Source of the DNA: Escherichia phage SP27 | Sequence record: LC494302.1 | DNA: 64,000 bases | Strand: one strand, 5' to 3' | Part shown: positions 1 through 64,000 of the stretch, in pieces | Layout: each line of letters begins with the position of its first letter | How positions within the stretch are numbered: the first letter of the stretch is position 1 | Position numbers and translations under genes: made by a program | The notes under the pieces: model-generated | Seen by the model: the letters and a program-made list of their open reading frames with translations, nothing else | Databases searched by the model: none | What the model was told of the DNA's origin: nothing

Positions 1-185
1 GTGAGTTGATGTGGCACACCCTATCAAAAAAAGAAGGGACATTACCAGTTGATGATAATGGGCCAGAAGCACTTGATCAGTACATGTTCATTGATGATAC
101 ATTTGGCATTGACTATTCTGCATATCAGTGTATACTAGCTATACACGAAAAATATTACGACCGTCTACGTGACAGATTAATTTAA
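1..185 (+). CDS. 3' end of an upstream gene, 5' truncated by the window edge; hypothetical protein
   Basis: Open frame from the window start (…ELMWHTLSKKEGTLPVDDNGPEALDQYMF…RDRLI) ending at TAA 183-185. Confidence 0.3.
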   Translation, partial: ELMWHTLSKKEGTLPVDDNGPEALDQYMFIDDTFGIDYSAYQCILAIHEKYYDRLRDRLI

Positions 186-196
186 TTGGAGGCATT

Positions 197-319
197 ATGA
201 TTGCTATGTTAGAAGAAGATTGGGGTGTTTCCGAGCAAGGCACTGATGAATATGAATACCCAGAATATAAGCCCAAAGGCTTATGGGAACGTTTGCGTGA
301 TTGGTTGATGGGGGAATAA
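197..319 (+). CDS. Small hypothetical protein (41 aa), not in the ORF track
   Basis: ATG 197 preceded by GGAGG; MIAMLEEDWGVSEQGTDEYEYPEYKPKGLWERLRDWLMGE; stop lies 1 nt before the next gene's ATG. Confidence 0.35.
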   Translation: MIAMLEEDWGVSEQGTDEYEYPEYKPKGLWERLRDWLMGE

Positions 320-320
320 T

Positions 321-1433
321 ATGAAAAAGTATTTGGTTGGTGGCTACGTCCGTGACCGTTTAATGGGTCTTCGTGCAAAAGACAAAGATTATGTCATTGT
401 CGGAGCAACTGAATCTGATATTAAGTACTTGCAAAGTATTGGCTATAAGCAAGTAGGTAAGGATTTCCCTGTATATCTAAGTCCAGAAGGTAATGAACAC
501 GCATTAGCCCGTACTGAGCGTAAAACTGGTACTGGATATGGTGGCTTTGAAGTGGATACAAAAGGCGTAACACTCGAACAAGATTTGTATCGCCGTGACC
601 TAACAATAAATGCAATTTCGTATGATCCAGTACTACAAATTCACATTGATCCATACGGTGGTAAAGCTGATATCAAGAACAAGGTACTACGTCATGTTTC
701 TGACCATTTTAAAGAAGATCCATTACGTGTGTTACGTCTTGCTCGATTTGCTACTCGTTATTCAGACTTTACTATCCATGAAAGCACTGAGGAACTAGCT
801 ATTGGAATGGTCAATAGTGGTGAGCTAAATCATCTTGTTCCTGACCGTGTTTTTGTGGAATTCGAAAAAGCATTTTCCGAAGAAAAGCCTGCAAAGTTCC
901 TTAAGACGCTAAGTAAATTTGGTTATTACGAAAAGGTGTTTAATACATCTTTGACCAAAAAGAATTTAGACCTTATTGATTATATTGCAGAGAACTGTAC
1001 GGATGTATATAAACCATATTTTCTGTGGTCTATTCTTCTTGAAAATGAAGAAGTAAATAATGATTCAGTACTTAACGGTGCTATTAAAGTTCCAGTTAAG
1101 TATGTTAAATTTAGTAATTATATCAAACGTTTCCGTGATGATATCAAAACATTCCGTAAAAAGACCCCTATTGAAATGGGTAATATTTTATTGGATATGA
1201 ATATTAAAAATAACGGAGGTGAAGAATTCCTTTATGAAGTTTTGGAATACTTCATTTTGCGAAAAGAAATTGATTTAGAACTTGAAGATCTAATTATTAA
1301 AGTTTATGATCGTTATACTGATGTTGAATTGCCTGATATTCAGCAAATGGTCAAAGATGGTGAACTTGAAACGTCAGAAATTCGTGATTTTGTTTGTGAA
1401 CTTCGTTACGAAGCAATCAAACAAATGTTCTAA
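321..1433 (+). CDS. cca: tRNA nucleotidyltransferase (CCA-adding enzyme) head/neck/body; no HD phosphohydrolase domain
   Basis: GGYVRD start motif, ARTERKTGTGYGGF, RRDLTINAI, EDPLRVLRLARFATRY; near-collinear with the N-terminal half of E. coli Cca as recalled; RBS before ATG 321. Confidence 0.85.
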   Translation: MKKYLVGGYVRDRLMGLRAKDKDYVIVGATESDIKYLQSIGYKQVGKDFPVYLSPEGNEHALARTERKTGTGYGGFEVDTKGVTLEQDLYRRDLTINAISYDPVLQIHIDPYGGKADIKNKVLRHVSDHFKEDPLRVLRLARFATRYSDFTIHESTEELAIGMVNSGELNHLVPDRVFVEFEKAFSEEKPAKFLKTLSKFGYYEKVFNTSLTKKNLDLIDYIAENCTDVYKPYFLWSILLENEEVNNDSVLNGAIKVPVKYVKFSNYIKRFRDDIKTFRKKTPIEMGNILLDMNIKNNGGEEFLYEVLEYFILRKEIDLELEDLIIKVYDRYTDVELPDIQQMVKDGELETSEIRDFVCELRYEAIKQMF

Positions 1434-1439
1434 AAAATA

Positions 1440-1470
1440 GTGGGACAAAAAACCAATAACTGATATAATT
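1440..1470 (+). promoter_or_regulatory. Sigma70-like promoter (GTGGGACA -35-like, 16-nt spacer, TATAAT)
   Basis: AGTGGGACAA…TGATATAAT; the same motif recurs at 20548-20577. Confidence 0.4.
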
Positions 1471-1510
1471 ATTAGTATCTGAACATCGATTGATGACAAA
1501 GAGATAAGAT

Positions 1511-1943
1511 ATGCGTTATAGTTGTGGTATAATATTTTATCGTGATGGTCAGATACTTATCGGACATACAACACGGACAGAATCATTGGGATTTACCTAA
1601 AGGGAAAGCTGAGGGTAATGAAACTTTCAAAGAAGCTGCTGTACGTGAATGTTTCGAAGAGACAGGATACGAAATCGATGAAGATGATCTTCTGTTTCTT
1701 GGTGATGTATCCTATAGAAAGGGAAAAAGGTTAGTACTTTTCTTTTATACTGCCAAAGACAAACCAATACCAGATGAATTAGTTTGTAAAAGTACTTACA
1801 CTAATAGATATGGTAAGAGTCATCCAGAATTGGATAAGTTCATGTACATTGATGTACGAGAATGTCAAAAGTATTTGACTGAACGAATGTGTAACAGTAT
1901 TATTAAAGCTGTTAAAGCTTTTCAAAGAAATAGAAGGAAATAA
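1511..1943 (+). CDS. NUDIX hydrolase interrupted by an apparent +1 frameshift at about 1583-1590 (pseudogene, programmed frameshift or sequencing indel)
   Basis: ATG 1511 with AAGAGA RBS encodes MRYSCGIIFYRDGQILIGHTTRTES (Nudix first strand) and stops at 1598-1600; the Nudix box GKAEGNETFKEAAVRECFEETGY is in the 1542-1943 frame. Confidence 0.6.
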
Positions 1944-1944
1944 C

Positions 1945-2193
1945 ATGAAAGTTAAAATTTATGGTCGCAAGACTGGTTGTAAATTTTGCGACACTGCAAA
2001 AGCTGTATGTGAACAAAATAAATTTGAAATGGAGTTTGTAGATATTGTTGCTGAAGGTATCGATGGTTCAAAACTGTCTGAAATTTGTGGTGAACCAGTT
2101 CGTCAAGTTCCTCAAATTTTCGTAAATGACATTTATGTACCAGGTGGTTGTACTGGGTTTATTGAAGGTCTTAAAGAAGGTCGTTGGAACTAA
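1945..2193 (+). CDS. Glutaredoxin-like protein (T4 NrdC-like)
   Basis: 82 aa with a CKFC redox motif near the N-terminus and a VPQIFV…GG C-terminal pattern. Confidence 0.6.
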   Translation: MKVKIYGRKTGCKFCDTAKAVCEQNKFEMEFVDIVAEGIDGSKLSEICGEPVRQVPQIFVNDIYVPGGCTGFIEGLKEGRWN

Positions 2194-2435
2194 TGGATAT
2201 TGAAAAAGTATCATCTCGTGCAAAACAACTAGCTGATACGTTGGGAGTAGAGTTCAAAATTCCTGATATTTCAATAGCTAAAGAAAAAGCCCAGATTAAA
2301 ATTAACAAGATGAAAGAATATCTATCTAAACAAGAACAGTATGATTCCGCTGTCGAATTTATTGTAAAATCTTTTAGTAAAGAGGATATTTTGGAATTTA
2401 TCAAATATGTGAAGGTTTCTGGCAACCCTAAATAA
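2193..2435 (+). CDS. Hypothetical protein (80 aa)
   Basis: ATG 2193 overlaps the upstream stop (TAATG); the track's earlier start is a TTG. Confidence 0.5.
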   Translation: MDIEKVSSRAKQLADTLGVEFKIPDISIAKEKAQIKINKMKEYLSKQEQYDSAVEFIVKSFSKEDILEFIKYVKVSGNPK

Positions 2436-2481
2436 ATGTGAAGAACAAAAAGTTCTTCTTAACAATTTGGGAGATACTATT

Positions 2482-2724
2482 ATGCTCAGTTTTCGTGAAC
2501 AATTAGCAAAAGGTCAATTTCAGGCTAAAGCTCAAACTAATATTCCTAAAAAATCTGCATTTTTAGGAACAATTACGGAAGATGGATTTTGTGATTATGA
2601 TGCACCAGAAGATTCATGGTACATTACAAAAGACACAAAACGCAGTAATAGACTTCACAAAAGTACAATAGCTAGAAAGCATCGAAAAGAATTAAAGAAA
2701 ATCCGTTTCGGTGAAGAAGAATAA
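2482..2724 (+). CDS. Hypothetical protein with a basic C-terminus (80 aa)
   Basis: ATG 2482 preceded by GGGAGA; the track start at 2467 is a TTG. Confidence 0.5.
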   Translation: MLSFREQLAKGQFQAKAQTNIPKKSAFLGTITEDGFCDYDAPEDSWYITKDTKRSNRLHKSTIARKHRKELKKIRFGEEE

Positions 2725-2732
2725 TTTAAAAT

Positions 2733-2765
2733 AAGGACTCTGACCACAGAGTCCTTTCTTTTCGG
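2733..2765 (+). terminator. Rho-independent terminator
   Basis: AAGGACTCTG-ACCAC-AGAGTCCTT hairpin followed by a T-rich tract. Confidence 0.55.
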
Positions 2766-2773
2766 AGAATATA

Positions 2774-3250
2774 ATGATTCATGAACACCGAGGTAATCTG
2801 TTTGAATTATTCAGTACTGTAACAGATGATAAAACAGCAATACATATAATTGCTCATGGTTGTAACGCACAGGGTAAAATGGGTTCAGGTTTTGCAAAAG
2901 AGCTAAGAAATCGTTACCCAATGGCATATGATGATTATAAAGCATATGAAAAGGAAATGGGATTTCTTAGAATTGGACAAATTGCATATTCAGCAATTAA
3001 CGATAATTTGATTATTGCAAACTGTATTACCCAAAAAATGTACGGTAATGACGGTGCTAAATATGTCAGTTATGATGCAATCGACGATGTGTTCAAACAT
3101 CTAAATTATTTTTGTAAAGTTGATCGAGATGTTCATGTACACTTCCCGAAAATTGGAGCCGATTTGGGCGGCGGTAACTGGAACGTTATCAAAGAAATCA
3201 TTGATCACCGACTGGTCAATGCAGAAAAACACTTATACATTCTAAAATAA
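2774..3250 (+). CDS. Macrodomain protein of the DarG/TARG1 (OARD1) type; ADP-ribose hydrolase-like
   Basis: IAHGCNAQGKMGSGFAKEL and HFPKIGADLGGGNWNVI match the HCISxDxxMGAGIA / PRIGCGLD pattern of TARG1/DarG macrodomains, from memory. Confidence 0.65.
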   Translation: MIHEHRGNLFELFSTVTDDKTAIHIIAHGCNAQGKMGSGFAKELRNRYPMAYDDYKAYEKEMGFLRIGQIAYSAINDNLIIANCITQKMYGNDGAKYVSYDAIDDVFKHLNYFCKVDRDVHVHFPKIGADLGGGNWNVIKEIIDHRLVNAEKHLYILK

Positions 3251-3269
3251 ACAAAAGGACTTGACAAAA

Positions 3270-3578
3270 ATGACTATGACCGTTAAACTACTAAACATCA
3301 ATAACATTGGCCCAGTACTAGCAGTTCTTCAAACCGATTCTGCTGAAGCTGTTGTAGTTAACTACCCAGCACAACTAGGGACTGACGAAAATGGTGAAAT
3401 CATTCTTCGTGATTATCTAGAGTTTGTTAGTATGGAGAAAAATGTTATTTTTTATAAATCCAACATTATTAGTGTTAGTGATGCAAACCCTGCATTAGTT
3501 GATGCTTATGTTGATGCTATTAAAGCAATCGAAAACACTCCAAAAGTTTTCGTTCCTGAGAATAAAATCATTCTATAA
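3270..3578 (+). CDS. Hypothetical protein (103 aa)
   Basis: ATG 3270 after AAAGGAC; the track start at 3261 is a TTG. Confidence 0.5.
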   Translation: MTMTVKLLNINNIGPVLAVLQTDSAEAVVVNYPAQLGTDENGEIILRDYLEFVSMEKNVIFYKSNIISVSDANPALVDAYVDAIKAIENTPKVFVPENKIIL

Positions 3579-3590
3579 TAGAGGTATATA

Positions 3591-3968
3591 ATGGCTGCTA
3601 ATGACGTTAAAGTAAAAACTATCCAAGCTATCGTAGTACTGAAAGATTCTACACCATCCCCTAAAGAATTAGTAATGGCTGGGATGACTATGTTACATCA
3701 ATACAACCCTGAATCACCTAACTATGTTCAAGAATACGAAGCTAAGAAGTTTAAAGAACATTGGCAGTCATGGATTAAAGATAATGAAATGGAGCAGGTA
3801 GTTTATGCTGCTGATGACATTTTCGAACTGGAACAAATTGAATATCTAGCTGGTCAGCAATCAGTACCATTGAGCATTTTCGGTAATGGTGAAGAAGTTC
3901 TGGTATTGGGACCATTCACTGCTGATGATATCATTCACTTACTGAGTAATTGTAAGAAAATTGAATAA
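3591..3968 (+). CDS. Hypothetical protein; weak resemblance to the PTH2 peptidyl-tRNA hydrolase fold
   Basis: ATG 3591 after AGAGGTA; C-terminal EEVLVLGPFTADDIIHLL resembles the PTH2 TVLGIGPGPADLID segment, by eye only. Confidence 0.5.
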   Translation: MAANDVKVKTIQAIVVLKDSTPSPKELVMAGMTMLHQYNPESPNYVQEYEAKKFKEHWQSWIKDNEMEQVVYAADDIFELEQIEYLAGQQSVPLSIFGNGEEVLVLGPFTADDIIHLLSNCKKIE

Positions 3969-4184
3969 AAATTCGAAACTATCAGGTTACCGTAACAACA
4001 CGTTGAAGTACAATGATATTAAGTACTGGGTTGATCCTTACTTAAATAAATCATTGTTAATGTACAGAGATAAATCACGAGATCTATATGGAATATATGT
4101 TACTCAGTTAATATATATAATAGATTCCGAACATTTTACTCCATTGGTATACCTGTACTGCTTGTATAATTCAAAATAACTATT

Positions 4185-4230
4185 AGCACCTCTAAATAAT
4201 GTATATAAACATTAATGAGGTGCTTTTTTA
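4185..4230 (+). terminator. Rho-independent terminator (long imperfect hairpin plus T6)
   Basis: AGCACCTC…GAGGTGCT stem with an inner AATGT/ACATT stem, followed by TTTTTT. Confidence 0.45.
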
Positions 4231-5021
4231 TGTCTTACGATTATATGGGTGGAAACCCTGATGCTCCTAACTTTGACCATCGTGAAAAACTGAAAGATGT
4301 TATCACTCAAATGTTGGGTGCTGGGGCCGTTGAGGTAGAAATTACTGATGGTCAATTAGAAATTGCAATTGATAATGCGGTATCGAATTACAGAGCGTGG
4401 AGTTCTGCTTCTAAAGAAGAAGCATTTTTAAATATGAAATTTTATGATTCACAATCTGTATATATGCTACCAACTGAAGTTGAAATTGTTAAAAAGATTT
4501 ATCGTTATGGTAATGGTTACTTAAGTTCTGGTAGTGGGAACTCAGTAGATCCGTTTTCTCTAGCATTCACCAACACTTACTTATTGACTTCAGCACGAAA
4601 TGCAGGTGGATATGATCTAACTACATATGATTTTAGTTTTCAGTTCCAAGAACTGGTAGGTCGTATGTTTGGTCGTGATATTATATTTCAATTTAACCCA
4701 ATGACCAAAAAATTAATTATAGATCGTGATATTCGCGGTACTGAAGAAGTACTATTACACGTATATCATAATATTCCTGAACCATTGTTGTTTCAAAGAC
4801 AGCAAAGTTATCCTTGGCTACGTGATTGGGCATTGTCTGAAGCCATGATTATGTTGGGTCGTAACCGTGCCAAATTTGCTTCTCTTCCAGGTCCACAGGG
4901 AACGTTTTCTATGGATGGTGATACATTACGTAATGAAGGATTACAACTTCAGGAACAGCTTAAAGAGCGTTTGAAACGTTATCAAGATGGTGCTGAACCA
5001 CTAGGTATGATTATTGGATAA
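4230..5021 (+). CDS. Hypothetical protein, possibly virion-associated (neck-like?)
   Basis: Second in-frame ATG chosen because the first (4215) lies inside the terminator hairpin; MSYDYMGGNPDAPNF…. Confidence 0.5.
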   Translation: MSYDYMGGNPDAPNFDHREKLKDVITQMLGAGAVEVEITDGQLEIAIDNAVSNYRAWSSASKEEAFLNMKFYDSQSVYMLPTEVEIVKKIYRYGNGYLSSGSGNSVDPFSLAFTNTYLLTSARNAGGYDLTTYDFSFQFQELVGRMFGRDIIFQFNPMTKKLIIDRDIRGTEEVLLHVYHNIPEPLLFQRQQSYPWLRDWALSEAMIMLGRNRAKFASLPGPQGTFSMDGDTLRNEGLQLQEQLKERLKRYQDGAEPLGMIIG

Positions 5022-5025
5022 ATTA

Positions 5026-5053
5026 AAAAAGACTCCTATATGGAGTCTTTTTC
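5026..5053 (+). terminator. Rho-independent terminator
   Basis: AAAGACTCC-TATAT-GGAGTCTTT hairpin then TTT. Confidence 0.5.
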
Positions 5054-5071
5054 ACATTATGTGATATAATG
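5036..5071 (+). promoter_or_regulatory. Early-type promoter with extended -10 (ATGTGATATAAT)
   Basis: TCACAT-T-ATGTGATATAAT about 27 nt upstream of ATG 5098; weak -35. Confidence 0.4.
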
Positions 5072-5097
5072 ATAATATTAATCTTAAGGAACCTAAC

Positions 5098-5367
5098 ATG
5101 AATAACAACATAGATGCAATGTATAACAAATATAGTTGTGGTGCACCTACATTAGATTATGAGTCAACAGAAAAATTCTGGAAATTTTTAAAAGAATCAA
5201 TCGTTGATGTTTTCGGTAGAGAACGAATAAACGCGTGGGCGAGTATATGTCGTGATGATAATGGAGAAACATTCTACATCACTTATGTTACTATATATTA
5301 TGGGAGCGAGTTTATAGTTCAATTACTTGAATGTTTAGTAGGAAAGGATTTAGTGGTACTTATATAA
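5098..5367 (+). CDS. Hypothetical early protein (89 aa)
   Basis: ATG 5098 after AAGGAA; directly downstream of the promoter-like element. Confidence 0.5.
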   Translation: MNNNIDAMYNKYSCGAPTLDYESTEKFWKFLKESIVDVFGRERINAWASICRDDNGETFYITYVTIYYGSEFIVQLLECLVGKDLVVLI

Positions 5368-5385
5368 TATACATGGAGAAGTATT

Positions 5386-6012
5386 ATGGAAAGACAAATA
5401 ATTGCAATTAACGGTACTATTGGAAGTGGTAAAGATACTTTTGGAGAAACTTTTATTAATAATGGTTACACCAGAATGTCATTTGCAACTAATCTTAAAG
5501 ATTCTGTTGCTGCTATTTTTGGATGGGATCGTGAAATGCTTGAAGGTTCAACTAAGGAAAGTCGTAAGATTCGTGAAGAACCGGACCAGTACTGGTGTGA
5601 TAAGTTAGGTCGTAATGATGTATCCCCTCGATGGGTATTGCAGAATTATGGTACTAATATTTTGCGTAAGTATTTTCATAATGATATTTGGGTATTCAGT
5701 TTAGAAAAATCAATGCAAGACATAGATGGAAATATCATCATCACTGATTGCCGTTTTCCAAATGAATTAAAAATGATTAGATCGAATAATGGGACTATTA
5801 TTGAAGTTCAACGTGTTCTACCACATTGGTATGGTTTGGCGGCCTCTTATAATAAAGGGGATATTAATATTAAACCAGTTGAACTAGAATCAGTACACGA
5901 ATCTGAGTGGGCTTGGATTGGCATAAACAATCCTGATATAATTGTACAGAATAACAGTACTATTGATGATTTACATAAAAAAGCAATGGACATTATTTAT
6001 TCTAATACATAA
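5386..6012 (+). CDS. Deoxynucleoside monophosphate kinase (T4 gp1-like)
   Basis: P-loop GTIGSGKDT and ITDCRFPNELKMIRSNNGTIIEVQR, resembling the T4 gp1 DTRQ…ATVIHVVR region from memory. Confidence 0.7.
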   Translation: MERQIIAINGTIGSGKDTFGETFINNGYTRMSFATNLKDSVAAIFGWDREMLEGSTKESRKIREEPDQYWCDKLGRNDVSPRWVLQNYGTNILRKYFHNDIWVFSLEKSMQDIDGNIIITDCRFPNELKMIRSNNGTIIEVQRVLPHWYGLAASYNKGDINIKPVELESVHESEWAWIGINNPDIIVQNNSTIDDLHKKAMDIIYSNT

Positions 6013-6106
6013 ATTATAAACAATAAGGACTGGACAATTAAATCCTTCAATAAATAAGACTATACGAATATATTTCGAATAACCAATTATTTTTGGAGGA
6101 TTTAAT

Positions 6107-8770
6107 ATGGCAGGAGATCTACTCTCACCTGGCGTTTCCATTTCAGTAACTGATGAAAGTATGAGTACCGCTGCTGCTCCTGGCACTGTACCACTATTTG
6201 TAATCGCTACTGCTGAAGACAAACTTGTCCCAGGAAGCAGTGCAATTGCTGCGGGAACTACTAAAGCAAACGCTGGAAAACTACAGCTTCTAACATCACA
6301 AAAAAGCTCACTTGATACCTATGGTACACCAATTTTTCAAATGAATAACGGTTCTGTTGTTCAAGGTGATGAACTAAACGAATATGGCCTACATGCAGTA
6401 TATTCTTATCTAGGCATTACTAACCGTGCATATGTAATTCGTGCTGATATCGATCTAGCACAACTAGCACCAAGTGCTGAAGCACCAACTGGCCCAGTAT
6501 CCAATGGTACTTTGTGGTTTGATACCGCACAATCACAAGTAGAAGCGTATGTAGCGAAGAAAGATAGTCCAAGCAGTTTTTATGATTGGCAACTTAAGCC
6601 AGTAACTATTGTAAGTGCTGAAGAAGTTGAAGATGTAAGTCTAGTAGGTTTAAATGTTGATGATTTAGTTCTACGTTACAAACCAAGCAATGGTCAGATG
6701 CTAATGTATAAACGTTCTGCTTCTGGGCTAGTGCAAATGGAAACTTATCTATCACCAATTAACAAAGTTCCAGTTGGCTCAACTGTAGAAAAAGGTAACA
6801 TTTGGATTCGTGATGGTTACACCCAAAATGGTTCAAACTATTTTGGTACTCGTTTTGTTATTAAACGTTATGCATCCCTAACTCAAGTTTGGAATATTGT
6901 ACCAGCATATACTGGTAATTCATTCCAAGAAATTGAAGCGAAAAGTGGTGTACTAAACAATAGTTATATCGCATCTCGTTTTGATGAAGATAGTAAGAGT
7001 TTCTCTTTCTATATTCAAAGTGCAAAACTAACAACAATTAGTGCTCCTGCTTTGCCACTTGGTGAAACTATTATTGAACAAGCAGGTGCTGATAGTTATA
7101 TGACTTTTGTTTATTTGAATAAATCAGTTAAAGTACTAGCAGTTCCACAAGGCGGTGTTATTAATACCCAAACTATCATCAATAATCTAAATGCAAATGT
7201 TGAAATTATTAACGATGGTTTTAAATTTAAACGTGAAACTAATGGTGGTTTAGTTGTTTCCAATACAAAAGGTTACAGTTTCAAAATCACACAAAGTGGT
7301 GATGATATTTTTGCTGAATCTGAACTACAAAAACTAACAGTAGATAGTAACAACTACTCTCTAATTAACGTGAATAACTTCCGTGTTAGTTATTCAGTAC
7401 CACGTAGTGTAGCAAAAGAAGGAACTCTCTGGTATGATTTCGGGAACTCCGATAATCTAACTGTAACTATGTATGTTGCTGATGTTGCTAATGATGAATG
7501 GGATCTAGTACAAGAAGAAAACAAATATGTACAAGTTGATGAACCAGCGGCTGACCGTTTAATTTGGGTTTGTCCTTTATCCCAAGGCATTGATGGTTAT
7601 GATTTCTATCGTAACGTTGATGGTGAATGGGTTAAACTTGACAGTACTGATCAAAGTACACTAAATGGTATGATTTTCCAAGACTTTAATTTCCCAAGCC
7701 AAGTTCCTGCTGCGGCATTGTATCAAAATGGTATGCTTGCAGTTGACCTAGGTAACACTGAAGGTGTTGTTAAGAAAATGGTTAATGGTCAATGGGAAGT
7801 TGTTAGTGGTGTAAGTCTTGATGGTGCTGGCCTATTTGGTCGTGCTGCACAACGTCAACTAGTAGTTGAAGCACTAGCTGCTGTTATTATTGGTAATGAT
7901 GACATTCGTTCTGAATTTATTGATTTTAACCTAATTTGTGTACCTGGTTACGTTGAAACACTTGATGAATGTGTAACTTTAAACACTGATCGTAAAGAAA
8001 CTGCATTTATTGTTACTGACGTTCCAGCACGTTTGAATCCAACTGGAAACGGTAGTGCTGTACAACAATGGGCTACTAATGCTAACAATGCACCAAGCAA
8101 CGGTTCAGTTGGTCGTACAACTGCTTATGATTATGCTGCTCAGTATATGGGTTGGTGTCTAAGTACTAACGTTGATGGTGAAGAAGTTGCAGTTCCTGGT
8201 AGTACTATTGCAATGCGTACATATGCATACAGTGATAGTGTTAGTTATGTATGGTATCCACCTGCTGGTACAACTCGTGGTGTTGTAACAAACGCTGCAA
8301 GTACTGGTTTTATCAACAGCGAAGGTGAATATCAACCAGTAGTATACAACCAAGGTCAACGTGACGTTATGTATACTAACAACATTAACCCAATTGCAAT
8401 GCGTCCTAACCGTGGTTTGCTTGTTTATGGAGATAAAACTCTATCTGCTAATCAAACTTCTGCACTAAGTCGTGTTAACGTTGCTCGTTTAGTTGTTTAT
8501 ATTCGTCGTCAACTAGAAATTATTTCCGAACCATTCCTATTCCGTTTGAATACTCCAAGTACTCGTCAGGAATTTAGTGGTGTAGTTAATAGCTTCTTGG
8601 CTGAAATTGTTCAACAACAGGGTCTTTATAACTTCGCAGTGGTTTGTGATGAAAGTAACAACACCGCAGAGCGTATTGACCGTAATGAACTTTGGATGGA
8701 TATTGCAATTCAACCAACTAAGAGTATTAACTTCATTTACGTACCAATCCGTATCGAGAAAACTCAATAA
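6107..8770 (+). CDS. Contractile tail sheath protein (T4 gp18 family, extended to 887 aa)
   Basis: C-terminus VARLVVYIRRQLE…FAVVCDESNNTAERIDRNELWMDIAIQPTKSINFIYV parallels the recalled T4 gp18 RVVCDTTNNTPSVIDRNEF…IQPARSINYI. Confidence 0.9.
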   Translation: MAGDLLSPGVSISVTDESMSTAAAPGTVPLFVIATAEDKLVPGSSAIAAGTTKANAGKLQLLTSQKSSLDTYGTPIFQMNNGSVVQGDELNEYGLHAVYSYLGITNRAYVIRADIDLAQLAPSAEAPTGPVSNGTLWFDTAQSQVEAYVAKKDSPSSFYDWQLKPVTIVSAEEVEDVSLVGLNVDDLVLRYKPSNGQMLMYKRSASGLVQMETYLSPINKVPVGSTVEKGNIWIRDGYTQNGSNYFGTRFVIKRYASLTQVWNIVPAYTGNSFQEIEAKSGVLNNSYIASRFDEDSKSFSFYIQSAKLTTISAPALPLGETIIEQAGADSYMTFVYLNKSVKVLAVPQGGVINTQTIINNLNANVEIINDGFKFKRETNGGLVVSNTKGYSFKITQSGDDIFAESELQKLTVDSNNYSLINVNNFRVSYSVPRSVAKEGTLWYDFGNSDNLTVTMYVADVANDEWDLVQEENKYVQVDEPAADRLIWVCPLSQGIDGYDFYRNVDGEWVKLDSTDQSTLNGMIFQDFNFPSQVPAAALYQNGMLAVDLGNTEGVVKKMVNGQWEVVSGVSLDGAGLFGRAAQRQLVVEALAAVIIGNDDIRSEFIDFNLICVPGYVETLDECVTLNTDRKETAFIVTDVPARLNPTGNGSAVQQWATNANNAPSNGSVGRTTAYDYAAQYMGWCLSTNVDGEEVAVPGSTIAMRTYAYSDSVSYVWYPPAGTTRGVVTNAASTGFINSEGEYQPVVYNQGQRDVMYTNNINPIAMRPNRGLLVYGDKTLSANQTSALSRVNVARLVVYIRRQLEIISEPFLFRLNTPSTRQEFSGVVNSFLAEIVQQQGLYNFAVVCDESNNTAERIDRNELWMDIAIQPTKSINFIYVPIRIEKTQ

Positions 8771-8776
8771 AACACT

Positions 8777-8806
8777 AAGGGAACCTTTTGGTTCCCTTTT
8801 TTATTG
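8777..8806 (+). terminator. Rho-independent terminator after the sheath gene
   Basis: AGGGAACC-TTTT-GGTTCCCT followed by TTTTTTATT. Confidence 0.6.
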
Positions 8807-8849
8807 ATTAAAATTAAATACCTTTATATTGATGTTATAAAGGAACATT

Positions 8850-8975
8850 ATGGATATGGAAGAAATACTAAAAAAAACAATACAAGATGTCAGTAAAATA
8901 GTTTTAACTCAGTTGGAATCAGTACACATACTAAATATATTTTTAAAAAATTTGGAAGATTGTCGGTATAATTGA
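8850..8975 (+). CDS. Possible small ORF (41 aa) in the sheath-tube intergenic region
   Basis: ATG 8850 after AAAGGAAC; MDMEEILKKTIQDVSKIVLTQLESVHILNIFLKNLEDCRYN; below the ORF-track cutoff. Confidence 0.2.
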   Translation: MDMEEILKKTIQDVSKIVLTQLESVHILNIFLKNLEDCRYN

Positions 8976-9165
8976 AAAATACGAAGTATACACAAATGGA
9001 AAATGGTCTATATCAGTAAACTATATTGACCACACTAAACGAAAAAGATACTTATATTGTGTTAATATTAATTGGTTCCCTGTTGATGACACTTTAGTTA
9101 ATTAAAAATATACTTCCAGATAGATAAATAATATAAAGATGTCATTCCATAATAGGAGAATATAA

Positions 9166-9852
9166 ATGGCTACAATGCTTGATCGATATGGCGTACCGCT
9201 CGCTGGCGGTGGTCGTATCTCTATGAAACAACCAAAAGCAAAATACAAATTTCGTGTTATTTTCTTTGGTTTTGGTACTAATGATGATGGTAATATGATT
9301 ACACTAGACACCAATACAGTTGGGGCAGTATCTGTATCACATGAAAATGTTACTGTTCATAGTTACAACAGTTCTGCACACTATAAAGGTAAGTACACTT
9401 GGGATACAATTGATGTTGCTTTCCGTGACTCAGTAGGTAATGCTTCTGCTAAAGCACTATACAACCAAATGCGTAAAGAATTCAACTACTACAGTCAAGA
9501 ATCTCGCATGACAGATTCACAATTTAAATTTGAAATGTGGATTCAAGAGCTTGATGGTTCTAATAGTGAAAATACAACAAACTTGTTTGAAGGAACATTG
9601 AGTACTTGGGTATGTCAAGGTTGCTTTATTGAATCCAGCAACTTTGGTGATTGGGATTATTCCTCAAGTGAAGCACAAGTTATTTCAATGACTGTTCAAC
9701 CAGATGGTTGTGCTAAATTGGGTCCAAATGGCGAAGCGTTCGGTGATGAAGTTAGTGGCTTCGGTAATCCATCAACTGCTACCTCTATTTCTGGTGCACA
9801 AACTAATATTAGTAGTACTACTCTACCAGATAGTAACTTCTACGAAAATTAA
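9166..9852 (+). CDS. Tail tube protein (paralog 1)
   Basis: Directly downstream of the sheath gene; YGVPLAGGGRISMKQPKAKYKFRVIFFGFG is shared with the next gene. Confidence 0.55.
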   Translation: MATMLDRYGVPLAGGGRISMKQPKAKYKFRVIFFGFGTNDDGNMITLDTNTVGAVSVSHENVTVHSYNSSAHYKGKYTWDTIDVAFRDSVGNASAKALYNQMRKEFNYYSQESRMTDSQFKFEMWIQELDGSNSENTTNLFEGTLSTWVCQGCFIESSNFGDWDYSSSEAQVISMTVQPDGCAKLGPNGEAFGDEVSGFGNPSTATSISGAQTNISSTTLPDSNFYEN

Positions 9853-9873
9853 TTTTATTTAAACTTAATATAT

Positions 9874-9903
9874 AGCCTCGAATCTATTCGGGGCTTTTTT
9901 TAT
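9874..9903 (+). terminator. Rho-independent terminator
   Basis: AGCCTCGAA-TCTA-TTCGGGGCT hairpin followed by T7. Confidence 0.55.
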
Positions 9904-9946
9904 GCTAAATAAAGTATAATGCCTTATAAAATAAAAAGAGGTTGCT

Positions 9947-10723
9947 ATGGCAAATAACATGATTAATAAATATGGCGTTCCTTTACCATCGGGGCGTAAT
10001 CGTTCAATGCTACAACCGAAAGCAAAATACAAGTTTCGTGTTATTGTGTATAATTTCGGTACTGATATAGATGAACGTGATCACATCGCATTAGATGTTG
10101 ATAAAATTGATAGACCTACTGTAACATTTAGTACTCATAAACTATATCAATTTACTACTAATACTTCCTATATAGGTAGTCATGATTGGGAACCAATTAC
10201 AATATCTATCCGTGATTCAGTTGGTAATGCATCAGCAAAAGCATTATCACGACAATTACAAAAACAACTTGACTTTCAACGTAGAATAACTTCCAGAAAT
10301 GACCAAGATTATGGTTCTTATAAATTTGGTTTGGTTATACAGATGTTGAGTGGACGTAACTCAGATGATACACTAGGAAATCTAGGAAGAGATACTCTAG
10401 TAGATGCTGCAACTGCTGCAACAAATAATTCTGGCTTAGTAAATGCAGTAGATCAATTTATTGGTGGTTCTTCATATAACAGTGCTGGTGTTATGGAATA
10501 CTTTGTTTTAACCGGATGTGTTATTCAAAACATATCATACGATTCATTAGATTATAGCTCAAGTTCTCCAGTTGAAATGGTAGTTACTATCAAACCAGAT
10601 AATTGTATACAATTTGATAATATTGAAGAAATGTATAGTACCAGAATTAATTCACTTTTACCTGAAAATGTCAATCAAGGTTTAGATATCATTGATCGTG
10701 TTTTTGGTAGTGTAGGATTTTAA
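9947..10723 (+). CDS. Tail tube protein (paralog 2)
   Basis: YGVPLPSGRNRSMLQPKAKYKFRVIVYNFG parallels the previous gene; RBS AAGAGG. Confidence 0.55.
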   Translation: MANNMINKYGVPLPSGRNRSMLQPKAKYKFRVIVYNFGTDIDERDHIALDVDKIDRPTVTFSTHKLYQFTTNTSYIGSHDWEPITISIRDSVGNASAKALSRQLQKQLDFQRRITSRNDQDYGSYKFGLVIQMLSGRNSDDTLGNLGRDTLVDAATAATNNSGLVNAVDQFIGGSSYNSAGVMEYFVLTGCVIQNISYDSLDYSSSSPVEMVVTIKPDNCIQFDNIEEMYSTRINSLLPENVNQGLDIIDRVFGSVGF

Positions 10724-10734
10724 GGAGATAATGA

Positions 10735-12842
<2,108 letters not shown>

Positions 12843-12869
12843 CTTAAACGACCTTATGGAGTTATTAAA

Positions 12870-13406
12870 ATGAATAGATTACAACAAATCCTAACTGAAA
12901 AGAAACCAGTTTATGAATACCGAGTTAAGTTTGCAGTTGAACCAACACCTGAGCAACTTAGTAAAGTAACACAGCGACTAATGGATCGCTATGATGCGTT
13001 TGAAATTGGAGCACTAAAGAAAACAATTTTTATGGAAAAACCATTAGATTTCTATGAATTAGATTGTGGTGAAATTTGGATGTTTGACTTTAAATGTCAT
13101 CGTGGCGTTCAATCAAATGTACTAATGTATGAAATTGGCAATTTACTAAGCATGACAGAAGCATTGATTCGTGTTCGTAGTAAAGATGAACCTCGTCAAA
13201 TTGAAATGACTGATTTGGAAGATGATATCGATTTTGATGATGTTGATGAACCAGTTATTGGAGTGGATTTTGGTAAACCAGAAGACAGTTATGACTTAGC
13301 TGGACAACAACGTGCAAACACTGCCGTTGATGATGCAATTGAAGCATCGAAAAAAGACAATAAATACTCTCAATATATGAGTGCTGGTTTTGGTAAAAAG
13401 GATTAA
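12870..13406 (+). CDS. Hypothetical protein (178 aa)
   Basis: ORF with RBS; acidic mid-region (DLEDDIDFDDVDEP). Confidence 0.5.
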   Translation: MNRLQQILTEKKPVYEYRVKFAVEPTPEQLSKVTQRLMDRYDAFEIGALKKTIFMEKPLDFYELDCGEIWMFDFKCHRGVQSNVLMYEIGNLLSMTEALIRVRSKDEPRQIEMTDLEDDIDFDDVDEPVIGVDFGKPEDSYDLAGQQRANTAVDDAIEASKKDNKYSQYMSAGFGKKD

Positions 13407-13409
13407 CAC

Positions 13410-13952
13410 ATGAGTATACTTAATGAAATGTTAGATTATGAAGACAATGAGTTAAATGAAGCTCGTCCTTATAGTCGTTCACAAAGTGCAGTTGATAGTG
13501 CAAAAGGAAAAGTAAAAGGCTTTTTTGGTAGTGGACAGATTGAACAAGGTGCACAAGAAGTTGGTGCTGAAGCCAACCGCTTATGGGCAGAGTTTAAACG
13601 TTATGTTGGACGTAAATATGGTAAAGCTCAACCATCAGTACCTTACGCTGATGTGGCACAGTTTTTTAAAGGTAACAATCTTGATATTAAACATTTAGGG
13701 AACAATCCTCGTCGTTCTTTTACACCAAAAGATGTAGGTACTGCTCTATTAAATGCTGCTCGTGATATAATGAATGACTACCGTGACCAACAAGGTGGCG
13801 AAGAAAGTTCAGAATCACAACCATCACAATCGACCTCAACTGAGCAACCAGCACAACAAGAACAACCAAAAGCACAAGGTTCCAGTATCCCTGATGCTCT
13901 ACAAAAATTAAGTCCAGAGCAACGCGACCAACTGTTACGTATGCTTTCTTAA
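13410..13952 (+). CDS. Hypothetical protein with a Q/S/E-rich tail (180 aa)
   Basis: ORF with AAGGAT RBS. Confidence 0.5.
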   Translation: MSILNEMLDYEDNELNEARPYSRSQSAVDSAKGKVKGFFGSGQIEQGAQEVGAEANRLWAEFKRYVGRKYGKAQPSVPYADVAQFFKGNNLDIKHLGNNPRRSFTPKDVGTALLNAARDIMNDYRDQQGGEESSESQPSQSTSTEQPAQQEQPKAQGSSIPDALQKLSPEQRDQLLRMLS

Positions 13953-13965
13953 GGAGAATCAACAC

Positions 13966-15483
13966 ATGGATAATTTTTTCAGTACTGAAACTACCACAGT
14001 TCCTAATGGATATGTATATACGTCACATACTGGTGCAAAATATGTATTTCTTGAAGGATTCTGGTTCAATGACAATAATATGTTAATGGTAGACCCTAGA
14101 AAATACCCATCCATGTACGCAAGTGCTCGACAACAGATTGTCGAGCACAATCTAGCTTCAAATGAATATAAGATTGGTAACAAATATATTGTTGAAGGTA
14201 AAGAGTGTACATTTATTGGTGAAAACCGTTTCAATTCAAAAGATGGAATTCTATTAACTGAAAGTGAATTCATCACTGAATTAATGGCAGATGATCATCG
14301 AGTATATAATGTTTCTAAAGAAACACTACAAAAAGAATGGAATGCATTAAAATTTTACATTCTTCCACCATATGCTGATGATATATCAATTCCAGCAGGT
14401 ATGGAAGTAAGTGGTTTTAAATTTGTGCCAAAGAATCACCGTTTTGTTGATATGAAATCAGGACGAGCAGTTGATCCAGCAATGACCCGTAAACTATCAG
14501 ATGAAGGTATGCGTATTGCTCGTCAGTTAGCTTCTAAAAATAAACTAATTCCAATCAAATCAACCTTAGTTCAAGGCAATACACGTTGTGAGTGGAATGG
14601 TAAAGAATTTTGTGATAATGATGGTAATGTAGTAATTCCAGAACAAAATGCACATGCAATTATTAATGCATATCAGCAATTTGTTAAGAATAACCCAAGT
14701 GATTTTCCTACATTAACGGGTGAACAAGAACATAGTGAGCAACGTTTTGGTTCAGGTGAAAAGCCACATAAAGCTTCACACCCTGCTAAACAGCCAGTAT
14801 TTGCAACTAAAGAATCAATTAATGAAGCAGATGAAGAAATTGAAGAATTTGAAAGCATTACTGTTCCTGACGGTTATAGAATGACTTCTTCTAAAGGAAA
14901 AACATACGCTAAGAAAAATAACTTGTGGTATGATATCGAAAGTAAAAAGCAACTTAACACAAGTGCTTCTAAAAGTGTTGAACGAGCAGCACAGCGTGAT
15001 ATTTTCCGTCATAACAATTCCGGTGCTATGAAAATCGGTACAAAAGTTAAATCCAAACAAGGCAAAGAATATTCGTATGTTGGTGGTGACAGATTCATTA
15101 GTGCTGATGGTAAGTTTATACCAAAAGCAACTGCTGCTAAATTACTTGCCAAATATGAACAAGATAAAGAAGTTAAAAGTGATGAAACACCTGAAGTAGA
15201 CTCTGGTACTGAGCAAATTCAATCAAAAGAAGAACCTAAGAAAGAACCAGAATCTGAACAAAAACCAGACGAAGTTTCTGAACCAGAAACTAAATCTGAA
15301 ACAATTGCTGGTGATGATGTACAATCATTAGCTTCTAAAATTAAAGAGTCACCTTATGCTAAAAAAATCACAGTACTACTAACTCGTGGTGATGAGGTTT
15401 CTCTACTTGCTGCTGACATTTTACTTTCAGGTAAAAAGGATGAAACAGTGCAAATTTTAAAATCATTAAATAATAATGATTGA
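13966..15483 (+). CDS. Hypothetical protein with two internal repeats (505 aa)
   Basis: TTVPNGYVYTSHTGAKY… repeats as ITVPDGYRMTSSKGKTY…; RBS AAGGAGA. Confidence 0.55.
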   Translation: MDNFFSTETTTVPNGYVYTSHTGAKYVFLEGFWFNDNNMLMVDPRKYPSMYASARQQIVEHNLASNEYKIGNKYIVEGKECTFIGENRFNSKDGILLTESEFITELMADDHRVYNVSKETLQKEWNALKFYILPPYADDISIPAGMEVSGFKFVPKNHRFVDMKSGRAVDPAMTRKLSDEGMRIARQLASKNKLIPIKSTLVQGNTRCEWNGKEFCDNDGNVVIPEQNAHAIINAYQQFVKNNPSDFPTLTGEQEHSEQRFGSGEKPHKASHPAKQPVFATKESINEADEEIEEFESITVPDGYRMTSSKGKTYAKKNNLWYDIESKKQLNTSASKSVERAAQRDIFRHNNSGAMKIGTKVKSKQGKEYSYVGGDRFISADGKFIPKATAAKLLAKYEQDKEVKSDETPEVDSGTEQIQSKEEPKKEPESEQKPDEVSEPETKSETIAGDDVQSLASKIKESPYAKKITVLLTRGDEVSLLAADILLSGKKDETVQILKSLNNND

Positions 15484-15505
15484 TAACTAAAAGGATTTAT
15501 TTAAA

Positions 15506-16486
15506 ATGGCTAAAAAAATTAATGAAGCACAAGTTAAAATCGATATCGCAGGTTTAGAATCTGATGATTTGGAAACTCTATCACGTATGTTAGCTCTTGC
15601 TGGTCAAGCTGAACGTCAAGACCCAGTAGTTGCCGCTCCAGTACCATCTATGGGGTCTATGACTCCATCTCTTCCACCTATTGCTCCACTAGATCTCGAT
15701 TCTATTGGTGCTGAAGAAGAAATTGGTGGAATTGAAACTTCAGTTGAAGACCCACTAGCAGCGGCAGTTGATGATCTTTCCGCTGATGTTGGTGATTTTG
15801 GTGCTGACACAGATGAAGTTAGTATGGATGCTGAATTTTCAGAACCAGGTGTAGAAGGTGAAGAAGATTTTTCTCTTGACCTTAGTGGTCAACCTCAACT
15901 AGAATCAGTTGAAGAAGACGATGAGGAAGAAGAAGAAATTATTGAAGAAGAATTCGATTTTAGTCGTATGCTATCTCTTGCTGGTATTAACGAAGAAGAA
16001 GACGAAGATTTTTCAGTAGAGGGTAATCCTGCTACCGATAAAGAAATGAAAGATACCCAATTTCTACCAGATCTAAGTATCTCTGAAGATGAAGAACCAT
16101 CTAACAGTACTGATTATGGTCCATATGATACAGAAGCTGATGCCGTTCGTGATGGTCAACTAAAGACTAATGGTGTTGAAGGTGACCATTTTGTTGTAAT
16201 TGCAAAAGGCAATCAATTTTATTGGAGACGTGTTGTAGATGAAGATCTTGACAATCGTCCAGAACCTGAGTATTATGATAATGAAGGGAACGAAAATCGT
16301 GTTCATAAATTTGAACCAAAATTCCCAGGCACTGCATTAGGAGATAACCCACTAAATGTTAATGAAAGTGAAGAAGATGATTCACCTGAAGGTAACATTG
16401 ACTTGGAAGATGATTCTGATGAAGAAGTAGAAGATATTTTTGAAAGTCTCCAAGAAAAATACAAGAAATTTTTAGGAGACAAATAA
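15506..16486 (+). CDS. Hyper-acidic protein (D/E-rich; candidate DNA mimic or scaffold/internal protein)
   Basis: Long D/E runs (EEDDEEEEEIIEEEFDF) and a repeated SRMLALAG / SRMLSLAG motif. Confidence 0.55.
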   Translation: MAKKINEAQVKIDIAGLESDDLETLSRMLALAGQAERQDPVVAAPVPSMGSMTPSLPPIAPLDLDSIGAEEEIGGIETSVEDPLAAAVDDLSADVGDFGADTDEVSMDAEFSEPGVEGEEDFSLDLSGQPQLESVEEDDEEEEEIIEEEFDFSRMLSLAGINEEEDEDFSVEGNPATDKEMKDTQFLPDLSISEDEEPSNSTDYGPYDTEADAVRDGQLKTNGVEGDHFVVIAKGNQFYWRRVVDEDLDNRPEPEYYDNEGNENRVHKFEPKFPGTALGDNPLNVNESEEDDSPEGNIDLEDDSDEEVEDIFESLQEKYKKFLGDK

Positions 16487-16487
16487 T

Positions 16488-16883
16488 ATGCAATATAATT
16501 ATCGTGAACTAGTTGAAGCGTTAGACGAAATTACCGGAAGAGATGAAGACGAAAGTTTTTCAGTTGAAGTTGAATCCGATGTTGTAGCAGTTGATGTTCT
16601 TAAGGATATTACCAAATGTCTTATTGATATTGTTGATAAGATTAAATCTGGTGAAGACCAAAAAGAAATTGTAGATAAACTACAAAAAGCCTGTGACATT
16701 TTGTCTGACATTCGATATAATGATGAAAGTACTGAAGTTGCTGATGAAGAAGTGTTGGAAGCCATTGCAGGTTGTTTTGGAACTGAAGGTATGGGACCAA
16801 CAATTGACAAAGAAGGCGTACAACACTATAATGAGCCTGGTGCACCATCATATGCTGCACGTCAAGGTTTTGTTGGAGACTAA
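16488..16883 (+). CDS. Acidic hypothetical protein (131 aa)
   Basis: ORF with RBS GGAGAC; overlaps the upstream stop. Confidence 0.5.
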   Translation: MQYNYRELVEALDEITGRDEDESFSVEVESDVVAVDVLKDITKCLIDIVDKIKSGEDQKEIVDKLQKACDILSDIRYNDESTEVADEEVLEAIAGCFGTEGMGPTIDKEGVQHYNEPGAPSYAARQGFVGD

Positions 16884-16886
16884 TAT

Positions 16887-17267
16887 ATGTTTCCAGAACC
16901 ATCACATAACAGTACTGAATATCAAAATAATGTACTTTCCAAAGTTAGGGAAGTACATGAATCAGATTCAGAAATAACAGACCGTATGCTTCTGATGTCA
17001 ATTTTTGAAAATTTCAGAACTGGCGGTGGTTTACGTCTTAGCAAGTTTGGGTATGGAATTTGTAAAGAAAATAATCTTTATGAATTTACAAAAATCCCCT
17101 TGCAAAGAGAATTTAAAAGTTCTATAATGTTTACATCACTTGACAGAATATGTACTTCACCTTATTATGTTGAAGGTCAGTACATATATCTGACAGATGC
17201 AATGATAATAACTGAATTAACATTGTGTTGTGACGATTTTAAACAGTTATTTTCTATTCATATGTAA
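16887..17267 (+). CDS. Hypothetical protein (126 aa)
   Basis: ORF with RBS GGAGAC. Confidence 0.45.
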   Translation: MFPEPSHNSTEYQNNVLSKVREVHESDSEITDRMLLMSIFENFRTGGGLRLSKFGYGICKENNLYEFTKIPLQREFKSSIMFTSLDRICTSPYYVEGQYIYLTDAMIITELTLCCDDFKQLFSIHM

Positions 17268-17291
17268 GAAAAAATGAATTAAAAATAAATG

Positions 17292-17319
17292 TTGACAAGA
17301 TAGAATGATGTGATACAAT
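17292..17319 (+). promoter_or_regulatory. Sigma70-like promoter (TTGACA-16-TACAAT), diverged first copy of the array
   Basis: TTGACAAGATAGAATGATGTGATACAAT. Confidence 0.5.
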
Positions 17320-17386
17320 AAGCATCAGACATAAAGTTTTCAAGCGACACAAGATGTGAGTTTGAAAAAAAAAAGAAAAAAAGTGA

Positions 17387-17414
17387 TTGACAAGTTGAAA
17401 CGATGTGATATAAT
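17387..17414 (+). promoter_or_regulatory. Strong sigma70-like promoter (repeat copy 1)
   Basis: TTGACA 17387-17392, 16-nt spacer, extended -10 TGATATAAT; upstream A-tract resembles an UP element. Confidence 0.55.
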
Positions 17415-17480
17415 GTTCACATCAAGACAGCAAAGAGATTTACCTTTTAAACACACGGAAAAAAAAAAGAAAAAAAGTGA

Positions 17481-17508
17481 TTGACAAGTTGAAACGATGT
17501 GATATAAT
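17481..17508 (+). promoter_or_regulatory. Strong sigma70-like promoter (repeat copy 2)
   Basis: Identical to copy 1, 94 bp downstream. Confidence 0.55.
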
Positions 17509-17569
17509 GTTCACATCAAGACAGCAAAGAGATTTACCTTTTAAACACACGGATGATTCATGAAGTAAC

Positions 17570-17617
17570 AAAGGAACTGATAAGTTAAATTATTTTAACA
17601 CAGTTCCTTTACTTTTG
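17570..17617 (+). terminator. Hairpin plus U-tract between the promoter array and the proximal promoter (terminator or attenuator-like)
   Basis: AAAGGAACTG-(21-nt loop)-CAGTTCCTTT followed by ACTTTTG. Confidence 0.35.
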
Positions 17618-17636
17618 CCCACGGATTGGCTATAAT
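17608..17636 (+). promoter_or_regulatory. Sigma70-like promoter proximal to the AAA+ gene (TTTACT-17-TATAAT)
   Basis: TTTACTTTTGCCCACGGATTGGCTATAAT about 40 nt upstream of ATG 17678. Confidence 0.45.
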
Positions 17637-17677
17637 AGAAACTTAAACGATTTTATCCAACAAAAGGAAATATATAC

Positions 17678-19003
17678 ATGACTACTCAAAACGATATCCT
17701 GAACGTTAAACTGACTCCAAAGAAAGCTAAAGAAGCAATGGCACTAGCTGACATGATTCAAGATAGCCTGATGATTTGGGGTAGCCCAGGTATCGGTAAG
17801 TCTGCAATCGCTCGTCAATACGCTGATGAAAATTACCCACTGCGTAAAGATAACGTAGCTAAAATCGAGTTCATGAAACAACAAATCGAAGCTGACCCTG
17901 AAAATGCTGATCAGCTACGCCGTGAACTGGCTGCATTTGAAGCAAAACTAATCGACCAAGATACTAACTTTATCGATTTCCGTTTGTCTCAAATCGAACC
18001 AAGTGACCTTCGCGGTATTCCAGTACCAGAGAAGCTTTTCCGTAAAACTGACGGTTCTCTTCTGAAAGAATCTGAGCTTGCCGAAGCAAAAGATTATGTA
18101 GCTGAAACTGCGGTAGTATGGGCTGCACCTAAAGTTCTGAAATTGTCCGAAGATTGGAAAGGTGTTATTCTGTTTGACGAAATTAACTCTGCAATGCCTA
18201 TTGTTCAGGCAGCGTCTTATCAGCTAATCCTCGACCGTTGTGTTGGTGAGATGAAGCTACCTAAGACTGCACTGATTCTTGCAGCAGGTAACCGTGAAAC
18301 TGATGGCGGTGTAACTTTCTCTCTTGCTACACCACTGCGTGACCGTATGACTCACATTGAGATGATTCCTTATCATCAAGATTGGATTAACGATTATGCG
18401 ATTGCAAAACGTTTGAACCCAGCAACTGTTGCGTTCATCAACAACACTGGTTCTAAGTACTTTAACACACTTAGTCCACAAGATCCTTCTCACAGTGGTG
18501 GTACTTCTCCACGTTCATGGGAAGCAGTAGCACGCTACGAAGATCTCAAGAAAACTAAGACAATTGATAAAGAAGTGTTCCGTGCAATGATTGCTGGTCG
18601 TGTTGGTGAAGGTGTTGCAACTGAATACATTGAGTACGTTGAGAACGTTGCTAAACTACCAGATACTATGTCTATTCTGTCTGGTGAAATCAAAGAAATC
18701 GACGCAACGCTGGATATTTCTGCGAACTACTTTATCACTCTGAACTTGGTTTATAAAATTATCGACCTGTTCAATGAGAAGCAAGAACAACGTCTACCAG
18801 TGGAAGAATGGGGTAAACTGTGTAACAACTTCATCACCTTCCTAGACCATAACTTCTCTGCAACTCAAGCAGAACTGGCAGTACTGGCAATTCGTACCAT
18901 CACGCTTCATAAGGTTGCGATTTCCATTAAAGATGTACCAGCGTTTAAAGATTTCATCGCTAAGTACTCTGAACTTGTACGTAAAGCACGCTCTCTTGGC
19001 TAA
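17678..19003 (+). CDS. MoxR-like AAA+ ATPase (CobS-like)
   Basis: Walker A GSPGIGKS, Walker B VILFDEINSA, MoxR-type FRLSQIEPSDLRG segment; CTG/CGT-rich codon usage unlike neighbouring genes. Confidence 0.8.
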   Translation: MTTQNDILNVKLTPKKAKEAMALADMIQDSLMIWGSPGIGKSAIARQYADENYPLRKDNVAKIEFMKQQIEADPENADQLRRELAAFEAKLIDQDTNFIDFRLSQIEPSDLRGIPVPEKLFRKTDGSLLKESELAEAKDYVAETAVVWAAPKVLKLSEDWKGVILFDEINSAMPIVQAASYQLILDRCVGEMKLPKTALILAAGNRETDGGVTFSLATPLRDRMTHIEMIPYHQDWINDYAIAKRLNPATVAFINNTGSKYFNTLSPQDPSHSGGTSPRSWEAVARYEDLKKTKTIDKEVFRAMIAGRVGEGVATEYIEYVENVAKLPDTMSILSGEIKEIDATLDISANYFITLNLVYKIIDLFNEKQEQRLPVEEWGKLCNNFITFLDHNFSATQAELAVLAIRTITLHKVAISIKDVPAFKDFIAKYSELVRKARSLG

Positions 19004-19025
19004 TTAACAAAGAGTTGTTGACAAG

Positions 19026-19056
19026 AAGGATGCCTAATGGTATCCTTCTTTTATCT
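19026..19056 (+). terminator. Rho-independent terminator
   Basis: GAAGGATGCC-TAAT-GGTATCCTTC then TTTTAT. Confidence 0.5.
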
Positions 19057-19077
19057 TAACTAAACGAGGAAATATAC

Positions 19078-20502
19078 ATGTCAGATAACAAATCTACTTC
19101 CAGATTCAATGAAGTATCTCCGGCACTCCAGAAAGAATGTCAAGATCGTCTGGTTCTGGCTCGTACATCTTTGATGTTAACTGCACCATTCTTTGGTGTA
19201 CTCGCTTCACGTTTACGTCCAGTTCCTAATAATACATGGTGTCGTACTCTAGCAGTTGATGGTAAACATCTATTCTACAACGTAGAATTTGTAATGGGTA
19301 TTCAAGACCCATCTAAAAAGAAAGAATATGAAGAAGCTATTCGTGAAAAGCATCCTGAAGTTACAGACGAACAATTAAAAGAAATGACTGAAGGTTTGAC
19401 TGATGAAAACCTTATTGCTGTAATTTGTCATGAAATTCTACACTGTGCTTACGATCACTTCCTTCGTCGTGGTATGCGTGATCCACAACGTTATAACCGT
19501 GCAGCGGATTATGCCATTAACCAAATCATCGTTCGTGAGAAAATTGGAAAAATCCAAAGTTCATGGTTGTATGATAAAAAATATGAAGGTATGACCGCAG
19601 AAGAGATTTACATTCTTCTTGAAGAAGAAGAACAAAAAGAAGATGGTGAAGGTGAAGGTCAACCACAAAGTGGCGGCGGTGAAGGTGAAGGTAAAAATCG
19701 CGGTACTTTTGGTGATATTAAAGATGGTAAGGGTAAACCAAAAGGTACTACCATTGACCAGCATGACGTTCCACAAGAAGGTCAAGAAGGTGGTTCAAGT
19801 GAACAGCAAAAACGTGATTATATGGATGATTTCAAAACAGCAATGATGAATGCTGCACGTGCAGGTGGTACACCAGCAGAAATCGCTCGTATGATTAACA
19901 ACTTTAAAGAACCAAAGATTGACTGGCGTTCAAAACTTCAACGTACACTTCGTAGTTGGTTGAAGTCTGATGCAACGTATCAAAGTCCTTCTCGTCGTTC
20001 ATGGGGTGCTGGTTTTGGTTCTAATGGTTCATTCTATGGTAATCCAATTTACCCAGGGATGAAACCAGATGATGATATTGATATTGCGATTGCACTAGAT
20101 GCTTCTGGGTCTATTTCTGAAGATATGCTTCGTGATTTCATTAGTGAAGTTCTTGGCATCACTAAACAATTCAAACAGTTTAAGATTCGTATCATGACTT
20201 TTGATACTGAAGTTTATACTGTAAAGGATTACAAAACTGGCGAAGAACGTAAGATTCTGGAATATCCAGTAAAAGGTGGTGGTGGTACTGACTTTGAAGC
20301 AGTATGGGTTCATATGAAGAACGACAACTACAAGCCTAAACAGCTTGTAATGTTTACTGATGGTGAACCGTGGCAGTCATGGGGTGATCCAAACTACTGT
20401 AAAACACTGTTCGTGATTCACAGTAACCCAAATAAAGTTGCACCATTTGGTGAGACTGTACACTACGAATATGAAGCTGATAAAAAGCGTCAACGTAGTT
20501 AA
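19078..20502 (+). CDS. vWA-domain protein with an N-terminal HExxH metallopeptidase-like motif (DUF2201/CobT-like partner of the MoxR ATPase)
   Basis: HEILH in ICHEILHCAYDH; vWA MIDAS motif DIAIALDASGSIS; Gly/Glu-rich linker. Confidence 0.75.
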   Translation: MSDNKSTSRFNEVSPALQKECQDRLVLARTSLMLTAPFFGVLASRLRPVPNNTWCRTLAVDGKHLFYNVEFVMGIQDPSKKKEYEEAIREKHPEVTDEQLKEMTEGLTDENLIAVICHEILHCAYDHFLRRGMRDPQRYNRAADYAINQIIVREKIGKIQSSWLYDKKYEGMTAEEIYILLEEEEQKEDGEGEGQPQSGGGEGEGKNRGTFGDIKDGKGKPKGTTIDQHDVPQEGQEGGSSEQQKRDYMDDFKTAMMNAARAGGTPAEIARMINNFKEPKIDWRSKLQRTLRSWLKSDATYQSPSRRSWGAGFGSNGSFYGNPIYPGMKPDDDIDIAIALDASGSISEDMLRDFISEVLGITKQFKQFKIRIMTFDTEVYTVKDYKTGEERKILEYPVKGGGGTDFEAVWVHMKNDNYKPKQLVMFTDGEPWQSWGDPNYCKTLFVIHSNPNKVAPFGETVHYEYEADKKRQRS

Positions 20503-20512
20503 GTACTAAATA

Positions 20513-20545
20513 AAGAGAACGGAATTTTCCGTTCTCTTCTTTTAT
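20513..20545 (+). terminator. Rho-independent terminator
   Basis: AGAGAACGG-AATTTT-CCGTTCTCT then TCTTTTAT. Confidence 0.6.
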
Positions 20546-20547
20546 AA

Positions 20548-20577
20548 GTGGGACAACTTATAAAAATATGATATAAT
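20548..20577 (+). promoter_or_regulatory. Sigma70-like promoter (GTGGGACA-16-TATAAT), second copy of the motif at 1440
   Basis: AAGTGGGACAACTTATAAAAATATGATATAAT. Confidence 0.4.
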
Positions 20578-20611
20578 AGTTAATGTACCAATATACATGG
20601 AGAGTATTAAA

Positions 20612-20857
20612 ATGGAACAAGAAAATAATCAAATTCAACTAACCCTTCTAGACCTAATCAATGCTGCAAAAATCATGGAAGCTGCTGTTGCACGAAACAC
20701 CTTTAAAGTTGAAGAACTTGTTGAGGTTGCTCCAGTTGTATCTAAATTTGTTTCTTTTGCAAATGTAGCTCTTGAAGATATTAAAGCACAAGAAGATGCA
20801 GCTAAAGAAGAAGCTGAATCACAAGATAGTGAAACTCAAGAAGATAAAGGAGAATAA
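20612..20857 (+). CDS. Small acidic early protein (81 aa)
   Basis: ATG 20612 has GGAGAG 8 nt upstream (the track's 20597 ATG lies within the RBS); acidic C-terminus. Confidence 0.5.
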   Translation: MEQENNQIQLTLLDLINAAKIMEAAVARNTFKVEELVEVAPVVSKFVSFANVALEDIKAQEDAAKEEAESQDSETQEDKGE

Positions 20858-20859
20858 TT

Positions 20860-21516
20860 ATGGCAGCTATTCGTCATGTTGGTGTAATGCGTAATACAGG
20901 TTCTCGTGTTTTTGTTGTTTGGCGTTCACTACCAGATGATCCTGAACACTGCCTTATCGTTTATCGTGATTCACTACCAGAAGCATATGTTCACGCAGTA
21001 ACTGATATTGTTATGGGTCATGGTCAATCTAATATTGATTTGTGGGAAGTAATGCATAAAATTGGTTATCTCGATGGACGCAAAATGCTAGATGTTCTAC
21101 ACAACATGCAGCATCTACGTCGCGTTCGTACTTGTGACATTGATATGCACACTGGTGGTAATAATAAAATTTCTCTTGATGTTCTAAACAAAGCATTAGA
21201 TGAAAATCAAGCGAAAGTACAAGAAGATGGTAAAGTAAAAGACTTTAACCCATTCAATCCACAAGAAGCGGACACTAAAGTAGAAGAAGCTACTATTGTA
21301 GAACAACTTCTCACTGATGCACAAAAATATGAAAAACTGGCTAAAGAACATTATGAACGTGCATACAATTTAGAGCCAAGCTTGCGTCCGCAAACACAAG
21401 TTGTTGAACAACCGAAAGATAGTAAAACAATTTATCTAGAAATTCCAGAAGGTATTTCACAGACTAAAGCTATTGAGAAAGTAAAACAACTATTTGCAGA
21501 ACGTAAAGCAAAATAA
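20860..21516 (+). CDS. Hypothetical protein (218 aa)
   Basis: ATG after AAGGAGAA. Confidence 0.55.
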   Translation: MAAIRHVGVMRNTGSRVFVVWRSLPDDPEHCLIVYRDSLPEAYVHAVTDIVMGHGQSNIDLWEVMHKIGYLDGRKMLDVLHNMQHLRRVRTCDIDMHTGGNNKISLDVLNKALDENQAKVQEDGKVKDFNPFNPQEADTKVEEATIVEQLLTDAQKYEKLAKEHYERAYNLEPSLRPQTQVVEQPKDSKTIYLEIPEGISQTKAIEKVKQLFAERKAK

Positions 21517-21519
21517 AAT

Positions 21520-22113
21520 ATGAAAAAGAATGAATTAGATGAAGCAATTAAAGGTTTATCTAATGTATGTTTTAGTGGCGGGGCAGCAGGTGCTGACCGC
21601 CTTTTTTCTATCTATGCAAAAAATAATGGATTTGAAGTTATTAATTTTTCATTCAAAGGTCATGAGCATAGTGTAGATGAAAGTACTATATTAGAAATAC
21701 CATCCAATATTCTATCTGATATTTCTATATTAAATCAACTAAACATTGCATGTTACTCGTTGCAGCGAAAAGTACCAAAACCTGGTTCTTATGTTTACAA
21801 CTTACTTGCAAGGAATAGTTATCAGATACTTAATACAGAAAGAATATATTGTATTGCAAATATCACATCACCAACTAAGGTAAGTGGTGGTACTGCATGG
21901 GCAGTACAGATGTATATGGATTCAGTTGAAAATCCTGAAATTTATTGTTATGATATGAATTCACGTTCAGTATTTTATTTCGATACAGTACTGAAAGAGT
22001 TCACACAAACATTCGTCGTTCCAGCACCACATGGTAACTGGACTGGTATTGGTTCACGCAATGCCACCGAAAAACATATGGAACATTTTATTACATTTTT
22101 CAAGGAAGAATAA
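21520..22113 (+). CDS. Rossmann-like protein with an SLOG/DprA/LOG-type glycine motif
   Basis: FSGGAAGADRL and GGTAWAVQM resemble SLOG-superfamily nucleotide-binding loops; stop overlaps the thyA start. Confidence 0.4.
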   Translation: MKKNELDEAIKGLSNVCFSGGAAGADRLFSIYAKNNGFEVINFSFKGHEHSVDESTILEIPSNILSDISILNQLNIACYSLQRKVPKPGSYVYNLLARNSYQILNTERIYCIANITSPTKVSGGTAWAVQMYMDSVENPEIYCYDMNSRSVFYFDTVLKEFTQTFVVPAPHGNWTGIGSRNATEKHMEHFITFFKEE

Positions 22114-23042
22114 TGAAACAACTACAAGAACTATATCAAAAAATTCTAGATGAAGGCGTAGAAAGCGTTGACCGTACTGGTGTTGGAACAATCAAACTTA
22201 TCGGTCAACAAATGCGTTTTGACCTTAAAGATGGTTTCCCAGCAGTGACGACAAAACGTCTAGCTTGGAAAGCAATGACTTCAGAATTACTATGGTTTAT
22301 TGAAGGTTCCCATGATGAGCGTCGCCTTTGTGAAATTTTGCATGGAACTCGTGATACAGAAAAGAAAACTATTTGGACAGATAATTACCTAAATCAAGGC
22401 GTTGCTCTTGGTTATACTGATGGTGAGTTAGGTCCAGTGTATGGTAAGCAATGGCGTGAATGGGAAGATTATAAATTTAGTTCCAGTACTGAAGAAATTC
22501 AAGAATTAAAAGATAAAGGATACAAAGTTATCGATTATACTGGTTCACATGGTGTTGTTATGAAACGTACAACTGACCAATTACAAGAACTAATCAAAGG
22601 TATAAAGTCCGATCCATATGGCCGTCGCCACATTCTAAGTGCATGGAACGTTGGTGAGCTTGATGATATGACGTTACCACCTTGTCATAGCTTTGTGCAA
22701 TTTTGTGTAGTGCAAGGAAAACTAAGCTGTATTCTGCATCAACGCTCCGCTGATCTATTTTTAGGAGTTCCATTTAATATCAGTAGTTACTCACTACTAA
22801 CTCATATGATTGCACAAATTACTGGTTTAGATGTTGGTGAATTTATTTGGAATGGTGGTGATTGTCACATTTATAAAAACCACGTTGAACAAGTAAAAGA
22901 GCAACTACAGCGAAAACCTCGTGAATTACCTGAATTGTGGCTTGATCCTACAATTACTAATATTGAAGATTTCACTATGGATTCTTTTAAATTAGTGAAT
23001 TACAACCCAATGCCAACAATTAAAGCACCTATGGCTGTATAA
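22113..23042 (+). CDS. thyA: Thymidylate synthase (ThyA / T4 td-like), uninterrupted
   Basis: DRTGVGT, catalytic PPCH, QRSADLFLGVPFNISSYSLL, C-terminal IKAPMAV; collinear with E. coli ThyA plus one insertion. Confidence 0.9.
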   Translation: MKQLQELYQKILDEGVESVDRTGVGTIKLIGQQMRFDLKDGFPAVTTKRLAWKAMTSELLWFIEGSHDERRLCEILHGTRDTEKKTIWTDNYLNQGVALGYTDGELGPVYGKQWREWEDYKFSSSTEEIQELKDKGYKVIDYTGSHGVVMKRTTDQLQELIKGIKSDPYGRRHILSAWNVGELDDMTLPPCHSFVQFCVVQGKLSCILHQRSADLFLGVPFNISSYSLLTHMIAQITGLDVGEFIWNGGDCHIYKNHVEQVKEQLQRKPRELPELWLDPTITNIEDFTMDSFKLVNYNPMPTIKAPMAV

Positions 23043-23047
23043 ACGAA

Positions 23048-23078
23048 AAGGGAGAACATCAGTTCTCCCTTTTTTATT
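23048..23078. terminator. Bidirectional rho-independent terminator between convergent thyA and the fiber gene
   Basis: GGGAGAAC-ATCA-GTTCTCCC flanked by A-rich upstream and T6 downstream. Confidence 0.65.
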
Positions 23079-25041
23079 ATCTAATTGTTACCAATGTTCT
23101 TCCGTCGAAACGTACATCAGGAGTTGAAGGTATACTAAACACTACGTTAGTGCCGTTAAACGTAACGCTATCGACCTCAACACGAGTATAGACACCAGGA
23201 CTAACCTGTTCCTGTATCTCTGCTGTGACGATGTTTGAGGCTGTTACAGTAAGGGTGTAGTAGTTACCACTTAATACCCAAGATGAAATTGTAAAAGCAT
23301 CGGTTCTCACTGAACCTGAACCAATTGGAACCCATTGACCTTGAACTTTTTGCATTGAAGTACGCTCGGTATTGGAGTATGCAATCATACCATCAACGCC
23401 AACAGAGTTATCAATAGTAGCTAGTACTGGTAATTGGATACCATATCTATTAAAACGTGTTCTTATAGTTCCATTATCATAGATACTTACATCAGCATAA
23501 TTACCCATTGATAGTTTTAAATCAGAACTAACTAATTGGATTGTACTTTGATTAGTAGTACTTTCTAATGTAATTATACCATTAGCTAATAGATTTATAT
23601 TTTTAAATTTATTAGTTGTTCCATTGAAATTAGTGTTTGCTGTAAACGTACTAACTCCATTAACTGTAATTGTATCAGATGCAGCATCGCCTAATGTAGT
23701 ATTACCTTGAATGTTCAAATTACCACTAGCAGTGATATTACTAGCTGATGTATCACCAGTCAATGTACTTGTACCATCAACCACAATATTACCATGAAAC
23801 GCACTTTCACCATTTTTAAATTCAACTTGTACTTTATTCATTGAACTAAATGAAATAATATTACTACTAGCACTTAGTCCAACATTAGTATTGGTTGCAT
23901 TATCAAATCTTAGTACTGGGGTTGATGCTGGGGTTGAAGTTGTTTGGTATAATGTTAATGTTGAATTATTAATTCTAATACGTTCAGTTCCAGCAGTACT
24001 GAAACCAATTGCATCATCTGCTGGATGAAACATACCAGTATTAGCGTCTGACCATTTTGCAGGATCATTACCTGGGTTATTGGTTGGATCAAATGGATTG
24101 TTATTAAATGTCAATGCTGGTGCTGCTGCACTACCATAGACCACACCAAAACGCCCTGAGCCGCTTGTTCCATCATTATACATGGAATCACCAGTTCTAC
24201 GTAAACATTCAATCACAACGTTATCTATGGATGTTTGTACGGTTCCTGCGTTTGTTCTAAATTGACGATGGTTTGCAATCATTACTGTATTGTCATATAA
24301 TACAGAAGCAGCAGAAATGCTTGTTCTTGACTGGCGTAGACGTATGTTTTTATCTTCAGTTATAATGATCCAATCACCATCTGATAGTGCGGTTTGGTTC
24401 ATTGGAACGCCTGAAGCAAATGGTTTGGTTAAGTCAGCATCTGTTGCTAAATTTTTAAGACCATCATGACCAGTACTAGGAATAGATGCAGTAATAATTC
24501 TTGCAAAAGCGTATGTTACAAGTTTAGCACCAGATATATTTGGATTGGAGTCAACATAATATAAAATTTCAATCCAATTACCTTGACCAGTTGGGTTCGT
24601 AGGTGTAAATGTAACCGGACTTGTTTGTGGGTTATTTGCTTCAAAGTGTGCTTGTGCTGCATCCATAATACCACGAACAACATAATAATCACCATTTAGT
24701 GATGCTGCTGGTGCTGGTAGTGGTGTTTGTGCTAAAGGTGGATCAATATCATCTGGGATAGGATTGTATGTACCAACAAACTGTAAACCACTAGTTACTG
24801 AATCTGGTAATTGGGAAGTAAGAAGTTTACCATTTGCATCTAAGTTTGCAAAGCGGCGATATGCCATAGTACCATCTTCAAAATCCAGAACACCTTCAAA
24901 TGATTTCCATTCCTTATTGTATCTAATCATCCCTGATCTTATTACATCAGCGGTTTCTTTTGATGGTGCTTTCGGTAACTCTAAAAAAGATTTACTATCA
25001 ATAATTACACCACCATCACCTCTAATTCGATTTATACTCAT
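23077..25041 (-). CDS. Tail fiber protein (654 aa)
   Basis: N-terminal SGMIRYNKEWKSFEGVLDFEDGT fiber-type motif; G/S/T/N-rich C-terminal part; RBS GAGGAAA. Confidence 0.6.
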   Translation of the reverse strand: MSINRIRGDGGVIIDSKSFLELPKAPSKETADVIRSGMIRYNKEWKSFEGVLDFEDGTMAYRRFANLDANGKLLTSQLPDSVTSGLQFVGTYNPIPDDIDPPLAQTPLPAPAASLNGDYYVVRGIMDAAQAHFEANNPQTSPVTFTPTNPTGQGNWIEILYYVDSNPNISGAKLVTYAFARIITASIPSTGHDGLKNLATDADLTKPFASGVPMNQTALSDGDWIIITEDKNIRLRQSRTSISAASVLYDNTVMIANHRQFRTNAGTVQTSIDNVVIECLRRTGDSMYNDGTSGSGRFGVVYGSAAAPALTFNNNPFDPTNNPGNDPAKWSDANTGMFHPADDAIGFSTAGTERIRINNSTLTLYQTTSTPASTPVLRFDNATNTNVGLSASSNIISFSSMNKVQVEFKNGESAFHGNIVVDGTSTLTGDTSASNITASGNLNIQGNTTLGDAASDTITVNGVSTFTANTNFNGTTNKFKNINLLANGIITLESTTNQSTIQLVSSDLKLSMGNYADVSIYDNGTIRTRFNRYGIQLPVLATIDNSVGVDGMIAYSNTERTSMQKVQGQWVPIGSGSVRTDAFTISSWVLSGNYYTLTVTASNIVTAEIQEQVSPGVYTRVEVDSVTFNGTNVVFSIPSTPDVRFDGRTLVTIR

Positions 25042-25085
25042 TTAAATATTTCCTCAGAATAGATTTATATGATGTATTTATTTTA

Positions 25086-25122
25086 GTTAAAAGAAAAGGC
25101 CAAGCATAGGCTTGACCTTAAA
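25086..25122 (-). terminator. Rho-independent terminator (minus strand)
   Basis: AAGGCCAAGC-ATAG-GCTTGACCTT hairpin with an A-run on the plus strand upstream. Confidence 0.5.
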
Positions 25123-25125
25123 AAA

Positions 25126-25905
25126 TTAACGTATACGTTCAGGAATATCAACACCTTCATATACCCAAGTTGCAGCTTGTTGTGCCTTATAAATTGCATC
25201 AGGATCTAAATCATCAACTGCATCAATTGCTGCACACTGATTGTCACATTCTGTAAACAATTGCTCAATCATAGCAAAGGCTCCAGTGTATAGTTGTGTC
25301 ATTTCAGTAGCAGATAATTTTACAATTGCGTCATCAAGAAAAATAGAAACACTTTCAGAACCTGAAGTGACTTGTGTATAGTAATTAAGAAGCATTTGAC
25401 GACCAGACATATCAGTACTGTAACGATGACCATTGAACATATAACCAGAATTCATACGATTTGTACGTTCTGATATAGTTCTTGCTTTTAAATCAACTTT
25501 AACATCTGCTATTGGCATATCAATATAATGATATGTTTTAAGAACAGTTAGTGCTTTATATTCTTCGGTAGCGTCTTCTAAAAATTCAACAATAGGTTGA
25601 TTTTCATCTTTTAATTTAATAAACTCCAACGGTTGTTCAATAGCATTAACATTTCCAACATTTTTATACACTAACCACCAAAAACCTTCTTCTTTTCTAA
25701 CAGCATCATTAGGTTCTACTGGGGAACCATCTTTACTTGAAATACCATAAAGAGTTCTAATATCACTATAAAGATAACGATAGGTTTGTGGATCTTCTGG
25801 TGTTGCACCAGGACGTTCTTTAAGTCCTTTTACACCAATTGGATTGGAAATAATGTTTCCCAATTCATAATTTTCTTTTGAATTTCCTTTCACATATGTG
25901 AACAT
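25126..25905 (-). CDS. Hypothetical protein in the fiber cluster (possible fiber accessory protein)
   Basis: 259 aa; RBS GTGAGGTAG. Confidence 0.5.
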   Translation of the reverse strand: MFTYVKGNSKENYELGNIISNPIGVKGLKERPGATPEDPQTYRYLYSDIRTLYGISSKDGSPVEPNDAVRKEEGFWWLVYKNVGNVNAIEQPLEFIKLKDENQPIVEFLEDATEEYKALTVLKTYHYIDMPIADVKVDLKARTISERTNRMNSGYMFNGHRYSTDMSGRQMLLNYYTQVTSGSESVSIFLDDAIVKLSATEMTQLYTGAFAMIEQLFTECDNQCAAIDAVDDLDPDAIYKAQQAATWVYEGVDIPERIR

Positions 25906-25969
25906 ATAACTACCTCACTTGTTATGATGGTGTCACCCAAAATGAGTGACACCTTTATTATTATAATTA

Positions 25970-28900
25970 TTAAGCAGTACGTTGTGCAATAAACATATCT
26001 GTTACTGGACTCACACCGTCATAAATGACTTGGTAGATAGTTACAGAGTTTGCAGTTTTGTTCAGTGTGCCATCAACAACCGCATAAGTACCATCAGTAG
26101 TAAAGTTTCTATTACCTGTTGCATCTTGTTTCACATAAATGTATACTGAAGATGCTTTACCACCACCGATTAGACCAGTGATTGGTGCTAGAGTGGTATC
26201 TTGATCTAGAGTGATAAAGTATACGTTGCTAGTACCGTCTGGGGTCCAAGTACCAGTTGGTGCGATAACAGAAGAAGTTACTTGATTAGGAATAACATCA
26301 TATTTTTTAGTAGTTACTGTTGTTGTAGTTAGGTCAGCATTAGTAGTTGTCAATTGACCAGTTACAGTTACATCTTTATCAAATACTGCATTTTCTTTGA
26401 AAGAAGATGTTGCATTGACAGTTAATGTATCAGCAGCAGCGTCACCTAAAACAACACTACCATTTGCAGTCATTAAACCAGTAACAGTTAAAGTACCACC
26501 GATTGTTGCTGCTCCAGTAACAGATGCACTAGCAAGTGTTGCTGCACCAGAAGTAGTAATGGTAGTTACTGAAGTTGCTGCTAGGGTTGCAGTACCTGTT
26601 GCAGAAATATCACCACCAACAGTTAGGTTACCAGAAGTAATTCCAACGGTTCCAGTAATGTTAGCACCACTTGACATCGTTACTGCACCACCAAATGAAC
26701 CAGTAGTAGTTACTTCAAGGGTGTTCCCTTTTAGTAGACCAGTTGCAGTAATACTTGTACCTGCGGTAATACTAGTACCAGCAGCAACACTGTTGGTTGC
26801 AGTTAATGATTTAACAGCTACATCAGAGTTTGCTTGGTTTAGTGTTGCGTTTAGTAGACCAGTTACTGTAAAGTTACCGTTGTTAACTACGTTACCATTG
26901 ATTGTTAAGTTGTTGTTTTGTGAACCAACATCACCAATAGTTGCTGATTTGGAAATCAACTCTGCACCAGAAGTAATGTTACCCGCTGCACTAATAGTGT
27001 CAGCCGCAACAACTGCATAAGGTTCAATTGTTTGACCACTAACGTCAATATCAGCGTTGATACCACCATCTACACGCAAGGAGCCTGCAATGTAAGTATT
27101 AGGGAAAATCTGAACTGTCTCTGGTTGATCACCAATTTTAGTACCGATAATAACATCAGAACCAGTTTTAACTGCACCAGAGGTTGTTAGAGAACCTAAA
27201 GTTGTAGCACCAGTTACACCTAATGTTCCACCAATTGTTGCGTTATTGGTAACTGCTAATGCAGCACCTTCACCATTAAGAGCGATTGATGGAGCAGATA
27301 CTGCACCAGTTACGCCTAATGTGCCACCAATTGTTGCGTTGCCATCTGAATGTAGAGTTGTAGCTACAGAAAGACTGTTAGCAACTACATCAGTACTAGC
27401 TAAATCCAATGCACCTGGGGTTAATGTACCAGTAATGTTAACATTATTACCAAAGGTTGCTGCACCAGTCACATCTAGTGTAGTACTAAATGTACCAGAG
27501 GTTGCAGAGATTGCACCTGAATCTAGTGATCCAACAGTTGCTTTACCAGTTACACCTAAAGTTCCACCAACAGTTCCATTTGTGGTTACATCCAATGTAC
27601 CAGTACTTAGTTCTTGTGCGGTTACCTTACCGGATGCAGTAACAGTTGAAGTGGAAACGCCACCAGTTAGAGTACTAGCACCAGTAACACTTAATGTGGT
27701 TGCAGCAGTTACGCTATTTACGCTAAGATCAGCACCGGATAAGTCCAAACCACCTTCAGGAACAAATACACCCTTAACAGTTAGTTTTTGTACTGTACTA
27801 TCACCTGTTACATCCAAGGTAGAAGCAGTTAAACCACCATTCATACTTGCTGCACCAGTAACACCTAGTGTAGTGGTTACAGTAGCACTATTAAGTGTTG
27901 AACTACCAGAAATATTAGCACTAGGAGCAGTAATAGTTCCAGAATCAACTTGTATACCACCAGCAACAACCTGAATTCCACCAGCATTAACTGTTAGTTT
28001 ACCAGCAGTATTCAATGTATTTGAAACTGTTGTTGCACCAGTTAAAGTTGTAGTACCAGTTACACCTAAGTTACCAGAAATAGATGGACTACCTGTAATA
28101 TTACCAGTAGTTAGTATCAAATCAGTACCTACGGTAGTGGAGCCAGTACTTTCTAGTGTCACACCAACGATGTTTGCAGAACTTAGGTTAATAGTACCAT
28201 CAACAGTTAAGTTACCTTGAACGGTTGCATCACCTAGAGAAGTTAATGTCTTCACAGACACATCAGTTGTGCTAAGATCAATAACACCCGCAGTTAGTGT
28301 TCCAGATACTGCTAAATTACCAGTAATCGCGGTATTTTTAGTAATGGATACATTTTCTGCCGCTGAAGTAATAGAACCAACAGTAAGTACACCACCAACA
28401 GTTGCGTTATTAGTTACATTTAGAGCAGTTCCAACACCAGATAGTGTTGCTGACCCACCAGTAATTGCACCTGAGATTGAAGCTGTTGCTGCTGAAACAT
28501 CACCAGAAACTACTGCATTTGTTGCATTTAGAGCAGACACTGTAACTTCAGTACTTTGAACTTTAGGTAGAACGTTGATACCTTCTGCACTACTAACTGT
28601 AATAATACCAGTACTTGTTAGAGATTTAACAGATACATCAGCACCACTTAAATCAACTGTACCAGAAACAACAAGATCTCCACCAATATTTGCTCCAGCG
28701 GTAGTAGTAATGGATTTTGCACTTACATCAGTTGTGCTCAAATCAATTGCACCTGGTGTTACTGTACCAGAAACTGTTAGGTCACCAGTAATAGATGTAT
28801 TATTGGAAATAGATACACCATCAACGTTACTAATTGTTGGGGTTTCTACAGAAACTGCTTTAACTTTACCTGAAGAAGTTACGTCAGCTACGGTAGATGC

Positions 28901-31495
28901 ACCAGTAACATTCAAATTAGTAATATTTGCAGTTGTTGAACCAAGGGTTGCAATAGTTGCATCAGTACTTTGAAGTTTAGGTAGAACACTACTAATTGTG
29001 GATTCATTACTAACAATTGCACCAGTACTAGTTAAAGATTTGACAGTAACATCAGCCGTAGTAAGATCTACTGTACCATTAACAGTTAGGTTACCACCAA
29101 TAGTTGCACCAGCAGTAGTAGTAATGGATTTAGCATTAACATCAGTTGTTGCTAGATCGATAGAGCCTGGAATAACTGCACCAGTAACGGTTAGGTCACC
29201 AGTTACATTTGTATTATTGGAAATAGTGACACCACTTGCATTTGAAATGGTTGGGGTAACCAACGATGCAGTTGTAGTTTCACCAGTTACAGTTAAAGTT
29301 GACCCAACTAGAACAGATGAGCTTGAGTAAATTGTACCCAAATTAGCAGATCCGGTAACAGTTATATCATCAGCATTAACAGTAGGAGCCGTTATGGTAG
29401 TACTATTAAGTACTGGAAGTACGTTAGCATTAACAAGATCATTACTTTTAACAATACCAGAAGTAGTTAATGATTTAACATTAAGGTCGGCTGCTGATAA
29501 ATCAAAAGAGCCTTGAACTACTAAATCACCACCAATAGTTGCACCAGCAGTAGTAGTGATTGATTTAGCATTAATATCGGTAGTGCTCAAGTCTAGAGAA
29601 CCAACAGTTAAGCTACCAGTAATATCAACATTTTCTGTAAAGTTAGTATTACCACTAATAGTTGGTGCAGTCAGAGTTGTTGCACTAATATTAGTACCGT
29701 TAATTGTTTGTCCACTTACAGTCCCACTCGCAGTGATAGTAGGAGCCGTTACTTCAGTAGATGCACTAATTGTTGGTGCAGATACAGAAGTTGTACCAGT
29801 AATAGAACCAGAACTTACTGAACCAGCGGATAATGCACCAGAAAGAGTTGCAGTTGTACCAGCAATATCACCAGTAACAGTTAGTTTAGCACCCACGGTA
29901 GTGTTACCAGTACTTTCAAGTGTTGCACCTTTAATATTTGCTGCCGCGACAACAGAATTAGGTGTTAGATCCTGCCCACTAACATCAACAGTTAGCCCAG
30001 TTACTGTTCCAGTAAATTCAACATCATTAAGAATTGCTTTACCACCAACTTGTAGGAATGGTGTACCTGGAGCTTGTGTTTCGTTACCAGTAATAGTTAG
30101 GTAATCTAGTTTGTTTAGACCGTTACCAGTAATACCATAAGTGGAAAGAGAAGCGTTACCGAAAGTTGCTGTTTTAAGAACGTTCAATGTAGAAGGAGAA
30201 ACGACTTCTGATTGAACTTCGTTAGGTAGAATAACTGTTGGGCGTTGACCTGGTGCAGTATATCCAAAACCTAGTTTCACTGCCGCATCTTGACTATTTT
30301 GACCTAAGCTGATAGCTTTAAAGGATGCAGTACTGTTATAACCAGTAATATTAGAACCAAGAGTAACACCACCAACTAATGAAGTTACACCAGTAACGTT
30401 CAAAGATACTGCATTAATATCGTCTAGTTGGAACGTTCCACCAAGAAGACCAGAAACATTAATGTTATTAAAATTAGCAGTACCAGTACTTTCGATATTT
30501 GGAATAGTTGCAGTTCCGGTTACTTCAAAGTCAGCAACTTTAGTTTTTCCTTTTTGAACTTCTAATAGTGGTGTGTCTGGTGATTGTGTATTGTTACCAG
30601 AAACTGTTAGATAATCTAATTTGTTTAGACCATTACCAGTAATACCATAAGAAGATAATGACGCATTACCAAAAGAAGCAGAGGTCAATACTGTCAAGTT
30701 TGCAGGTGACATTAGCTCGGACTGAATTTCGTTTTGTAGAATAACAGTTGGGCGTTTACCAGGAGCAGTGTAAGGGAAGCTTAATCTGAAGGTTTGTGAT
30801 TCAGAGTTAGAACCAATACGAATGTCTTTAAAAGTAGCAGTACTGTTAATACCAGTTACGTTAGCACCGAAAGTTACTGCACCTTGTTGGTTAGATGCAC
30901 CAGTAACGTTCAATGTTACTGCATTTAAGTCAGATAGATTAAACTCACCACCAAGTGTACCACTAATTGTCACATCGTTAAATGTAGCAGTACCAGTACT
31001 ACTAATATCTGTTGTACTTACATTAGTAATTTCTGCGGTATTAGCATTAATTTTATCAAATGCAGCAGTAGTCCCAACATCAGCAGTAATATTACCTTTA
31101 AATGCTGTTGTTTCAGCAACTTCTAAGTTTTTAACTTTAGTTGCTTGTAGAGTGGTTGTACCAGCAGTTTGTGTAAAATCAGAACCAACTGATACAGTAC
31201 CGTTAAAGGTAGCGTTTGAATTAATTGTTGCTGTATCAGACCCGACAACTGCACTACCGATTGTAGTATTACCCTCAACACCAAGACCACCAGAAAGTGT
31301 TGCTTTGCCACCTACATCTAAAGTAGATGTAATGTTGGCAGTTGATGATTCAATGGCAGTAAAAGTTGCATTTGCAAAAGTTACAGTACCATTTACAGTT
31401 AGGTTATTGTTGAAAACAGCATTTCCTTTGACTAAAAGATCCTTACCAACCGTACCAGCACCAGTAATATCTAAGTCAGTTTTTATTGAGTACAT
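25970..31495 (-). CDS. Very large tail fiber / surface fiber protein (1841 aa) with tandem repeats
   Basis: T/G/S/A/V-rich; about 140-aa units (IDLSTTDVxAKSITTTAGAxIGGxLxVxG…VKSLTxxG) repeated at least 4 times, plus a 2-copy N-terminal duplication; RBS GGAGGG. Confidence 0.65.
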   Translation of the reverse strand: MYSIKTDLDITGAGTVGKDLLVKGNAVFNNNLTVNGTVTFANATFTAIESSTANITSTLDVGGKATLSGGLGVEGNTTIGSAVVGSDTATINSNATFNGTVSVGSDFTQTAGTTTLQATKVKNLEVAETTAFKGNITADVGTTAAFDKINANTAEITNVSTTDISSTGTATFNDVTISGTLGGEFNLSDLNAVTLNVTGASNQQGAVTFGANVTGINSTATFKDIRIGSNSESQTFRLSFPYTAPGKRPTVILQNEIQSELMSPANLTVLTSASFGNASLSSYGITGNGLNKLDYLTVSGNNTQSPDTPLLEVQKGKTKVADFEVTGTATIPNIESTGTANFNNINVSGLLGGTFQLDDINAVSLNVTGVTSLVGGVTLGSNITGYNSTASFKAISLGQNSQDAAVKLGFGYTAPGQRPTVILPNEVQSEVVSPSTLNVLKTATFGNASLSTYGITGNGLNKLDYLTITGNETQAPGTPFLQVGGKAILNDVEFTGTVTGLTVDVSGQDLTPNSVVAAANIKGATLESTGNTTVGAKLTVTGDIAGTTATLSGALSAGSVSSGSITGTTSVSAPTISASTEVTAPTITASGTVSGQTINGTNISATTLTAPTISGNTNFTENVDITGSLTVGSLDLSTTDINAKSITTTAGATIGGDLVVQGSFDLSAADLNVKSLTTSGIVKSNDLVNANVLPVLNSTTITAPTVNADDITVTGSANLGTIYSSSSVLVGSTLTVTGETTTASLVTPTISNASGVTISNNTNVTGDLTVTGAVIPGSIDLATTDVNAKSITTTAGATIGGNLTVNGTVDLTTADVTVKSLTSTGAIVSNESTISSVLPKLQSTDATIATLGSTTANITNLNVTGASTVADVTSSGKVKAVSVETPTISNVDGVSISNNTSITGDLTVSGTVTPGAIDLSTTDVSAKSITTTAGANIGGDLVVSGTVDLSGADVSVKSLTSTGIITVSSAEGINVLPKVQSTEVTVSALNATNAVVSGDVSAATASISGAITGGSATLSGVGTALNVTNNATVGGVLTVGSITSAAENVSITKNTAITGNLAVSGTLTAGVIDLSTTDVSVKTLTSLGDATVQGNLTVDGTINLSSANIVGVTLESTGSTTVGTDLILTTGNITGSPSISGNLGVTGTTTLTGATTVSNTLNTAGKLTVNAGGIQVVAGGIQVDSGTITAPSANISGSSTLNSATVTTTLGVTGAASMNGGLTASTLDVTGDSTVQKLTVKGVFVPEGGLDLSGADLSVNSVTAATTLSVTGASTLTGGVSTSTVTASGKVTAQELSTGTLDVTTNGTVGGTLGVTGKATVGSLDSGAISATSGTFSTTLDVTGAATFGNNVNITGTLTPGALDLASTDVVANSLSVATTLHSDGNATIGGTLGVTGAVSAPSIALNGEGAALAVTNNATIGGTLGVTGATTLGSLTTSGAVKTGSDVIIGTKIGDQPETVQIFPNTYIAGSLRVDGGINADIDVSGQTIEPYAVVAADTISAAGNITSGAELISKSATIGDVGSQNNNLTINGNVVNNGNFTVTGLLNATLNQANSDVAVKSLTATNSVAAGTSITAGTSITATGLLKGNTLEVTTTGSFGGAVTMSSGANITGTVGITSGNLTVGGDISATGTATLAATSVTTITTSGAATLASASVTGAATIGGTLTVTGLMTANGSVVLGDAAADTLTVNATSSFKENAVFDKDVTVTGQLTTTNADLTTTTVTTKKYDVIPNQVTSSVIAPTGTWTPDGTSNVYFITLDQDTTLAPITGLIGGGKASSVYIYVKQDATGNRNFTTDGTYAVVDGTLNKTANSVTIYQVIYDGVSPVTDMFIAQRTA
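28200..29700 (-). repeat. In-frame tandem DNA repeats (about 420-430 bp period, 3-4 imperfect copies) inside the fiber gene
   Basis: Recurring block ccaccaatagttgcaccagcagtagtagtaatggatttagca… near 28690, 29100 and 29530; boundaries approximate. Confidence 0.6.
30050..30820 (-). repeat. Two-copy segmental duplication (about 480 bp apart) inside the fiber gene
   Basis: ttgtttagaccgttaccagtaataccataag… at about 30110 and 30600 (protein GNASLSxYGITGNGLNKLDYLT twice); boundaries approximate. Confidence 0.55.
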
Positions 31496-31588
31496 TTATA
31501 CCCTCCATTATAACCTTGTTAATATGTATATATTTAGTTTTATTATGCTGTTATCCAACAATTAATATGTTATTTGACAAAAGCAAAT

Positions 31589-31628
31589 ATAATAAAAACC
31601 AGACTTATTTAGAACAAGTCTGGTTAAT
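31589..31628. terminator. Hairpin terminator with T-runs on both sides
   Basis: CCAGACTT-(9-nt loop)-AAGTCTGG flanked by AAAAA upstream and TTAATTTTTTTT downstream. Confidence 0.45.
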
Positions 31629-31633
31629 TTTTT

Positions 31634-32530
31634 TTACTTACCAGAGATGACAATCTTACCACTGAAAGAAATATCAGAAGTGAAGATTACATCACCAGTA
31701 CTACTAATTTGTGTATCAGTCACTACCAATTCAAATGGAGATGACGAAACACTCCCAGGTGTTTTATTTGCATAAATTGAAATATACAAATTATCTGGTG
31801 TTTGATTGTGTTCAGATGCAGGAATAGTGATTGTAAAATCACCATCACTAGAAACCCAATCTGCTTGGTTTACCAATTTACTATAAGGTACTGTCATTGT
31901 TGTTGCTCCTATAATGTTTACTTTAACACTTGCATAATCTGTGATTTGACCAATCACATCAATTGTTATATCCCCAATACCACTAACTGTTACTGTGGTT
32001 TGGAATACTGATTCCAATGCAACATTACCTGGGTCACCTTGTAGTTGGATCATAATATCAGAACCTCTACCATGAACTGATTCTGGTAGTGTGTAAGTAT
32101 AATGATCAGTAGTATCTGGCACTAATGTAAATGCAGAAACAGGAACTATTTCAGTAGTTACATATGAGCTATCAGTCCCAGGTGAGCTACCTTTAAATGG
32201 TTTCCAAATACCAAGATCTTTAATATAAATTTGAAGAACATTAGTACTATCAACCAAAAAGTAAACGTCACCATCTAGACCGATCGAATCGGATGGTGCT
32301 GTTGTTCCACGTAAGATACCAGAACTACCACCACCACTGTGTGCGTTTAAATATCCTAATGTAACCAAGTGTGTGTTTGCAGTTGGTTCACCTGCTGAAA
32401 TTGGAAGAAGTTGTGTTCCTGAGTAGTTTTGAATTTGCACAACACTACCATTTGTGGTAATCTGTGCACCATTCTTCCCAAGAATGAAGGACTTCTTCAT
32501 GGTTCCTTCTAAATTAGAAAAAACTGCCAT
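31634..32530 (-). CDS. Tail fiber/spike protein with the conserved N-terminal MAVFSNxEGTM module (298 aa)
   Basis: N-terminus MAVFSNLEGTMKKSFILGKNGAQI nearly identical to the next gene; divergent C-terminus; RBS AAGGAG. Confidence 0.55.
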   Translation of the reverse strand: MAVFSNLEGTMKKSFILGKNGAQITTNGSVVQIQNYSGTQLLPISAGEPTANTHLVTLGYLNAHSGGGSSGILRGTTAPSDSIGLDGDVYFLVDSTNVLQIYIKDLGIWKPFKGSSPGTDSSYVTTEIVPVSAFTLVPDTTDHYTYTLPESVHGRGSDIMIQLQGDPGNVALESVFQTTVTVSGIGDITIDVIGQITDYASVKVNIIGATTMTVPYSKLVNQADWVSSDGDFTITIPASEHNQTPDNLYISIYANKTPGSVSSSPFELVVTDTQISSTGDVIFTSDISFSGKIVISGK

Positions 32531-32546
32531 TTTAATATAATCTCCT

Positions 32547-34688
32547 TTATGGTAGGGTTATGTAAGTTACGGGTTGGGCAGCTTTTAATGCTGCACCAGC
32601 GGCAGTTGCTGTTATGATAGGATCTGCAATATCAATTCTATATACGTTGTTTACAACATACACTGCACGAGTTATATACGTTCTCAAATCACCACCATTT
32701 TCACCAGCACCGGATATAATGATCTCAGTACCAGCAGCTTTTGCATATTGGTTTTCACCCCATGACACACCCAATGCTTCTATGTATGTTTGTCCTGCTA
32801 CCGTTTGTCTAATTGTGTCATATTTTCCGAAAAAAGAACCACCAACAGTTACAATATATTTTCCACCCGATTGTTTATGAATAATCGTGCCTTCAGAGAA
32901 ATAGCGTCCCCCAGGAAAAGTATCGTATGGAATATAATATTGCTCAACTACAGGTATCAGTACTGGGCCACGGTGTCCTGTACCATCGATTGCAGTTGTA
33001 ACTTTAAAGTTATTAGATGATTGGTCTATTCTGTCTACATACATTTTAGAAAAACTATATTTTGAAACATTACAATCATCTTGAACAACACAGTTAGTCC
33101 AATTAGTATAAGTATATTTAGAGCGAGTATAGATACCACCACCTTCGCCTTCGGTAGAGAGGTGTTGACCAATTACATCTAATTCTTTAGTTCTAATATC
33201 ACTAAATTTAGATGATGATGGCAAACCACGCCAAAGGATTTTAGAACAGGTGATATTGCTCAATTCTGTATTATTTAACCAATTATCAGAACCGGAAGTA
33301 TAAACAAGTATAGAAGACTCTGGAATATAGAGATTAGAAATTTTAAAGTTTCTAGGTGGTCCAGCAAAACGACCAGAAGTTACACCCCAGTTTATTGAAA
33401 CCATTCTATTTGTGATAGAAGGATCATTAAGCAAATGACCAGTCAACCCATCAATAATGAATTCTTTCGAACCATAAGTTATAACACCAGCAGTGGTTAA
33501 TCCAGTACCAACAGAAACTAAAGATGATGGATAAACTTCATTATTAAGTATTTTAAAGTCCATTCCTAATTCAACGTGGATACATTGTCTAACATTATAT
33601 AGTCTGTTATTTTTAATAACAAAGTTTCTGACATATTGTGTATCTGGTGCATCTAAACCATAAGGACCAGAACCAGCAACGCCAATACCAATGCCCCAGT
33701 TTGAAAGTGGGATTGGAGCGTTAGAACCATCAACGTTTTCAATTACGTTTCCTTCAATCACAAAACCATCAGGATAATGTGAGTTAATTACGTTTAGTTC
33801 AATTGCATCACCATATATATCATGTATGTGGTTATATGAATATCTACCAACCTTCATTTTCTCACCAGTACCTTGTTGAAGAACACCATACTTACATTGG
33901 GTCATTTCATTAAAGCAAAAATCTATTGTTCCTGGTTGTGTCATACCTTGCATTAAAAATGCAGCAGTACTTGTGATGTTTATAAATTTATTAAAATAAA
34001 ACTTACCATCGCCACCGAAGAATTTTAAATAACATCCAGTAAGTGTTGCAAATTGTATTTGGGAATTAATAACGGATACCATAGTACCACCATTACCAGT
34101 AATAGTTCCCCCAAACCAAGTTACATCTTCCAGGTATATTGCAGTTTTGATACGGTAATTACCACCAGCCTGAATTTGGATTTTATTTTCTTTAGCATAA
34201 GCAGCACATAAATTTACAGCAGCAGTGTCATCAGTTTCGCCATCACCTTTAGCACCAAATTCTTCTGGTGTTATATAAAACTGGGCCTGTTGAACTGTAC
34301 CTCCAGTAATAAGTCCGATGAAATCGCCACCATTTTTACTGGATAGAACTTTTTTATTAATGTATAATGATTTTACCCATGTACCATTACTTTTTGCAAA
34401 AATATCAACAATACCATCTTCATCAATTTGAAAATACGTATTATTGTTCTTTCCTACATCATCGGTAGGGGGTACAACACCAAATAATGCATTAGGGTTA
34501 TCTTCAAGATATTTTACGTTAACTGCTGAATTAGGGTCAGATGAAGTTCCTACCTTCAGTGGTAGGAACTGTTCTCCTAGATAATCTTTTATAGAAACTG
34601 AATCATTGATAAAATTTATTGAAGCACCTTTTTTCCCCAATATGAATTTGGGCTGCATAGTTCCTTCAAAATTAGAAAATACTGCCAT
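32547..34688 (-). CDS. Tailspike-like protein with the shared N-terminal module and a beta-helix-like body (candidate depolymerase)
   Basis: N-terminus MAVFSNFEGTMQPKFILGKKGASI; body has repeated N/G-rich short strands; RBS GGGAGG. Confidence 0.55.
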   Translation of the reverse strand: MAVFSNFEGTMQPKFILGKKGASINFINDSVSIKDYLGEQFLPLKVGTSSDPNSAVNVKYLEDNPNALFGVVPPTDDVGKNNNTYFQIDEDGIVDIFAKSNGTWVKSLYINKKVLSSKNGGDFIGLITGGTVQQAQFYITPEEFGAKGDGETDDTAAVNLCAAYAKENKIQIQAGGNYRIKTAIYLEDVTWFGGTITGNGGTMVSVINSQIQFATLTGCYLKFFGGDGKFYFNKFINITSTAAFLMQGMTQPGTIDFCFNEMTQCKYGVLQQGTGEKMKVGRYSYNHIHDIYGDAIELNVINSHYPDGFVIEGNVIENVDGSNAPIPLSNWGIGIGVAGSGPYGLDAPDTQYVRNFVIKNNRLYNVRQCIHVELGMDFKILNNEVYPSSLVSVGTGLTTAGVITYGSKEFIIDGLTGHLLNDPSITNRMVSINWGVTSGRFAGPPRNFKISNLYIPESSILVYTSGSDNWLNNTELSNITCSKILWRGLPSSSKFSDIRTKELDVIGQHLSTEGEGGGIYTRSKYTYTNWTNCVVQDDCNVSKYSFSKMYVDRIDQSSNNFKVTTAIDGTGHRGPVLIPVVEQYYIPYDTFPGGRYFSEGTIIHKQSGGKYIVTVGGSFFGKYDTIRQTVAGQTYIEALGVSWGENQYAKAAGTEIIISGAGENGGDLRTYITRAVYVVNNVYRIDIADPIITATAAGAALKAAQPVTYITLP

Positions 34689-34702
34689 TATGACATCCTC
34701 CC

Positions 34703-35830
34703 TTAAATATTATCTTGAATCGGTTGGATAGGAGCTTGCCATGAAAGAGTACAAATAATTTCCATTTTTCCATAAGGACTGTTGTTAACAGAATCGTTGA
34801 ATACACATGAAATAATTTCATCAACATCGGATGCTGCATGATTAGTTTCATTAACAATAAAACGCATCTGACGATTGATATCAAAGTAGGAAGTTGGTGC
34901 AATTACAGTCCCACCAATATCTTCTTGTGCTTCACCACCAAAACGTACAAACATATCAGTTACAGGAAGAGAATAAGGTTGTATAACGTTTACATCAATA
35001 TTAGAAACTACATATCCAGCAGGACACGTACCAATAACTAATAGTGCGTTAGTCCATGAGCTATCTATTGTATTTCTAATAGAAATTGTATCTTTACCTG
35101 GTGCACCTGGTTCGCCTTGTATACCTTGAATACCTTGCTGACCTTCTTTACCACGGAATAGAATACCCTCACTCCACTCTTTTGAAGGAGGGGTAGTTGT
35201 AGTTACTTCATCAACATAATATAGTTTTCCATCAGTGTTGTTATAAAAACAATAATCAACTGGAAGATTTTCAATACTTGGAAATTGATCACCACTGCTA
35301 TCAATATGGAAACGACCACGCGGACCTTGTTCACCACGGAAAGGTATACCATCACTCCAAGTAGCAGTTACACTTTGATAGAAATAAAGTTTACCATCTT
35401 GAGTATTATAAAATGTATAGTTATCAAAAAGACCAGTTGTTGGGAAAGTAGTTCCAGCACTATCAATGTGGAACGGCTTACCCGCTTCACCCGTATCACC
35501 TTTACCAAACTCAACACTAATCCATGTACTTGTCGGATCTTGTGCATCATTTGATTTAAAGTATAGAGTACTGGTATTGTTAGCCAAGCTTAAGTAGCAC
35601 CACCCAAGTGGTTCACCAACTTTAAATTGTTCGGAAGGAATTTCAAAACCAATCTCATTAGGATAAAAGTTTTTACCATTCTCGCCATTCTGTCCTACAA
35701 CAAGACCTAAATCTTGAATTGTGTTATCTGCATAGGTTACAATTAAATGCCCAGCACCATTAATAACTAGACTTTTGATGCCGGAGTTATTACATGAACC
35801 ACTGGACCCATTGTTAAATGAAATTGTCAT
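34703..35830 (-). CDS. Tail fiber-like protein with a collagen-like G-X-Y stretch and an internal duplication
   Basis: GKEGQQGIQGIQGEPGAPGKD; FHIDSAGTTFP…YNTQDGKLYFY repeated as FHIDSSGDQFP…YNNTDGKLYYV; ATG 35830 with AAGGGA RBS. Confidence 0.55.
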   Translation of the reverse strand: MTISFNNGSSGSCNNSGIKSLVINGAGHLIVTYADNTIQDLGLVVGQNGENGKNFYPNEIGFEIPSEQFKVGEPLGWCYLSLANNTSTLYFKSNDAQDPTSTWISVEFGKGDTGEAGKPFHIDSAGTTFPTTGLFDNYTFYNTQDGKLYFYQSVTATWSDGIPFRGEQGPRGRFHIDSSGDQFPSIENLPVDYCFYNNTDGKLYYVDEVTTTTPPSKEWSEGILFRGKEGQQGIQGIQGEPGAPGKDTISIRNTIDSSWTNALLVIGTCPAGYVVSNIDVNVIQPYSLPVTDMFVRFGGEAQEDIGGTVIAPTSYFDINRQMRFIVNETNHAASDVDEIISCVFNDSVNNSPYGKMEIICTLSWQAPIQPIQDNI

Positions 35831-35940
35831 AATATTTCCCTTGTATGAGTTAATGTCATATACCAATATTTATCAGTACAAAATACATTTCGTTATCATT
35901 AATAAATAAATGAAAGTTCACTACTAAAAGGGCTTAAACA

Positions 35941-36438
35941 ATGGCATTAAGATCAAAAGACTTTCTCTTCAGAAGAAAAACAAAAGATGGTTCATGGCAA
36001 GATTTTCCTGAATCTGATAGCTGGTATCCAGCTAACTTGGATTATCACTGGAATGAACAAACGTTACCACTCGCAAGTGGTGGCTACTATGGCTGTACTA
36101 CAGGTTTACATACTATTTCATTTACACTACGTAATTTTATTGGTAGAATTTATGTGTTAGCTACATTAGCTAGTAATCCTACTGATGATGATTGGTTTCC
36201 AATTAAATTCACTGAAAGTTGTAATTATTATCTTGAATTTACTGATATGGTTATTTTAAATCCAAATGGTGGGGATTTAATTAGACAACAAGGAACTACC
36301 GGAACATTTGCTGAAACAGTAACTGGTAATTTTACTTACCTTAAAGTTGGTATAGACCGTGATTATATTAGTAAGTATCCATCAGATGTCCAAAAAAGTT
36401 TAGCTGGGAAGTTAGAACAAATTTTAATTAACTACTAA
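35941..36438 (+). CDS. Hypothetical protein (165 aa)
   Basis: ATG with AAAGGG RBS. Confidence 0.45.
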   Translation: MALRSKDFLFRRKTKDGSWQDFPESDSWYPANLDYHWNEQTLPLASGGYYGCTTGLHTISFTLRNFIGRIYVLATLASNPTDDDWFPIKFTESCNYYLEFTDMVILNPNGGDLIRQQGTTGTFAETVTGNFTYLKVGIDRDYISKYPSDVQKSLAGKLEQILINY

Positions 36439-36447
36439 GGATTAGAA

Positions 36448-37056
36448 ATGAAATTAGAAACAGAACAACCAAAACTATTTGTTAAAGGTCATGTCCTAAT
36501 TACTGACGTTACTGATCCATCAAATCAAAAAATCGTTTTAGATAAATCTAACGCTATTCACCCTGAAAATATGAGTACTGCCATTGCTAATGCGTTAGCA
36601 TATAATCAAGACAGTACTGGTATTCCTATTGGTTCTATTAGCGAGATGCGTTTTGGTAATGGTGGTACAGTAGTTTTAAGTACTGGTCGTGTTACTTATA
36701 AAAAACCACGTGTTACATCATTCGGTGGTTTGTATTCACAAACATATTTGAAAAAAATCAACCCACGAATTACGGCAGGTATTGATTCACAATACAATAA
36801 TATTACAACTGTACATATACCAGGACAGTCCTATACTGATATTGTATGTATTTGTACTCTAGGGTTAGGTGAACCATCCGACCAAGGTGTAAGCTCAGGG
36901 ACAAGCATGGATGGAACTTATGTATTTGATGAATTGGGATTGTACACGGATGGCGATAGTGGTATTCCTTTAACCCATATCATTTTTCACCCAGTTGAGA
37001 AAAGTGCAAACCGTGTCTTACAAATTAAATACACAGTTCGTGTACAATTACAATAA
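36448..37056 (+). CDS. Hypothetical, probably structural, protein (202 aa)
   Basis: ATG with AAGGA RBS; lies inside the fiber/baseplate region. Confidence 0.45.
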   Translation: MKLETEQPKLFVKGHVLITDVTDPSNQKIVLDKSNAIHPENMSTAIANALAYNQDSTGIPIGSISEMRFGNGGTVVLSTGRVTYKKPRVTSFGGLYSQTYLKKINPRITAGIDSQYNNITTVHIPGQSYTDIVCICTLGLGEPSDQGVSSGTSMDGTYVFDELGLYTDGDSGIPLTHIIFHPVEKSANRVLQIKYTVRVQLQ

Positions 37057-37068
37057 TGGGGACATATA

Positions 37069-38169
37069 ATGAGTGTTAATTATACAATTTATAGAAGTAA
37101 TGGTAGTGTTTATGCTACCATTCCAAATAATGTTATTTTAGGACCAAACCAGCCCGGAAGTAACCCAGTTCCGTTAAATTTAGTTGGTAGAAATAAAGTA
37201 AGTTACGGTCAAGCATGGAATGAAAACTTTTTACATTTAGTTGAAAATTTCAGTTCAGCATCTGCACCACGTGGCAACGTCAATGGTCAACTTTGGTATA
37301 GAAACACTGGTAGTACTGGTGAGTTATTGATATCATTAGTTGATAATGCTAGACAACCTGCTGATATGGTAAGTGAAGCTGAATGGGCGTCTATCCCTAT
37401 GATTACTGTTTTTAACACAGTACCTGATGGTGAAAATAGTGTTATGGGTCGTATGGTATTAACTAGTAACGGTGATTCTCTTCGTGTGTTAATGAAAAAC
37501 AAAGAATGGCGTGAAATTCAAACATCTAGACCAGAAAACAAAGAGTATTCATCATTATTAGATATTAACTATGATAATGGTAAAAAATATATAGAGTTCA
37601 CACAAAGTAATAGTACTAAACCAATTGCGTATTTTAACTTAGGTGGTACTTCACAAGTAGATACAAATAACTGGACAACATTAACTAATGGTACTGGTGT
37701 CTTTGAATTTGGTAGCAACTATTTCTATGAATTAAAAATTATGATTAGAGAAGTAAATGATTCTTCTGGTGAGATAGTTTCTCTTCCATACAATTCAAAA
37801 ACCTTTTTTATAAAAGGGCAATTTTATGTAGATAATCAAGGAACTTTTGTTCCTGGTTCGGTGGGGGCAAGTCAAATGCCAGACCCACGTAGGATTACAC
37901 AATTAGAATCCATAAAAGATGTTATTACCAGTAGTCGCCCAAACTGGGACGTAAATATTGTTATTAATGGTGTAGATCCATCTATCCCAAATCCTAATGG
38001 AACATCTAAAGCTGATTATGAAAATTGGGTTATCAATTCTCTAAACTCAAATAAAAATTTAGGTTTTCGAGTTGATGGTAGCATTAGTAATCTAACTGCT
38101 GGTGAATCCGTTAAACTACAAGCATCCGTGTTGTTAAATATTACAGGTATTCCGATTATTGGAGTATAA
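37069..38169 (+). CDS. Hypothetical, probably structural, protein (366 aa)
   Basis: N/S/T/G-rich ORF; followed by a terminator. Confidence 0.45.
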   Translation: MSVNYTIYRSNGSVYATIPNNVILGPNQPGSNPVPLNLVGRNKVSYGQAWNENFLHLVENFSSASAPRGNVNGQLWYRNTGSTGELLISLVDNARQPADMVSEAEWASIPMITVFNTVPDGENSVMGRMVLTSNGDSLRVLMKNKEWREIQTSRPENKEYSSLLDINYDNGKKYIEFTQSNSTKPIAYFNLGGTSQVDTNNWTTLTNGTGVFEFGSNYFYELKIMIREVNDSSGEIVSLPYNSKTFFIKGQFYVDNQGTFVPGSVGASQMPDPRRITQLESIKDVITSSRPNWDVNIVINGVDPSIPNPNGTSKADYENWVINSLNSNKNLGFRVDGSISNLTAGESVKLQASVLLNITGIPIIGV

Positions 38170-38200
38170 AAAAAGGAGCCACACGGCTCCTTTTTGTTTT
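38168..38200. terminator. Bidirectional rho-independent terminator between convergent genes
   Basis: A7-GGAGCC-ACAC-GGCTCC-TTTTTGTTTT. Confidence 0.65.
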
Positions 38201-38663
38201 AATATCTATATGGTAAACTGTTGACAAACTGTGTACCTTCACGTATACTTTCCCATAGTGAGTAAAAATCTTTCATTAAGTTTGTGTTAAGTAAAGTATT
38301 TTTAGCACCAGGGTGTAATGGTTTAGGCCAAGAACCAATTCTAACCCAAGCATAACCAGAGCTTTCATGATTTAAAGTTGGTACAAATTCATTCTCAACT
38401 ACAATAACAAATGAATAATATTTAAATTTACCATTTTTTGTACAAAATACATCAAACGGTATAATATCAATAATGTTAGGTATTGAGTTGCCCAACTCTT
38501 CTTTAATTTCTCTCATCAGACCTTGTAGTGGTGTTTCGTTATGTTCAAGCTTTCCACCAACAAATGCCCAGTTGTTAGAATAGGTACTTCTTTCAGAACG
38601 CAAGTTTAACATCATATGTCCAGTACTTTTTGATAAAAATATAGCACCAACCGCTTCATTCAT
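38199..38663 (-). CDS. NUDIX hydrolase (second, intact copy)
   Basis: Nudix box GGKLEHNETPLQGLMREIKEELG; RBS AAGGAGG. Confidence 0.7.
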   Translation of the reverse strand: MNEAVGAIFLSKSTGHMMLNLRSERSTYSNNWAFVGGKLEHNETPLQGLMREIKEELGNSIPNIIDIIPFDVFCTKNGKFKYYSFVIVVENEFVPTLNHESSGYAWVRIGSWPKPLHPGAKNTLLNTNLMKDFYSLWESIREGTQFVNSLPYRY

Positions 38664-38676
38664 AACAACACCTCCT

Positions 38677-40020
38677 TTATTTGTCAGTGAAAGTTATTTT
38701 CCAATATCCCTGACGATACACAGGCATGATACTTTTATGCCATTTAAATTTGTCATTATATCTATAATAACCATTGTCTTCTTTATTATAAATGTAATTT
38801 CGTACAGTAGATGGATCAATTAATTGTGCACCATCATTTGTAATTTTAAACAAATAATTTGATGGGATTTCGGTTTCTTTATAAATGATGTTATGTATAC
38901 TGTTATTTACATAATATTGTTCAGGTAATGCACTTGAAAGTACTGAATCTTTCTGCACAAACCCATGTATAGTGTAATCAACAGTATAATTGGTATTATC
39001 AAGCTGTACTATAATTTTGTTGGCATCTTCATTTTCACCATACGACGCTATATGACCTTTTAGTGGGTTGTCTTCTTCAATAGATTGTTGAAATTTAATC
39101 CCTACTTTTTTGTCATCAAAATTTGGTTCTAGATATTTAAGATATTTTTCCCATGAATATATTCCACCGTTGGGAGAAACCGCAGATAGCGATTGGCTAA
39201 CCAAGGTAAGTTGGTATGTATCAGGTAAATTATACTTGGAATTAGTAATTTCTTCAACTTTAATGCATAAATTCTTGGGTGTAAAAACATCTGTTATTAT
39301 ATCTGAATAATTTCCCATTTCAAAATCAAATTCGTCACGAGCACCTTTAATATTTGTAGTAATCTGTTGGATTAATTTTGGTTTTTCAACAATAGCTGGT
39401 AAAGAAAACCATATTGTCGTTTCAAATGTTAAAACCATTATATCCAAATCTGGGTCAGTTCCTTGTGGAAAACCACGAGTAGAAAACTGACAATCTATTA
39501 GTTCAACATCACTAAGCGATGTCCAATCTAACGGGTTATCAGATAATTGAAGTTGTATACTAGGTGCAAACAAAGTTGAGATTTGTTCGAATAATTCCAT
39601 TTTAGTTTGAGTTTGAGTTACCCAAATATTCAAATCAAACGTAAAAGTCCAAGGTACTGGGTTATGTCTTACAATTTTGTATTGTGTGTCAAGATCTTTT
39701 GTGTACTCATTAATAGCAGGGGACTTGTTAGACCCCATTACTATAGTTTCGTTGGCATTAGAACGAATATTTTTACGATCCAACTTTAGTTGATTAACAC
39801 TTATGGTCATTATAGGTGCTGATGGGAGAACATTTTCACTATTCCCATTTATAATTGCTGCTGCCATTCTTGAAATATCGGCATAGCGACATGGAACCTT
39901 TTTGTATTTTGGGTTTCCATTAGCATCAATACCATTTTGTACTTGAAATTCACCAAAAACTCTGATAAGATGTTTCAGTACTCTGCGAAATTGACCGTCA
40001 TAATAATAATCTATTTTCAT
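38677..40020 (-). CDS. Hypothetical structural protein (baseplate/tail?)
   Basis: 447 aa; start overlaps the upstream stop (ATGA); co-oriented with the next structural gene. Confidence 0.45.
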   Translation of the reverse strand: MKIDYYYDGQFRRVLKHLIRVFGEFQVQNGIDANGNPKYKKVPCRYADISRMAAAIINGNSENVLPSAPIMTISVNQLKLDRKNIRSNANETIVMGSNKSPAINEYTKDLDTQYKIVRHNPVPWTFTFDLNIWVTQTQTKMELFEQISTLFAPSIQLQLSDNPLDWTSLSDVELIDCQFSTRGFPQGTDPDLDIMVLTFETTIWFSLPAIVEKPKLIQQITTNIKGARDEFDFEMGNYSDIITDVFTPKNLCIKVEEITNSKYNLPDTYQLTLVSQSLSAVSPNGGIYSWEKYLKYLEPNFDDKKVGIKFQQSIEEDNPLKGHIASYGENEDANKIIVQLDNTNYTVDYTIHGFVQKDSVLSSALPEQYYVNNSIHNIIYKETEIPSNYLFKITNDGAQLIDPSTVRNYIYNKEDNGYYRYNDKFKWHKSIMPVYRQGYWKITFTDK

Positions 40021-41510
40021 TCTGTGTCCTTATGTATGCGATAAACAGTATTAGGTTTAACTGCGTCATGTAATGGAACTTTGTTATCACTATTTACAAA
40101 CTGTGTAAGTGCTAAGTCTGCACCTTCCCACGGTTTTCTTCCACCATAATCAAAAATAACCCATGAATTCTTAGTTGCATTGAATTCCCATAACGTAACT
40201 GGAGTATAATCGGTGCGATAGAAATAGTCACCATCTACTGCATCAGTTGGGAACATATTTCCTTCAGGGACTGTACCTCGTGCTGGTGGAATTTTAGGAC
40301 GATAATCTTGTTGCGAATCAATATTACCATATACACAATTGGACGTGAATGGTTCATTGACATAAGTTACCTTTGGTTCCCCCCACTTGTCATCATTATA
40401 CTGATAAATGTGTGGTTCTTTATAAAAAATACAAAAATCTTCCACATCTTCTGGTGGAACATCACTGGTAGTATATTCTACATCACAATTTAACCATTTT
40501 TTAGCACTTTTATCATATTGATACAACGTATAACCTGTCACATCTGCGTCATTTTCTTTAAAGAAGAAGTCACCATCCATTGGTTTTCTGGGAAAGATGG
40601 TTCCACGCTTGACTTCCACAGAAATCCATGTATCATTAACAAACTCTTTGAGTACTGGGTATGTTTTTTTCAAAAAATACATTCCATCGGCAGGTTCTTC
40701 TGGAAAATCATAACCGTTAAGCATATATTTTGATAAATCTACTGTATCAGGTCGATCATCATACAAATGTTCATTTGTATAATGAATATAGGGTACTTCA
40801 TCATCAGCTTGCATGATGATACGGTTCATGATATCCATTTCATTGCCATAGTTACTGTTTTCCGACGAACCATCATCGGTATTTCCATTACCATTATTAG
40901 GGTCATCTGGATTATCAGGATAATTATTGTTACCGAGTAAATCGGAGTACTCAGGTGAGTCGGTTAGCGGTTTAACTCTAAGTTTATAAATGTGATGTTG
41001 CCACGTAACCGAGTATCCCTCAGATGTACGAAATGCATCTTGGACGACATAGAAGCGGTTTAGACCTGTATCTTTACCCAATACATCAAAATCACGTAAA
41101 TTTGGTAGTTCTATCACATCCCCTGGCATGATTTTTCTACCTAAACGCTGCATCATTGTATTATAATGGATTGTGATGTCCATAGTGTTGAAATTAAAGA
41201 ACAATCCTGGGATTTTCAAGTCTGGAGTTGCTTCTTGAACTTGATAGACACAACTAAGTGTGATAGCTTCAAGGTTGTAGTTTCTGTTTGGTGTGTCACC
41301 AAAAATTAAATCGCCAATACTTGACACAACTGATCCTGAAGATGTATAATCACCTCCATAGGATAAGTCAGTGTTGTCAGCAACTTGTTTTGGACCGACA
41401 TATGCATAAAGCCACATGTCAACTCCACCAATGTTGTATTGTTCAGCAATGGCAGAATCAATGAACTTGTAATCATTGGTTCTACCTTTTTTCCACATTC
41501 TATATGTCAT
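40017..41510 (-). CDS. Structural protein with C-terminal DGxYF(F/Y) repeats
   Basis: ATG 41510 with GGAGAC RBS (the track's 41522 start is a TTG); PADGMYFLKK / PMDGDFFFKEN / AVDGDYFYRTD repeats; N-rich linker. Confidence 0.45.
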   Translation of the reverse strand: MTYRMWKKGRTNDYKFIDSAIAEQYNIGGVDMWLYAYVGPKQVADNTDLSYGGDYTSSGSVVSSIGDLIFGDTPNRNYNLEAITLSCVYQVQEATPDLKIPGLFFNFNTMDITIHYNTMMQRLGRKIMPGDVIELPNLRDFDVLGKDTGLNRFYVVQDAFRTSEGYSVTWQHHIYKLRVKPLTDSPEYSDLLGNNNYPDNPDDPNNGNGNTDDGSSENSNYGNEMDIMNRIIMQADDEVPYIHYTNEHLYDDRPDTVDLSKYMLNGYDFPEEPADGMYFLKKTYPVLKEFVNDTWISVEVKRGTIFPRKPMDGDFFFKENDADVTGYTLYQYDKSAKKWLNCDVEYTTSDVPPEDVEDFCIFYKEPHIYQYNDDKWGEPKVTYVNEPFTSNCVYGNIDSQQDYRPKIPPARGTVPEGNMFPTDAVDGDYFYRTDYTPVTLWEFNATKNSWVIFDYGGRKPWEGADLALTQFVNSDNKVPLHDAVKPNTVYRIHKDTE

Positions 41511-41552
41511 GATTGTCTCCAAAATAAATCGGGTATATCTTTATTTACCTTG

Positions 41553-41580
41553 TAGACAAACCGTAAGAATGTGATATAAT
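41553..41580 (+). promoter_or_regulatory. Sigma70-like promoter with extended -10 upstream of the ClpA-like gene
   Basis: TAGACA-16-TGTGATATAAT; the ATGTGATATAATG core is shared with the promoters at 5060 and 17400. Confidence 0.5.
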
Positions 41581-41620
41581 GTTTATTAATTAGAGTGACG
41601 TGAATCACATAGGAGAATAC

Positions 41621-43909
41621 ATGAATCTTACTCAATTGTTCAAAAAAAGCGACGAACTGGCAACATCTCTAGGTCATACATTCTTGACTATTGACCACGT
41701 AAGTGCCACAGTACTGACTATTGATAGCATCAAGAACGTATTTGAAGATATGAACATTGATGCAGACAAACTGCACAACCGCCTGATGAACTATCTTAAA
41801 AATACAACAGTTCCACATGCACCAAAAAGTGTTAAAGATGAAGACGCGAATCGAACTTCACTTCTAGTGAATCGCGTTGTACATGAGCTTTCTAAAAAAT
41901 CAGTTATTGAACAACTAAAAAGTGATGATTTTTCGATTGATGCATATTTTGTTCTATTCGAATGTCTGTCTTTCCCTAACACAGCACTAGAAGCTGCGTT
42001 AAAAGAAGAAGGTGTTAGCTGTACTGAAGCTGCACGTGCATTACAGAAACACGTTGAGTCACTTGATAAAGGTATCAACTTACAAAGTATTAATGACGAA
42101 CCGATTGGAGATAAAAAAGTGGCCCAACAGCAGCAATCATCTAAACAAAAAGGTTTGGAAGACTATACAACGAATCTAACTGCTCTTGCAAAAGAAGGCA
42201 AACTAGATCCTATGATTGGTCGCCAGAAAGAATTGTCTGCATTGATTGAGACTCTTGCTCGCAAAACCAAAAAGAATGCTATTCTCACTGGTGAAGCTGG
42301 TGTAGGTAAAACACAAATCATCGACGGGCTTGCACAAGCTATTGCTGATGGTAACGTACCTGAACACCTGAAAGACGTTGAAATTCTTTCACTAAATGTT
42401 GGTGCATTGACTGCTGGTACTAAGTATCGTGGTGAATTTGAAGAACGCATCGACAATTTGCTAAAAGAACTAAAGAAACGTGAAAATACTATTGTTTTCA
42501 TTGATGAAATTCATATTATGGTTGGGGCTGGTTCCGCAAGTAATGGTTCTATGGACATGAGCAATATGCTTAAGCCAGCACTTTCACGTGGTGAGATTCG
42601 TGTAATTGGTGCAACAACATATGATGAATATCGTAAAAATATCGAGAAAGATAGTGCATTAACTCGTCGTTTTATGAAAATTGACGTAGTTGAGCCGACA
42701 ATTGATGAAACTCGTGCAATTGTTAATGGTTTGAAACCAACGTATGAAAAATTCCATAATGTTGAGTTCACATCTGATGCAATGGATGCTGTAATTTCTC
42801 TCAGTGATAAATTCCTGAAGAATAAGCACTTCCCAGATAAAGCAATTGATCTAATGGATGCTGCTGCGGCTAAAGTTCGTTCACGTGACAACAATAGTAA
42901 GCTAATTACTGCCAATTTGATTCAAGAAGTTGTTGCTGGTATTGCCAATTTGGATATCAACGTGGTTGCATGTACTGAAAGTGATCGTATGCGTAATCTA
43001 CCAGATGCACTACGCTCACGTGTATACGGTCAAGAGGAAGCTATTCAAAAATTAGTTGATAACGTGATGGTAGCTCGTGCAGGACTGCGTGACAAATCTA
43101 GTGTTCAGGGTGCATTTATGTTTGTTGGACCATCTGGTACTGGTAAAACAGAAATTACCAAAGCATTAGCAGACGCAACTGGTGCGGAACTCATTCGCTT
43201 TGATATGTCAGAATTTTCTCAAGAACATACTGTTTCTAAACTAATTGGTTCACCTCCAGGTTATGTTGGTCATGATTCTGGTAACGGTTTACTGTTGGAT
43301 AAAATTGAGCAGTTCCCTAATGCAGTACTGTTACTTGATGAAATTGAAAAAGCAGATCGTAAAGTACTACTAACCTTCCTACAGGTTTTGGATGAAGGTC
43401 GTCTGACTGGTTCTCAAGGTAAAACTGTATATTTTAATAACGTAACTGTTATTATGACTACAAACCTTGGTGCGGCTGATTCAACAAAGCGTAGCATTGG
43501 TATGAGCGGTAGTGACACTGCACAGGACAAGGCAATTAAAGCATTCTTGCCACCAGAGTTTATTAACCGTATTGATAGTATCGTTACGTTTAAAGACCTA
43601 AGCAGTGAAGCTATTGACAGCATCATTGATAAGTTCATGGGTGGTTTGAATGAACAAGTCAAAGACCGTAATGTTAAAGTTACATTAACAAAAGCTGCAC
43701 GTGAATGGCTTGCGAAAAATGGGGTAAAAGTTGGTATGGGTGCACGTCCAATGAAACGTACCATTGAACAAAACATTCGTGTGCCACTAGCTAAAGAAAT
43801 GTTGTGTGGTTCACTTGTGAATGGTGGTAACATTACATTTGATGTTATTGATGGTAAAATCGGTATTAAGCCGAAACGTACCAAAGCTGTAGATAAAGCA
43901 CTAGTATAA
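41621..43909 (+). CDS. clpA: ClpA-like AAA+ unfoldase (Clp protease ATP-binding subunit homolog)
   Basis: Two AAA+ modules ([24 protein letters not shown]), [17 protein letters not shown] loop at the ClpA IGL position; ATG 41621 with AGGAGA RBS. Confidence 0.85.
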
Positions 43910-43911
43910 AA

Positions 43912-43947
43912 AAAGAAAAGGAGAGCATAATGCTCTCCTTTTTTTAT
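43912..43947. terminator. Bidirectional rho-independent terminator between clpA-like and the giant gene
   Basis: A-rich-GGAGAGCA-TAA-TGCTCTCC-TTTTTTTATT. Confidence 0.65.
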
Positions 43948-46900
43948 TACTTAACTAATAATATATTTTTAATATCATTACCACTAACTTGTAGACTATC
44001 AGTGTATACTGAAAGATCTATAGTGTAACTATTTTGTGTGTAACGTTTTAACATATCATAATTACCTAAATTAATTCCATTGAAAGAATATGTAGTATTA
44101 AGTTTAAAATCATGTTCTGCACTATACATTACACCACGGAGTAAATTATTTGCATTTCTAACTTCAACTTTTTCATATCCAATCGATATAATATCATTCA
44201 TGTTTGCGGCTGAACCGGATAAAACATTATTTCTAATACTATAAGGACTTATTGATTTAGGTTGAGAAACATAGGTTGTATTTTCTTCACTAATGGTTGT
44301 GATGTTAGTAACAGTACCACCAACAACACCGATATACATACCGTCAACCATTGGGAATCCATAAACCCATATCCCTTCATTATTTCTAAACGGTTGAATA
44401 ACACTTGAATCATATTCGATAACGTTGATTTCTAAACTATCAGTCATTTTAGTTCTTGCCAATTCACTAAGAACTCCCGCACCCGTAATTGGTAAGTTAT
44501 AACCGTTATCGATAGTAATTCCATCAACATCAAATATTTCATTAGAGATTATCCAAACGTCAACGTCATCTGGTGTTATTCCGTCATTGTACTTACCACC
44601 ATTTAAAGTAGTATCGTAGAAAACATCATAATTAATTACATCAATGGTGTAATTTCTATTTTGTTCATACAATTTAATACCATTCTTGACAAATTCAGGG
44701 TCAGCAAATGTTCTAACACGAACAATGTTCAATGCTAGAGGCTGTACTGGCTCATTTTGTTGTGCAAGAGTGATGTTATCATAACGGAGAACTGCACCAG
44801 TACTCTCATCAATCAATTCAATCGTTTCCTTACCTGTATTTCTTACAGTGAATAGGATCGGAGTTGTATTGTTTTTGATGTTAGATACACGCAAGATTGT
44901 TTCCCATGTGTGATTTTGATATCTCACAAAATCTTCACCATCAGGAGTGAAAATCATCACCTTATCACCATCAGATAGGTCATTGTCAACTATTTCTGCT
45001 TCAGTTAAGCTATTAATAGATCTCACACGATAGAAATATTTTTCATCAAACTTCGATGTTGTTTTATTAATATCATTTTCAATCTTAGCATATGAAGGAA
45101 TACTTACAATTGCTTCTGTATGTTTATATGGATTGATAATTGCCATACCTTCAGTTTGATATCTGCTGTTATCACGTAATTGTACAAGAGATACATTGTC
45201 AAACCCATATCCATCAACTGTAAATCTAATTTGACCTACATCACGCCCAGAAGGGTTTATGTCAGATATATCCACAATATAAGGATCAACTTCATCATCT
45301 TTAACTTCCCATTTTATTGAAGAAGTTTGAGATTCCAATGCTAGGTTATCAAATGCATTCATATCATTGAAGTACTTAGCTTCAGTAATACTATCAAGTA
45401 TATATTGATAATCAGAATACATTGGATTATTTTGATCTAGTGGTAAATCATCAAGATTTATTTCAGCTAGTTCAACCATTTCACCATTTGTGATAAAATA
45501 ATCTTCCATGAAATCATCAATACTTTGTTCATCAGGTATACTTTGATATACACCGTTAACATTTAAGTAAACATATTTTCGTGGAATCATTGTAATTGCA
45601 TAGATATCAATTGGGGTCTTACTAAGAATCTCTTCAGCTTTTTCGTACTTATCAGTAGCGTCTTTGTCGAATAACCCTCTCATACCTGCTAATACGTGAA
45701 TAGCATCAGTATAGAAACGGGTATCACCACCTACTTCATCATAACGATAAACATATACACCATACTCAACTTCAAGTTTAACTTTTACTTCATAGTCTGA
45801 TGCGTCAGGATTTTTATCTTTAATTAATGAAATGTATTTTTGATACAATTCACTGCTTATTTCAAAATATCCATAGTTATAATCATTACTAGAAGAAAAG
45901 CCTAATGGAAGTCTAGTACTAGGATTGTCATTATAAGTAAGTCCACTAAATCCACATCCAACTTCATCGTGAATTTTCTCATCACTTATATCTTTATAAA
46001 GTTTCAAACGGTTTGCCAATGTGTTATACTGAACATATTGTCTAAGGTCAGTAAACATATCGTTATGCGTTGATTCTTTATAAACACGTTCCAATGTAGC
46101 AGTGAATTCATCAGTTGCTTCTAAATCTTCCGCATGGTCTTTATACCACTGGTTAACGCCATATGCTGTTCCTAGTGTTACATCCAATTCTGGATAGTAG
46201 ATTTGCATTTGATAAGCAATAAGAAGATCGAAAGTTTCTTCACTATATTCTGGGAAAGAATATATATAACGTTGTAATTCATAGTTACTAACAGCATCCT
46301 TTTCATTGGATTGATATTTGTTATTAACACTTACTAATTCATTTATGCTTGCCAAATCTTCATTTGGTTTACACTGAATATTATCATAATGCATAATAAT
46401 ATCAATTTCTTGGAATCTTCTATTTGGTGTAACGAAATCACTTGGTAGTGAACCTACCTGTTCCCATTTTTGGGTAATTTCATTAAATTGAGCGTACTCA
46501 TAATCCCAAATATCTTTTTCAGTTTTGATCCAAGAACCGTCAACGAAAATATATCCATTAGGATCTAAATCATTACATAGACCTTTTATTAAATCATCAT
46601 CAGATGTCTTTTGCTCTATTTGTGAACGAATTTTAGTTCTATAAGGTTTAACTTCTTCAAAATATTCAACAATTTGATTAATCAAATTATCGTTTGAATA
46701 GTTTTGAACTAATGATTGTTCCAAACCAACAATATAGATATATGATGTTTTAAATACCCAATCCACAACACTTTGTTCAACATGTACATATTTGACCATA
46801 TCAAAAACAATTTCGCTTTGATGTAAATCGAAAGAATTTTTGAGTAAAGCTAGTGCTTTACGAACGTTGATTTCACGATTGCTTAGTGAACCATTATCAT

Positions 46901-49900
46901 TATGAACACTATAATCTGCGTAAAGCATATCATTGAGTTCAACTGTACTGTTTTCACGACCAATCGCTTTCCAATAAATTGAATCGCGTGATTGTGATTT
47001 AATATACAATGTCCAAATGTTTTCACTATCGGTAACTCTGATAATATCGCCAACTTGGTAGTTTTTAGTATTAGCATCTTCTAAGCTTGACTCTTGAGTA
47101 TAAGTCGTGTTACTATCATATCCAACATCATACCAATCAGCATATGACCAGTACTGAGTCATGTCTAATGAGGTTCCTAGTGATTCAACATAATCAGATT
47201 GTTTAATCATTTTATGTTGTCCCTCACCTTTGTTTTCTAACGTTATAGTAACAACACTACCCGCGTTTGCTGGACTATTCATTAACTGAATATATCCATT
47301 TTCGTCGAAGTGAATAAAATAAACAGCACTAGAAGTTAATGGATTTGGTAGATATCCACTAGTACTTAAAATAACAGCGTCATTTTCTTTAAATTTATCA
47401 CTTTCAACTGCAATAACTAATTCATTATTGTAAGACAACACACGGAAAGAAACTTCATTAGGGTTAACTTCAGTGGTTTTAACATTAAACACATCTTCCA
47501 TAACAACACTATTAGTGGTTATGTTTTGTGACCTATAATAATTATTAGCACTTTCTACAAAGTTTCTACGAGCTTCTATAACATTTTGGAACCAAGTTTT
47601 GTTTGATCCTAAACCGTTATCAACATCTGGATATAATAAATTAATCACAGAACCTGATTCAGTTGTTTCTTGACCAATTAGTGAGTTCCACATTGAATCC
47701 CAAATTAGTGGGTTAAAGTTATAGCTGTCACCTTCTTTACATAGTTGATACTGGTCATGTTTAACAACTTCAGTACTATCCATGTAATAAGAAACAGTTA
47801 AAATACTGGTATCATCATTCACTTTAAATTGCATATTACTAAGAATAAACGAGTTTTCATTTATTGGAGCGAACCAAGGAATGTTTAGCTGTGTTGGATC
47901 TTTAATAATACGAGCAATGTCAGTACATGATTTCGTTCTGGTATGTAGTGGTGGTACATAAATTGTATCACGTACCCAGAAATAGTATTTTGTTACATAA
48001 CTATCAGTTGAACTATCATATTCCAAAAATGTACTATAATTATCTTCAAGTGCAGTTCCACTTGGTAGATACATAGTATTATTTTTGTTTTTCTTAGCAA
48101 CATCTTTACAGTATTTGTCCCAGTTATATGGCTCAACTGGTGAACAAACCCACTCTAACACATCAATGGTACTATGTGGTAACAAACGGCCCCAGTTGTA
48201 ACGTTTGTATTCATTGGTTGCATCAATATCAACATTACCGTCTGCGTCATAAATTGCACGAGTATAATCCAAATAAAATGCAGTGCTAGTGTTCCACCAT
48301 ACTTGACCAACTTTATCAGCACCCCAAGCCTGGATTAACTCTCCATTACTATTATACTGTGCAGGATCAACTGGTGAAGTATATGTTACGTTTTGCATAG
48401 CCGCACCTGGAATAACACCATTAATTGGGTCATAAACGTTTAGATATAGCTCAGTAATGTTAGTACGTTCATCATATGTCGTTGGACGATCAAATAAAGT
48501 ACTTTGTGGTGCTTTAAAACTATATTTCTTGTCAATGTAAGCTTGACGATCATCAGTACTGGCAAAACGTGATACATAACGATACAAACGTGGACGTGTA
48601 TCTGGATCAGTAAATTCAATATCAATAGAAGTGTCAAATGGAACTACCATAACTTTAGGATCAGAACCAGCAGTATAATATTGACTTTCTACTGTTAAAG
48701 TATCTGGCATAAAGTTAGTTTCATCAACAAAATAATAATAATCACCATCTTCAAGTGGTACATTATCAGTTAAAGTTACTTTACAAAATTGTTCAGCATA
48801 CACATCGGTATTTTCAATAGGTGTTATAGAAACCATTTGTACATTAGTATCAACCAATTCAAAAATGTTCCACAAACCATTACCGTCTTTAAACATCCAC
48901 ACAGATTCAGGATTTTCACCTTTACCATTAGTATAAGTTATGCGGTCATTATATGCAGTACTGAAATCTTTTGTTGTGTACGATACTTCATCCAATGTTA
49001 CTGGACCAATATCTGGAAGTTGGATGTTTTCACTTCTTCCACTACGCATTGGGAATGAGAACTTACCATTTGGACGTGTAATCCAACGAGGATCTTTACC
49101 TTGCTCACCGAAGTATACAATATGATTACCATTACCATTTGAAGTTGCATTTACATCAAAAGAAACCATTTGAGGTTGTTGTTTAAATTGGTCATTGATT
49201 AGTTTAAATTGAAGGTTTTTCTTACCATCAATATTACCATATGTACCAATTTTAAATGCCCATTCTTGTAATGCTTTATATTCATCAGTGTCATATGATT
49301 TAGAAACACGAAGTACACGTTCTAAAACTTGGTTAGTACCTTTATCGTGAATGAATCCTTTATAGAAATCAACACGACTAACATCACTACTAATCATACG
49401 CTGTAGATAATCACGAGATTGATAACCAATCAAATGGTTTGACAACTCTTGTAATTGTACATCACTTACTGGAGTTTCACTATCATAATAATGTTGGAAA
49501 TCCGACACTAATTTTTCAAATGATGGTAGTGTTCCAGCTTCCAAGATAATAAATCCAGGAGCTTGTAGGCGACCAGTCCATGAACCAGTAATATATCCAT
49601 ACATTTTAATTAGTTCTTGAATAGAACCATATGTTGGCTGATAAATGTAATCACCAAAAATAGTTTTATCATCAAAAATAACAGCATGTTCATATGAACA
49701 CAAACTTAAACGAATCAATGCAATGCGTTTATTAGATTCTAAAGTTCTAACAGTGAAGATATTTCCAATACGAGAAGTTTCAATTTCATATTGGCGAATA
49801 CCTTGGTTATTATCATCAAGTAATGACCATACACCACCATTATTTTGCGTAATAGATTGTACTGAACCAAAGTCTGCCCCAAATTTAGCGTTTGCAGCAC

Positions 49901-52900
49901 TTGGGGTACAAGAAATAAATTCACCAGTTACTAGAGAATTCTGACTCCAGATCACGAAATCTTTAGCAATAGTGTTCCAATCTTGTTGAGCACCACTATC
50001 ATTTACATCTTCAAAAATCCAACCATGTTCTTTAAGATATTCACCATATCCACAAATAAAAGTATAAACTTCTTGGTAACTATTGAAAACTTTACCATAT
50101 TCAATTGAAGCTTCAGACTTCCATTCATTATAATGAACAACATTACGGTTTTCCAATTTAAGAGTTACTTTTCTACCATTTTTTACTGGAAGTTTATATT
50201 TAAATTTAGCACCAACTAGATCATATCCATCAATCTGATATGCACTACCATTCCAAGTAATTTTGATCGCACTCATTTGCTCATCACGGATATTATTAGA
50301 ACGAACAAGACCAATGGTTTGGTTTTCTTGTGAAATAAGACCGAAAGATTTAGCATTGAATGTTAGCTGATCTGCTTTAGTAAATCCTCCAATTTTATGA
50401 CCAACATTTATATAAGAAGAACGAACTACATCCCCATACTTGGTGGTAATATTTTTATTTTGATACATCAAATGGTCACTTACAAACATTTGATAACCAA
50501 TTGTTCTTGTGCTATTTTCACCATGAACTACTGTATTTTTATCAAAATTAATACGCTTACGTGTATCACCATAAAGGAATTGTGAACCATCAGTGAATAC
50601 TTCTTTTAAGTTATCGTTGCGGGTATCCCAGAAATAGTTAGCAAATTGTGCTGGTTTAGCTTTATACAAAAGCATCATTTGGTCATATGCAAACAATGTA
50701 GTGTTCATGTATGTAAATTCCATGTCACCCATATCACCATATGTCCAAGGTTCTGCTCTATGATTTAAAGATCCAGACACTAAACCTAAAATTTCAGGTG
50801 CAATATATTCAACCACACAAATATCAATACCAGAAGATGTTTTATTTCCAGTTTTTGTAATTTTGAATGGCTGTACACCAAATCTTTTATATTTGTCATA
50901 TTGACCACGACGATCACCAAATAAAATAGTTCCAGTACTGCTATCTCCAATAGTTCCGTCAATATCCCAAAGACCACTAGGAACTAAATCACCTTGCTCA
51001 TTCATAACAAGTGCTTCATATACATATACAACATCACTATCACGTTCACCAACTTGAACAGCCGTTGGTTCGTATTCTTGGTTCCACCAAGTTGGACGTT
51101 GTGTAAAGCCAAACATTTCCCACGGATGGGTAGCTGGGCGATATGTACCATATTGGTCAGTGTAAATGGCACGCCATGAACCACGTGCAGGAATTTCAGT
51201 ACTTTGACCATTAACTACATAATAAGTGCCAGTATAGTTCCAAGTTCTCCAATTGTTAGGATCATAATCATGTGTACTATTACTGATACCATTAGTTGCG
51301 GTGAAGTTAATGTATCCACGTAGTAATAATGTTTGTTTCTCTTCAGCACTATATTCAGTTTTAGTGAAATATGGTGTAGGGAAAAGGTCATCACTATTCA
51401 ATACTGGTACGTAATCAACATCTTTGAATTTATTATCAATACTATTAAAAATTCTATTTTCTAATTCATATACAACATCATCCATTTTATCAACACCATT
51501 GATAACACGGTATGCTTTGGAAATAATACCAGTATGACTGATGTTATAACAGCTTGGTTTACTACCAGCAGTGAGGAATGTCGCTTTTTCTGGTACATAT
51601 GCTTGAAGAATACCTAAGAACTGTGGTGTTGGTGGTATAAATGCACGAATGAATCCAGAAGTACTTCCAACATTATCATAATAGAATGGGAATGAACTAT
51701 CACGTCCCATATTAATAGTAGTTAAAATTGCATCAACAATGTTTGCAGCACTATTTTGTAAAAAGTCTGATGGATTTTCATCATACATACGAAGCATTTG
51801 TGTATTAAATTTATTAATGAATCTAAAATATTCAGATTGCATAAACATAGTTGCTTCAAACAAATCAATATCTTCATTTGCAGTATGTGCCATCAATGGA
51901 AGCATAGATGCTTCATTTTGGATAATTTTAGTACCTACGCCATTATTAACCAATCCTTTAGCCAAACGTTCTTCATAGTCATTGAAATCATCAGAAGAAC
52001 CACGTGTAATGTTCTTTTGAATAATATCCTGAAAATGTAAAGTGTAGTCACCTTGGTTAATGTATATAATATTAGAATTATATGGGTTATTTTGTAGGTT
52101 GATTGGAACTTCATATGCACCTAATTCTTTATTAGGAGTTACAGTACTGCTATAAGTTCTAATTTGAATAACAGAATCTTCATCCAATTCTACAGTACTA
52201 TCTAGAGTGATGCTTTGTACTTGACCTTTTGAAACATTTTTGGTATATTTGGACACATCAACACCATCAACCACAACTTCAATAATATCAGAATCATTAT
52301 CTAAAACTTTTTGTGCCAATTCGAATGTATGGTCATATTTTACAATCTGAACACCATCACCAGTAATTGGATGCCAATCTAGATAAGTTTCACGGTCAGC
52401 TTTATAGTACTGATATGTTCTATCAACTTCAATAACATATGCATACATACCATCAACTGGTTCTTTAAAAACTTCCATATCATAAACAGTACTGAATACA
52501 CGATACATATCAGTACGTTGGACTTGTGGAGTTTGTTTTACAAATTGTTTAGAGTACTCTTCTGAACGAACCCAATCGGTTTGAAGATTCATTTCATTAT
52601 TTTCATCAATAATGTTATAATAGTATAAACCATCAATTTCAACTTCTTTTCCAAGATGGTCATAGGTATAACGTTGGGATTGTAAAAAGTTTTCATAAAT
52701 GTAATAATTATAATCACCAAGTTCAATGTTATATCCATATACACTATCAGTTGCATAGTTGTAATTTATTTTAAAACCAAACAACTCTGAACCTTTAAAG
52801 TTACTTGATGGATATGTAGTACTGTTGTCAAGTTTGATACCATTACGATCATAAAGTTGGAATTTAGGGAATACGTTAACACTAGTTTTTGATTGTGCAC

Positions 52901-53948
52901 GAACCCACAAAGATCCATTCCAGTACATAGAACTATTACCATACTCATTACCTTTAGTGATTAGAACAACATCACCATCTTGAGGTTCACCACTTGGGCG
53001 TGATTCGGTTTCTTCTTCTGGATCTAGTGCTAAACCATAAACACGAGTACCATCTTGCATTTTTTTCACATATACATTATAAATTCTATTGTTTTCACCA
53101 TTGTTACCAATACTGGTGAATAGAATACGCATTCCATCTTGCGGAATAATACCATCAATACGTATACCACTATTAATATCTTTTTGAACGATATCTTCAG
53201 GTTTAATAATATCAGAGAACAGATCAACAGTTCCACGGAATTTTGTACCGTAGTTAATTAGCTCAATATTTTTATTATATTCAATAATTGGTGCACGTGC
53301 ACGAATAAAACGTGAATCTTGCATTAATTCTTCAGTTAATATTGAGCCATCTTCTAATGTTTCACCTAAAGTATACCAAAAGTTTTGTAGTGACCATGTA
53401 TTACCATTAAGTGCTCCACGTTCCATTACAATGTAATCAGGTGAAGTAATATTATAAGAGTTTTTAGTATCCCAAAGATATGAGCTAAAATTGTTCATTT
53501 TATTTGGGTTAATAGCTGGAGTCCATGCATAAAACTTACCGTTGAACAAACGGCTTTCATTATCGGTTAGTGCTCCATAATGATTCATGTATCCAACTAG
53601 ATCATCATAAAATTGAATTGAACGAATTGTCGAATCATCATTTTTTGAGACGTAAGCAGTGGACAACTGATAAAGTTGACGTGCTACAGTACTTTCATGT
53701 AAGAAGATATTACCAGCAGCGGCAGGAGAACCCATATCACCAATATAGCCGTCAACTAATTCGTTTTCAGCCGGATTAAACCATTGTTGAATAACATCAT
53801 CACTGACTTTTTGAATATCTTCTAAGCCTTGCATCCACTCAGGCAATCTTTTAATAAAAAGCTTCTTCTGTACTGCTTCAGCCATCTGTGTAGGTTGAAA
53901 CTTAAAATTATTAGTCATTTTTGGACTCCATATAATTCGTTCATTCAT
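43947..53948 (-). CDS. Giant structural protein (about 3330 aa), probably an expanded baseplate wedge/fiber-network protein
   Basis: Single uninterrupted frame immediately downstream of the gp6-like gene; likely start is the second Met (plus 53918, GGAG 8 nt upstream). Confidence 0.7.
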   Translation of the reverse strand: MNERIIWSPKMTNNFKFQPTQMAEAVQKKLFIKRLPEWMQGLEDIQKVSDDVIQQWFNPAENELVDGYIGDMGSPAAAGNIFLHESTVARQLYQLSTAYVSKNDDSTIRSIQFYDDLVGYMNHYGALTDNESRLFNGKFYAWTPAINPNKMNNFSSYLWDTKNSYNITSPDYIVMERGALNGNTWSLQNFWYTLGETLEDGSILTEELMQDSRFIRARAPIIEYNKNIELINYGTKFRGTVDLFSDIIKPEDIVQKDINSGIRIDGIIPQDGMRILFTSIGNNGENNRIYNVYVKKMQDGTRVYGLALDPEEETESRPSGEPQDGDVVLITKGNEYGNSSMYWNGSLWVRAQSKTSVNVFPKFQLYDRNGIKLDNSTTYPSSNFKGSELFGFKINYNYATDSVYGYNIELGDYNYYIYENFLQSQRYTYDHLGKEVEIDGLYYYNIIDENNEMNLQTDWVRSEEYSKQFVKQTPQVQRTDMYRVFSTVYDMEVFKEPVDGMYAYVIEVDRTYQYYKADRETYLDWHPITGDGVQIVKYDHTFELAQKVLDNDSDIIEVVVDGVDVSKYTKNVSKGQVQSITLDSTVELDEDSVIQIRTYSSTVTPNKELGAYEVPINLQNNPYNSNIIYINQGDYTLHFQDIIQKNITRGSSDDFNDYEERLAKGLVNNGVGTKIIQNEASMLPLMAHTANEDIDLFEATMFMQSEYFRFINKFNTQMLRMYDENPSDFLQNSAANIVDAILTTINMGRDSSFPFYYDNVGSTSGFIRAFIPPTPQFLGILQAYVPEKATFLTAGSKPSCYNISHTGIISKAYRVINGVDKMDDVVYELENRIFNSIDNKFKDVDYVPVLNSDDLFPTPYFTKTEYSAEEKQTLLLRGYINFTATNGISNSTHDYDPNNWRTWNYTGTYYVVNGQSTEIPARGSWRAIYTDQYGTYRPATHPWEMFGFTQRPTWWNQEYEPTAVQVGERDSDVVYVYEALVMNEQGDLVPSGLWDIDGTIGDSSTGTILFGDRRGQYDKYKRFGVQPFKITKTGNKTSSGIDICVVEYIAPEILGLVSGSLNHRAEPWTYGDMGDMEFTYMNTTLFAYDQMMLLYKAKPAQFANYFWDTRNDNLKEVFTDGSQFLYGDTRKRINFDKNTVVHGENSTRTIGYQMFVSDHLMYQNKNITTKYGDVVRSSYINVGHKIGGFTKADQLTFNAKSFGLISQENQTIGLVRSNNIRDEQMSAIKITWNGSAYQIDGYDLVGAKFKYKLPVKNGRKVTLKLENRNVVHYNEWKSEASIEYGKVFNSYQEVYTFICGYGEYLKEHGWIFEDVNDSGAQQDWNTIAKDFVIWSQNSLVTGEFISCTPSAANAKFGADFGSVQSITQNNGGVWSLLDDNNQGIRQYEIETSRIGNIFTVRTLESNKRIALIRLSLCSYEHAVIFDDKTIFGDYIYQPTYGSIQELIKMYGYITGSWTGRLQAPGFIILEAGTLPSFEKLVSDFQHYYDSETPVSDVQLQELSNHLIGYQSRDYLQRMISSDVSRVDFYKGFIHDKGTNQVLERVLRVSKSYDTDEYKALQEWAFKIGTYGNIDGKKNLQFKLINDQFKQQPQMVSFDVNATSNGNGNHIVYFGEQGKDPRWITRPNGKFSFPMRSGRSENIQLPDIGPVTLDEVSYTTKDFSTAYNDRITYTNGKGENPESVWMFKDGNGLWNIFELVDTNVQMVSITPIENTDVYAEQFCKVTLTDNVPLEDGDYYYFVDETNFMPDTLTVESQYYTAGSDPKVMVVPFDTSIDIEFTDPDTRPRLYRYVSRFASTDDRQAYIDKKYSFKAPQSTLFDRPTTYDERTNITELYLNVYDPINGVIPGAAMQNVTYTSPVDPAQYNSNGELIQAWGADKVGQVWWNTSTAFYLDYTRAIYDADGNVDIDATNEYKRYNWGRLLPHSTIDVLEWVCSPVEPYNWDKYCKDVAKKNKNNTMYLPSGTALEDNYSTFLEYDSSTDSYVTKYYFWVRDTIYVPPLHTRTKSCTDIARIIKDPTQLNIPWFAPINENSFILSNMQFKVNDDTSILTVSYYMDSTEVVKHDQYQLCKEGDSYNFNPLIWDSMWNSLIGQETTESGSVINLLYPDVDNGLGSNKTWFQNVIEARRNFVESANNYYRSQNITTNSVVMEDVFNVKTTEVNPNEVSFRVLSYNNELVIAVESDKFKENDAVILSTSGYLPNPLTSSAVYFIHFDENGYIQLMNSPANAGSVVTITLENKGEGQHKMIKQSDYVESLGTSLDMTQYWSYADWYDVGYDSNTTYTQESSLEDANTKNYQVGDIIRVTDSENIWTLYIKSQSRDSIYWKAIGRENSTVELNDMLYADYSVHNDNGSLSNREINVRKALALLKNSFDLHQSEIVFDMVKYVHVEQSVVDWVFKTSYIYIVGLEQSLVQNYSNDNLINQIVEYFEEVKPYRTKIRSQIEQKTSDDDLIKGLCNDLDPNGYIFVDGSWIKTEKDIWDYEYAQFNEITQKWEQVGSLPSDFVTPNRRFQEIDIIMHYDNIQCKPNEDLASINELVSVNNKYQSNEKDAVSNYELQRYIYSFPEYSEETFDLLIAYQMQIYYPELDVTLGTAYGVNQWYKDHAEDLEATDEFTATLERVYKESTHNDMFTDLRQYVQYNTLANRLKLYKDISDEKIHDEVGCGFSGLTYNDNPSTRLPLGFSSSNDYNYGYFEISSELYQKYISLIKDKNPDASDYEVKVKLEVEYGVYVYRYDEVGGDTRFYTDAIHVLAGMRGLFDKDATDKYEKAEEILSKTPIDIYAITMIPRKYVYLNVNGVYQSIPDEQSIDDFMEDYFITNGEMVELAEINLDDLPLDQNNPMYSDYQYILDSITEAKYFNDMNAFDNLALESQTSSIKWEVKDDEVDPYIVDISDINPSGRDVGQIRFTVDGYGFDNVSLVQLRDNSRYQTEGMAIINPYKHTEAIVSIPSYAKIENDINKTTSKFDEKYFYRVRSINSLTEAEIVDNDLSDGDKVMIFTPDGEDFVRYQNHTWETILRVSNIKNNTTPILFTVRNTGKETIELIDESTGAVLRYDNITLAQQNEPVQPLALNIVRVRTFADPEFVKNGIKLYEQNRNYTIDVINYDVFYDTTLNGGKYNDGITPDDVDVWIISNEIFDVDGITIDNGYNLPITGAGVLSELARTKMTDSLEINVIEYDSSVIQPFRNNEGIWVYGFPMVDGMYIGVVGGTVTNITTISEENTTYVSQPKSISPYSIRNNVLSGSAANMNDIISIGYEKVEVRNANNLLRGVMYSAEHDFKLNTTYSFNGINLGNYDMLKRYTQNSYTIDLSVYTDSLQVSGNDIKNILLVK

Positions 53949-53963
53949 TTGATTTATTTATGA

Positions 53964-53991
53964 TATAAAAAAGGCGTTCCGAAGAACGCCC
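53964..53991 (-). terminator. Rho-independent terminator (minus strand) between the gp6-like and giant genes
   Basis: GGCGTTC-CGAA-GAACGCC with AAAAAA on the plus strand upstream. Confidence 0.5.
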
Positions 53992-53997
53992 GTTATA

Positions 53998-56900
53998 TTA
54001 AGAACCGATATTAATATTACTTTTAGCTAGTGAGTTAACAATTTGAACATTTTCAACAGATGCAGTACTCAAAAATATTTGGTCTGAACGTGAAGGGATT
54101 TCAAATAGAGAGCCAAATTTTGAATTTGGATTTTGTGCAACTATAACAATGGTACTAATATGTCTACCTAACTGTGAGTGTATGTAAGTACACAAATCAG
54201 TATAATAGAAACTTTCACCGAAATCCCAGTTGTCAACATTGAAGTATTCATTAGTTAATGCTATAACATTTTGACGAATTTCATCGTCACTCATTGTGCT
54301 GTTTGGTAATTTCACTACTTTAAAATCAGCTTTGTAATCTTCAGCAGCACTGTTGCCAAATAAAGGTAAGTACTCAGCACTATGCCAAATAATACTATCA
54401 CTAATGACTATTTTTTGTTCAACATCTTTGAACATATCTTTCAATTCAACCGATGTAGGTGGTTTAGGAATACTACCAACAGCATTATTTTTCAACCAAA
54501 CGTCAACTTCAGTTTTATATGAATTGGTTAATACATACATATCAATTAAGTTTGTTCTACTAGGATCAATGCGATTGTCGTCAGGTGCATAGTGTTTCCA
54601 ATGGAAGTCTATACTAGTACGTGCATTAGTTTTAACAGTGTACTGTGAAGTAACATCTTTGTATCCATAATAATCTAGCTTCTGATTCTCGTCAGCATTA
54701 GTTCCCATGTTATTAATTGCACGATAAAAAGCCAATTCAGGACTAACAGTGCCAGTATCATCGGAATAAGTTAAATTACTAATTAGCTGTCCTAAACGAT
54801 CATTGTTGTTACCAACTGTTTGTTCAATAAAATAATATTTACCATCATAGTTAAAACCAACTAAAAATCCAGAACCTTTACTATATAATCCACTCAATGT
54901 GGTTGAACGAATTGCGTTATTTCTAACAAATTCAGTTCTTTTATATGCATTCGGCTCTGCCAAGGCTTGTTCCATTGTATAAGACCACGATGAATCAAGA
55001 AGTGTGAAGGTATCATTTGGTAACGACAGTACTGATATAGTGAAATCACTATTTTCCTGAAATACCAAAATACCACCATATTTTAATGCATCGGTTCCAG
55101 TCCAAGTAGGAACAATTTCTTTAAATTGGTTTGGTTCCAATGGTATACCATTACTATCTACTTTCCTAGATGTAACAATAACACGAGAACCATCTAGATA
55201 GCCATTCTCTTGTTGAATTGTGTCATAAATTTGAAAATCTATATTACTTGTCAATCCTGAATTACTACTACTAGTAGTGTTAGATGATAAAATTTCAATC
55301 TTATCACTTTGAACTGTACCAGTACTAATATCAGTAATTTTTTTAGATGATACAAAGTAAAATCTTACTTTTTCTCCACCCACAAAAATATATTCAATAC
55401 CGTTAGCATCAAATTCCCAAGTTTCTGCTGTATATTTTACATTAATTATAATTAAAACTTCATTACCATTATATACAATAGTATCATCATTGGTACTTAC
55501 TTCAATAGGAACCCATGATGTCGTTTCTTTGTCATGTACAATAACAAAATCAGTTTTTTTATCTAGCATAGCAGAAATTGCTTGAACTTCAACCGAGTTA
55601 AATCTAGTTCTATATGGTAAAATGTACTCTATGGCTTGCATTCCACTTGGAACCGATGTACTCAGTACATAAAATCCATTATCCAATACACTAACTACAC
55701 TAGCCCATATAGTAGTTCCAGAATTAGAAAATTTAATTAGAGTACCAACCTGATATGAACCATAAACTGTACCAGATGAACCCAAAATTCTACCATATGT
55801 GTTAGTTGTATAATTTGAATTGTATACCGGAGTCCATGCTTGTTGTATTTCAATACCAATTGTATTTGATGGAAACGCTTGGTAACGTTGTATTACCGCA
55901 TTTTCACCAATCAATGGTTGAATATTGTCAATAACAATACTAGCATTTGTTTTTGTAGTTGGTAGCAATAATGATCTATTAAATTGTGTGTTTTCTTGAT
56001 ATAATGCACCATCATCACTAAAAACATCGGTATTTTGATACTTACCAGTAGGATCATTAATATCAATAAATCTTGATTGTCCACTATAAATTCTATTAAT
56101 AGCTTTAGATTTAAGTACAGTATTGCCTAAACTAAGTGGTGCAATATTATAATCTTCACCATTGACAAAACGGTTTTGTGTATAGTACATTTGTGGTGCA
56201 CGTGCTTTAATCTGCTCAATAGTCTCTGCACTTTGTGCACGGTCGGACTCATATTGTAATGAAAAACGTATATCCAATGTACTAGATTCATAACTTGACT
56301 GTGTTTTTGTACGATATGTATATTTTACGCTTTTGTTTTGAATTTCAGAAGTTTTAATGTTATATGTTTTACCATTACTAACACGATACCATACGCGGAA
56401 CGTCCCACGGGGAACAACACCACTTCTTGAGTCTGGATACTTAATTGTTATTTGATCTTTATCACGAGTAGTAACAGCAAAAATTGTTTTTAATTGACGA
56501 TTAACAGTGTTATATGCAATACTTTCCATTGATGGAACTTTTGTCCATTTGGTACGAACAATACCATCTTCATTTATTTCTTGAACCCATACATCAGTTT
56601 CGTTGATATTATCAACGTTAATATCTTGTATACGGTTCTCTTCACGGATAGCATATTGATAATCTTGATATGTCAATGTACCTTGTACGAAATATACAAA
56701 AAAACCAGTATTTGGTGAACTAAATCCATTACCATCATTTTGATAAACAATATATTTTTGCTCTTGTGGTTCTGGATGTCGTTCTTCAACACCAACAGAC
56801 GTAATATCAGGATTCACTACTTCAAATGTCATAGATTCACCATTGACAGTTGCAATAAATGGAATACTGGGTGCTGTCATTGGGATGGTGTTCATTCGAT

Positions 56901-57459
56901 ATAGTTGACGAGAGACACCATTAACATCAATACGCTTGACTGGATTACCAAATTGGTTAGTACTGACAAATGAACTGTTCATTACTAGAATGAAGTTTTC
57001 ATACCAGTTAGCATCCATCGGGTCATTCCAACGAATGATTTTATCTTTTAATGATTCATTAAAACTATTACGAACATCTTGGTTTGTTTTAATTTCGGTT
57101 AATTTAGCAACTGCACGACCTGGATATGAGCGGCGTGGTGAGTAAGAAATCATTTTAGCTAGTTTTAGTACTGATGCACGACGAGTTGCAGTATCTAAAA
57201 AGTTTTCACGTGTGTTCAAATCCATACGAAATGCCAAGTTCTGCCCTAGCATAGAAATCGTATCTAAAATAAAAATAAACTGGTCGTTTTCGATCCAGTC
57301 GTTGAATGAGTCTGGGTAAGTTGCACGTAGATAATCAATCATACTCTGACGGATAGTATCGAAGTCATAAGCTGTAAGATTGATTTTATAAAAACTTTCA
57401 TATACTTGAGTCCAATCCTCACCAGCGTATAAATTTGATTGCCTTTTTTGTTGTGACAT
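53998..57459 (-). CDS. Baseplate wedge protein, gp6 / Baseplate_J-like (1153 aa)
   Basis: N-terminal FIFILDTISMLGQNLAFRMDLNTRENFLDTATRRASVLKLAKMISYSPR resembles the Baseplate_J pattern; RBS AAAGGAA. Confidence 0.6.
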   Translation of the reverse strand: MSQQKRQSNLYAGEDWTQVYESFYKINLTAYDFDTIRQSMIDYLRATYPDSFNDWIENDQFIFILDTISMLGQNLAFRMDLNTRENFLDTATRRASVLKLAKMISYSPRRSYPGRAVAKLTEIKTNQDVRNSFNESLKDKIIRWNDPMDANWYENFILVMNSSFVSTNQFGNPVKRIDVNGVSRQLYRMNTIPMTAPSIPFIATVNGESMTFEVVNPDITSVGVEERHPEPQEQKYIVYQNDGNGFSSPNTGFFVYFVQGTLTYQDYQYAIREENRIQDINVDNINETDVWVQEINEDGIVRTKWTKVPSMESIAYNTVNRQLKTIFAVTTRDKDQITIKYPDSRSGVVPRGTFRVWYRVSNGKTYNIKTSEIQNKSVKYTYRTKTQSSYESSTLDIRFSLQYESDRAQSAETIEQIKARAPQMYYTQNRFVNGEDYNIAPLSLGNTVLKSKAINRIYSGQSRFIDINDPTGKYQNTDVFSDDGALYQENTQFNRSLLLPTTKTNASIVIDNIQPLIGENAVIQRYQAFPSNTIGIEIQQAWTPVYNSNYTTNTYGRILGSSGTVYGSYQVGTLIKFSNSGTTIWASVVSVLDNGFYVLSTSVPSGMQAIEYILPYRTRFNSVEVQAISAMLDKKTDFVIVHDKETTSWVPIEVSTNDDTIVYNGNEVLIIINVKYTAETWEFDANGIEYIFVGGEKVRFYFVSSKKITDISTGTVQSDKIEILSSNTTSSSNSGLTSNIDFQIYDTIQQENGYLDGSRVIVTSRKVDSNGIPLEPNQFKEIVPTWTGTDALKYGGILVFQENSDFTISVLSLPNDTFTLLDSSWSYTMEQALAEPNAYKRTEFVRNNAIRSTTLSGLYSKGSGFLVGFNYDGKYYFIEQTVGNNNDRLGQLISNLTYSDDTGTVSPELAFYRAINNMGTNADENQKLDYYGYKDVTSQYTVKTNARTSIDFHWKHYAPDDNRIDPSRTNLIDMYVLTNSYKTEVDVWLKNNAVGSIPKPPTSVELKDMFKDVEQKIVISDSIIWHSAEYLPLFGNSAAEDYKADFKVVKLPNSTMSDDEIRQNVIALTNEYFNVDNWDFGESFYYTDLCTYIHSQLGRHISTIVIVAQNPNSKFGSLFEIPSRSDQIFLSTASVENVQIVNSLAKSNINIGS

Positions 57460-57525
57460 AATTTATTCCTTTAAATCAGTAAAGTACTAGTTCAGTACTG
57501 GGAATTATATATAGAAATATTTATT

Positions 57526-57557
57526 CAAAAAGAAAAGCACTCCGAAGAGTGCTTTTG
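57526..57557 (-). terminator. Rho-independent terminator (minus strand) after the gp25-like gene
   Basis: AAAGCACTC-CGAA-GAGTGCTTT with an A-rich plus-strand tract upstream. Confidence 0.5.
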
Positions 57558-57560
57558 TAA

Positions 57561-57956
57561 TTATAAAGACGATACTGAATATGTTGCCATTCTGTTATTA
57601 CTTCTTGCATCGAATACAATAGTAAGTTCTTCTAATGTATCCAATACTACGTACTGTAATACAATATTCATTTGGTATCCATATTCTATTCTTGAAATTT
57701 GCAATTTCTTAAGATTTAAGCGTGGATCTAAGCTAATTATTCTACGGGCATCTGCTTCCAAAAGGTTGATAGTATTATAACCTTCCAATTCAAACAGCAA
57801 ATCCCATGCAATAAAACCATAGTCAGCATCAAATGCTCTTTCGCCTTTTTTTGTATTGAAATGATTCATTAAATCTTGGCGAACCAATTCACTATCATAC
57901 AATGTTTCAGTTCTACCCACTACTGGGGTAGAAAAACCTTTAAAAACAACTGCCAT
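57561..57956 (-). CDS. Baseplate wedge protein, gp25 / GPW family
   Basis: 131 aa; GERAFDADYGFIAWDLLFE…ADARRIISLDPR matches the gp25-type G-R-F-P-FG core; RBS AAAGGAAA. Confidence 0.75.
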   Translation of the reverse strand: MAVVFKGFSTPVVGRTETLYDSELVRQDLMNHFNTKKGERAFDADYGFIAWDLLFELEGYNTINLLEADARRIISLDPRLNLKKLQISRIEYGYQMNIVLQYVVLDTLEELTIVFDARSNNRMATYSVSSL

Positions 57957-57971
57957 TGACTATTTCCTTTA

Positions 57972-58460
57972 TTATACGGATTCAACAATACGTGCCATCT
58001 TTTCCGCTCTTGAAGTGGTTTGTTTATACCATGTACTATCACGCAATTCCTTACCAGCAGTTTTATAATCAGCCTTACCTAATGCGGTCATTGCTTTTTT
58101 AAATTTTAAAACTTTGGTTTTGCCCATCTGGAATACCATCAACCATAATACACGTTGAACCTGTATAGGTGCGGTCATACCAAATTGTTCATAAATTGAT
58201 TTTGCATCATTGTACGCAGTTTGAGCATCTTTAAGAAGAAGTTGGTCAGCTTGTGCTTCTGTTAAACCATTCTTGAAATTTTCACCAGGTAAAACTAGGT
58301 GACCATAGCCAATTGTATCAAGACCTAAGCTGTCTTTATATACCCAAAACTTATCATTTTTAAAATAACCAAGTTTTTTCTGATAAGCAATAGTTCCTTC
58401 AAATTCTTTAATTTCCTTAAAAAATTGCTCATCTGTATTTTTAATTTCCCATTTACTCAT
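57972..58460 (-). CDS. T4-type lysozyme (GH24), stand-alone
   Basis: FEGTIAYQ…YKDSLGLDTIGYGH catalytic E/D/T triad, MVFQMG, STWYKQTTSRAEKMARIV. Confidence 0.85.
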   Translation of the reverse strand: MSKWEIKNTDEQFFKEIKEFEGTIAYQKKLGYFKNDKFWVYKDSLGLDTIGYGHLVLPGENFKNGLTEAQADQLLLKDAQTAYNDAKSIYEQFGMTAPIQVQRVLWLMVFQMGKTKVLKFKKAMTALGKADYKTAGKELRDSTWYKQTTSRAEKMARIVESV

Positions 58461-58496
58461 AAAGATATCCTCGTTTTATTTATAGTACTAAAATAT

Positions 58497-61160
58497 TTAT
58501 TGACATGCCTCTAAACGACGAGCCATTAACTCAGCACGGCGAGTAGTTTGGCGATACCAAGCTGAATTACGTATTTGAGCAGCAGCTTGTTTATAATTAC
58601 CTTTAGCTAATTCAGACAACATAGTTTTAAATTTAAGTACCCCACCTTTACCCATCTGGAATACCATTTGGCATAGTACTTGTTGAGCCAAATAAGGTGT
58701 TTTCATGTTATATGAAGCATAAATTGATTTAGCATCATATATAGCTTTACTACTATCACGAACTAACATATCGTTGGCTTGCTGTTCAGTTATTCCATCT
58801 GAAAAGTTTTCACCACTAATAATCAAGTGACCATAACCAATAGTTGGATACCCACGACTATCCAAATAACGCCAGAATTTACCATTACGATAATATCCTT
58901 TTGCTTGTTGGTATTGTAATGTACCTTCATATTCTTTTAATTCAGAAATAAATTGTGCATCACCTGGAACAACTTTCCAATCGATTGCAGTTTTATCAAC
59001 ATTTCCAATATTATAGGTAGGTTGCTCCACCGGAGTTGTTGAAGCTCCACTTCTCTGTGTTCTTCTCCTACGAGGCACATGACGAGAACCACGTTGAGAA
59101 TATCCAGTACCTATCGTTTTGATTTTTGTTGTAACTACCAATTCATCACTATCAACTGAAGGTTGTACAACTGCTTTTGGAGCAGATTGATTAGTTGCTT
59201 GACCACCAATTAATGTTTTATTCGCCGCATCAGACCCTGTTCCTGTTTGTGAAGCATAAAATAATCCTGGGTCAACAGAACCACTGAATCCAAGAACATT
59301 TGCTGATGTAACACGAATTTCAAACTGTATGACACCATTTGCTTTTCCAACAACTTGACCTTTTTGAACAACATCTTTGTTTAATAAATCAGATTGAATA
59401 TTATAAAAAATAGATTTATATCCAGACTTATGTTGTATTAAAAGAGCACCATTAGTAATTACTACCACACCACCATCTGGTGCAACTACATCACCTTTAC
59501 ATTGTATTTCCCAACCTGAACGGTCTGCCTTTCCTCCACTTTGTGTTGGAACACCTTTCCCCCAGTAACCATATTGTCGAATAGTACCGCTACATGGCAT
59601 TAACATATGTAAACCTTCATATGTAATACTATATCCAGTCATCCCAGGATCAGATGTCATCAAATCTTGTGATTGAACTTGTTCAGTTTCTGATGTATAG
59701 TTAACAAACTGAACAGCTTCAGTGTCTTGTGCTACGGGTAATTCTGGTGATACATCATTTGCTGGTTGTGGTTGTACTGGTGATTCACTAGAACCACTTC
59801 CACCACCTTGTCTTGGTGGTTCAACATAACTACCATGATTTTCAGCGTTAACCCATGCAGCGATATCATGAATGTGTTCATTAAGACCAGCAGATGGTGT
59901 TCTAAAGTTTGGTGCAGTAAATTCAGCAGTACCGCTATTACCACCACTATTAACTGTTAATGTTTGACCACCACCACTAATAATTGCTGATGATGATCCA
60001 ATTAGGTTTGCAGATGTTGCGGCAGAAATAGAAGCATTTGAACCAGCCGTAATATCAGTACTGCTACCACTTTGCATACGTAATGATGCAGCCGTAACTA
60101 AACGAAGGTCTGCCCCAGAATTAACAACAACTTGTCCACCAACTTTTGCATCAAGAGCACCAATTAGATCTAATTTAGTATTTGCACCAACTCGTGCATT
60201 GAAATCTTGTCCGGTTTCAATATTATATGAACGTCCAGCAGTAATATTAATATCTTGACCAGCACGAATATTAATATTCTTATCACAGTGCATGTCAATA
60301 TCACCTTCACCAGTGAATTTTATACGTGCAGTGCCATCACGGTTAATTAAAAGAACATCACCAGTAGCTTCTGATAAAAGAAGTTGTGCACCACTACGTG
60401 TTTTTATTACGACACCTTCATTTTTACGAGAACCAACACGTGTATCGTTTACTGGGTTATTAAATTGTGTATCTTGATATCCATCTGGGTCTTGATCCCA
60501 CGTTGGTGCTGTTAATTCCTCTTCAGTATATCCATCATCAATAATAAAACTATTACCACGTGGCGAAGACATACCATATACAGTACTGGTGGTTTGTCGA
60601 GTACTACTACGATTCGCCAACCCAGCTTCTTCGTCATATAAAAGGTTTTGCTTTTTAAGACCTGCGATAATTGGAACGTTAGCATATTTGTCTTGCATAT
60701 CGGTAGTGATAGTGTTACGATCATAGTCAGTAACAGGAAGTGGCATATCAGTTCCACCATAATTACTTACTTCAGTTGCCATACCTGGAACCATAGTATT
60801 CATACGCTGGTCATATACACAACCAATCCAATATGCTTGGAATGTACGGGCTTGTGCAAAAATTACAACAACTGTACACCCTACGTCTGGTGGTACTGCC
60901 CAAAAACCGTATCCTTTTGGATATTGACCATATGCATCAGCACTTGGAATACCTGGTGTTTTACCAGCAAAAGGAGACATGTAAGATGCTTCTATCCATG
61001 ATTCTTTTGAGTTTTTATCACTTTGAGAACCTTGTATCCAAACTTTCAGTTTTCCTGATTTAGTTGGATCTCTGTTATCCATAACAGTTGCTAACTGCGG
61101 ATAAGATGGGTCAAAACGACCCAACTGCTGTTGTGCATACTTTTTACTTGTATCTGCCAT
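58497..61160 (-). CDS. Baseplate central spike (gp5/VgrG-like) with OB-fold, beta-helix, degenerate LytM/M23-like domain and C-terminal lysozyme domain
   Basis: OB-fold LKVWIQ…SPFAG…GFWAVPPDVGCTVVVIFA; V-x-G beta-helix repeats; M23-like segment with IQFEIR in place of HLHFE; C-terminal lysozyme paralogous to 57972-58460. Confidence 0.8.
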   Translation of the reverse strand: MADTSKKYAQQQLGRFDPSYPQLATVMDNRDPTKSGKLKVWIQGSQSDKNSKESWIEASYMSPFAGKTPGIPSADAYGQYPKGYGFWAVPPDVGCTVVVIFAQARTFQAYWIGCVYDQRMNTMVPGMATEVSNYGGTDMPLPVTDYDRNTITTDMQDKYANVPIIAGLKKQNLLYDEEAGLANRSSTRQTTSTVYGMSSPRGNSFIIDDGYTEEELTAPTWDQDPDGYQDTQFNNPVNDTRVGSRKNEGVVIKTRSGAQLLLSEATGDVLLINRDGTARIKFTGEGDIDMHCDKNINIRAGQDINITAGRSYNIETGQDFNARVGANTKLDLIGALDAKVGGQVVVNSGADLRLVTAASLRMQSGSSTDITAGSNASISAATSANLIGSSSAIISGGGQTLTVNSGGNSGTAEFTAPNFRTPSAGLNEHIHDIAAWVNAENHGSYVEPPRQGGGSGSSESPVQPQPANDVSPELPVAQDTEAVQFVNYTSETEQVQSQDLMTSDPGMTGYSITYEGLHMLMPCSGTIRQYGYWGKGVPTQSGGKADRSGWEIQCKGDVVAPDGGVVVITNGALLIQHKSGYKSIFYNIQSDLLNKDVVQKGQVVGKANGVIQFEIRVTSANVLGFSGSVDPGLFYASQTGTGSDAANKTLIGGQATNQSAPKAVVQPSVDSDELVVTTKIKTIGTGYSQRGSRHVPRRRRTQRSGASTTPVEQPTYNIGNVDKTAIDWKVVPGDAQFISELKEYEGTLQYQQAKGYYRNGKFWRYLDSRGYPTIGYGHLIISGENFSDGITEQQANDMLVRDSSKAIYDAKSIYASYNMKTPYLAQQVLCQMVFQMGKGGVLKFKTMLSELAKGNYKQAAAQIRNSAWYRQTTRRAELMARRLEACQ

Positions 61161-61173
61161 AATATTTTATTCC

Positions 61174-63423
61174 TTAATCAACTATACTATCGTGACGTTT
61201 GAGTGCACGAATTACAATTGCAGCTTGAATTTGTTGTGTAAAAGAACCACCTGCACCAAAATCATGAACAATTTTATTAACACGATAAATTGTTTGGTTA
61301 AATGTGGTTGGTGTATTAATATCCAAAACACCAGTGTTATCATTTATTGATATTACTGGTTGTAATTTTAGTAATAGATACGCTTCAGATGTTATATAAT
61401 TTGCTACATGATAATCATCTGGGTTAATTTCCATATCTTCACCATTAATTACTTGTTCTAGATATTGTAAGTAAGAGTAATCACTCCACCCTAACCAGTA
61501 CGGGTCGCCTACTACACGCATATCGAGTTTACACAAAAAAGGTCTATTGTAATAGTTGTCACGTATTTTACGTCTATCCATTTCATATGTGCTGCTGTTA
61601 TCGTTTAACGAAGCGGATAAAGTTGTTTCATTGTTAGTTGCTTCGGTTGGCATTGTGAACACTTCACCATAACGGTGACCAACACCATCAGTGCCACCAT
61701 CGTTTTCTTCATAAGTGGTTACATAATCTTCAATATATTGAGGTAAAACATTGACTTGATAGTTATTATAACGGTCTTGTTCTTCTGCGTTACCAACCTG
61801 CATTTGATTTTTTGCTAAAGTTTCAACTTCAGTTAACAATTGTTGTTGGGCTTGTGTTAACATCCCTCCTAAATCACGAGTTACACGTAAATCACTTGTT
61901 TTTGCCCATGCGTCTGGTATACTATTGTATTGTACACCTTGAATATTGAGTTCTTGGGATGTATGTGTACCTGCATGGTTCGCTACATCTTGTATCGGAC
62001 CAGGGTTACGTGTAGTGGCTACGAAAAATTGCTGATCAAATTTCAAATCCAAATCAAGTATCTCACTATTAAGTCCACTAAATTGATAATTATAAGTTTT
62101 CATGTTTATTTTTGGTTTTTGATCATTAGGATCTACGTATTTTTCTGCGTTCTCAAAAAAGTACTCAAATGTGAAATTTTCAGGTTGTAAATCCGATTCA
62201 TGAACAATATCACCTATTTTAAATCTAACAATATAAAAAATTACTTTATAAACAGAAGTATTACGATAATTATCAAAACCAACGTATTGTTTAACTGGTA
62301 TAATGTTTACAAATTGACGCACACTAGTACTATCATCGGCTTGTACAGTACATGTATCAATAACGTCATCAATAATTCGAGATATAGGAGTACTTGGGTT
62401 CCATGAAAAGTTTTTAGAACCTTGTGCACCACTTTTAGTTGTTCCGGCCTCTGCCATTTGTTTAGAATCATAGTTTATAAACAAATCTTGCAAATCTGGT
62501 GCTACTTTAAATTCGAAAAATTTACCTTCGGATAATTCACCAAATTTATATCTAAGATAACCATATTGTTGGTCAGCCATCTGATTTAATTTATCTTCTA
62601 AATCAAAACAGAAGTCACCAAAGTTTTCAGCAGTACAATTGAATGGTTCTTTTAAGGTCCATTCAATGTTATCAACTAAAGCTGCTCTATTATGAACTAA
62701 GTTCATAGTATACATCATAGTACTACCACTTTGTGAAGCACTTGCAGTAACACTATTAATTTTAACTGACCAGCGTCTTGTTGTTTCTGGGATAATTTCA
62801 GGTATTCCATTTTTATTAAAGCCAATAAACTTTAATTCCAAGATCAATGGCAAGTCCATAAATTTATGATATCTAAGTTTGTTACTTAACGAAATTAATT
62901 CATCATATAGACTCATACTATTATTTTCAGACATATTAAGTACTGCTGTATTAAAACAATAGTTTGTTGTCATTCCTGGTGTTGAAGGTCCAGCTTGTGT
63001 CATTTGTACACTAGTGATATTATATTTGCCAGTAACACCACTTTCTGATATCACATGTCGTTGCACTTCTGCATCTGGGTAAAGCCAAAAGTTTTTAAAA
63101 TCATCTTTATCTAAGGCAAATAAACAAAAGTGCCAAGTTGGGTTATCATATTTCAATAATTTATTGTCATACGGTATTACAAACTGACTTAAATCGAGAT
63201 CTTCATAAACTTGATCAACACTAGCACTTTGTTTTGGTAATGATACTACATTACTTACATTTGCTTTGTAATTATTTTTTGTAATAGTTTTTACATCATT
63301 TTGTAATGTATTTGCTGTAGCTTTCAAACTATCAAGTGCATTAGATGTGGTGGTTTTAGCCTTACCAGTAATACTTGTAATATCATTTTGAAAATTATCA
63401 ACTGTACTTCGTAAATCTGCCAT
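61174..63423 (-). CDS. Hub-associated structural protein (gp27-like position; function unassigned)
   Basis: 749 aa directly upstream of the spike gene; RBS GGAGTAA. Confidence 0.45.
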   Translation of the reverse strand: MADLRSTVDNFQNDITSITGKAKTTTSNALDSLKATANTLQNDVKTITKNNYKANVSNVVSLPKQSASVDQVYEDLDLSQFVIPYDNKLLKYDNPTWHFCLFALDKDDFKNFWLYPDAEVQRHVISESGVTGKYNITSVQMTQAGPSTPGMTTNYCFNTAVLNMSENNSMSLYDELISLSNKLRYHKFMDLPLILELKFIGFNKNGIPEIIPETTRRWSVKINSVTASASQSGSTMMYTMNLVHNRAALVDNIEWTLKEPFNCTAENFGDFCFDLEDKLNQMADQQYGYLRYKFGELSEGKFFEFKVAPDLQDLFINYDSKQMAEAGTTKSGAQGSKNFSWNPSTPISRIIDDVIDTCTVQADDSTSVRQFVNIIPVKQYVGFDNYRNTSVYKVIFYIVRFKIGDIVHESDLQPENFTFEYFFENAEKYVDPNDQKPKINMKTYNYQFSGLNSEILDLDLKFDQQFFVATTRNPGPIQDVANHAGTHTSQELNIQGVQYNSIPDAWAKTSDLRVTRDLGGMLTQAQQQLLTEVETLAKNQMQVGNAEEQDRYNNYQVNVLPQYIEDYVTTYEENDGGTDGVGHRYGEVFTMPTEATNNETTLSASLNDNSSTYEMDRRKIRDNYYNRPFLCKLDMRVVGDPYWLGWSDYSYLQYLEQVINGEDMEINPDDYHVANYITSEAYLLLKLQPVISINDNTGVLDINTPTTFNQTIYRVNKIVHDFGAGGSFTQQIQAAIVIRALKRHDSIVD

Positions 63424-63434
63424 ACGTTACTCCA

Positions 63435-63749
63435 TTAGCCTATGTTTCGAGTACCATTAAGATAATTCTGTACTCTTTGATTTGCTGGTATTCTAATTGT
63501 TACTCCACTTTTAAAATTATATATAGGATCTTCTCCTAGTATGTCTGGATTTAACAATGCGAAAATATAATATAAGCGTTCATTACCATACATTTCGTAT
63601 GCTAAACGCCAAGGTTGATATTCATATTTCAATGGGATCTCATAAAAATCATCAGTATCAGCCGGAACAATATCACGTGGTAAAGTATACCCAAGATACC
63701 ATGTTTGTTTCACCTTAGCGTAAGGTGAGTATTGACTATAGTTGGACAT
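63435..63749 (-). CDS. Small baseplate protein with a gpX-like LysM-type motif
   Basis: WRLAYEMYGNERLYYIFALLNPDILGEDPIYNFKSGVTIRIP resembles the P2 gpX pattern; RBS AAAGGAGG. Confidence 0.5.
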   Translation of the reverse strand: MSNYSQYSPYAKVKQTWYLGYTLPRDIVPADTDDFYEIPLKYEYQPWRLAYEMYGNERLYYIFALLNPDILGEDPIYNFKSGVTIRIPANQRVQNYLNGTRNIG

Positions 63750-64000
63750 TAAATGAATCCTCCTTTACGTAATAGTTCACCACGTTTGAATGCATTGAGG
63801 TTGAACGTTTTAGTCATATAATCCGATGTTGGTTGTTCTTCAAGTTGTAACATAACTGAGATTTTTTGTGGAACCCAAACTTCATCTTGTGGGTTCATAT
63901 ATCCAGTACTTCTAAGTTGTTCGAAGAATTTTCTACTATCCATGTCGGATAAATTAAAAGTACTATCGCTACTATTCAACGGAACTTGAATATAAGAAAC
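63749..64000 (-). CDS. 3' part of a minus-strand gene whose start lies beyond the window end; hypothetical
   Basis: Open frame runs to the window edge with no in-frame stop; stop overlaps the next gene's start. Confidence 0.4.
   Translation of the reverse strand, partial: VSYIQVPLNSSDSTFNLSDMDSRKFFEQLRSTGYMNPQDEVWVPQKISVMLQLEEQPTSDYMTKTFNLNAFKRGELLRKGGFI

Follow-up and report, generated by a model that had tools for sequence, protein, structure and literature searches.

The fibre locus

The window analysed here is a 64,000-nucleotide stretch of Escherichia phage SP27 (LC494302.1). A long fibre gene lies on its minus strand within a cluster of baseplate and tail-fibre genes, and the features at this locus are as follows.

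25126..25905, minus strand: gene for a 259-aa DUF4376 protein, downstream of the fibre gene (Pfam DUF4376, E 3e-8)
25970..31495, minus strand: fibre gene, ATG start, 1841 aa plus stop; orthologue of 121Q gp571 / phAPEC6 gp256
31597..31625, minus strand: terminator-like hairpin separating the fibre gene from the 298-aa gene upstream

The fibre gene is preceded by a ribosome-binding site, GGAGGG, located 7 nt ahead of the ATG. Gene order around it is conserved: a 298-aa structural gene precedes it, and the genes that follow encode the DUF4376 protein, a product of ~650 aa and thymidylate synthase; the comparison took in 121Q, UB, CRJP21, ph0011, UE-S1 and CBB. No paralogue of the fibre was found inside the window, where the only match was a weak one (E 0.001) to the 654-aa structural protein. 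The 259-aa DUF4376 protein matches PHROG 17968, a virion structural protein, and its orthologue in CBB, CBB_225, was detected in virions (PMC5259590). It is a possible candidate for a fibre partner or tip protein.

An earlier note, made from the sequence alone, had described the 1841-aa product as a fibre. This holds: the protein matches PHROG 4549 (E 7e-227), a family annotated as "tail fiber protein", and Pfam and NCBIfam searches returned nothing above threshold. Identity to 121Q gp571, phAPEC6 gp256, G17, SHEFM2K and slurp01 was 99.4–99.8% by megablast and tblastn, and the protein itself is 99.8% identical to 121Q gp571 and phAPEC6 gp256. The latter was detected in phAPEC6 virions by mass spectrometry (180.38 kDa, 15 peptides; PMC7247149), and a homologue, CBB_226, is likewise present in CBB virions (PMC5259590). 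Homology to the Asteriusvirus / Rak2-like fibre family extends over the full length, from the invariant N-terminus through to the PF26209 tip. Judged by this homology, the gene encodes the 180-kDa virion fibre protein of an Asteriusvirus, a 121Q/phAPEC6-like jumbo coliphage. The gene was already known and annotated, and the picture of the phage group is unchanged.

Tandem modules in the fibre protein

The earlier note had reported in-frame tandem repeats in both DNA and protein, namely four or more ~140-aa units and a separate two-copy duplication near the N-terminus. Protein self-comparison was performed by 120-aa segments; self-BLASTP of the whole protein gave the identity match only. The off-diagonal signal reached a maximum of 165 bits, compared to no more than 55.5 bits in 40 shuffles of the protein, and 152 HSPs of at least 45 bits were obtained from the fibre protein as compared to 0–3 from the shuffles. 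At the DNA level, shared 9-mers within the gene concentrate at offsets of 510 (51), 414 (39) and 435 nt (27), whereas 50 codon-shuffled controls had at most 16 at any single offset. Tandem Repeats Finder detected no long-period array in the fibre gene because the repeat copies are less than 70% identical.

The N-terminal duplication consists of aa 160–329 and 330–499, offset by exactly 170 aa (510 nt) and 61–65% identical (BLASTP E 5e-52); in DNA it appears as family D10 (216 nt, 75% identity). The ~140-aa units are marked by the motif G-x-[IL]-[DN]-L-[SAT]-[STG]-[TA]-[DN], found at aa 632, 777, 915 and 1070 with spacings of 145, 138 and 155 aa, and two degenerate copies are present at aa 1248 and 1361. 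The corresponding DNA family, D2, has four copies spaced 465, 414 and 435 nt apart, each spacing divisible by 3. Identities between units are 57% for B2–B3, 44% for B1–B2, 38% for B3–B4 and 41% for C1–C2. These results agree with the earlier description of the repeats on each point; the spacing is in frame, and the signal lies far above shuffled controls. The parts of the protein, all on the minus strand, are listed from the N-terminus.

31019..31495, minus strand: N-terminal region, aa 1–159; its MYSIK.DL start is invariant across the family
30509..31018, minus strand: module A1, aa 160–329 (170 aa); homologous to residues 172–328 of the phiTE long tail fibre
29999..30508, minus strand: module A2, aa 330–499 (170 aa); ~61% identical to A1
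29738..29998, minus strand: linker shaft, aa 500–586; matches residues 328–445 and 448–511 of the phiTE long tail fibre
29303..29737, minus strand: unit B1, aa 587–731 (145 aa)
28889..29302, minus strand: unit B2, aa 732–869 (138 aa)
28424..28888, minus strand: unit B3, aa 870–1024 (155 aa)
27974..28423, minus strand: unit B4, aa 1025–1174 (150 aa); the B copy with the greatest divergence
27548..27889, minus strand: unit C1, aa 1203–1316 (about 113 aa); a B-like unit of reduced length
27212..27547, minus strand: unit C2, aa 1317–1428 (112 aa)
26309..27211, minus strand: distal shaft, aa 1429–1729; short-period beta repeats, lag 6
25973..26308, minus strand: C-terminal globular tip, aa 1730–1841; precomputed Pfam PF26209

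The order of parts is thus an invariant N-terminus, two A modules, four B units, two C units, a distal short-period shaft and a globular tip, and the modules are in-frame tandem duplicates. In an alignment of 24 homologues the columns M1 Y2 S3 I4 K5 D7 L8 are invariant.

Two further observations concern the C-terminal half. The two ~113-aa units at aa 1203–1428 form a third repeat class that the earlier note did not set apart, and the distal shaft includes a short stretch without repeats at aa 1450–1500.

Module number among related phages

Modules were counted by HMM in 31 family members. Close relatives carry 1–3 A modules, 2–4 strong B units and 2–3 C units. The fibres of CRJP21 and JP4 (2129 aa) have three A modules and three C units, the additional copies measuring exactly 170 aa and 112 aa, respectively, and the UB fibre (1959 aa) has a third C unit. 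Pairwise alignments contain as their sole indels 170 and 112 aa (CRJP21) and 112 aa (UB), plus one indel of 6 aa. JP4, isolated independently, shares the 2129-aa gene of CRJP21 with 35 nt differences, and a third A copy is also found in P0002, P0011 and P0012. Repeat copy number therefore differs between close relatives.

The origin of the additional A module can be read from its sequence. Among the informative sites in CRJP21's middle A module, 103 of 130 on the left side agree with module 3 and 55 of 66 on the right side with module 1. The breakpoint falls inside the SYGITGNGLNKLDYL block, which is the site of the longest run of identical DNA between A1 and A2 (19 nt). This pattern identifies the extra A module of CRJP21 and JP4 as an A2/A1 chimera, the signature of unequal crossing-over. 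Whole-module steps separate these close relatives and, judging from the chimeric junction, at least one arose by unequal homologous recombination between adjacent modules; the suggestion that the repeats permit length variation by recombination is thereby borne out. Runs of identical DNA between modules are short (13–30 nt), so such recombination is expected to be infrequent. The C2 unit is doubled in tandem in UB, CRJP21 and JP4, with copies 93% identical in DNA. When the lone C2 unit of the window was set against the pair in UB, no clear chimeric switch was seen, and the change in C-unit number may be a gain or a loss.

In other phage fibres and in bacterial adhesins, in-frame tandem modules vary in number by unequal recombination, and fibre length is altered as a result. 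The fibre gene shares with these systems the in-frame tandem modules and the change of their number by unequal recombination. Its modules differ in being long (112–170 aa) and already 35–65% diverged, and the events are therefore expected to be rare and to distinguish isolates rather than to act as rapid phase variation. The fibre gives a neat, though rather ordinary, illustration of length change in phage fibres. What is added here is a precise module map together with whole-module gain or loss between near-identical phages, chimeric junction included. This provides a clean natural case of how fibre length evolves and can guide efforts to engineer it.

Comparison with solved fibres

Among solved structures, the closest relative comes from the flagellotropic Pectobacterium phage phiTE, whose long tail fibre (9CUY/9MJN chain g; K9L5R6) was matched with E 4.6e-30. 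That fibre, of 793 aa and 51.2 nm, is a trimer by cryo-EM and is attached to the baseplate (9CUY/9MJN). An extended beta-helix is predicted for it by AF3; the experimentally modelled part is residues 14–171 alone, which lie outside the homologous part. The phiTE-type order of A-like module, beta-repeat shaft and C-terminal tip is found in the SP27 protein as well. The phiTE fibre has one A-like module (residues 172–328, E 5e-18), a B-like shaft (B profile E 1.6e-15) and a C-terminal tip, its residues 612–792 matching aa 1657–1838 (E 5e-13). [quoted passage not shown] They also differ in module number, with one A and about one to two B-like segments in 793 aa of phiTE as compared to two A, four B and two C in 1841 aa.

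T4 gp34 is described as a trimer built from repeated domains (PMC5537660). The SP27 protein resembles it as a long phage fibre protein (>1200 aa) with repeated domains and a probable trimeric state. The best BLASTP values against T4 were E 1.8 (gp34) and 0.13 (gp37), and the solved C-terminal region of gp34 gave no match in the PDB search at E≤1. The genes downstream also differ, being those for the DUF4376 protein (259 aa) and the 654-aa structural protein and not a gp35/36/37-like set. Database records label the gene "long tail fiber proximal subunit", a name whose source is T4 gp34; since similarity to gp34 and gp37 is absent, the label is taken as nominal.

Attachment, tip and target of the fibre

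Taken as a whole, the data are probably best explained by a modular virion fibre with a trimeric beta-helical shaft, an anchored N-terminus, a tip that contacts the cell and the flagellum as its target. The N-terminal region, aa 1–159, is presumed to be the virion-attachment end and would anchor the fibre on the tail. At the other end, aa 1730–1841 are confidently predicted to be globular (AF2 pLDDT 83–92), and the model of this tip matches C-terminal domains of phage tail fibres in BFVD with rmsd of 1.6–2.6 A. The tip is 95–97% identical in orthologues with diverged shafts and is conserved across phages with very different hosts; its family, PF26209, is also carried by small stand-alone homologues. 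This breadth of conservation is as compatible with a conserved partner protein as with a receptor. Contact with the cell would be made by the tip, possibly in concert with the DUF4376 protein encoded by the neighbouring gene.

The flagellum is the likely target, since flagellum dependence has been reported for phages that carry this fibre or one homologous to it. One of them, SHEFM2K, has a 99.8% identical fibre and is described as flagellotropic (cited in PMC11895373). The flagellum-specific fENko-Kae01 has a single long tail fibre gene (PMC11218385), and this sole gene is a homologue of the SP27 fibre gene. The fibre is thus linked to the phiTE long tail fibre and to three reportedly flagellum-dependent phages, which makes it a candidate flagellum-binding structure and possibly the jumbo-phage "hairs". 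The protein presumably functions as a long, flexible adsorption fibre, which may bind flagella and may form hairs.

An alternative concerns location. The protein may form the "hairs" or "whiskers" that phAPEC6 and CBB bear on the sheath (and capsid), rather than the six baseplate fibres, a reading that we consider tenable though unlikely. Dimensions speak for it. CBB hairs measure 119 +/- 10 nm and end in tiny globules, as compared to baseplate fibres of only 28.6 nm, and no gene was attributed to them (PMC5259590); phAPEC6 has six short baseplate fibres in addition to hairy fibres at three sheath rings (PMC7247149). Scaled from phiTE (793 aa, 51.2 nm), 1841 aa would span ~119 nm and CBB_226 (1553 aa) ~100 nm, values that are rough extrapolations, and the protein has a globular tip. 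Phage distribution points both ways: no homologue of CBB_226 was reported in Rak2, in which hairs are not described, yet GAP32 has a homologue and hairs are not reported for it (PMC5259590). The position of the gene among baseplate and tail-fibre genes and the baseplate location of the phiTE homologue argue against hairs. That this protein is the product behind the ~120-nm hairs or whiskers of the Rak2-like phages phAPEC6 and CBB, and maybe a flagellum-capturing organelle, is accordingly put forward as a tentative and rather unlikely proposal. If it were true, unequal crossing-over that adds or removes whole A, B or C modules would tune hair length, and thus reach, between isolates.

Fold of the shaft

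The preferred reading of an adsorption fibre with a beta-helical shaft was compared with other folds. A hydrophobic period of about 5.7 residues (5.6–5.8) extends across the B, C and distal regions, and identity peaks at lags of 6, 11–12, 24, 30 and 35 with no super-period of 17–18 residues. Aromatic residues are few or absent in the B and C units read, with none in B2, and make up 0.1% (W), 1.0% (Y) and 1.9% (F) of the whole protein. The AF2 monomer model of residues 1–1200 was all-beta, with strands of 3–4 residues at a 6-residue pitch, at low confidence (mean pLDDT 47); mean pLDDT was 59.6 for residues 1130–1841, a model usable only at the C-terminal tip. Low monomer confidence is compatible with an obligate oligomer. 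From the homology to the trimeric phiTE fibre, the periodicity, Bactofilin (beta-helix) matches just under threshold and these models, we infer that three copies of the chain intertwine into a homotrimer whose shaft is beta-helical, not a string of Ig-like beads. An added module would lengthen such a fibre by roughly 7–11 nm, and the whole would measure close to 120 nm provided that length scales as in phiTE (51.2 nm per 793 aa).

A single-chain beta-solenoid, that is, a monomeric right-handed beta-helix of bactofilin or adhesin type in place of an intertwined trimer, is improbable. The Bactofilin family PF04519 is precomputed on the homologues P0005, P0006 and P0023 and shares with the fibre short beta strands, a period of about 6 residues and richness in G, V and T. 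Every match nonetheless falls under curated thresholds: the one at aa 653–746 scores 18 bits against a gathering threshold of 27.9, and the best among homologues, in P0006, reaches 27.7 bits against the same cut-off. Bactofilins are cytoskeletal whereas this is a virion fibre, and the 18-residue super-period is not seen. Single-chain beta-helices (ice-binding proteins, gamma-carbonic anhydrase) head the Foldseek matches of the residue 1130–1841 model against the PDB, none of which reached E<1, and in some records homologues carry the name "autotransporter" or "YadA domain protein". Against a solenoid, the homologous phiTE fibre is trimeric, and AF2, which would usually be confident on single-chain solenoids, failed on this fibre.

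Two candidates met in these searches were set aside. The beta-helix proteins listed first by Foldseek were dropped as evidence of fold, their matches being non-significant. The trimeric autotransporter / YadA-like label of some records finds no support in the profile test, in which no YadA head, stalk or anchor or Hep_Hag profile (Pfam, NCBIfam) matched at E≤1.

The earlier note had also proposed that each unit of ~140 aa may fold independently as an Ig-like or beta-sandwich bead, which the present data make very improbable. Units of 113–170 aa could fit one or two small beta domains, AF2 places some longer strands (8–12 residues) in the B units at aa 612–648, and the aromatic and proline-rich stretches of the A modules look more globular. 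No Ig-type Pfam family (Ig, I-set, fn3, Big), however, matched at E≤1 in the whole protein or in 17 A modules; the only hit was the sub-threshold Bactofilin match. PDB searches with profiles of 25 B units and of the A modules found the phiTE fibre alone, in its unmodelled part. The aromatic-free B2 unit, the ~5.7-residue period and AF2 confidence below 50–65, where autonomous Ig domains would usually be predicted well, likewise disfavour beads and leave the beta-helical homotrimer as the preferred fold.

Antisense open reading frames

Seven ORFs of 96–247 aa lie antisense to the fibre gene, on the plus strand, and share one frame. They had been explained as artefacts of the repeats; the first part of this explanation stands and the second does not. 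Stops in the antisense frame number 31 in the real gene, compared to a mean of 32 in repeat-free, codon-shuffled versions, which contain equally long open stretches (the longest averages 222 codons). The frame is nearly stop-free because codon usage is rich in T, G, V and A. Codon composition, rather than the repeats, gives rise to these artefactual ORFs. That they are real overlapping genes has next to no probability, even though the PBECO4 GenBank and RefSeq records list three of them as hypothetical proteins, given the single shared frame with its reproducible stop count, the ORF boundaries that shift among orthologues and the substitutions relative to relatives, which concentrate at sense codon position 3 (504, against 168 at position 1 and 97 at position 2). 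The PBECO4 RefSeq record is a warning for annotation, as spurious antisense ORFs have already been deposited there as proteins.

Identity of the fibre gene

The ORF at 25970-31495 (-) starts with ATG and encodes a virion fibre protein of 1841 aa, in which the predominant residues are T (18.8%), G (12.1%), S (10.6%), V (10.2%) and A (9.9%) and aromatics are very scarce (W 0.1%, Y 1.0%, F 1.9%). Identity to eleven Asteriusvirus genomes, including slurp01, 121Q, G17, phAPEC6, SHEFM2K and Sharanji, is 99.1-99.5% for DNA and 99.6-99.8% for the orthologous proteins. The phAPEC6 orthologue, gp256, is a putative tail fibre of 180.38 kDa, for which mass spectrometry of virions detected 15 unique peptides (15.9% coverage; PMC7247149). 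The protein was assigned to phrog_4549, "tail fiber protein" (PHROGs, E 7e-227), and its family is present in 62 phage records across Rak2-like jumbo phages, among them CBB, GAP32, Serratia BF, Erwinia pEa_SNUABM phages, Yersinia fHe-Yen9-04, Salmonella Munch and 7t3, Klebsiella fENko-Kae01 and Xanthomonas XaC1. Both the tail-fibre gene, which is already annotated, and its phage genus were known before. Repeat-built phage fibres are a familiar theme, and the details added here (a map of the modules, a recombinant junction, and a link to phiTE and flagella) are useful but not surprising.

Among sequence relatives, only the phiTE long tail fibre (9CUY/9MJN chain g, E 4.6e-30) has a solved structure, in which the experimentally modelled residues, 14-171, lie outside the homologous part. 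The phiTE fibre, a trimer (phiTE paper), has one module like the A modules described below (residues 172-328, profile E 5e-18), and profiles also match its B-like shaft segments and C-terminal tip. This homology across A-like, B-like and tip regions is why the window protein is read as an expanded phiTE-type fibre, which would differ in its N-terminal anchor. The 121Q orthologue, gp571, is labelled "long tail fiber proximal subunit", a T4 gp34-type name. T4 gp34 and gp37 have no similarity to the fibre (E 1.8 and 0.13), so the label is nominal.

Gene neighbourhood

The fibre gene lies within a minus-strand run of tail genes, listed here with nearby signals.

(-), 387-aa tail protein, first in the listed run
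32547-34688 (-), 713-aa colanic-acid-degrading, pectate-lyase-like spike (colanic-acid-degradation PHROG and pectate-lyase-like matches)
(-), 298-aa structural protein, between the spike and the fibre
31597-31625 (-), terminator-like hairpin (13-bp stem and T-run), upstream of the fibre ATG
Ribosome-binding site GGAGGG, before the fibre ATG
25928-25952 (-), hairpin without a T-run, just past the fibre stop codon
25126-25905 (-), 259-aa DUF4376 protein (E 3e-8), directly downstream of the fibre
(-), 654-aa structural protein, after the DUF4376 gene
Baseplate wedge (53998-57459), hub-lysozyme and gp15-like protein, further along from the fibre

From its matches, the 713-aa protein is a putative tailspike-type depolymerase; its gene, two genes upstream of the fibre, is missing from the syntenic CBB locus. 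The DUF4376 protein, whose CBB orthologue is an abundant virion protein, may be a fibre-tip partner or an assembly factor. A 3333-aa ORF (43947-53948 (-); phrog_10938, "virion structural protein") adjoins the baseplate wedge gene, and its counterpart, phAPEC6 gp245 (381.9 kDa), was detected by mass spectrometry. Interspersed with the tail structural genes, in opposite orientation, are a ClpA-like ATPase/protease gene (41600-43909 (+)) and a thymidylate synthase gene (22113-23042 (+)).

Repeat architecture

Self-comparison was performed by splitting the protein into 120-aa segments and aligning each to the whole. Residues 181-300 matched 351-470 at an offset of exactly 170 aa (65% identity, E 5e-52), corresponding to two N-terminal modules, A1 and A2 (aa 160-329 and 330-499). 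Between aa 550 and 1200 a ladder of units was observed at offsets of 145, 138 and 155 aa, with identities of 64%, 51% and 35-44% (E 1e-42 to 1e-20); a landmark motif of these units, B1-B4, occurs at aa 632, 777, 915 and 1070, with degenerate copies at 1248 and 1361. A third class, C1 and C2 (about 113 aa each, aa 1203-1428), shows 41% mutual identity, and the C units are shortened relatives of the B units. The fibre has a modular tandem architecture.

The same repeats were found at the DNA level as a family of four copies at intervals of 465, 414 and 435 nt and a family of two copies 510 nt apart, every spacing being divisible by three. The best off-diagonal protein score was 165 bits, and none of 40 global or block shuffles exceeded 55.5 bits. 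Shared 9-mers numbered 51 at an offset of 510 nt, 39 at 414 nt and 27 at 435 nt; in 50 codon-shuffled control genes, no offset had more than 16. Tandem Repeats Finder did not report the module array in the fibre gene, as identity between the copies is below 70%. An earlier note had described in-frame tandem repeats visible in DNA and protein, with at least four units of about 140 aa and a separate two-copy N-terminal duplication. That description is accurate, since the off-diagonal signal is present and stands well above the controls.

Module number among related phages

The earlier note had also proposed that such repeats allow length to vary through recombination, and copy number was compared among related phages. 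In global alignments to close orthologues, almost all indels are whole modules. The CRJP21 fibre (2129 aa, 97.6% identical over aligned residues) carries insertions of exactly 170, 112 and 6 aa, that of UB (1959 aa) insertions of 112 and 6 aa, and that of the metagenomic relative P0002 (2120 aa) insertions of 170 and 106 aa at matching places. The gene of JP4, an independent isolate, also encodes 2129 aa and has 35 differences from that of CRJP21 in 6390 nt, which rules out an assembly accident as the source of the extra modules. UB, CRJP21 and JP4 each have an additional C unit, a tandem copy of C2 (93% DNA identity) with the motif GGTLGVTG.AT.GSL on either side. Module HMMs applied to 31 family members (1065-2129 aa) found one to three A modules and two to four strongly scoring B units.

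In CRJP21, the extra A module is chimeric. Its flanking modules differ at 196 sites; it agrees with the downstream one at 103 of the first 130 and with the upstream one at 55 of the last 66. The parental switch falls at module nt 342-356, within the conserved block SYGITGNGLNKLDYL, which is also the location of the longest identical A1/A2 DNA run (19 nt). A chimera of this kind is expected when A2 of one genome crosses over unequally with A1 of another. Whole-module indels and this chimera bear out the proposal, and module number changes by recombination.

Conservation was profiled by comparing the window protein to coliphage orthologues of falling overall identity. The tip (aa 1730-1841) keeps 95-97% identity, and the B units drop to 29-61% and gain indels; in TH47 the values are 95% for the tip, 85% for the distal shaft (aa 1429-1729) and 29% for B1. 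Constraint is thus strongest on the tip, and plasticity is greatest in the repeat region. In those phages the DUF4376 neighbour retains 79-81% identity, below the tip. The pattern is consistent with a conserved partner for the tip and with freedom of the shaft to vary in exact length and sequence.

Fold of the shaft and tip

Ig-like or beta-sandwich beads, as suggested in the earlier note, were not supported. At E<=1, no Ig-type Pfam family matched the fibre protein or 17 A modules; the beta-helical Bactofilin family matched below threshold (18 bits, and 27.7 bits in one homologue, vs a cut-off of 27.9), and hydrophobic residues in the B, C and distal regions recur every 5.6-5.8 positions. An NCBIfam search of the protein gave no match. 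Residue identities recur at lags of 6, 11-12, 24, 30 and 35, and no 18-residue super-period stood out. AF2 monomer models from alignments of 24-25 sequences had a mean pLDDT of 47 (aa 1-1200) and 59.6 (aa 1130-1841), and the low-confidence shaft contained only 3-4-residue strands at a 6-residue pitch, with no helices. On this indirect evidence, the shaft is most likely an intertwined trimeric beta-helix on which the A modules are possibly knobs; for the A modules in particular, an Ig-bead fold is possible.

Only the last ~100 residues were well predicted (pLDDT 83-92). In BFVD, the tip model aligned with many C-terminal domains of phage tail fibres (1.6-2.6 A over 83-103 residues); no PDB match had E below 1. 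Small stand-alone tip homologues (116-184 aa) carry PF26209, so this precomputed family is the tip domain (25973-26308 (-), aa 1730-1841). In BFVD it also ends collagen-like and other fibre shafts.

Proposed function

The fibre N-terminus is invariant across the family and would anchor the fibre, the beta-helical shaft would set its reach, and the tip, perhaps together with the DUF4376 protein, would make cell contact. Three phages with this fibre or a homologue are reported to be flagellum-dependent: SHEFM2K (fibre 99.8% identical), according to a title cited in PMC11895373; fENko-Kae01, whose sole long tail fibre gene is the homologue (PMC11218385); and phiTE (phiTE paper). Together they suggest flagellum capture as the most likely role.

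A more speculative reading, which we consider rather unlikely, is that the fibre forms the "hairs" of these jumbo phages. Scaled from phiTE, a fibre of 1841 aa would be about 119 nm long, and CBB hairs, which end in tiny globules, measure 119 +/- 10 nm; the fibre could therefore be a hair. The CBB baseplate fibres are just 28.6 nm, and the CBB hair gene is yet to be assigned (PMC5259590). phAPEC6 has six short baseplate fibres, with hairs at three rings on the sheath (PMC7247149). However, hairs are not reported for GAP32, which also carries a homologue, and the homologue in phiTE is located on the baseplate.

Antisense ORFs and related records

Seven + strand ORFs (96-247 aa) all fall in a single antisense frame of the fibre gene, which has 31 stops as compared to 135 and 229 in the other two. 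Codon-shuffled versions, in which the repeats are destroyed, averaged 32 stops, and their longest open stretch averaged 222 codons. Orthologues differ from the window gene chiefly at sense codon position 3 (for ph0011, 504 differences vs 168 and 97 at the others), and the boundaries of the antisense open stretches shift between phages. As the earlier note held, these ORFs are artefacts; they stem from codon composition (ACT, GGT, GTT, GCA and similar) rather than from the repeats, since codon shuffles reproduce the open frame.

The PBECO4 records (KC295538, NC_027364) are linearised inside the fibre gene and leave the sense gene mostly unannotated. Three antisense ORFs are deposited there as hypothetical proteins (AGC35229-AGC35231; record positions 317-1363, 1679-1969 and 4250-4993), corresponding to window + strand ORFs (26397-31565). 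Escherichia phage vB_Ec-M-J (locus 1-9032) represents an Asteriusvirus branch with two tandem fibre-gene paralogues: EcMJ_305 (1049 aa) and EcMJ_304 (582 aa), which resemble one fibre gene broken within B4, are followed by full-length EcMJ_303 (1988 aa). The BF17, fEgEco12 and Ecwhy_1 records likewise carry "x2" fibre annotations.

Follow-up and report, generated by a model that had tools for sequence, protein, structure and literature searches.

Gene organization of the locus

The window is the whole 64,000-nt stretch of Escherichia phage SP27 (LC494302.1) that was analyzed, and all positions refer to it. Three open reading frames lie on the minus strand where a sequence-only reading of this DNA had placed them, at 31634-32530 (298 aa, p298), 32547-34688 (713 aa, p713), and 34703-35830 (375 aa, p375), and the p375 start at 35830 agrees with homologs and with phAPEC6 gp253. 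The locus is 100% identical over 4501 nt to that of the Escherichia jumbo phage phAPEC6 (Asteriusvirus). p375, p713, and p298 form a three-gene operon that runs on the minus strand from 35830 to 31634, ends in a hairpin terminator, and sits inside the conserved tail/baseplate structural block of phAPEC6. Only 14 nt separate the p375 stop from the p713 start and 16 nt the p713 stop from the p298 start, with ribosome-binding sites before p713 (AAGGGAGG) and before p298 (AAGGAG). A terminator is annotated in the hairpin stretch downstream of p298 in the record of phage G17. The intergenic region 35831-35940 is presumably the promoter region; a sigma-70 scan of it gave no score above shuffles.

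31597..31625, minus strand: terminator-like hairpin, a 13-bp stem followed by TTTATTAT, beginning 8 nt past the p298 stop codon
31634..32530, minus strand: p298 (121Q gp572, GAP32_221, CBB_227), third gene; phrog_10468 'virion structural protein', E 1.5e-100
32547..34688, minus strand: p713 (121Q gp573), second gene, putative colanidase tailspike; phrog_6117 'colanic acid degradation', E 3e-264
34703..35830, minus strand: p375 (phAPEC6 gp253, 121Q gp574, RaK2 gp062, CBB_228), first gene; phrog_13565 'tail protein', E 3.8e-225
35831..35940, no strand assigned: divergent intergenic region between p375 (minus strand) and the plus-strand virion genes at 35941-38169

The phAPEC6 GenBank record lacks the p713 CDS and three neighboring CDS. 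With four intact structural genes thus missing from the annotation, the published virion proteome is probably distorted.

A shared N-terminal module in p298 and p713

The N-termini of p298 and p713 were claimed to be almost the same over 25 residues and to diverge completely thereafter. The likeness is real and far beyond chance, but it extends over about 105 residues rather than 25 (BLASTP: 41/109 identities, 38%, E 1e-19). Residues 1-25 are identical at 18 of 25 positions (local-alignment z = 18 against shuffles), and residues 26-112 of p298 and 26-107 of p713, when tested alone, give z = 18.6 with none of 2000 shuffles as good. Because the residues past 25 are significantly alike on their own, the two proteins do not diverge completely at that point; the likeness ends at about residue 105-110, and the remaining parts give z = -0.3. 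The module occurs in only two copies within the 64-kb window, in p298 and p713, and each copy can be divided into two sub-parts.

34368..34688, minus strand: p713 N-terminal module, aa 1-107
34500-34688, minus strand: p713 module sub-part A, aa 1-63
34368-34499, minus strand: p713 module sub-part B, aa 64-107
32195..32530, minus strand: p298 N-terminal module, aa 1-112; shares 60% identity with RaK2 gp061w, a module that stands alone
32327-32530, minus strand: p298 module sub-part A, aa 1-68
32195-32326, minus strand: p298 module sub-part B, aa 69-112

Sub-part A (about 65 aa) follows the pattern MA[VI][FY]SN..GTM..F.LGK.G ... P....[HD]AVT..Y, while sub-part B (about 45 aa; G[TV]..P....G..G..Y........[IL]..[IV][YF].K..G.W) is one unit of a kind that forms tandem repeats in other fiber proteins. 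The AF2 model of the module, which is of moderate confidence (pLDDT 40-57 for aa 1-10 and 41-70), has no convincing match to any solved anchor domain, and neither the fold nor the sequence of a CBA120-TSP-type (D1/D2, gp10-like) N-terminal anchor was found in it.

That a common module bears different C-terminal bodies held up well, as the same N-terminal element is present on unrelated tailspikes and fibers elsewhere. In metagenomes, sub-part A stands at the N-terminus of a Peptidase_S74 tailspike, a beta-helix tailspike, and BNR-propeller fibers, and one metagenomic locus encodes two sub-part-A tailspikes. RaK2 gp061w is the bare module (115 aa) and was detected by MS/MS in RaK2 virions (Table S3, PMC3622015). 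Members of the p298 family combine the module with an Ig-like body; fusion of the module to a colanidase is restricted to Asteriusvirus. Two module copies per genome are found only in Asteriusvirus-type Escherichia phages and Salmonella SD phages, with one copy in all other relatives listed. The module gene lies directly downstream of a full-length p375 homolog in 18/18 viral contigs. We infer from this distribution that the module fixes p713 and p298 to the virion. Modules of the p713 type group in a clade of their own, outside all those of the p298 type (37-39% identity), so the two proteins may not use the same site.

p713, a putative colanidase tailspike

32550..34367, minus strand: p713 putative colanidase body, aa 108-713; Phi92 gp150 homology begins at aa 96

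The 713-aa protein had been proposed as a beta-helical depolymerase, and homology to a solved structure supports this and points to a colanidase of the Phi92 gp150 type. The p713 body matches the solved chain of gp150 from phage Phi92 (Justusliebigvirus) along its full length, aa 96-712 pairing with chain residues 11-623 of PDB 6E0V/6E0W (phmmer E 1.8e-235); the right-handed beta-helix is read from this gap-poor alignment. Both proteins belong to phrog_6117 and to the precomputed Pfam family PF27800 WcaM, and the Pfam family Pect-lyase_RHGA_epim matches p713 at a sub-threshold 24.3 bits (cut-off 27). The body is also 57% identical over 617 aa to aa 189-801 of gp032 from the Phi92-like phage muut. 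As gp150 is reported to hydrolyze colanic acid at the beta-1,4 glucose-fucose bond (PMC13450770), this level of identity suggests that p713 is a colanic-acid depolymerase.

The muut gp032 N-terminus (188 aa) is unrelated to p713, and homology starts at p713 aa 96. The Phi92-type protein comprises 804 aa with an unrelated 188-aa N-terminal region, whereas p713 comprises 713 aa with a 105-aa module, and the alignments show the former region replaced at the domain boundary by the jumbo-phage module of about 105 aa. Across Asteriusvirus, p713 is kept at 59-100% identity. It is absent from the phAPEC6 virion MS table (PMC7247149) and from the JP4 virion MS list; both negatives are weak, because the phAPEC6 record lacks a p713 CDS and p375, too, is missing from the JP4 data set. 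The 121Q record annotates gp573 by function and not as 'structural'. A 1-nt indel in phage JNE01 leaves the enzyme body encoded apart from the module.

p298, a conserved virion protein

31637..32194, minus strand: p298 C-terminal beta-sandwich region, aa 113-298

Relatives of p298 align over 100% of its length at 41-100% identity and come from phages of Escherichia, Salmonella, Cronobacter, Yersinia, and Erwinia; a search with the N-terminal module adds relatives infecting Pectobacterium, Serratia, and Xanthomonas. No C-terminal swap was seen among the isolated relatives, and p298 contains generic beta-sandwiches only, with no recognizable binding or catalytic domain. CBB_227 was found in CBB virions (5 peptides, 32% coverage). 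The proposal that p298 is an interchangeable receptor-binding protein is therefore not borne out; full-length conservation across phages of many host genera is the mark of a core structural protein rather than a swappable host-range cassette, and by its sequence p298 looks like the former.

p375, a virion protein with collagen-like segments

35507..35830, minus strand: p375 N-terminal domain, aa 1-108, with a G-X-Y run of 3 triplets at aa 46-54
35336..35506, minus strand: repeat unit 1, aa 109-165; 3 G-X-Y triplets and the beta unit FHIDS...YTFYN..DGKLY...W..G..FR
35153..35335, minus strand: repeat unit 2, aa 166-226; tandem duplicate of unit 1
35090..35152, minus strand: collagen-like run, aa 227-247; 7 G-X-Y triplets
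34706..35089, minus strand: predicted C-terminal jelly-roll domain, aa 248-375

The homologs of p375 are full-length at 42-93% identity, plus one at 31%, and aa 109-277 match phrog_3904 'tail fiber protein' (E 4.5e-9). A collagen-like G-X-Y stretch, as previously described, is present, but it is short (3+3+3+7 triplets), with runs of three triplets at aa 46-54, 111-119, and 166-174 and of seven at aa 227-247. Most of the G-X-Y glycines are invariant or nearly so among 49 homologs; G227 and G230 are invariant and G233, G239, and G242 nearly so. The Pfam Collagen family (PF01391) matches aa 227-245 with 16.9 bits (E 0.0055), below its cut-off of 27.2, while the homolog P0140 has long collagen repeats and a PF01391 match. 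The conserved glycines and P0140 make 'collagen-like segments' a fair description of p375, though PF01391 membership is not. The duplicated segment is likewise a genuine tandem duplication (pairwise z = 22.8, 0/3000 shuffles; hhalign profile-profile probability 99.4%, E 1e-21, 54% identity), yet its unit measures about 55-60 aa rather than 35, aa 111-165 and 166-226 each comprising three G-X-Y triplets and a beta unit.

In the AF2 model, the N-terminal domain contains predicted beta strands (pLDDT 42-91), and the C-terminal domain adopts a jelly-roll fold that resembles trimeric phage decoration proteins, a fold match that does not equal homology. These fold data are monomer predictions; p375 is presumably a trimer held by its short collagen-like segments. 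The protein (gp253) is abundant in phAPEC6 virions, where 14 peptides cover 65.6% of it, among the highest coverages (PMC7247149), and CBB_228 was found in CBB virions with 13 peptides and 44% coverage. In RaK2 virions, MS detected gp061w but not the p375 homolog gp062 (PMC3622015), a result that does not favor an obligatory complex of p375 with the module. Since a module-bearing gene always comes immediately after that of p375, the protein is a candidate partner or socket of the module, which is speculation at this stage.

Downstream genes and the number of receptor-binding proteins

23077..31495, minus strand: downstream structural genes pointed out by the sequence-only reading (p1841, p259, and p654), none with the N-terminal module
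25970-31495, minus strand: long fiber p1841; CBB homolog in virions, JP4 homolog found by MS
25126-25905, minus strand: DUF4376 protein p259; CBB homolog in virions
23077-25041, minus strand: p654; CBB homolog in virions, JP4 homolog found by MS

The homologs of these genes, CBB_226, CBB_225, and CBB_224, are all present in CBB virions. An estimate of four or five distinct receptor-binding proteins is nevertheless an over-count, because the evidence shows one depolymerase, together with several virion fiber or structural proteins that are at most candidates for receptor binding.

Discussion

We consider it fairly probable that the locus is a three-gene operon in which a colanidase is carried on a module shared with p298, the module serves as a virion anchor, and p375 stands apart. 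Held by the module, p713 would sit on the virion either beside p298, the ancestral core protein, or in a site of the kind that p298 uses, and the Asteriusvirus lineage would thereby mount an exopolysaccharide-stripping enzyme. During infection, the colanidase may remove the colanic-acid slime that coats E. coli or Salmonella cells and so open the way for fibers and baseplate to their receptors. p375 would be a core virion protein in its own right, with a tandem pair of beta units and a jelly-roll head at its C-terminus. The general slime capsule of E. coli and Salmonella consists of colanic acid and protects the cells from phages; a virion-borne colanidase would help explain how these jumbo phages reach their receptors. 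If the module is an anchor, it marks an attachment point for new depolymerases in poorly understood phages that are candidates for therapy, and it would give a function to three clade-conserved proteins listed as 'hypothetical' or 'structural'.

It is unlikely that the module is instead a trimerization or folding neck and p713 a soluble enzyme, freed at lysis to strip neighboring cells. The end motif of sub-part A, 'P....DAV..Y[LV]', does show weak alignments (E 0.012 to 1) to necks or stalks in trimeric autotransporter adhesins, the phage hyaluronidase HylP, and T7-like fibers, and a free enzyme would fit the absence of p713 from two virion proteomes (phAPEC6 and JP4), the functional annotation of 121Q gp573, and the separate enzyme body of JNE01. 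However, the 115-aa RaK2 module has nothing to trimerize and is itself a virion protein, module-bearing CBB_227 is present in virions, in Phi92 the homologous body forms part of a tail protein that has an N-terminal region of its own, and both MS negatives are weak. Quite improbable is the original view of p298 and p713 as interchangeable host-range receptor-binding proteins on one anchor, with C-termini swapped in relatives. A shared N-terminal module with unrelated C-termini is what such proteins would have, and metagenomic relatives do place different enzymatic bodies on sub-part A; yet whole-length conservation of p298 (100% coverage at 41-100% identity) holds in phages of five or more host genera, with no swap in isolated relatives, p713 is retained across Asteriusvirus, and the generic beta-sandwiches of p298 offer no recognizable binding or catalytic domain.

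We also doubt that p375, possibly with p298, decorates the tail or capsid or forms a 'hair/whisker' component there instead of serving as a receptor-binding fiber of the baseplate, in which case its jelly roll would sit on the particle with the collagen-like stalk pointing outwards. Its high coverage in phAPEC6 and in the hairy phage CBB is consistent with such a role, as are the unassigned trimeric appendages on the phAPEC6 capsid and tail and the 12 elongated proteins at its collar and distal tail; it was not detected in RaK2. Against it, the p375 gene lies in the tail/baseplate block adjoining a gp15-like sheath completion gene, and it is kept in RaK2, which has no whiskers according to the CBB authors, and in GAP32, whose whiskers they doubt. 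Furthermore, a 375-aa chain with 16 G-X-Y triplets would measure an estimated 25 nm, compared with 119-nm hairs in CBB, and the jelly-roll match is one of fold and not of homology.

The anchor account admits a bolder and more tentative extension, which is possible but which we would not expect to hold, namely that the module is an undescribed portable 'plug' of the RaK2-like jumbo-phage superclade and that one tail socket, possibly p375, takes alternative plugs. The occupants would then be the bare plug (RaK2 gp061w), the plug with an Ig-like body (p298), and the plug with an enzyme, the latter being a colanidase here and S74-chaperone or beta-helix tailspikes or BNR-propeller fibers in uncultivated relatives. 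If true, this would offer a natural plug-and-play site to re-arm jumbo phages with new depolymerases.

Comparison with known systems

The locus follows an ordinary modular tail-protein design, to which it adds another example and one uncharacterized module. Its practical point is the graft, in which the well-characterized Phi92 gp150 body sits on a short N-terminal module specific to jumbo phages. p298 and p375 share full-length homology and gene order with core virion proteins of RaK2-like jumbo phages; RaK2 gp061w/gp062, CBB_227/CBB_228, and GAP32_221/GAP32_222 are their orthologs in the same order, with MS evidence of virion location for gp061w, CBB_227, and CBB_228. The p298 module and p375 are 60% and 70% identical to RaK2 gp061w and gp062, respectively. 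RaK2 differs in having the bare 115-aa module only, and those relatives listed that fall outside Asteriusvirus carry one module copy each and lack a colanidase gene at the locus.

In architecture, p375 recalls C1q/TNF-like proteins and trimeric phage cement proteins (KHP40 gp16), which combine a collagen-like stalk with a jelly-roll head, although its runs are very short and split by two beta units, and no sequence homology to either group was found. Lastly, p298 and p713 share a design principle with the branched multi-tailspike systems of CBA120 (TSP1-4) and RaK2 (gp526-gp534), in which a conserved N-terminal attachment part carries variable enzymatic bodies, several per virion (PMC10253068).

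Results

Three genes on the minus strand make up the block; each is given here with the annotation of its counterpart in Escherichia phage 121Q.

34703-35830 (-): p375, 375 aa; 121Q gp574, 'structural protein'
32547-34688 (-): p713, 713 aa; 121Q gp573, 'colanic acid-degrading protein'
31634-32530 (-): p298, 298 aa; 121Q gp572, 'structural protein'

The genes are organized as an operon: p375, p713, and p298 lie 14 and 16 nt apart and have good ribosome-binding sites in between. A terminator-like hairpin (13-bp stem and T-rich tail) begins 8 nt past the p298 stop codon, and the next gene, encoding the 1841-aa long fibre p1841 (25970-31495), starts 138 nt past that stop. Scans of the region for DNA tandem repeats and sigma-70 promoters returned nothing informative. 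Further strong terminator-like hairpins lie at 25119-25096 (-), 3' of the 259-aa gene (p259, 25126-25905), and at 23045-23074 (+), between the convergent thymidylate synthase and 654-aa (p654, 23077-25041) genes.

Over the 4.5-kb stretch, the DNA shows 100% identity to Escherichia phage vB_EcoM_phAPEC6 (MK817115, genus Asteriusvirus, 352.6 kb), and the window is therefore known RaK2-like jumbo myophage DNA; identity to 121Q, PBECO4, SHEFM2K, UB, and others is 98.8-100%. Only gp253 (p375) is annotated among the three genes in the phAPEC6 record, which has no CDS feature for p298, p713, p259, or p654. The numbers gp254, gp255, gp257, and gp258 are skipped, and the four unannotated open reading frames are intact in the sequence. 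At 21520-22113, an intact 197-aa open reading frame (DprA-like in RaK2; gp567 in 121Q) is represented in the phAPEC6 annotation only by two small fragments, which is another sign of incomplete annotation here.

The N-termini of p298 and p713 align with 41 of 109 residues identical (E 1e-19). The alignment was cut into pieces, each scored against shuffled sequences. Residues 1-25 gave z = 18, and residues 26-112 against 26-107 alone gave z = 18.6 (0 of 2000 shuffles), with both halves of this stretch significant (z = 9.1 and 13.0), while the leftover C-terminal parts gave z = -0.3. What the two proteins have in common is therefore a module of roughly 105 aa; the sequence-only reading had correctly seen the N-terminal similarity, but not that it extends well past the 25 residues after which complete divergence was proposed. 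The 64-kb window holds no third copy. Pfam records list no family for p298 and PF27800 alone for p713; a Pfam search with the module and 19 related N-terminal sequences found no family above threshold, and PF27114 'Phage_tail_beta' is recorded for two metagenomic tailspikes with the related head.

An earlier word-indexed search with a two-sequence module profile yielded five short proteins and was replaced by an exhaustive profile HMM search of 1.84 billion representative proteins, which resolved the module into two parts. The first, sub-part A (aa 1 to about 67), aligns with the very start of proteins varying widely in length, including P0157 (780 aa; pectate-lyase-like with a Peptidase_S74 chaperone), P0158 (705 aa; Beta_helix), and P0178 and P0179 (1344 and 1218 aa; BNR/sialidase-type propeller fibres). 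P0157 and P0158 are encoded 6 kb from each other on a single 120-kb metagenomic contig (SRR18476386_53; 8001-18343 of locus L005), so that virus too has two tailspikes with a common N-terminal head, and the locus is a second multi-tailspike locus using sub-part A. The two flank three genes (902, 199, and 919 aa) with their own common N- and C-terminal motifs. Among isolated phages, sub-part A is limited to the RaK2-like group and the 440-kb Salicola phage SCTP-2. A PDB profile search with sub-part A gave weak motif-level matches (E 0.012 to 1) to adhesin necks, HylP, and T7-like fibres, a possible resemblance that we treat as a lead and not as a result.

The second, sub-part B (aa 65 to about 111), aligns with a unit that many fibre-like proteins carry up to 13 times, frequently amid collagen repeats. 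PDB profile matches to designer beta-propellers (Cake, Scone, Bagel) were rejected as spurious: each stretch scored E of about 27-60, the whole-sequence E-values were inflated by perfect repeats, and the match was a short G-DG-Y hairpin motif. Homology of sub-part B to the p375 repeat was likewise rejected, as the topology is alike without statistical support (hhalign probability 3-5%). Separately, an N-terminal motif of p654 (G-M-I-R-Y-N ... F-E-G; aa 30-60) recurs near the C-terminus of metagenomic fibres headed by sub-part A (P0178, P0179, P0201, and P0255; example GMMRYNTDNSRYEVYQGAAW), and therefore the module and a p654-like element can share one polypeptide elsewhere.

Residues 96-712 of p713 match the solved structure of Phi92 gp150 (PDB 6E0V/6E0W; E 1.8e-235), which supports the proposal that this protein is a candidate beta-helical depolymerase; a colanidase is already annotated in relatives (e.g., 121Q gp573). 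Cleavage of colanic acid by gp150 itself is reported to occur at the Glc-Fuc bond. The body is 57% identical over 617 aa to its orthologue in the Phi92-like phage muut. That 804-aa orthologue has an unrelated 188-aa N-terminus, whereas p713 carries the jumbo-phage module there. The homology begins at residue 96, right where the similarity to p298 stops, and thus p713 is a chimera, joined at a domain boundary, of the jumbo-phage module and a Phi92-type body, with colanidase activity predicted by homology. In Escherichia phage JNE01 (OR670491; L010 2344-4486), a 1-nt indel right after the module breaks the colanidase gene into two frames, one of 141 aa that holds the module only and resembles the bare module of RaK2, and one of 588 aa for the body. 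The 141-aa product is recorded on 28 contigs, which makes a lone sequencing error improbable.

By tblastn, the module is present in 71 of 50,697 phage records, all RaK2-like jumbo phages, with hosts that include Escherichia, Klebsiella, Salmonella, Erwinia, Yersinia, Cronobacter, Serratia, Pectobacterium, and Xanthomonas. A double copy is confined to the Asteriusvirus-type Escherichia and Salmonella SD phages, the other relatives listed having one per genome. In GAP32 and CBB, the p298 homologue directly follows the p375 homologue with no colanidase between. In RaK2, the gene 3' of the p375 homologue (gp062) is the bare module gp061w (115 aa, 60% identical), which retains no remnant of the p298 C-terminus. 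At this locus (L003), gp061w (9001-9348) is directly followed by the p654 homologue gp060w (9513-11045; 51% identity over aa 1-340, with an internal deletion), and the long fibre and DUF4376 genes are absent. In all 18 IMG/VR contigs with a full-length p375 homologue (43-99% identity), a module-bearing gene lies directly 3' on the same strand.

The p713 module might have been a recent duplicate of the resident p298 module. In a neighbour-joining tree, however, the p713-type modules (p713, P0143, and P0004) fall outside all p298-type modules, RaK2 included, and the colanidase module is therefore no recent copy of that of p298. The two types are 37-39% identical, whereas members of the p298 family share at least 49%; DNA identity over the first 75 nt is only 71%.

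p375 is conserved full-length across the clade. Its G-X-Y runs comprise 3, 3, 3, and 7 triplets, and most of their glycines are invariant or nearly so among 49 homologues; the collagen-like stretch noted at first sight is thus supported by conservation, but the runs are short and the Pfam Collagen score lies below cut-off. The internal duplication is firm (z = 22.8; hhalign probability 99.4%, E 1e-21), although its unit measures about 55-60 aa (three triplets and a beta unit) rather than the 35 aa first proposed. The C-terminal jelly-roll domain and the conserved runs suggest a putative trimer that pairs a collagen-like stalk with a jelly-roll head. In the 416-aa homologue P0140, long collagen repeats replace both beta units, and a 960-aa protein on a 462-kb viral contig (L029 4978-7860) joins p375-like units with a sub-part B unit.

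p375 is a virion protein in phAPEC6 (14 peptides, 65.6% coverage; PMC7247149), and module proteins are virion proteins in relatives: RaK2 gp061w was detected by MS/MS with 2 peptides and 26% coverage (Table S3, PMC3622015), and the p298 homologue CBB_227 with 5 peptides (32%), alongside the p375 homologue CBB_228 with 13 (44%). The p375 homologue gp062 went undetected in virions of RaK2, and neither the phAPEC6 nor the JP4 virion list includes p713. Both lists are weak tests, since the same four structural genes (gp254, gp255, gp257, and gp258) are missing from the phAPEC6 record and its MS table alike, and p375 too is missing from the JP4 list; in CBB virions, the counterparts of three of these four were well detected.

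Discussion

The module is probably the part that docks these proteins to the virion. The strongest argument for such a role is that in RaK2 it is a virion protein by itself, and that elsewhere it forms the N-terminus of many unrelated bodies. The colanidase would then travel on the particle and remove colanic acid during adsorption, and p375 could, more speculatively, be the partner of the module.

Four or five distinct receptor-binding proteins had been proposed for this phage, a count that the evidence does not sustain; it gives one depolymerase and several fibre or structural proteins. Homologues of p1841 and p654 are virion proteins in relatives, and the two proteins have short repeats in common and lack the module. 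The long fibre has 1841 aa in this phage and 1959 aa in UB; in JP4 and a GenBank assembly it has 2129 aa (25970-31495 in the window, compared with L006 13192-19071 and L007 13194-19583). These lengths suggest repeat-number variation in the fibre shaft among near-identical relatives. In UB, an additional gene of 455 aa separates the p259 and p654 homologues. The flagellum is the receptor of the relative fENko-Kae01 (PMC11218385) and has been suggested as that of the Asteriusvirus phage SHEFM2K (PMC11895373). A link to Rcs and colanic acid was sought in fENko-Kae01, where the resistant mutant is an rcsBC deletion with normal adsorption and is uninformative on capsule blocking.

In the literature consulted, we found no description of the 105-aa module common to gp572 and gp573, of its build from two parts, or of the fact that RaK2 gp061w is the same module; nor did we find the exchange of anchors with respect to Phi92 gp150 or the architecture of gp253. 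Mounting different enzymatic bodies on one conserved N-terminal part for attachment is a well-known design, as in the TSPs of CBA120 and the fibres gp526-534 of RaK2 (PMC10253068).

What the first reader, a model, noticed from the sequence alone, without database searches (positions are those of the whole stretch)
41553..43909. Phage-encoded ClpA homolog under an early promoter
This is a full two-ring ClpA-type unfoldase with an IGM tripeptide at the position of the ClpP-docking IGL loop, so it could dock onto host ClpP. It has its own extended -10 promoter and relatively host-like codons. It may redirect host proteolysis toward defence or host proteins, or protect phage proteins.
Basis: partly seen in the sequence, partly recalled or inferred. 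Interest (0 to 1): 0.55.

Follow-up and report, generated by a model that had tools for sequence, protein, structure and literature searches.

The report
Jumbo-phage ClpA unfoldase gene, already annotated
This is a real, intact ClpA-type protein-unfolding motor encoded by a 121Q-like jumbo coliphage, already annotated and noted in the literature, and it most likely works with the phage's own ClpP protease and ClpS-like adaptor rather than simply borrowing the host's ClpP.

Summary
Window 41621-43909 (+) encodes a 762-aa ClpA-family protein, 42% identical to E. coli ClpA. Both AAA+ rings, the pore loops and the arginine fingers are intact. It has a Clp N-domain fold, and IGM sits exactly where ClpA has its IGL docking tripeptide. 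The gene has its own extended -10 promoter and a bidirectional terminator. The window is about 99.9% identical to phage 121Q, where this gene is gp581 'ClpA-like'. Two papers already note ClpA in Rak2-like jumbo phages, so the feature is not new.

The interpretation needs correcting. The 121Q genome encodes its own ClpP (gp464, catalytic triad intact) and a ClpS-like protein (gp48). Both occur in the same Rak2-like genera as ClpA. clpA and clpP share one phage promoter class, [AG]GAC[AG]-N13-TGnTATAAT, also found upstream of replication genes and the late sigma factor gene. That suggests middle rather than immediate-early timing. Across 114 phage ClpA clusters the ATPase motifs are invariant, but the docking tripeptide is canonical in only 68%. 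The phage ClpP pocket is remodelled. This favours a phage-private ClpAP pair; host ClpP docking is not excluded. The biological role is untested. Interest is modest.

The parts
41553..41580 (+). clpA promoter: -35-region box (T)AGACA at 41553-41558, a 13-nt spacer after AGACA, and the extended -10 TGATATAAT at 41572-41580
   Evidence: The consensus scan scores it 11 of 12 with the TG. It belongs to the 23-copy class [AG]GAC[AG]-N13-TGnTATAAT, all on the + strand, against about 0.4 expected. TGnTATAAT is conserved upstream of the orthologues. The CBB orthologue Porf_235 is listed in that paper's Table S6.
41611..41615 (+). Ribosome-binding site AGGAG, 5 nt before the ATG
   Evidence: Read directly from the sequence.
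41621..43909 (+). clpA-like coding sequence, 762 aa (121Q gp581 orthologue)
41621..42070 (+). N-domain (aa 1-150): eight-helix Clp/Hsp100 N-domain fold, only 20% identical to the E. coli ClpA N-domain
   Evidence: Pfam Clp_N scores 24.2 bits against a cut-off of 20.7. The AlphaFold2 model has pLDDT 80.6 and eight helices. Foldseek matches the ClpA N-domain 1r6o_B at TM 0.73 and ClpC N-domains.
42155..42910 (+). D1 AAA+ module (aa 179-430): Walker A G224-T231 (K230), pore-1 KYR 268-270, Walker B D295-E296, paired Arg residues
   Evidence: Alignments. These residues are invariant in 114 phage-clade clusters, except the pore residues (K113/R1, Y103/F11).
42911..43840 (+). D2 AAA+ module plus small domain (aa 431-740): Walker A 503-510 (K509), pore-1 GYVG 547-550, Walker B D573-E574, sensor-2 GAR
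43496..43504 (+). IGM tripeptide (aa 626-628) at the position of the ClpA IGL ClpP-docking loop
   Evidence: Aligned with I617-G618-L619 of E. coli ClpA. The role of the loop in ClpAP is described in bioRxiv 10.1101/820209. Variability across the phage clade is shown.
43916..43945 (.). Bidirectional intrinsic terminator between clpA (+) and the 3333-aa virion protein gene (-)
   Evidence: A 12-bp hairpin AAAAGGAGAGCATAATGCTCTCCTTTT with T runs on both strands.

Best explanation
The gene encodes the ATPase subunit of a phage-encoded Clp protease.

Inferred by homology with E. coli ClpAP: the protein forms a two-ring hexamer. It grips substrates with its KYR (D1) and GYVG (D2) pore loops, unfolds them using ATP, and threads them into a ClpP chamber. 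It docks on ClpP through the IGM loop.

Inferred from gene content, co-occurrence and shared promoter class: the most likely ClpP partner is the phage's own ClpP (121Q gp464). Substrate choice is probably set by the strongly diverged N-domain, possibly together with the phage ClpS-like protein (gp48). Cross-docking on host ClpP is possible and not excluded.

Shown here: intact motifs, domain architecture, N-domain fold, a promoter and a terminator, conserved gene order, and co-occurrence with phage clpP and the clpS-like gene.

Weakest inference: the promoter class is shared with genes annotated as replication genes and the late sigma factor gene. The module is therefore probably switched on in a middle phase. 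It would then degrade or remodel selected host or early phage proteins, or do quality control during the long jumbo-phage cycle.
For: - ClpA is the best match in the PDB (E = 2.4e-180, one stretch) and in NCBIfam (TIGR02639, 754.7 bits).
- All ATPase, arginine-finger and sensor residues are invariant, and the pore-loop aromatic residue is kept (Tyr, or Phe in 11 clusters), across 114 phage-clade clusters.
- The N-domain fold is confirmed.
- The tripeptide IGM sits at the docking position.
- 121Q gp464 is a genuine ClpP. Pfam CLP_protease gives E = 4e-41. Its best NCBIfam hits are cellular ClpP models, not the head-maturation model. The Ser/His/Asp triad is kept in six phage orthologues.
- The phage has a separate T4 gp21-like capsid protease, gp601. 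ClpP is therefore not needed for head maturation.
- ClpA, ClpP and the ClpS-like protein are found in the same genera in nearly the same numbers: Escherichia 32/33/33, Klebsiella 11/10/10, Erwinia 8/8/8.
- clpA and clpP carry the same promoter class.
- Neither Clp protein appears among the 62 virion proteins found by mass spectrometry in phAPEC6.
- The docking tripeptide is relaxed in the phage clade: 77 of 114 are canonical, with variants such as MSM, MNM, IGG and IGA. The phage ClpP pocket is changed at L114G, Y60T/V/S, F82S/Y/C/N and F49W/Y. The pocket residues are those listed in 10.1101/820209. This is easier to explain if the partner is a co-evolving phage ClpP than if it is the conserved host ClpP.
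Against: - There is no direct evidence of any ClpA-ClpP interaction.
- The two genes are about 84 kb apart, so they are not an operon.
- The phage ClpP pocket has lost several hydrophobic contact residues (F82S, Y60T, L114G in 121Q). It might therefore bind no IGL-type loop at all.
- With only six ClpA/ClpP pairs I saw no clean covariation between loop and pocket.
- The ClpS-like protein is a marginal Pfam hit (24.7 bits against a cut-off of 23). Three residues of the E. coli N-degron pocket are changed: N34D, D36P and H66N. That list of pocket residues is from my own recollection.
- CBB ClpP gave one peptide in virion mass spectrometry.
- Timing and substrates are unknown.
Confidence: 0.55

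Rival explanations
1. Host-ClpP hijack. The phage ClpA docks mainly on E. coli ClpP through the IGM loop, competes with host ClpA and ClpX, and redirects host proteolysis.
For: IGM is a canonical hydrophobic-Gly-hydrophobic tripeptide at the right position. E. coli ClpP accepts loops with different flanks: ClpA has SIGLIHQ and ClpX has GIGFGAT, and the phage's SIGMSGS resembles the ClpX flank. A sigma-70-like promoter allows transcription by host RNA polymerase.
Against: The phage carries its own catalytically intact ClpP, co-inherited with ClpA and driven by the same promoter class. Loop residues that contact E. coli ClpP are changed to S, G and S at I620, H621 and Q622. In sister lineages on enterobacterial hosts the tripeptide drifts to MNM, MSM, IGG or IGA. 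That is hard to reconcile with a conserved host pocket.
Confidence: 0.2
2. ClpP-independent unfoldase or chaperone for virion assembly. It might handle the neighbouring 3333-aa virion protein or other tail and baseplate components.
For: The position is conserved inside the tail/baseplate module, next to the giant structural gene, in RaK2, CBB, BF and PHA46. In PA5oct it lies near a large tail protein gene and directly after a true DnaJ gene. Iyer et al. suggested a translocase or assembly role. About a third of the clade has a non-canonical docking tripeptide.
Against: The helix-loop-helix insertion carrying the tripeptide is retained, and 121Q has a canonical tripeptide. The gene is transcribed divergently from its late-gene neighbours, from a promoter class annotated mostly upstream of non-structural genes. 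A phage ClpP co-occurs throughout. Conserved gene order may simply reflect the conserved core genome.
Confidence: 0.17
3. A dispensable or decaying passenger gene with no role in infection.
For: No functional data exist for any phage ClpA in the searched literature.
Against: The catalytic residues are invariant across 114 clusters that diverge down to 54% identity. Gene order and promoter are conserved across several genera.
Confidence: 0.03

Closest known systems
E. coli ClpA of the ClpAPS protease (PDB 1ksf, 6w1z, 7uiv)
   Same: Same architecture: N-domain, D1, D2, no middle domain. It aligns end to end. The KYR and GYVG pore loops, Walker motifs, arginine fingers and sensor-2 are the same. 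There is a hydrophobic-Gly-hydrophobic docking tripeptide at the same loop position.
   Different: Overall identity is only 42%, and 20% in the N-domain. The score is below the NCBIfam ClpA equivalog cut-off, 754.7 against 993.15. The loop flank differs, IGMSGS against IGLIHQ. It is phage-encoded and expressed from a phage-specific promoter class.
ClpA homologues already annotated in Rak2-like jumbo phages (121Q gp581, RaK2 ORF069, GAP32, CBB_235, phAPEC6 gp246c) and in PA5oct and Atu_ph07
   Same: The window gene is the same protein, 100% identical to 121Q gp581. Neighbours and promoter are the same.
   Different: Nothing differs in substance. The literature only lists these genes and speculates (PMC6102473, PMC7824862). 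I found no functional study.
Phage SPO1 Gp53, an adaptor-like protein that redirects host ClpCP (PMC6873191)
   Different: SPO1 supplies only a small adaptor-like protein acting on the host enzyme. Here the phage supplies the unfoldase itself, a ClpP and a ClpS-like protein.
ClpB / Hsp104 / ClpV disaggregases
   Same: Two AAA+ rings and a Clp N-domain. These families score second best.
   Different: ClpB and Hsp104 carry a middle domain, consistent with their matches splitting into two stretches. From my knowledge of these families, not tested here, none of the three has a ClpP-docking loop. The phage protein aligns with ClpA end to end without a middle-domain insertion, and it has the loop.

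Membership tests
ClpA (Hsp100/Clp class I unfoldase that partners ClpP) | Two AAA+ modules with intact Walker A/B, arginine fingers and sensor-2 | tested here: met
   These residues are invariant in 114 phage-clade clusters.
ClpA (Hsp100/Clp class I unfoldase that partners ClpP) | Pore-1 loops KYR (D1) and GYVG (D2) | tested here: met
   KYR at 268-270 and GYVG at 547-550. The loops are defined in PMC9663308.
ClpA (Hsp100/Clp class I unfoldase that partners ClpP) | N-terminal Clp N-domain fold | tested here: met
   Pfam Clp_N scores 24.2 against 20.7. The AlphaFold2 model has pLDDT 80.6. Foldseek gives TM 0.73 to the ClpA N-domain 1r6o_B.
ClpA (Hsp100/Clp class I unfoldase that partners ClpP) | No ClpB/ClpC-type middle coiled-coil domain | tested here: met
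   A single continuous alignment to ClpA, while ClpB and ClpC hits split into two stretches. There is no insertion relative to ClpA.
ClpA (Hsp100/Clp class I unfoldase that partners ClpP) | Hydrophobic-Gly-hydrophobic tripeptide on the D2 helix-loop-helix that docks into ClpP pockets | tested here: met
   IGM aligns with I617-G618-L619. Caveat: only 77 of 114 clade members are canonical.
ClpA (Hsp100/Clp class I unfoldase that partners ClpP) | Score above the curated NCBIfam ClpA equivalog cut-off (TIGR02639) | tested here: not met
   754.7 bits against a cut-off of 993.15. It is still the best-scoring family. This is a divergent member, not an equivalog by NCBI's rule.
ClpA (Hsp100/Clp class I unfoldase that partners ClpP) | Physical binding to ClpP and ATP-dependent degradation of substrates | not testable with these tools
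   Needs biochemistry or a multimer structure prediction.
ClpA (Hsp100/Clp class I unfoldase that partners ClpP) | Binding of ClpS to the N-domain | not tested
   A phage ClpS-like protein exists. I did not evaluate the interface residues.
Immediate-early phage genes (host sigma-70 promoter class) | Promoter of the class that drives the early gene block, and early transcripts | tested here: inconclusive
   The promoter is sigma-70-like with an extended -10. It falls in the [AG]GAC[AG] class, which also lies upstream of genes annotated as replication genes and of the late sigma factor gene (CBB Table S6). No transcriptome data were available.

The most novel reading that the evidence does not exclude
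The Rak2-like jumbo phages carry an orthogonal, phage-private ClpAP(S) protease. The phage ClpA docks only on the phage ClpP through a co-evolved loop-pocket pair. On one side is a relaxed tripeptide. On the other is a pocket with L114G, Y60T and F82S and a conserved C-terminal extension ...LVKRRGGVEEWV. The pair would be insulated from host ClpA, ClpX and ClpP. A ClpS-like adaptor with an altered degron pocket would aim it at specific host (possibly defence) or early phage proteins at the switch to replication and late gene expression.
Probability: 0.3. Interest if true: 0.6.

Novelty: already known. Interest (0 to 1): 0.3.

Why it matters
Most known phage interventions in host proteolysis use small inhibitors or adaptors. 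A phage that brings its own unfoldase, peptidase and adaptor could control protein turnover independently of the host. If the phage ClpA-ClpP interface proves private, it would be a natural example of an orthogonal AAA+ protease. It would also be a handle for finding which host or phage proteins must be removed during jumbo-phage infection. As it stands, the gene's presence is already documented, so the value lies in the follow-up experiments and not in the discovery.

Tried and rejected
- Temporal expression data. The PA5oct omics paper has no supplementary text held and does not mention Clp. No transcriptome for any Rak2-like phage turned up.
- Functional studies of phage-encoded ClpA or ClpP. 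Five literature searches found only genome descriptions and one comparative review.
- A conserved DnaJ link. I tested whether the 'DnaJ-like' gene next to 121Q's ClpS-like gene is homologous to the true DnaJ next to PA5oct clpA. It is not (BLASTP E = 0.34). 121Q gp49 is a KTSC-domain protein. No such link was found in 121Q.
- Recent capture from the host. Rejected. Identity to host ClpA is 42%, GC3 is 0.26 against 0.55, and the codon fit to the phage is 0.87.
- ClpP gp464 as the head-maturation protease, as RefSeq labels it. This is unlikely. The genome has a T4 gp21-like protease (gp601). gp464 scores far better on cellular ClpP models than on the head-maturation model.
- gp473 (a degenerate ClpP-like protein with a signal-peptide-like N-terminus) and gp475 (HslV-like, very weak hit) as partners. 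The hits are too weak to use.
- Loop-pocket covariation over six ClpA/ClpP pairs. No clean pattern emerged and the sample is too small.
- ClpA as a virion component. It is absent from the phAPEC6 virion proteome.

Full report
**What the window is.** The 2.6 kb around the finding is 99.9% identical to Escherichia phage 121Q. It is 99.5-99.8% identical to about 18 further records, mostly Asteriusvirus jumbo coliphages plus four Salmonella-phage records. [quoted passage not shown] In 121Q it is gp581. The window is not 121Q itself. The coordinate offset changes along it, and about 740 bp present in 121Q are missing. I fetched the whole 121Q genome in pieces to see the genomic context.

**Checking the observation.** The ORF runs from ATG 41621 to 43909 on the + strand and encodes 762 aa. 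AGGAG lies 5 nt upstream of the ATG. Pfam finds the expected ClpA parts: AAA, AAA_lid_9, AAA_2 and ClpB_D2-small. A Clp_N hit appears when the N-terminal 210 aa are scanned alone. The best solved relative is E. coli ClpA (E = 2.4e-180). The match is one stretch over residues 17-741. ClpB, ClpC and Hsp104 hits split into two stretches, as expected if the phage protein lacks their middle domain. NCBIfam ranks ClpA first (TIGR02639, 754.7 bits), but this is below the equivalog cut-off of 993.

All catalytic and pore residues are in place:
- Walker A: K230 and K509
- Walker B: D295-E296 and D573-E574
- Pore loops: KYR at 268-270 and GYVG at 547-550
- Arginine fingers and sensor-2

IGM (aa 626-628) aligns exactly with I617-G618-L619. 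In the ClpAP cryo-EM structures these residues insert into the ClpP hydrophobic pocket.

The N-domain is only 20% identical to that of E. coli ClpA. An AlphaFold2 model built on 51 sequences has mean pLDDT 80.6 and eight helices. It matches ClpA and ClpC N-domains, with TM 0.73 to 1r6o_B.

**Transcription signals.** The scan finds TAGACA-16-TGaTATAAT at 41553-41580, scoring 11 of 12 with the extended -10 TG. TGnTATAAT sits at the same distance upstream of the orthologues in RaK2, CBB, BF and PHA46, although the surrounding sequence has diverged. A 12-bp hairpin at 43916-43942 has T runs on both strands. It separates clpA from the convergent 3333-aa virion protein gene. The gene is therefore a single-gene unit set against the direction of its late structural neighbours.

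Genome-wide, 121Q has 23 copies of [AG]GAC[AG]-N13-TGnTATAAT, all on the + strand and in one fixed register. Markov simulations give about 0.4. By position against the annotation, members of this class lie upstream of several genes:
- clpA
- the phage clpP gene (gp464; the -10 ends 34 nt before its ATG)
- the ssDNA-binding protein gene (two copies)
- the primase gene
- an exonuclease gene
- the gp55-like late sigma factor gene

The CBB paper describes the homologous class as 'divergent RpoD-like' (TGAAACG...TATAAT). It associates the class with DNA-synthesis genes and the late sigma gene. It keeps that class apart from the classical RpoD-like promoters of the presumed early block. Its Table S6 lists Porf_235, the clpA promoter. 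So 'own extended -10 promoter' is right. 'Early' is doubtful, and a middle class is more likely. No transcriptome was available to settle this.

**Codon usage.** The gene's relative codon usage correlates with a small E. coli reference set at 0.33. This is the 96th percentile among 139 phage ORFs of 200 aa or more. However, GC3 is 0.26 against 0.55 for E. coli, and the gene fits the phage's own usage at 0.87. 'Relatively host-like' is true only in a weak sense. The gene is an old resident of the phage lineage.

Three other 121Q genes lie outside the window:
- gp464 is a ClpP.
- gp48 is a ClpS-like protein.
- gp473 and gp475 are very weak ClpP-like and HslV-like hits.

gp464 is a genuine ClpP. 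Pfam gives E = 4e-41, and its best PDB and NCBIfam hits are cellular ClpPs. The Ser97-His122-Asp171 triad is kept in 121Q, RaK2, PHA46, Hallingskeid, CBB and BF. The genome also has a T4 gp21-like capsid protease, gp601. The RefSeq label 'head maturation protease' for gp464 is therefore probably wrong.

tblastn finds ClpA, ClpP and the ClpS-like protein in the same genera in nearly equal numbers:

| Genus | ClpA | ClpP | ClpS-like |
|---|---|---|---|
| Escherichia | 32 | 33 | 33 |
| Klebsiella | 11 | 10 | 10 |
| Salmonella | 10 | 8 | 8 |
| Erwinia | 8 | 8 | 8 |

ClpA and ClpP each also hit 11 Pseudomonas-phage records. The ClpS-like protein has no hit outside the Rak2-like genera.

Neither Clp protein is among the 62 proteins detected in phAPEC6 virions. 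CBB ClpP gave a single peptide.

**Docking interface.** A search of the large protein collection returns a distinct phage clade of 114 clusters at 54% identity or more. There is then a gap, and the next hits are at 47% or less. In that clade every Walker, arginine-finger and sensor residue is invariant, and the pore-loop aromatic residue is always kept. The tripeptide, by contrast, is one of the more variable spots of D2:

| Tripeptide type | Clusters |
|---|---|
| hydrophobic-Gly-hydrophobic | 77 |
| hydrophobic-[Asn/Ser]-hydrophobic (MNM, MSM...) | 17 |
| hydrophobic-Gly-[Ala/Gly] (IGA, IGG...) | 15 |
| other | 5 |

In 121Q the flank that contacts E. coli ClpP (I620, H621, Q622) reads S, G, S. 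On the other side, several of the twelve E. coli pocket residues listed in the cryo-EM paper differ in the phage ClpPs:
- L114 is Gly in all six.
- Y60 is Thr, Val or Ser.
- F82 is Ser, Tyr, Cys or Asn.
- F49 is Trp or Tyr.

All six phage ClpPs also carry a conserved C-terminal extension of about 20 aa ending in ...VKRRGGVEEWV or a close variant. It follows directly after the strand that forms part of the pocket.

A docking loop that drifts while the motor is frozen, opposite a remodelled pocket in a co-inherited phage ClpP, fits a phage-private pair better than docking on the conserved host ClpP. This is inference only. With six pairs I saw no clean covariation. E. coli ClpP is known to accept both the ClpA loop (SIGLIHQ) and the ClpX loop (GIGFGAT), and the phage loop SIGMSGS resembles the latter.

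**Gene order.** The arrangement 'sheath-completion gene, structural gene | clpA | giant structural gene' is conserved in RaK2, CBB, BF, PHA46 and phAPEC6. In PA5oct, clpA follows a true DnaJ gene and precedes tail genes. Attai et al. report the same DnaJ adjacency in Atu_ph07. This keeps an assembly-chaperone role alive as a rival. It may also only reflect a conserved core genome.

**Verdict.** The feature is real and intact, but it is already annotated and already remarked on in the literature. [quoted passage not shown] PMC7824862 suggests a translocase or assembly role.

The best-supported reading is a phage-encoded ClpAP(S)-like protease expressed from a middle-type promoter class (confidence about 0.55). 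Hijack of host ClpP (0.2) and a ClpP-independent assembly chaperone (0.17) are the main rivals. These roles are not mutually exclusive.

What this analysis adds to the record:
- the shared promoter class of clpA and clpP;
- the relaxed docking tripeptide;
- the remodelled pocket and C-terminal extension of the phage ClpP.

These points make the 'private protease' idea testable. They do not make the finding novel.

Noticed in passing
window 41523-41620: This 98-nt divergent intergenic region seems to hold two promoters back to back. On the - strand, about 30-40 nt upstream of the structural gene that starts at 41510, the sequence reads GTAAATAAAG. The CBB, BF and PHA46 orthologues have ATAAATA there, which is the late-promoter motif reported for CBB and GAP32. 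It abuts the clpA -35-region box.
   Followed up: partly
window 1443-1469, 20551-20577, 41554-41580 (and 20 more sites in 121Q): A sharply defined promoter class, [AG]GAC[AG]-N13-TGnTATAAT, has 23 copies in 121Q, all on the + strand and in one register. About 0.4 are expected by chance. By position it lies upstream of genes annotated as replication genes, the late sigma factor gene, clpP and clpA. The fixed upstream box suggests a phage-encoded activator or sigma factor.
   Followed up: partly
121Q genome 98727, 109308, 110590, 112758 (outside the window): A second repeated promoter-like element reads GGGTTGACTTCGGTCAGCCCTTTTTGCTATAAT. A hairpin (GGGTTGAC...GTCAGCCC) spans the -35 hexamer and spacer. 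It occurs four times upstream of ORFs.
   Followed up: no
window 17678-19003 (+): The orthologue of 121Q gp563 'ATPase' has unusually high GC for this phage (0.42). It has the second most E. coli-like codon usage among ORFs of 200 aa or more. The phAPEC6 ATPase gp265c, probably its orthologue (49.5 kDa; not checked by sequence), was detected in virions.
   Followed up: no
121Q 214364-215059 (gp464, outside the window) and its orthologues L017-L021: The phage ClpPs share a conserved C-terminal extension of about 20 aa (NExGxxLVKRRGGVEEWV). It is absent from E. coli ClpP, the only cellular ClpP I aligned. It follows directly after the strand that lines the unfoldase-docking pocket.
   Followed up: partly
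121Q 218420-219028 (gp473) and 219356-219952 (gp475), outside the window: gp473 is a very divergent ClpP-like protein with a signal-peptide-like N-terminus (MKRLWLEVVQAVMLLMLINFPASAG). gp475 is a barely detectable HslV-like protein. They sit 3-5 kb downstream of clpP.
   Followed up: partly
window 57460-57560: The HNH endonuclease gene that 121Q carries between the baseplate wedge gene and the gp25-like gene (gp584, 765 nt) is absent here. The window therefore comes from a close relative of 121Q, not from 121Q itself.
   Followed up: partly
121Q 34461-35006 (gp48, outside the window): The ClpS-like protein is 181 aa against 106 aa in E. coli, with extensions at both ends. Three residues of the E. 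coli N-degron pocket are changed (N34D, D36P, H66N; the pocket list is from my own recollection). It evolves faster than ClpA or ClpP, at 35-64% identity across the clade.
   Followed up: partly

Follow-up and report, generated by a model that had tools for sequence, protein, structure and literature searches.

A single uninterrupted reading frame of 10 kb lies in the baseplate gene block of Escherichia phage SP27, and the question that it raises is what part a protein of this size could play in the phage tail. In the window analysed here (64,000 nucleotides of sequence record LC494302.1), the giant frame occupies positions 43947 to 53948 on the minus strand and consists of 3333 codons, beginning with ATG, plus a stop codon. 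The base composition of the strand predicts a stop every 12.4 codons, so that the chance of 3333 codons free of one is about 1e-121 (log10 P = -121), and the frame is a genuine gene. Its product is acidic (pI 4.6) and, as an earlier note on this DNA had remarked, rich in aromatic residues, with Phe, Trp and Tyr making up 13.05% of the protein (Tyr alone 7.1%) against 8.88% in the other 39 long frames of the window. The same note had set the giant apart from fibers by its lack of simple repeats, and neither self-BLASTP of the protein nor a TRF search of the gene for tandem DNA repeats found any, whereas the 1841-aa fiber gene of the window carries two arrays.

The first codons of the frame are probably not translated. 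No Shine-Dalgarno sequence stands upstream of Met1, and Met11 is probably the true start (53916 to 53929, minus strand), because a GGAG at 53929-53926 is followed, after a 7-nt spacer, by the Met11 ATG at 53918-53916, because almost all homologs start at query residue 11-14 in a BLASTP map, and because the mass counted from Met11 (381.86 kDa) agrees with the 381.88 kDa listed for gp245, the ortholog in phage phAPEC6. The mature product would therefore probably be 3323 aa long; residues are numbered below along the full frame.

Close relatives of the gene are already well represented in the databases. The window DNA is 100% identical to that of Escherichia phages vB_EcoM_G17 (whose giant is identical), CRJP21 and Sharanji, and 99.9% identical to that of PBECO4 and phAPEC6, all of them Asteriusvirus jumbo myoviruses of ~350 kb. 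Orthologs include PBECO4 gp538 (YP_009150852), 121Q gp582, phAPEC6 gp245 and RaK2 ORF070w (YP_007007225), together with CBB_236 and the proteins of GAP32 and K64-1 in further Rak2-like jumbo phages. Those of cultured Rak2-like phages are 58-100% identical over their full length, have the same neighbours, are found in virions, and differ from the window giant in nothing material. Along its full length the protein also aligns to phrog_10938 (E = 0, 5793 bits), with residues 11-3330 spanning all 3324 positions of the profile, and 59 clusters of colinear homologs are 44-100% identical to it. Virion proteomics, which the earlier note had named as a check, already exists for orthologs: phAPEC6 gp245 was detected in virions by MS/MS with 17 unique peptides and CBB_236 with 21 peptides, counts that speak for presence and not for quantity, and the PA5oct homolog (3857 aa) carries an ESI-MS/MS flag. 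By detection of its orthologs in three phages, the giant is a virion protein. In the phAPEC6 virion proteome, gp245 comes immediately after gp244, a 'baseplate wedge' protein. The orthologs are annotated only as 'hypothetical' or as 'virion structural protein' (the case for PBECO4 gp538), the published accounts consulted assign them no location or role, and the CBB paper took its ortholog as the 'largest ORF' anchor in a genome comparison. The gene has been deposited, annotated and detected by proteomics, and is therefore no discovery in itself.

Directly upstream of the giant gene, on the same minus strand, are genes for a 131-aa gp25-like sheath initiator (57561 to 57956; PF04965, E 1.2e-8) and a 1153-aa gp6-like baseplate wedge protein (53998 to 57459; phrog_10646 and phrog_219, the latter at E 1e-20). 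In its N-terminal region the gp6-like protein can be aligned in register to T4 gp6 (residues 33-108 to 26-100), and its homologs carry PF27647. Farther upstream are genes for a lysozyme of 162 aa, a gp5-like hub that carries a lysozyme at its C-terminus, a virion protein of 749 aa that lies upstream of gp5, and a 104-aa gp53-like wedge protein (63435 to 63749, minus strand; phrog_7145, and PF11246 at E 1e-4 with a score exceeding the gathering threshold). The genes dedicated to fibers and spikes are found at other places in the window. The block thus holds equivalents of gp53, gp5, gp25 and gp6, and gp7 is the sole universal wedge component for which it offers no other candidate. Taken together, the results on the frame, its neighbours, aromatic content and repeats therefore bear out all the factual statements of the earlier note, with the start refined to Met11.

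The family extends well beyond the coliphages. Searching 5.8 billion proteins yielded 198 clusters, almost all consisting of giants (2,780-5,638 aa), and the contigs that carry them reach 512 kb. Among cultured phages, carriers include members of Asteriusvirus and Alcyoneusvirus, GAP32, CBB, Serratia phage BF and Yersinia phage fHe-Yen9-04, as well as Erwinia and Xanthomonas jumbo phages; at ~28% identity they include the PA5oct group, Sinorhizobium phage Phosso (469 kb) and Agrobacterium phage Atu_ph07 (490 kb). Distant members are PA5oct PQE65_gp355 (3857 aa), Atu_ph07 gp180 (4449 aa), the Phosso protein and metagenomic giants of up to 5,638 aa. In all seven contexts examined, namely this window, PBECO4, RaK2, PA5oct, Atu_ph07 and two metagenomic contigs (~25% identity), the giant is preceded by gp25 and by a gp6-like protein of ~1130-1320 aa. 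The giant therefore has the placement of the gp7/TssG/gpI class, next to and downstream of a gp6/TssF/J homolog and grouped with gp25.

A BLASTP map to 120 homologs, combined with an indel and conservation profile, divides the giant in two, a conserved core followed by a variable C-terminal part. The core, residues 14-2460 (46569 to 53909, minus strand), is present in all family members, at identities as low as 24-30%, and with the gene triad it is what the PA5oct, Atu_ph07, Phosso and metagenomic members have in common with the window giant. Within it, the helical N-terminal segment at residues 11-90 (53679 to 53918, minus strand; conservation 0.49-0.61) is highly conserved: its first ~80 residues, including 17-60, are among the most conserved positions of the family, and F17, K29, I32, L35, P36, Q40, E43, Q46, Q54 and P59 are invariant. 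Homolog mapping places insertion hotspots after residue ~159 and at ~1252-1285, 1600-1825 and 2150-2260, the main one being 1600-1825 (48474 to 49151, minus strand), where relatives carry FG-GAP, CBM_5_12 or Gly_rich_2 modules. Distant members differ from the window giant in having other C-terminal regions and big insertions with CBM_5_12, FG-GAP, Gly_rich_2 or Laminin_G_3 (the last listed for one of them), domains that the window giant lacks; the first three occur only in hotspots or in the variable C-terminal part, and never in conserved blocks.

The C-terminal region itself, residues 2465-3333 (43950 to 46556, minus strand), is lineage-specific and fast-evolving by sliding identity, and these last ~870 residues are not common to the distant members. 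Within the enterobacterial clade it diverges at ~1.5 times the rate of the core, by gradual change and with no exchange of blocks. Scanned exhaustively with HMMER, 1.84 billion representatives yielded seven relatives of the region, all of them giant C-termini or short fragments, and none outside the orthologous giants.

Structure prediction gives the core a multi-domain character. An AlphaFold2 monomer model of residues 11-1210, from an alignment of 23 sequences, is confidently folded (mean pLDDT 84, pTM 0.77), and in a model of residues 1265-2464 (pLDDT 74, pTM 0.47) individual domains are confident and their mutual arrangement is uncertain. Both models are mixed alpha/beta and beta-rich, with ~23% helix in the first as counted from DSSP elements. 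About 2,400 residues are thereby predicted to fold confidently, and whole-model fold searches, which blur domain-level matches, returned no solved structure resembling them. The N-terminal ~80 residues are modelled as two low-confidence helices at 20-33 and 42-54 (pLDDT 32-66); conserved yet low in pLDDT, this segment has the pattern expected of one that folds only within a complex.

The earlier note had proposed a fused or expanded wedge and fiber-network protein and a comparison to the gp7, gp8 and gp10 families. That interpretation is supported only in part. No Pfam family was found in the giant at E <= 0.01, including the gp7 domains PF21428, PF21456 and PF21427, all three of which are present in 120/120 gp7 homologs among the matches listed. 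Alignment of the giant family (39 sequences) to the gp7 family (41 sequences) with hhalign gave a best probability of 0.3%, profile comparison to T4 gp7 alone gave 1% or less, and a 29-sequence giant profile found no match among PDB sequences. T4 gp6, gp7, gp8, gp9, gp10, gp11, gp12 and gp53 score against the giant like their own reversed sequences, and structure comparison found no fold similarity between the giant models and solved gp7. By homology, as judged from the Pfam, profile-profile and reversed-sequence-control comparisons, the giant is not gp7 or a fusion of gp7, gp8 and gp10. The giant and T4 gp7 are alike in gene position, immediately following gp6 in a block that also holds gp53, gp5 and gp25, and in being large multi-domain virion proteins, and they may also be alike in serving as the third wedge chain that links inner baseplate to periphery; T4 gp7 (1032 aa) is the wedge initiator, and the giant is 3.2 times longer, with no detectable similarity to it in sequence or fold.

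The best explanation is that the giant is a structural protein of the tail baseplate that fills the role of gp7, TssG or P2 gpI and builds the periphery in a single chain, a reading to which a probability of roughly 60% is assigned. Of this, the gene itself, the presence of its orthologs in virions, the constant order gp25, gp6-like, giant and the contrast between core and variable C-terminal part are established; its place in the heterotrimer, its copy number, its peripheral position and its contact with fibers or host are inferred. A different arrangement would make the giant a peripheral add-on, with some other protein, such as the nearby 501-aa or 749-aa virion protein or the product of a gene elsewhere in the 350-kb genome, taking the third place in the gp6 heterotrimer. 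Synteny of this kind is not universal, the phiKZ gp128 gene not being beside gp87, and to that extent an add-on is conceivable; it is nonetheless unlikely, given that the giant comes right after gp6 in all seven contexts, even distant ones where other neighbours differ, and that its N-terminus, at once conserved and, in the monomer model, disordered, resembles an interface segment. A fiber-type appendage, whether a tail fiber, a tailspike or the 'hairy' tail whiskers of phAPEC6 and CBB, is improbable. The giant has no repeats and no matches to fiber, spike, beta-helix or collagen families that would mark a trimeric fibrous protein, its model (pTM 0.77, ~23% helix) is a compact multi-domain body and not an elongated trimer, the family reaches well beyond the two phages for which the accounts consulted describe hairs, and the window has separate genes dedicated to fibers and spikes.

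Large size and presence in virions would also suit a tape measure or an internal protein ejected into the host, but a tail of 123-128 nm calls for an estimated ~800 helical residues (~0.15 nm per residue), about one quarter of 3,333, and the giant models as a beta-rich multi-domain protein and not as a helical one; the 749-aa protein upstream of gp5 has a length that fits a tape measure better, and such a function for the giant is very hard to credit. That several genes were joined by a sequencing or assembly error, a concern that the earlier note had itself raised, deserves almost no weight. Salmonella phages SD-1_S14, SD-2_S15 and SD-6_S16, the only cases in which the frame is split, are annotated with 3-4 CDSs in the region, but SD-1_S14 owes its split to two deletions, of 13 and 11 nt, that each shift the frame within one and the same ORF, and these genomes are 25-40 kb shorter than their relatives (~40 kb for SD-1_S14). 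A single frame of 2,780-5,638 aa is kept in >50 independent isolates and 198 metagenomic clusters, and the phAPEC6 virion proteome lists one product of 381.88 kDa.

If the giant does act as a gp7-like peripheral chain, its N-terminal helices (~17-60) would join two copies of the 1153-aa gp6-like protein in a wedge heterotrimer, residues 11-90 being the candidate core-bundle segment that binds the two gp6-like chains, and gp25 and gp53 would sit on this heterotrimer. There would probably be one giant per wedge and six per virion. The next ~2,400 residues would be a chain of domains, both mixed alpha/beta and Ig-like beta-sandwich in type, and the hotspots and last ~870 residues would be exposed, docking the branched fibers, touching the cell surface, or both; the fiber anchor is taken to be the N-terminus of RaK2 gp528 or its Asteriusvirus equivalent. 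Fiber movement at adsorption could then be relayed through the giant chain to the core bundle and gp25, and so to sheath contraction. The baseplates of RaK2 and CBB have been measured at 35-36 x 15 nm, and a rough mass check indicates that the proposed copies fit, as six giants (2.3 MDa) and twelve gp6-like chains (1.6 MDa) compare with a capacity of ~12 MDa for a solid disc of that size.

The peripheral baseplate of T4 is built from gp7 to gp11. In phiKZ, the wedge heterotrimer (gp87)2-gp128 is surrounded by an outer periphery of gp27, gp26, gp139, gp130, gp157 and gp127 (PMC13250141), with gp27 decorating the outside of the baseplate. The core of the giant may form in one chain what takes T4 the proteins gp7 to gp11 and takes phiKZ six proteins or more. 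The eCIS proteins Alg12, Afp12 and Pvc12 are gp6-gp7 fusion wedge proteins, and their gp7-like parts are described as a hotspot for re-engineering and fiber binding (PMC8894135), a description that agrees with the conserved core and variable, putatively exposed modules of the giant. A broader and more tentative proposal, somewhat less likely true than false, is that in Rak2-, PA5oct- and Atu_ph07-like phages the whole periphery consists of six ~380-600-kDa chains of unsolved fold, the N-terminus replacing gp7 and the hotspots and C-terminus forming a platform into which glycan-binding modules and fiber anchors are plugged. Were this so, it would be a third architectural solution beside those of T4 (gp7 to gp12) and phiKZ (a multi-protein star), standing where gp7 does in a jumbo-phage clade of very wide distribution.

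To our knowledge, no baseplate structure exists for this clade; cryo-EM of phAPEC6 reached 25 A. Two small genes downstream of the PA5oct giant is a protein annotated as gp10-like, and on one metagenomic contig two small ORFs separate the giant from genes with Gp34_trimer and Peptidase_S74 tail-fiber domains. The giant gene in the window is bracketed on both sides by terminator-like hairpins on the minus strand, one between the gp6-like and giant genes (53972 to 53991; 8-bp stem, TTCG loop and T-run) and the other 5 nt past the giant stop codon (43916 to 43942; 12-bp stem and T-run).

The tail module is broken by a gene for a ClpB/ClpA-like double AAA+ ATPase of 769 amino acids (window 41600-43909, plus strand; AAA_2 at E 2e-49, with ClpB_D2-small and Clp_N domains), which lies directly downstream of the giant gene and on the opposite strand. 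The same adjacency is found in PBECO4 (gp539) and RaK2 (ORF069), and is absent in PA5oct, Atu_ph07 and both metagenomic contigs. A phage-encoded disaggregase adjoining the gene for a 380-kDa structural protein could serve as an assembly chaperone, a candidate role for the ATPase.

The start of the giant protein probably merits correction. Within window 53916-53948 (minus strand), no Shine-Dalgarno sequence precedes the ATG that is annotated as the start (Met1), and Met11 is preceded by GGAG at a 7-nt spacing. Because the Met11 start also fits the homologs and the mass of the phAPEC6 protein, the giant is probably annotated 10 codons too long in PBECO4 and G17, with the start placed too far upstream.

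Orthologs of the giant are not always annotated as one gene. In the 310-kb genome of Salmonella phage SD-1_S14, the ortholog is represented by three CDSs (OR699183.1, 288388-298565), a split that results from two deletions of 13 nt and 11 nt (24 nt in total), and the ortholog is also split in Salmonella phages SD-2_S15 and SD-6_S16. Either these splits are draft-assembly errors or the giant is naturally split in these three phages. The RefSeq record of Klebsiella phage K64-1 (NC_027399.1, 56377-59976) lists 13 features across the ortholog's first 3.6 kb, which are probably an annotation artefact; the identical GenBank entry, AB897757, has a single feature over that stretch.

A word-indexed homolog search with the C-terminal 869 amino acids of the giant as query returned no matches. 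The same type of search with the whole giant as query recovered full-length homologs that include the C-terminal region, and an exhaustive HMMER search recovered relatives of this region that the word-indexed search had missed. Negatives from word-indexed searches with sub-fragment queries are thus unreliable.

Terminator-like hairpins followed by a T-run lie 3' of the gp25 gene (window 57533-57556), the gp6-like gene (53972-53991) and the giant gene (43916-43942), all on the minus strand, and partial terminators may therefore bound each wedge gene, perhaps as a means of tuning stoichiometry. Copies of the T4 late-promoter motif, TATAAATA, are strongly depleted (1 observed versus 10.3 +/- 3.4 expected), and the sole copy (58477-58484, minus strand) is 17 nt 5' of a gene for a separate 162-aa lysozyme (57972-58460, minus strand), situated between gp5 and gp25. 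Lysozyme domains occur twice in the baseplate block: besides this enzyme, there is the C-terminal Phage_lysozyme domain of the 887-aa gp5-like spike protein (58497-61160, minus strand), which also has an OB domain and DUF2345. Between the gp53-like and gp5-like genes is a 749-aa virion protein without family assignment (61174-63423, minus strand), a position filled by a 674-894-aa protein in PA5oct and contig L003. It may be a tape measure, as its length would suit a tail of ~120 nm, or a hub component.

Downstream of the baseplate block, a minus-strand fiber and spike cluster (window 25970-35866) encodes a tail protein of 387 aa that includes a collagen-like stretch, a pectate-lyase-like tailspike of 713 aa whose annotation is colanic-acid degrading, a virion protein of 298 aa and a tail fiber of 1841 aa, all candidates for docking onto the giant. 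Also embedded in the tail module is a NUDIX/MutT hydrolase gene (38199-38663, minus strand), directly 3' of the gene at 38677-40020, which encodes a gp15-like tail sheath stabiliser (PF16724, E 2e-20).
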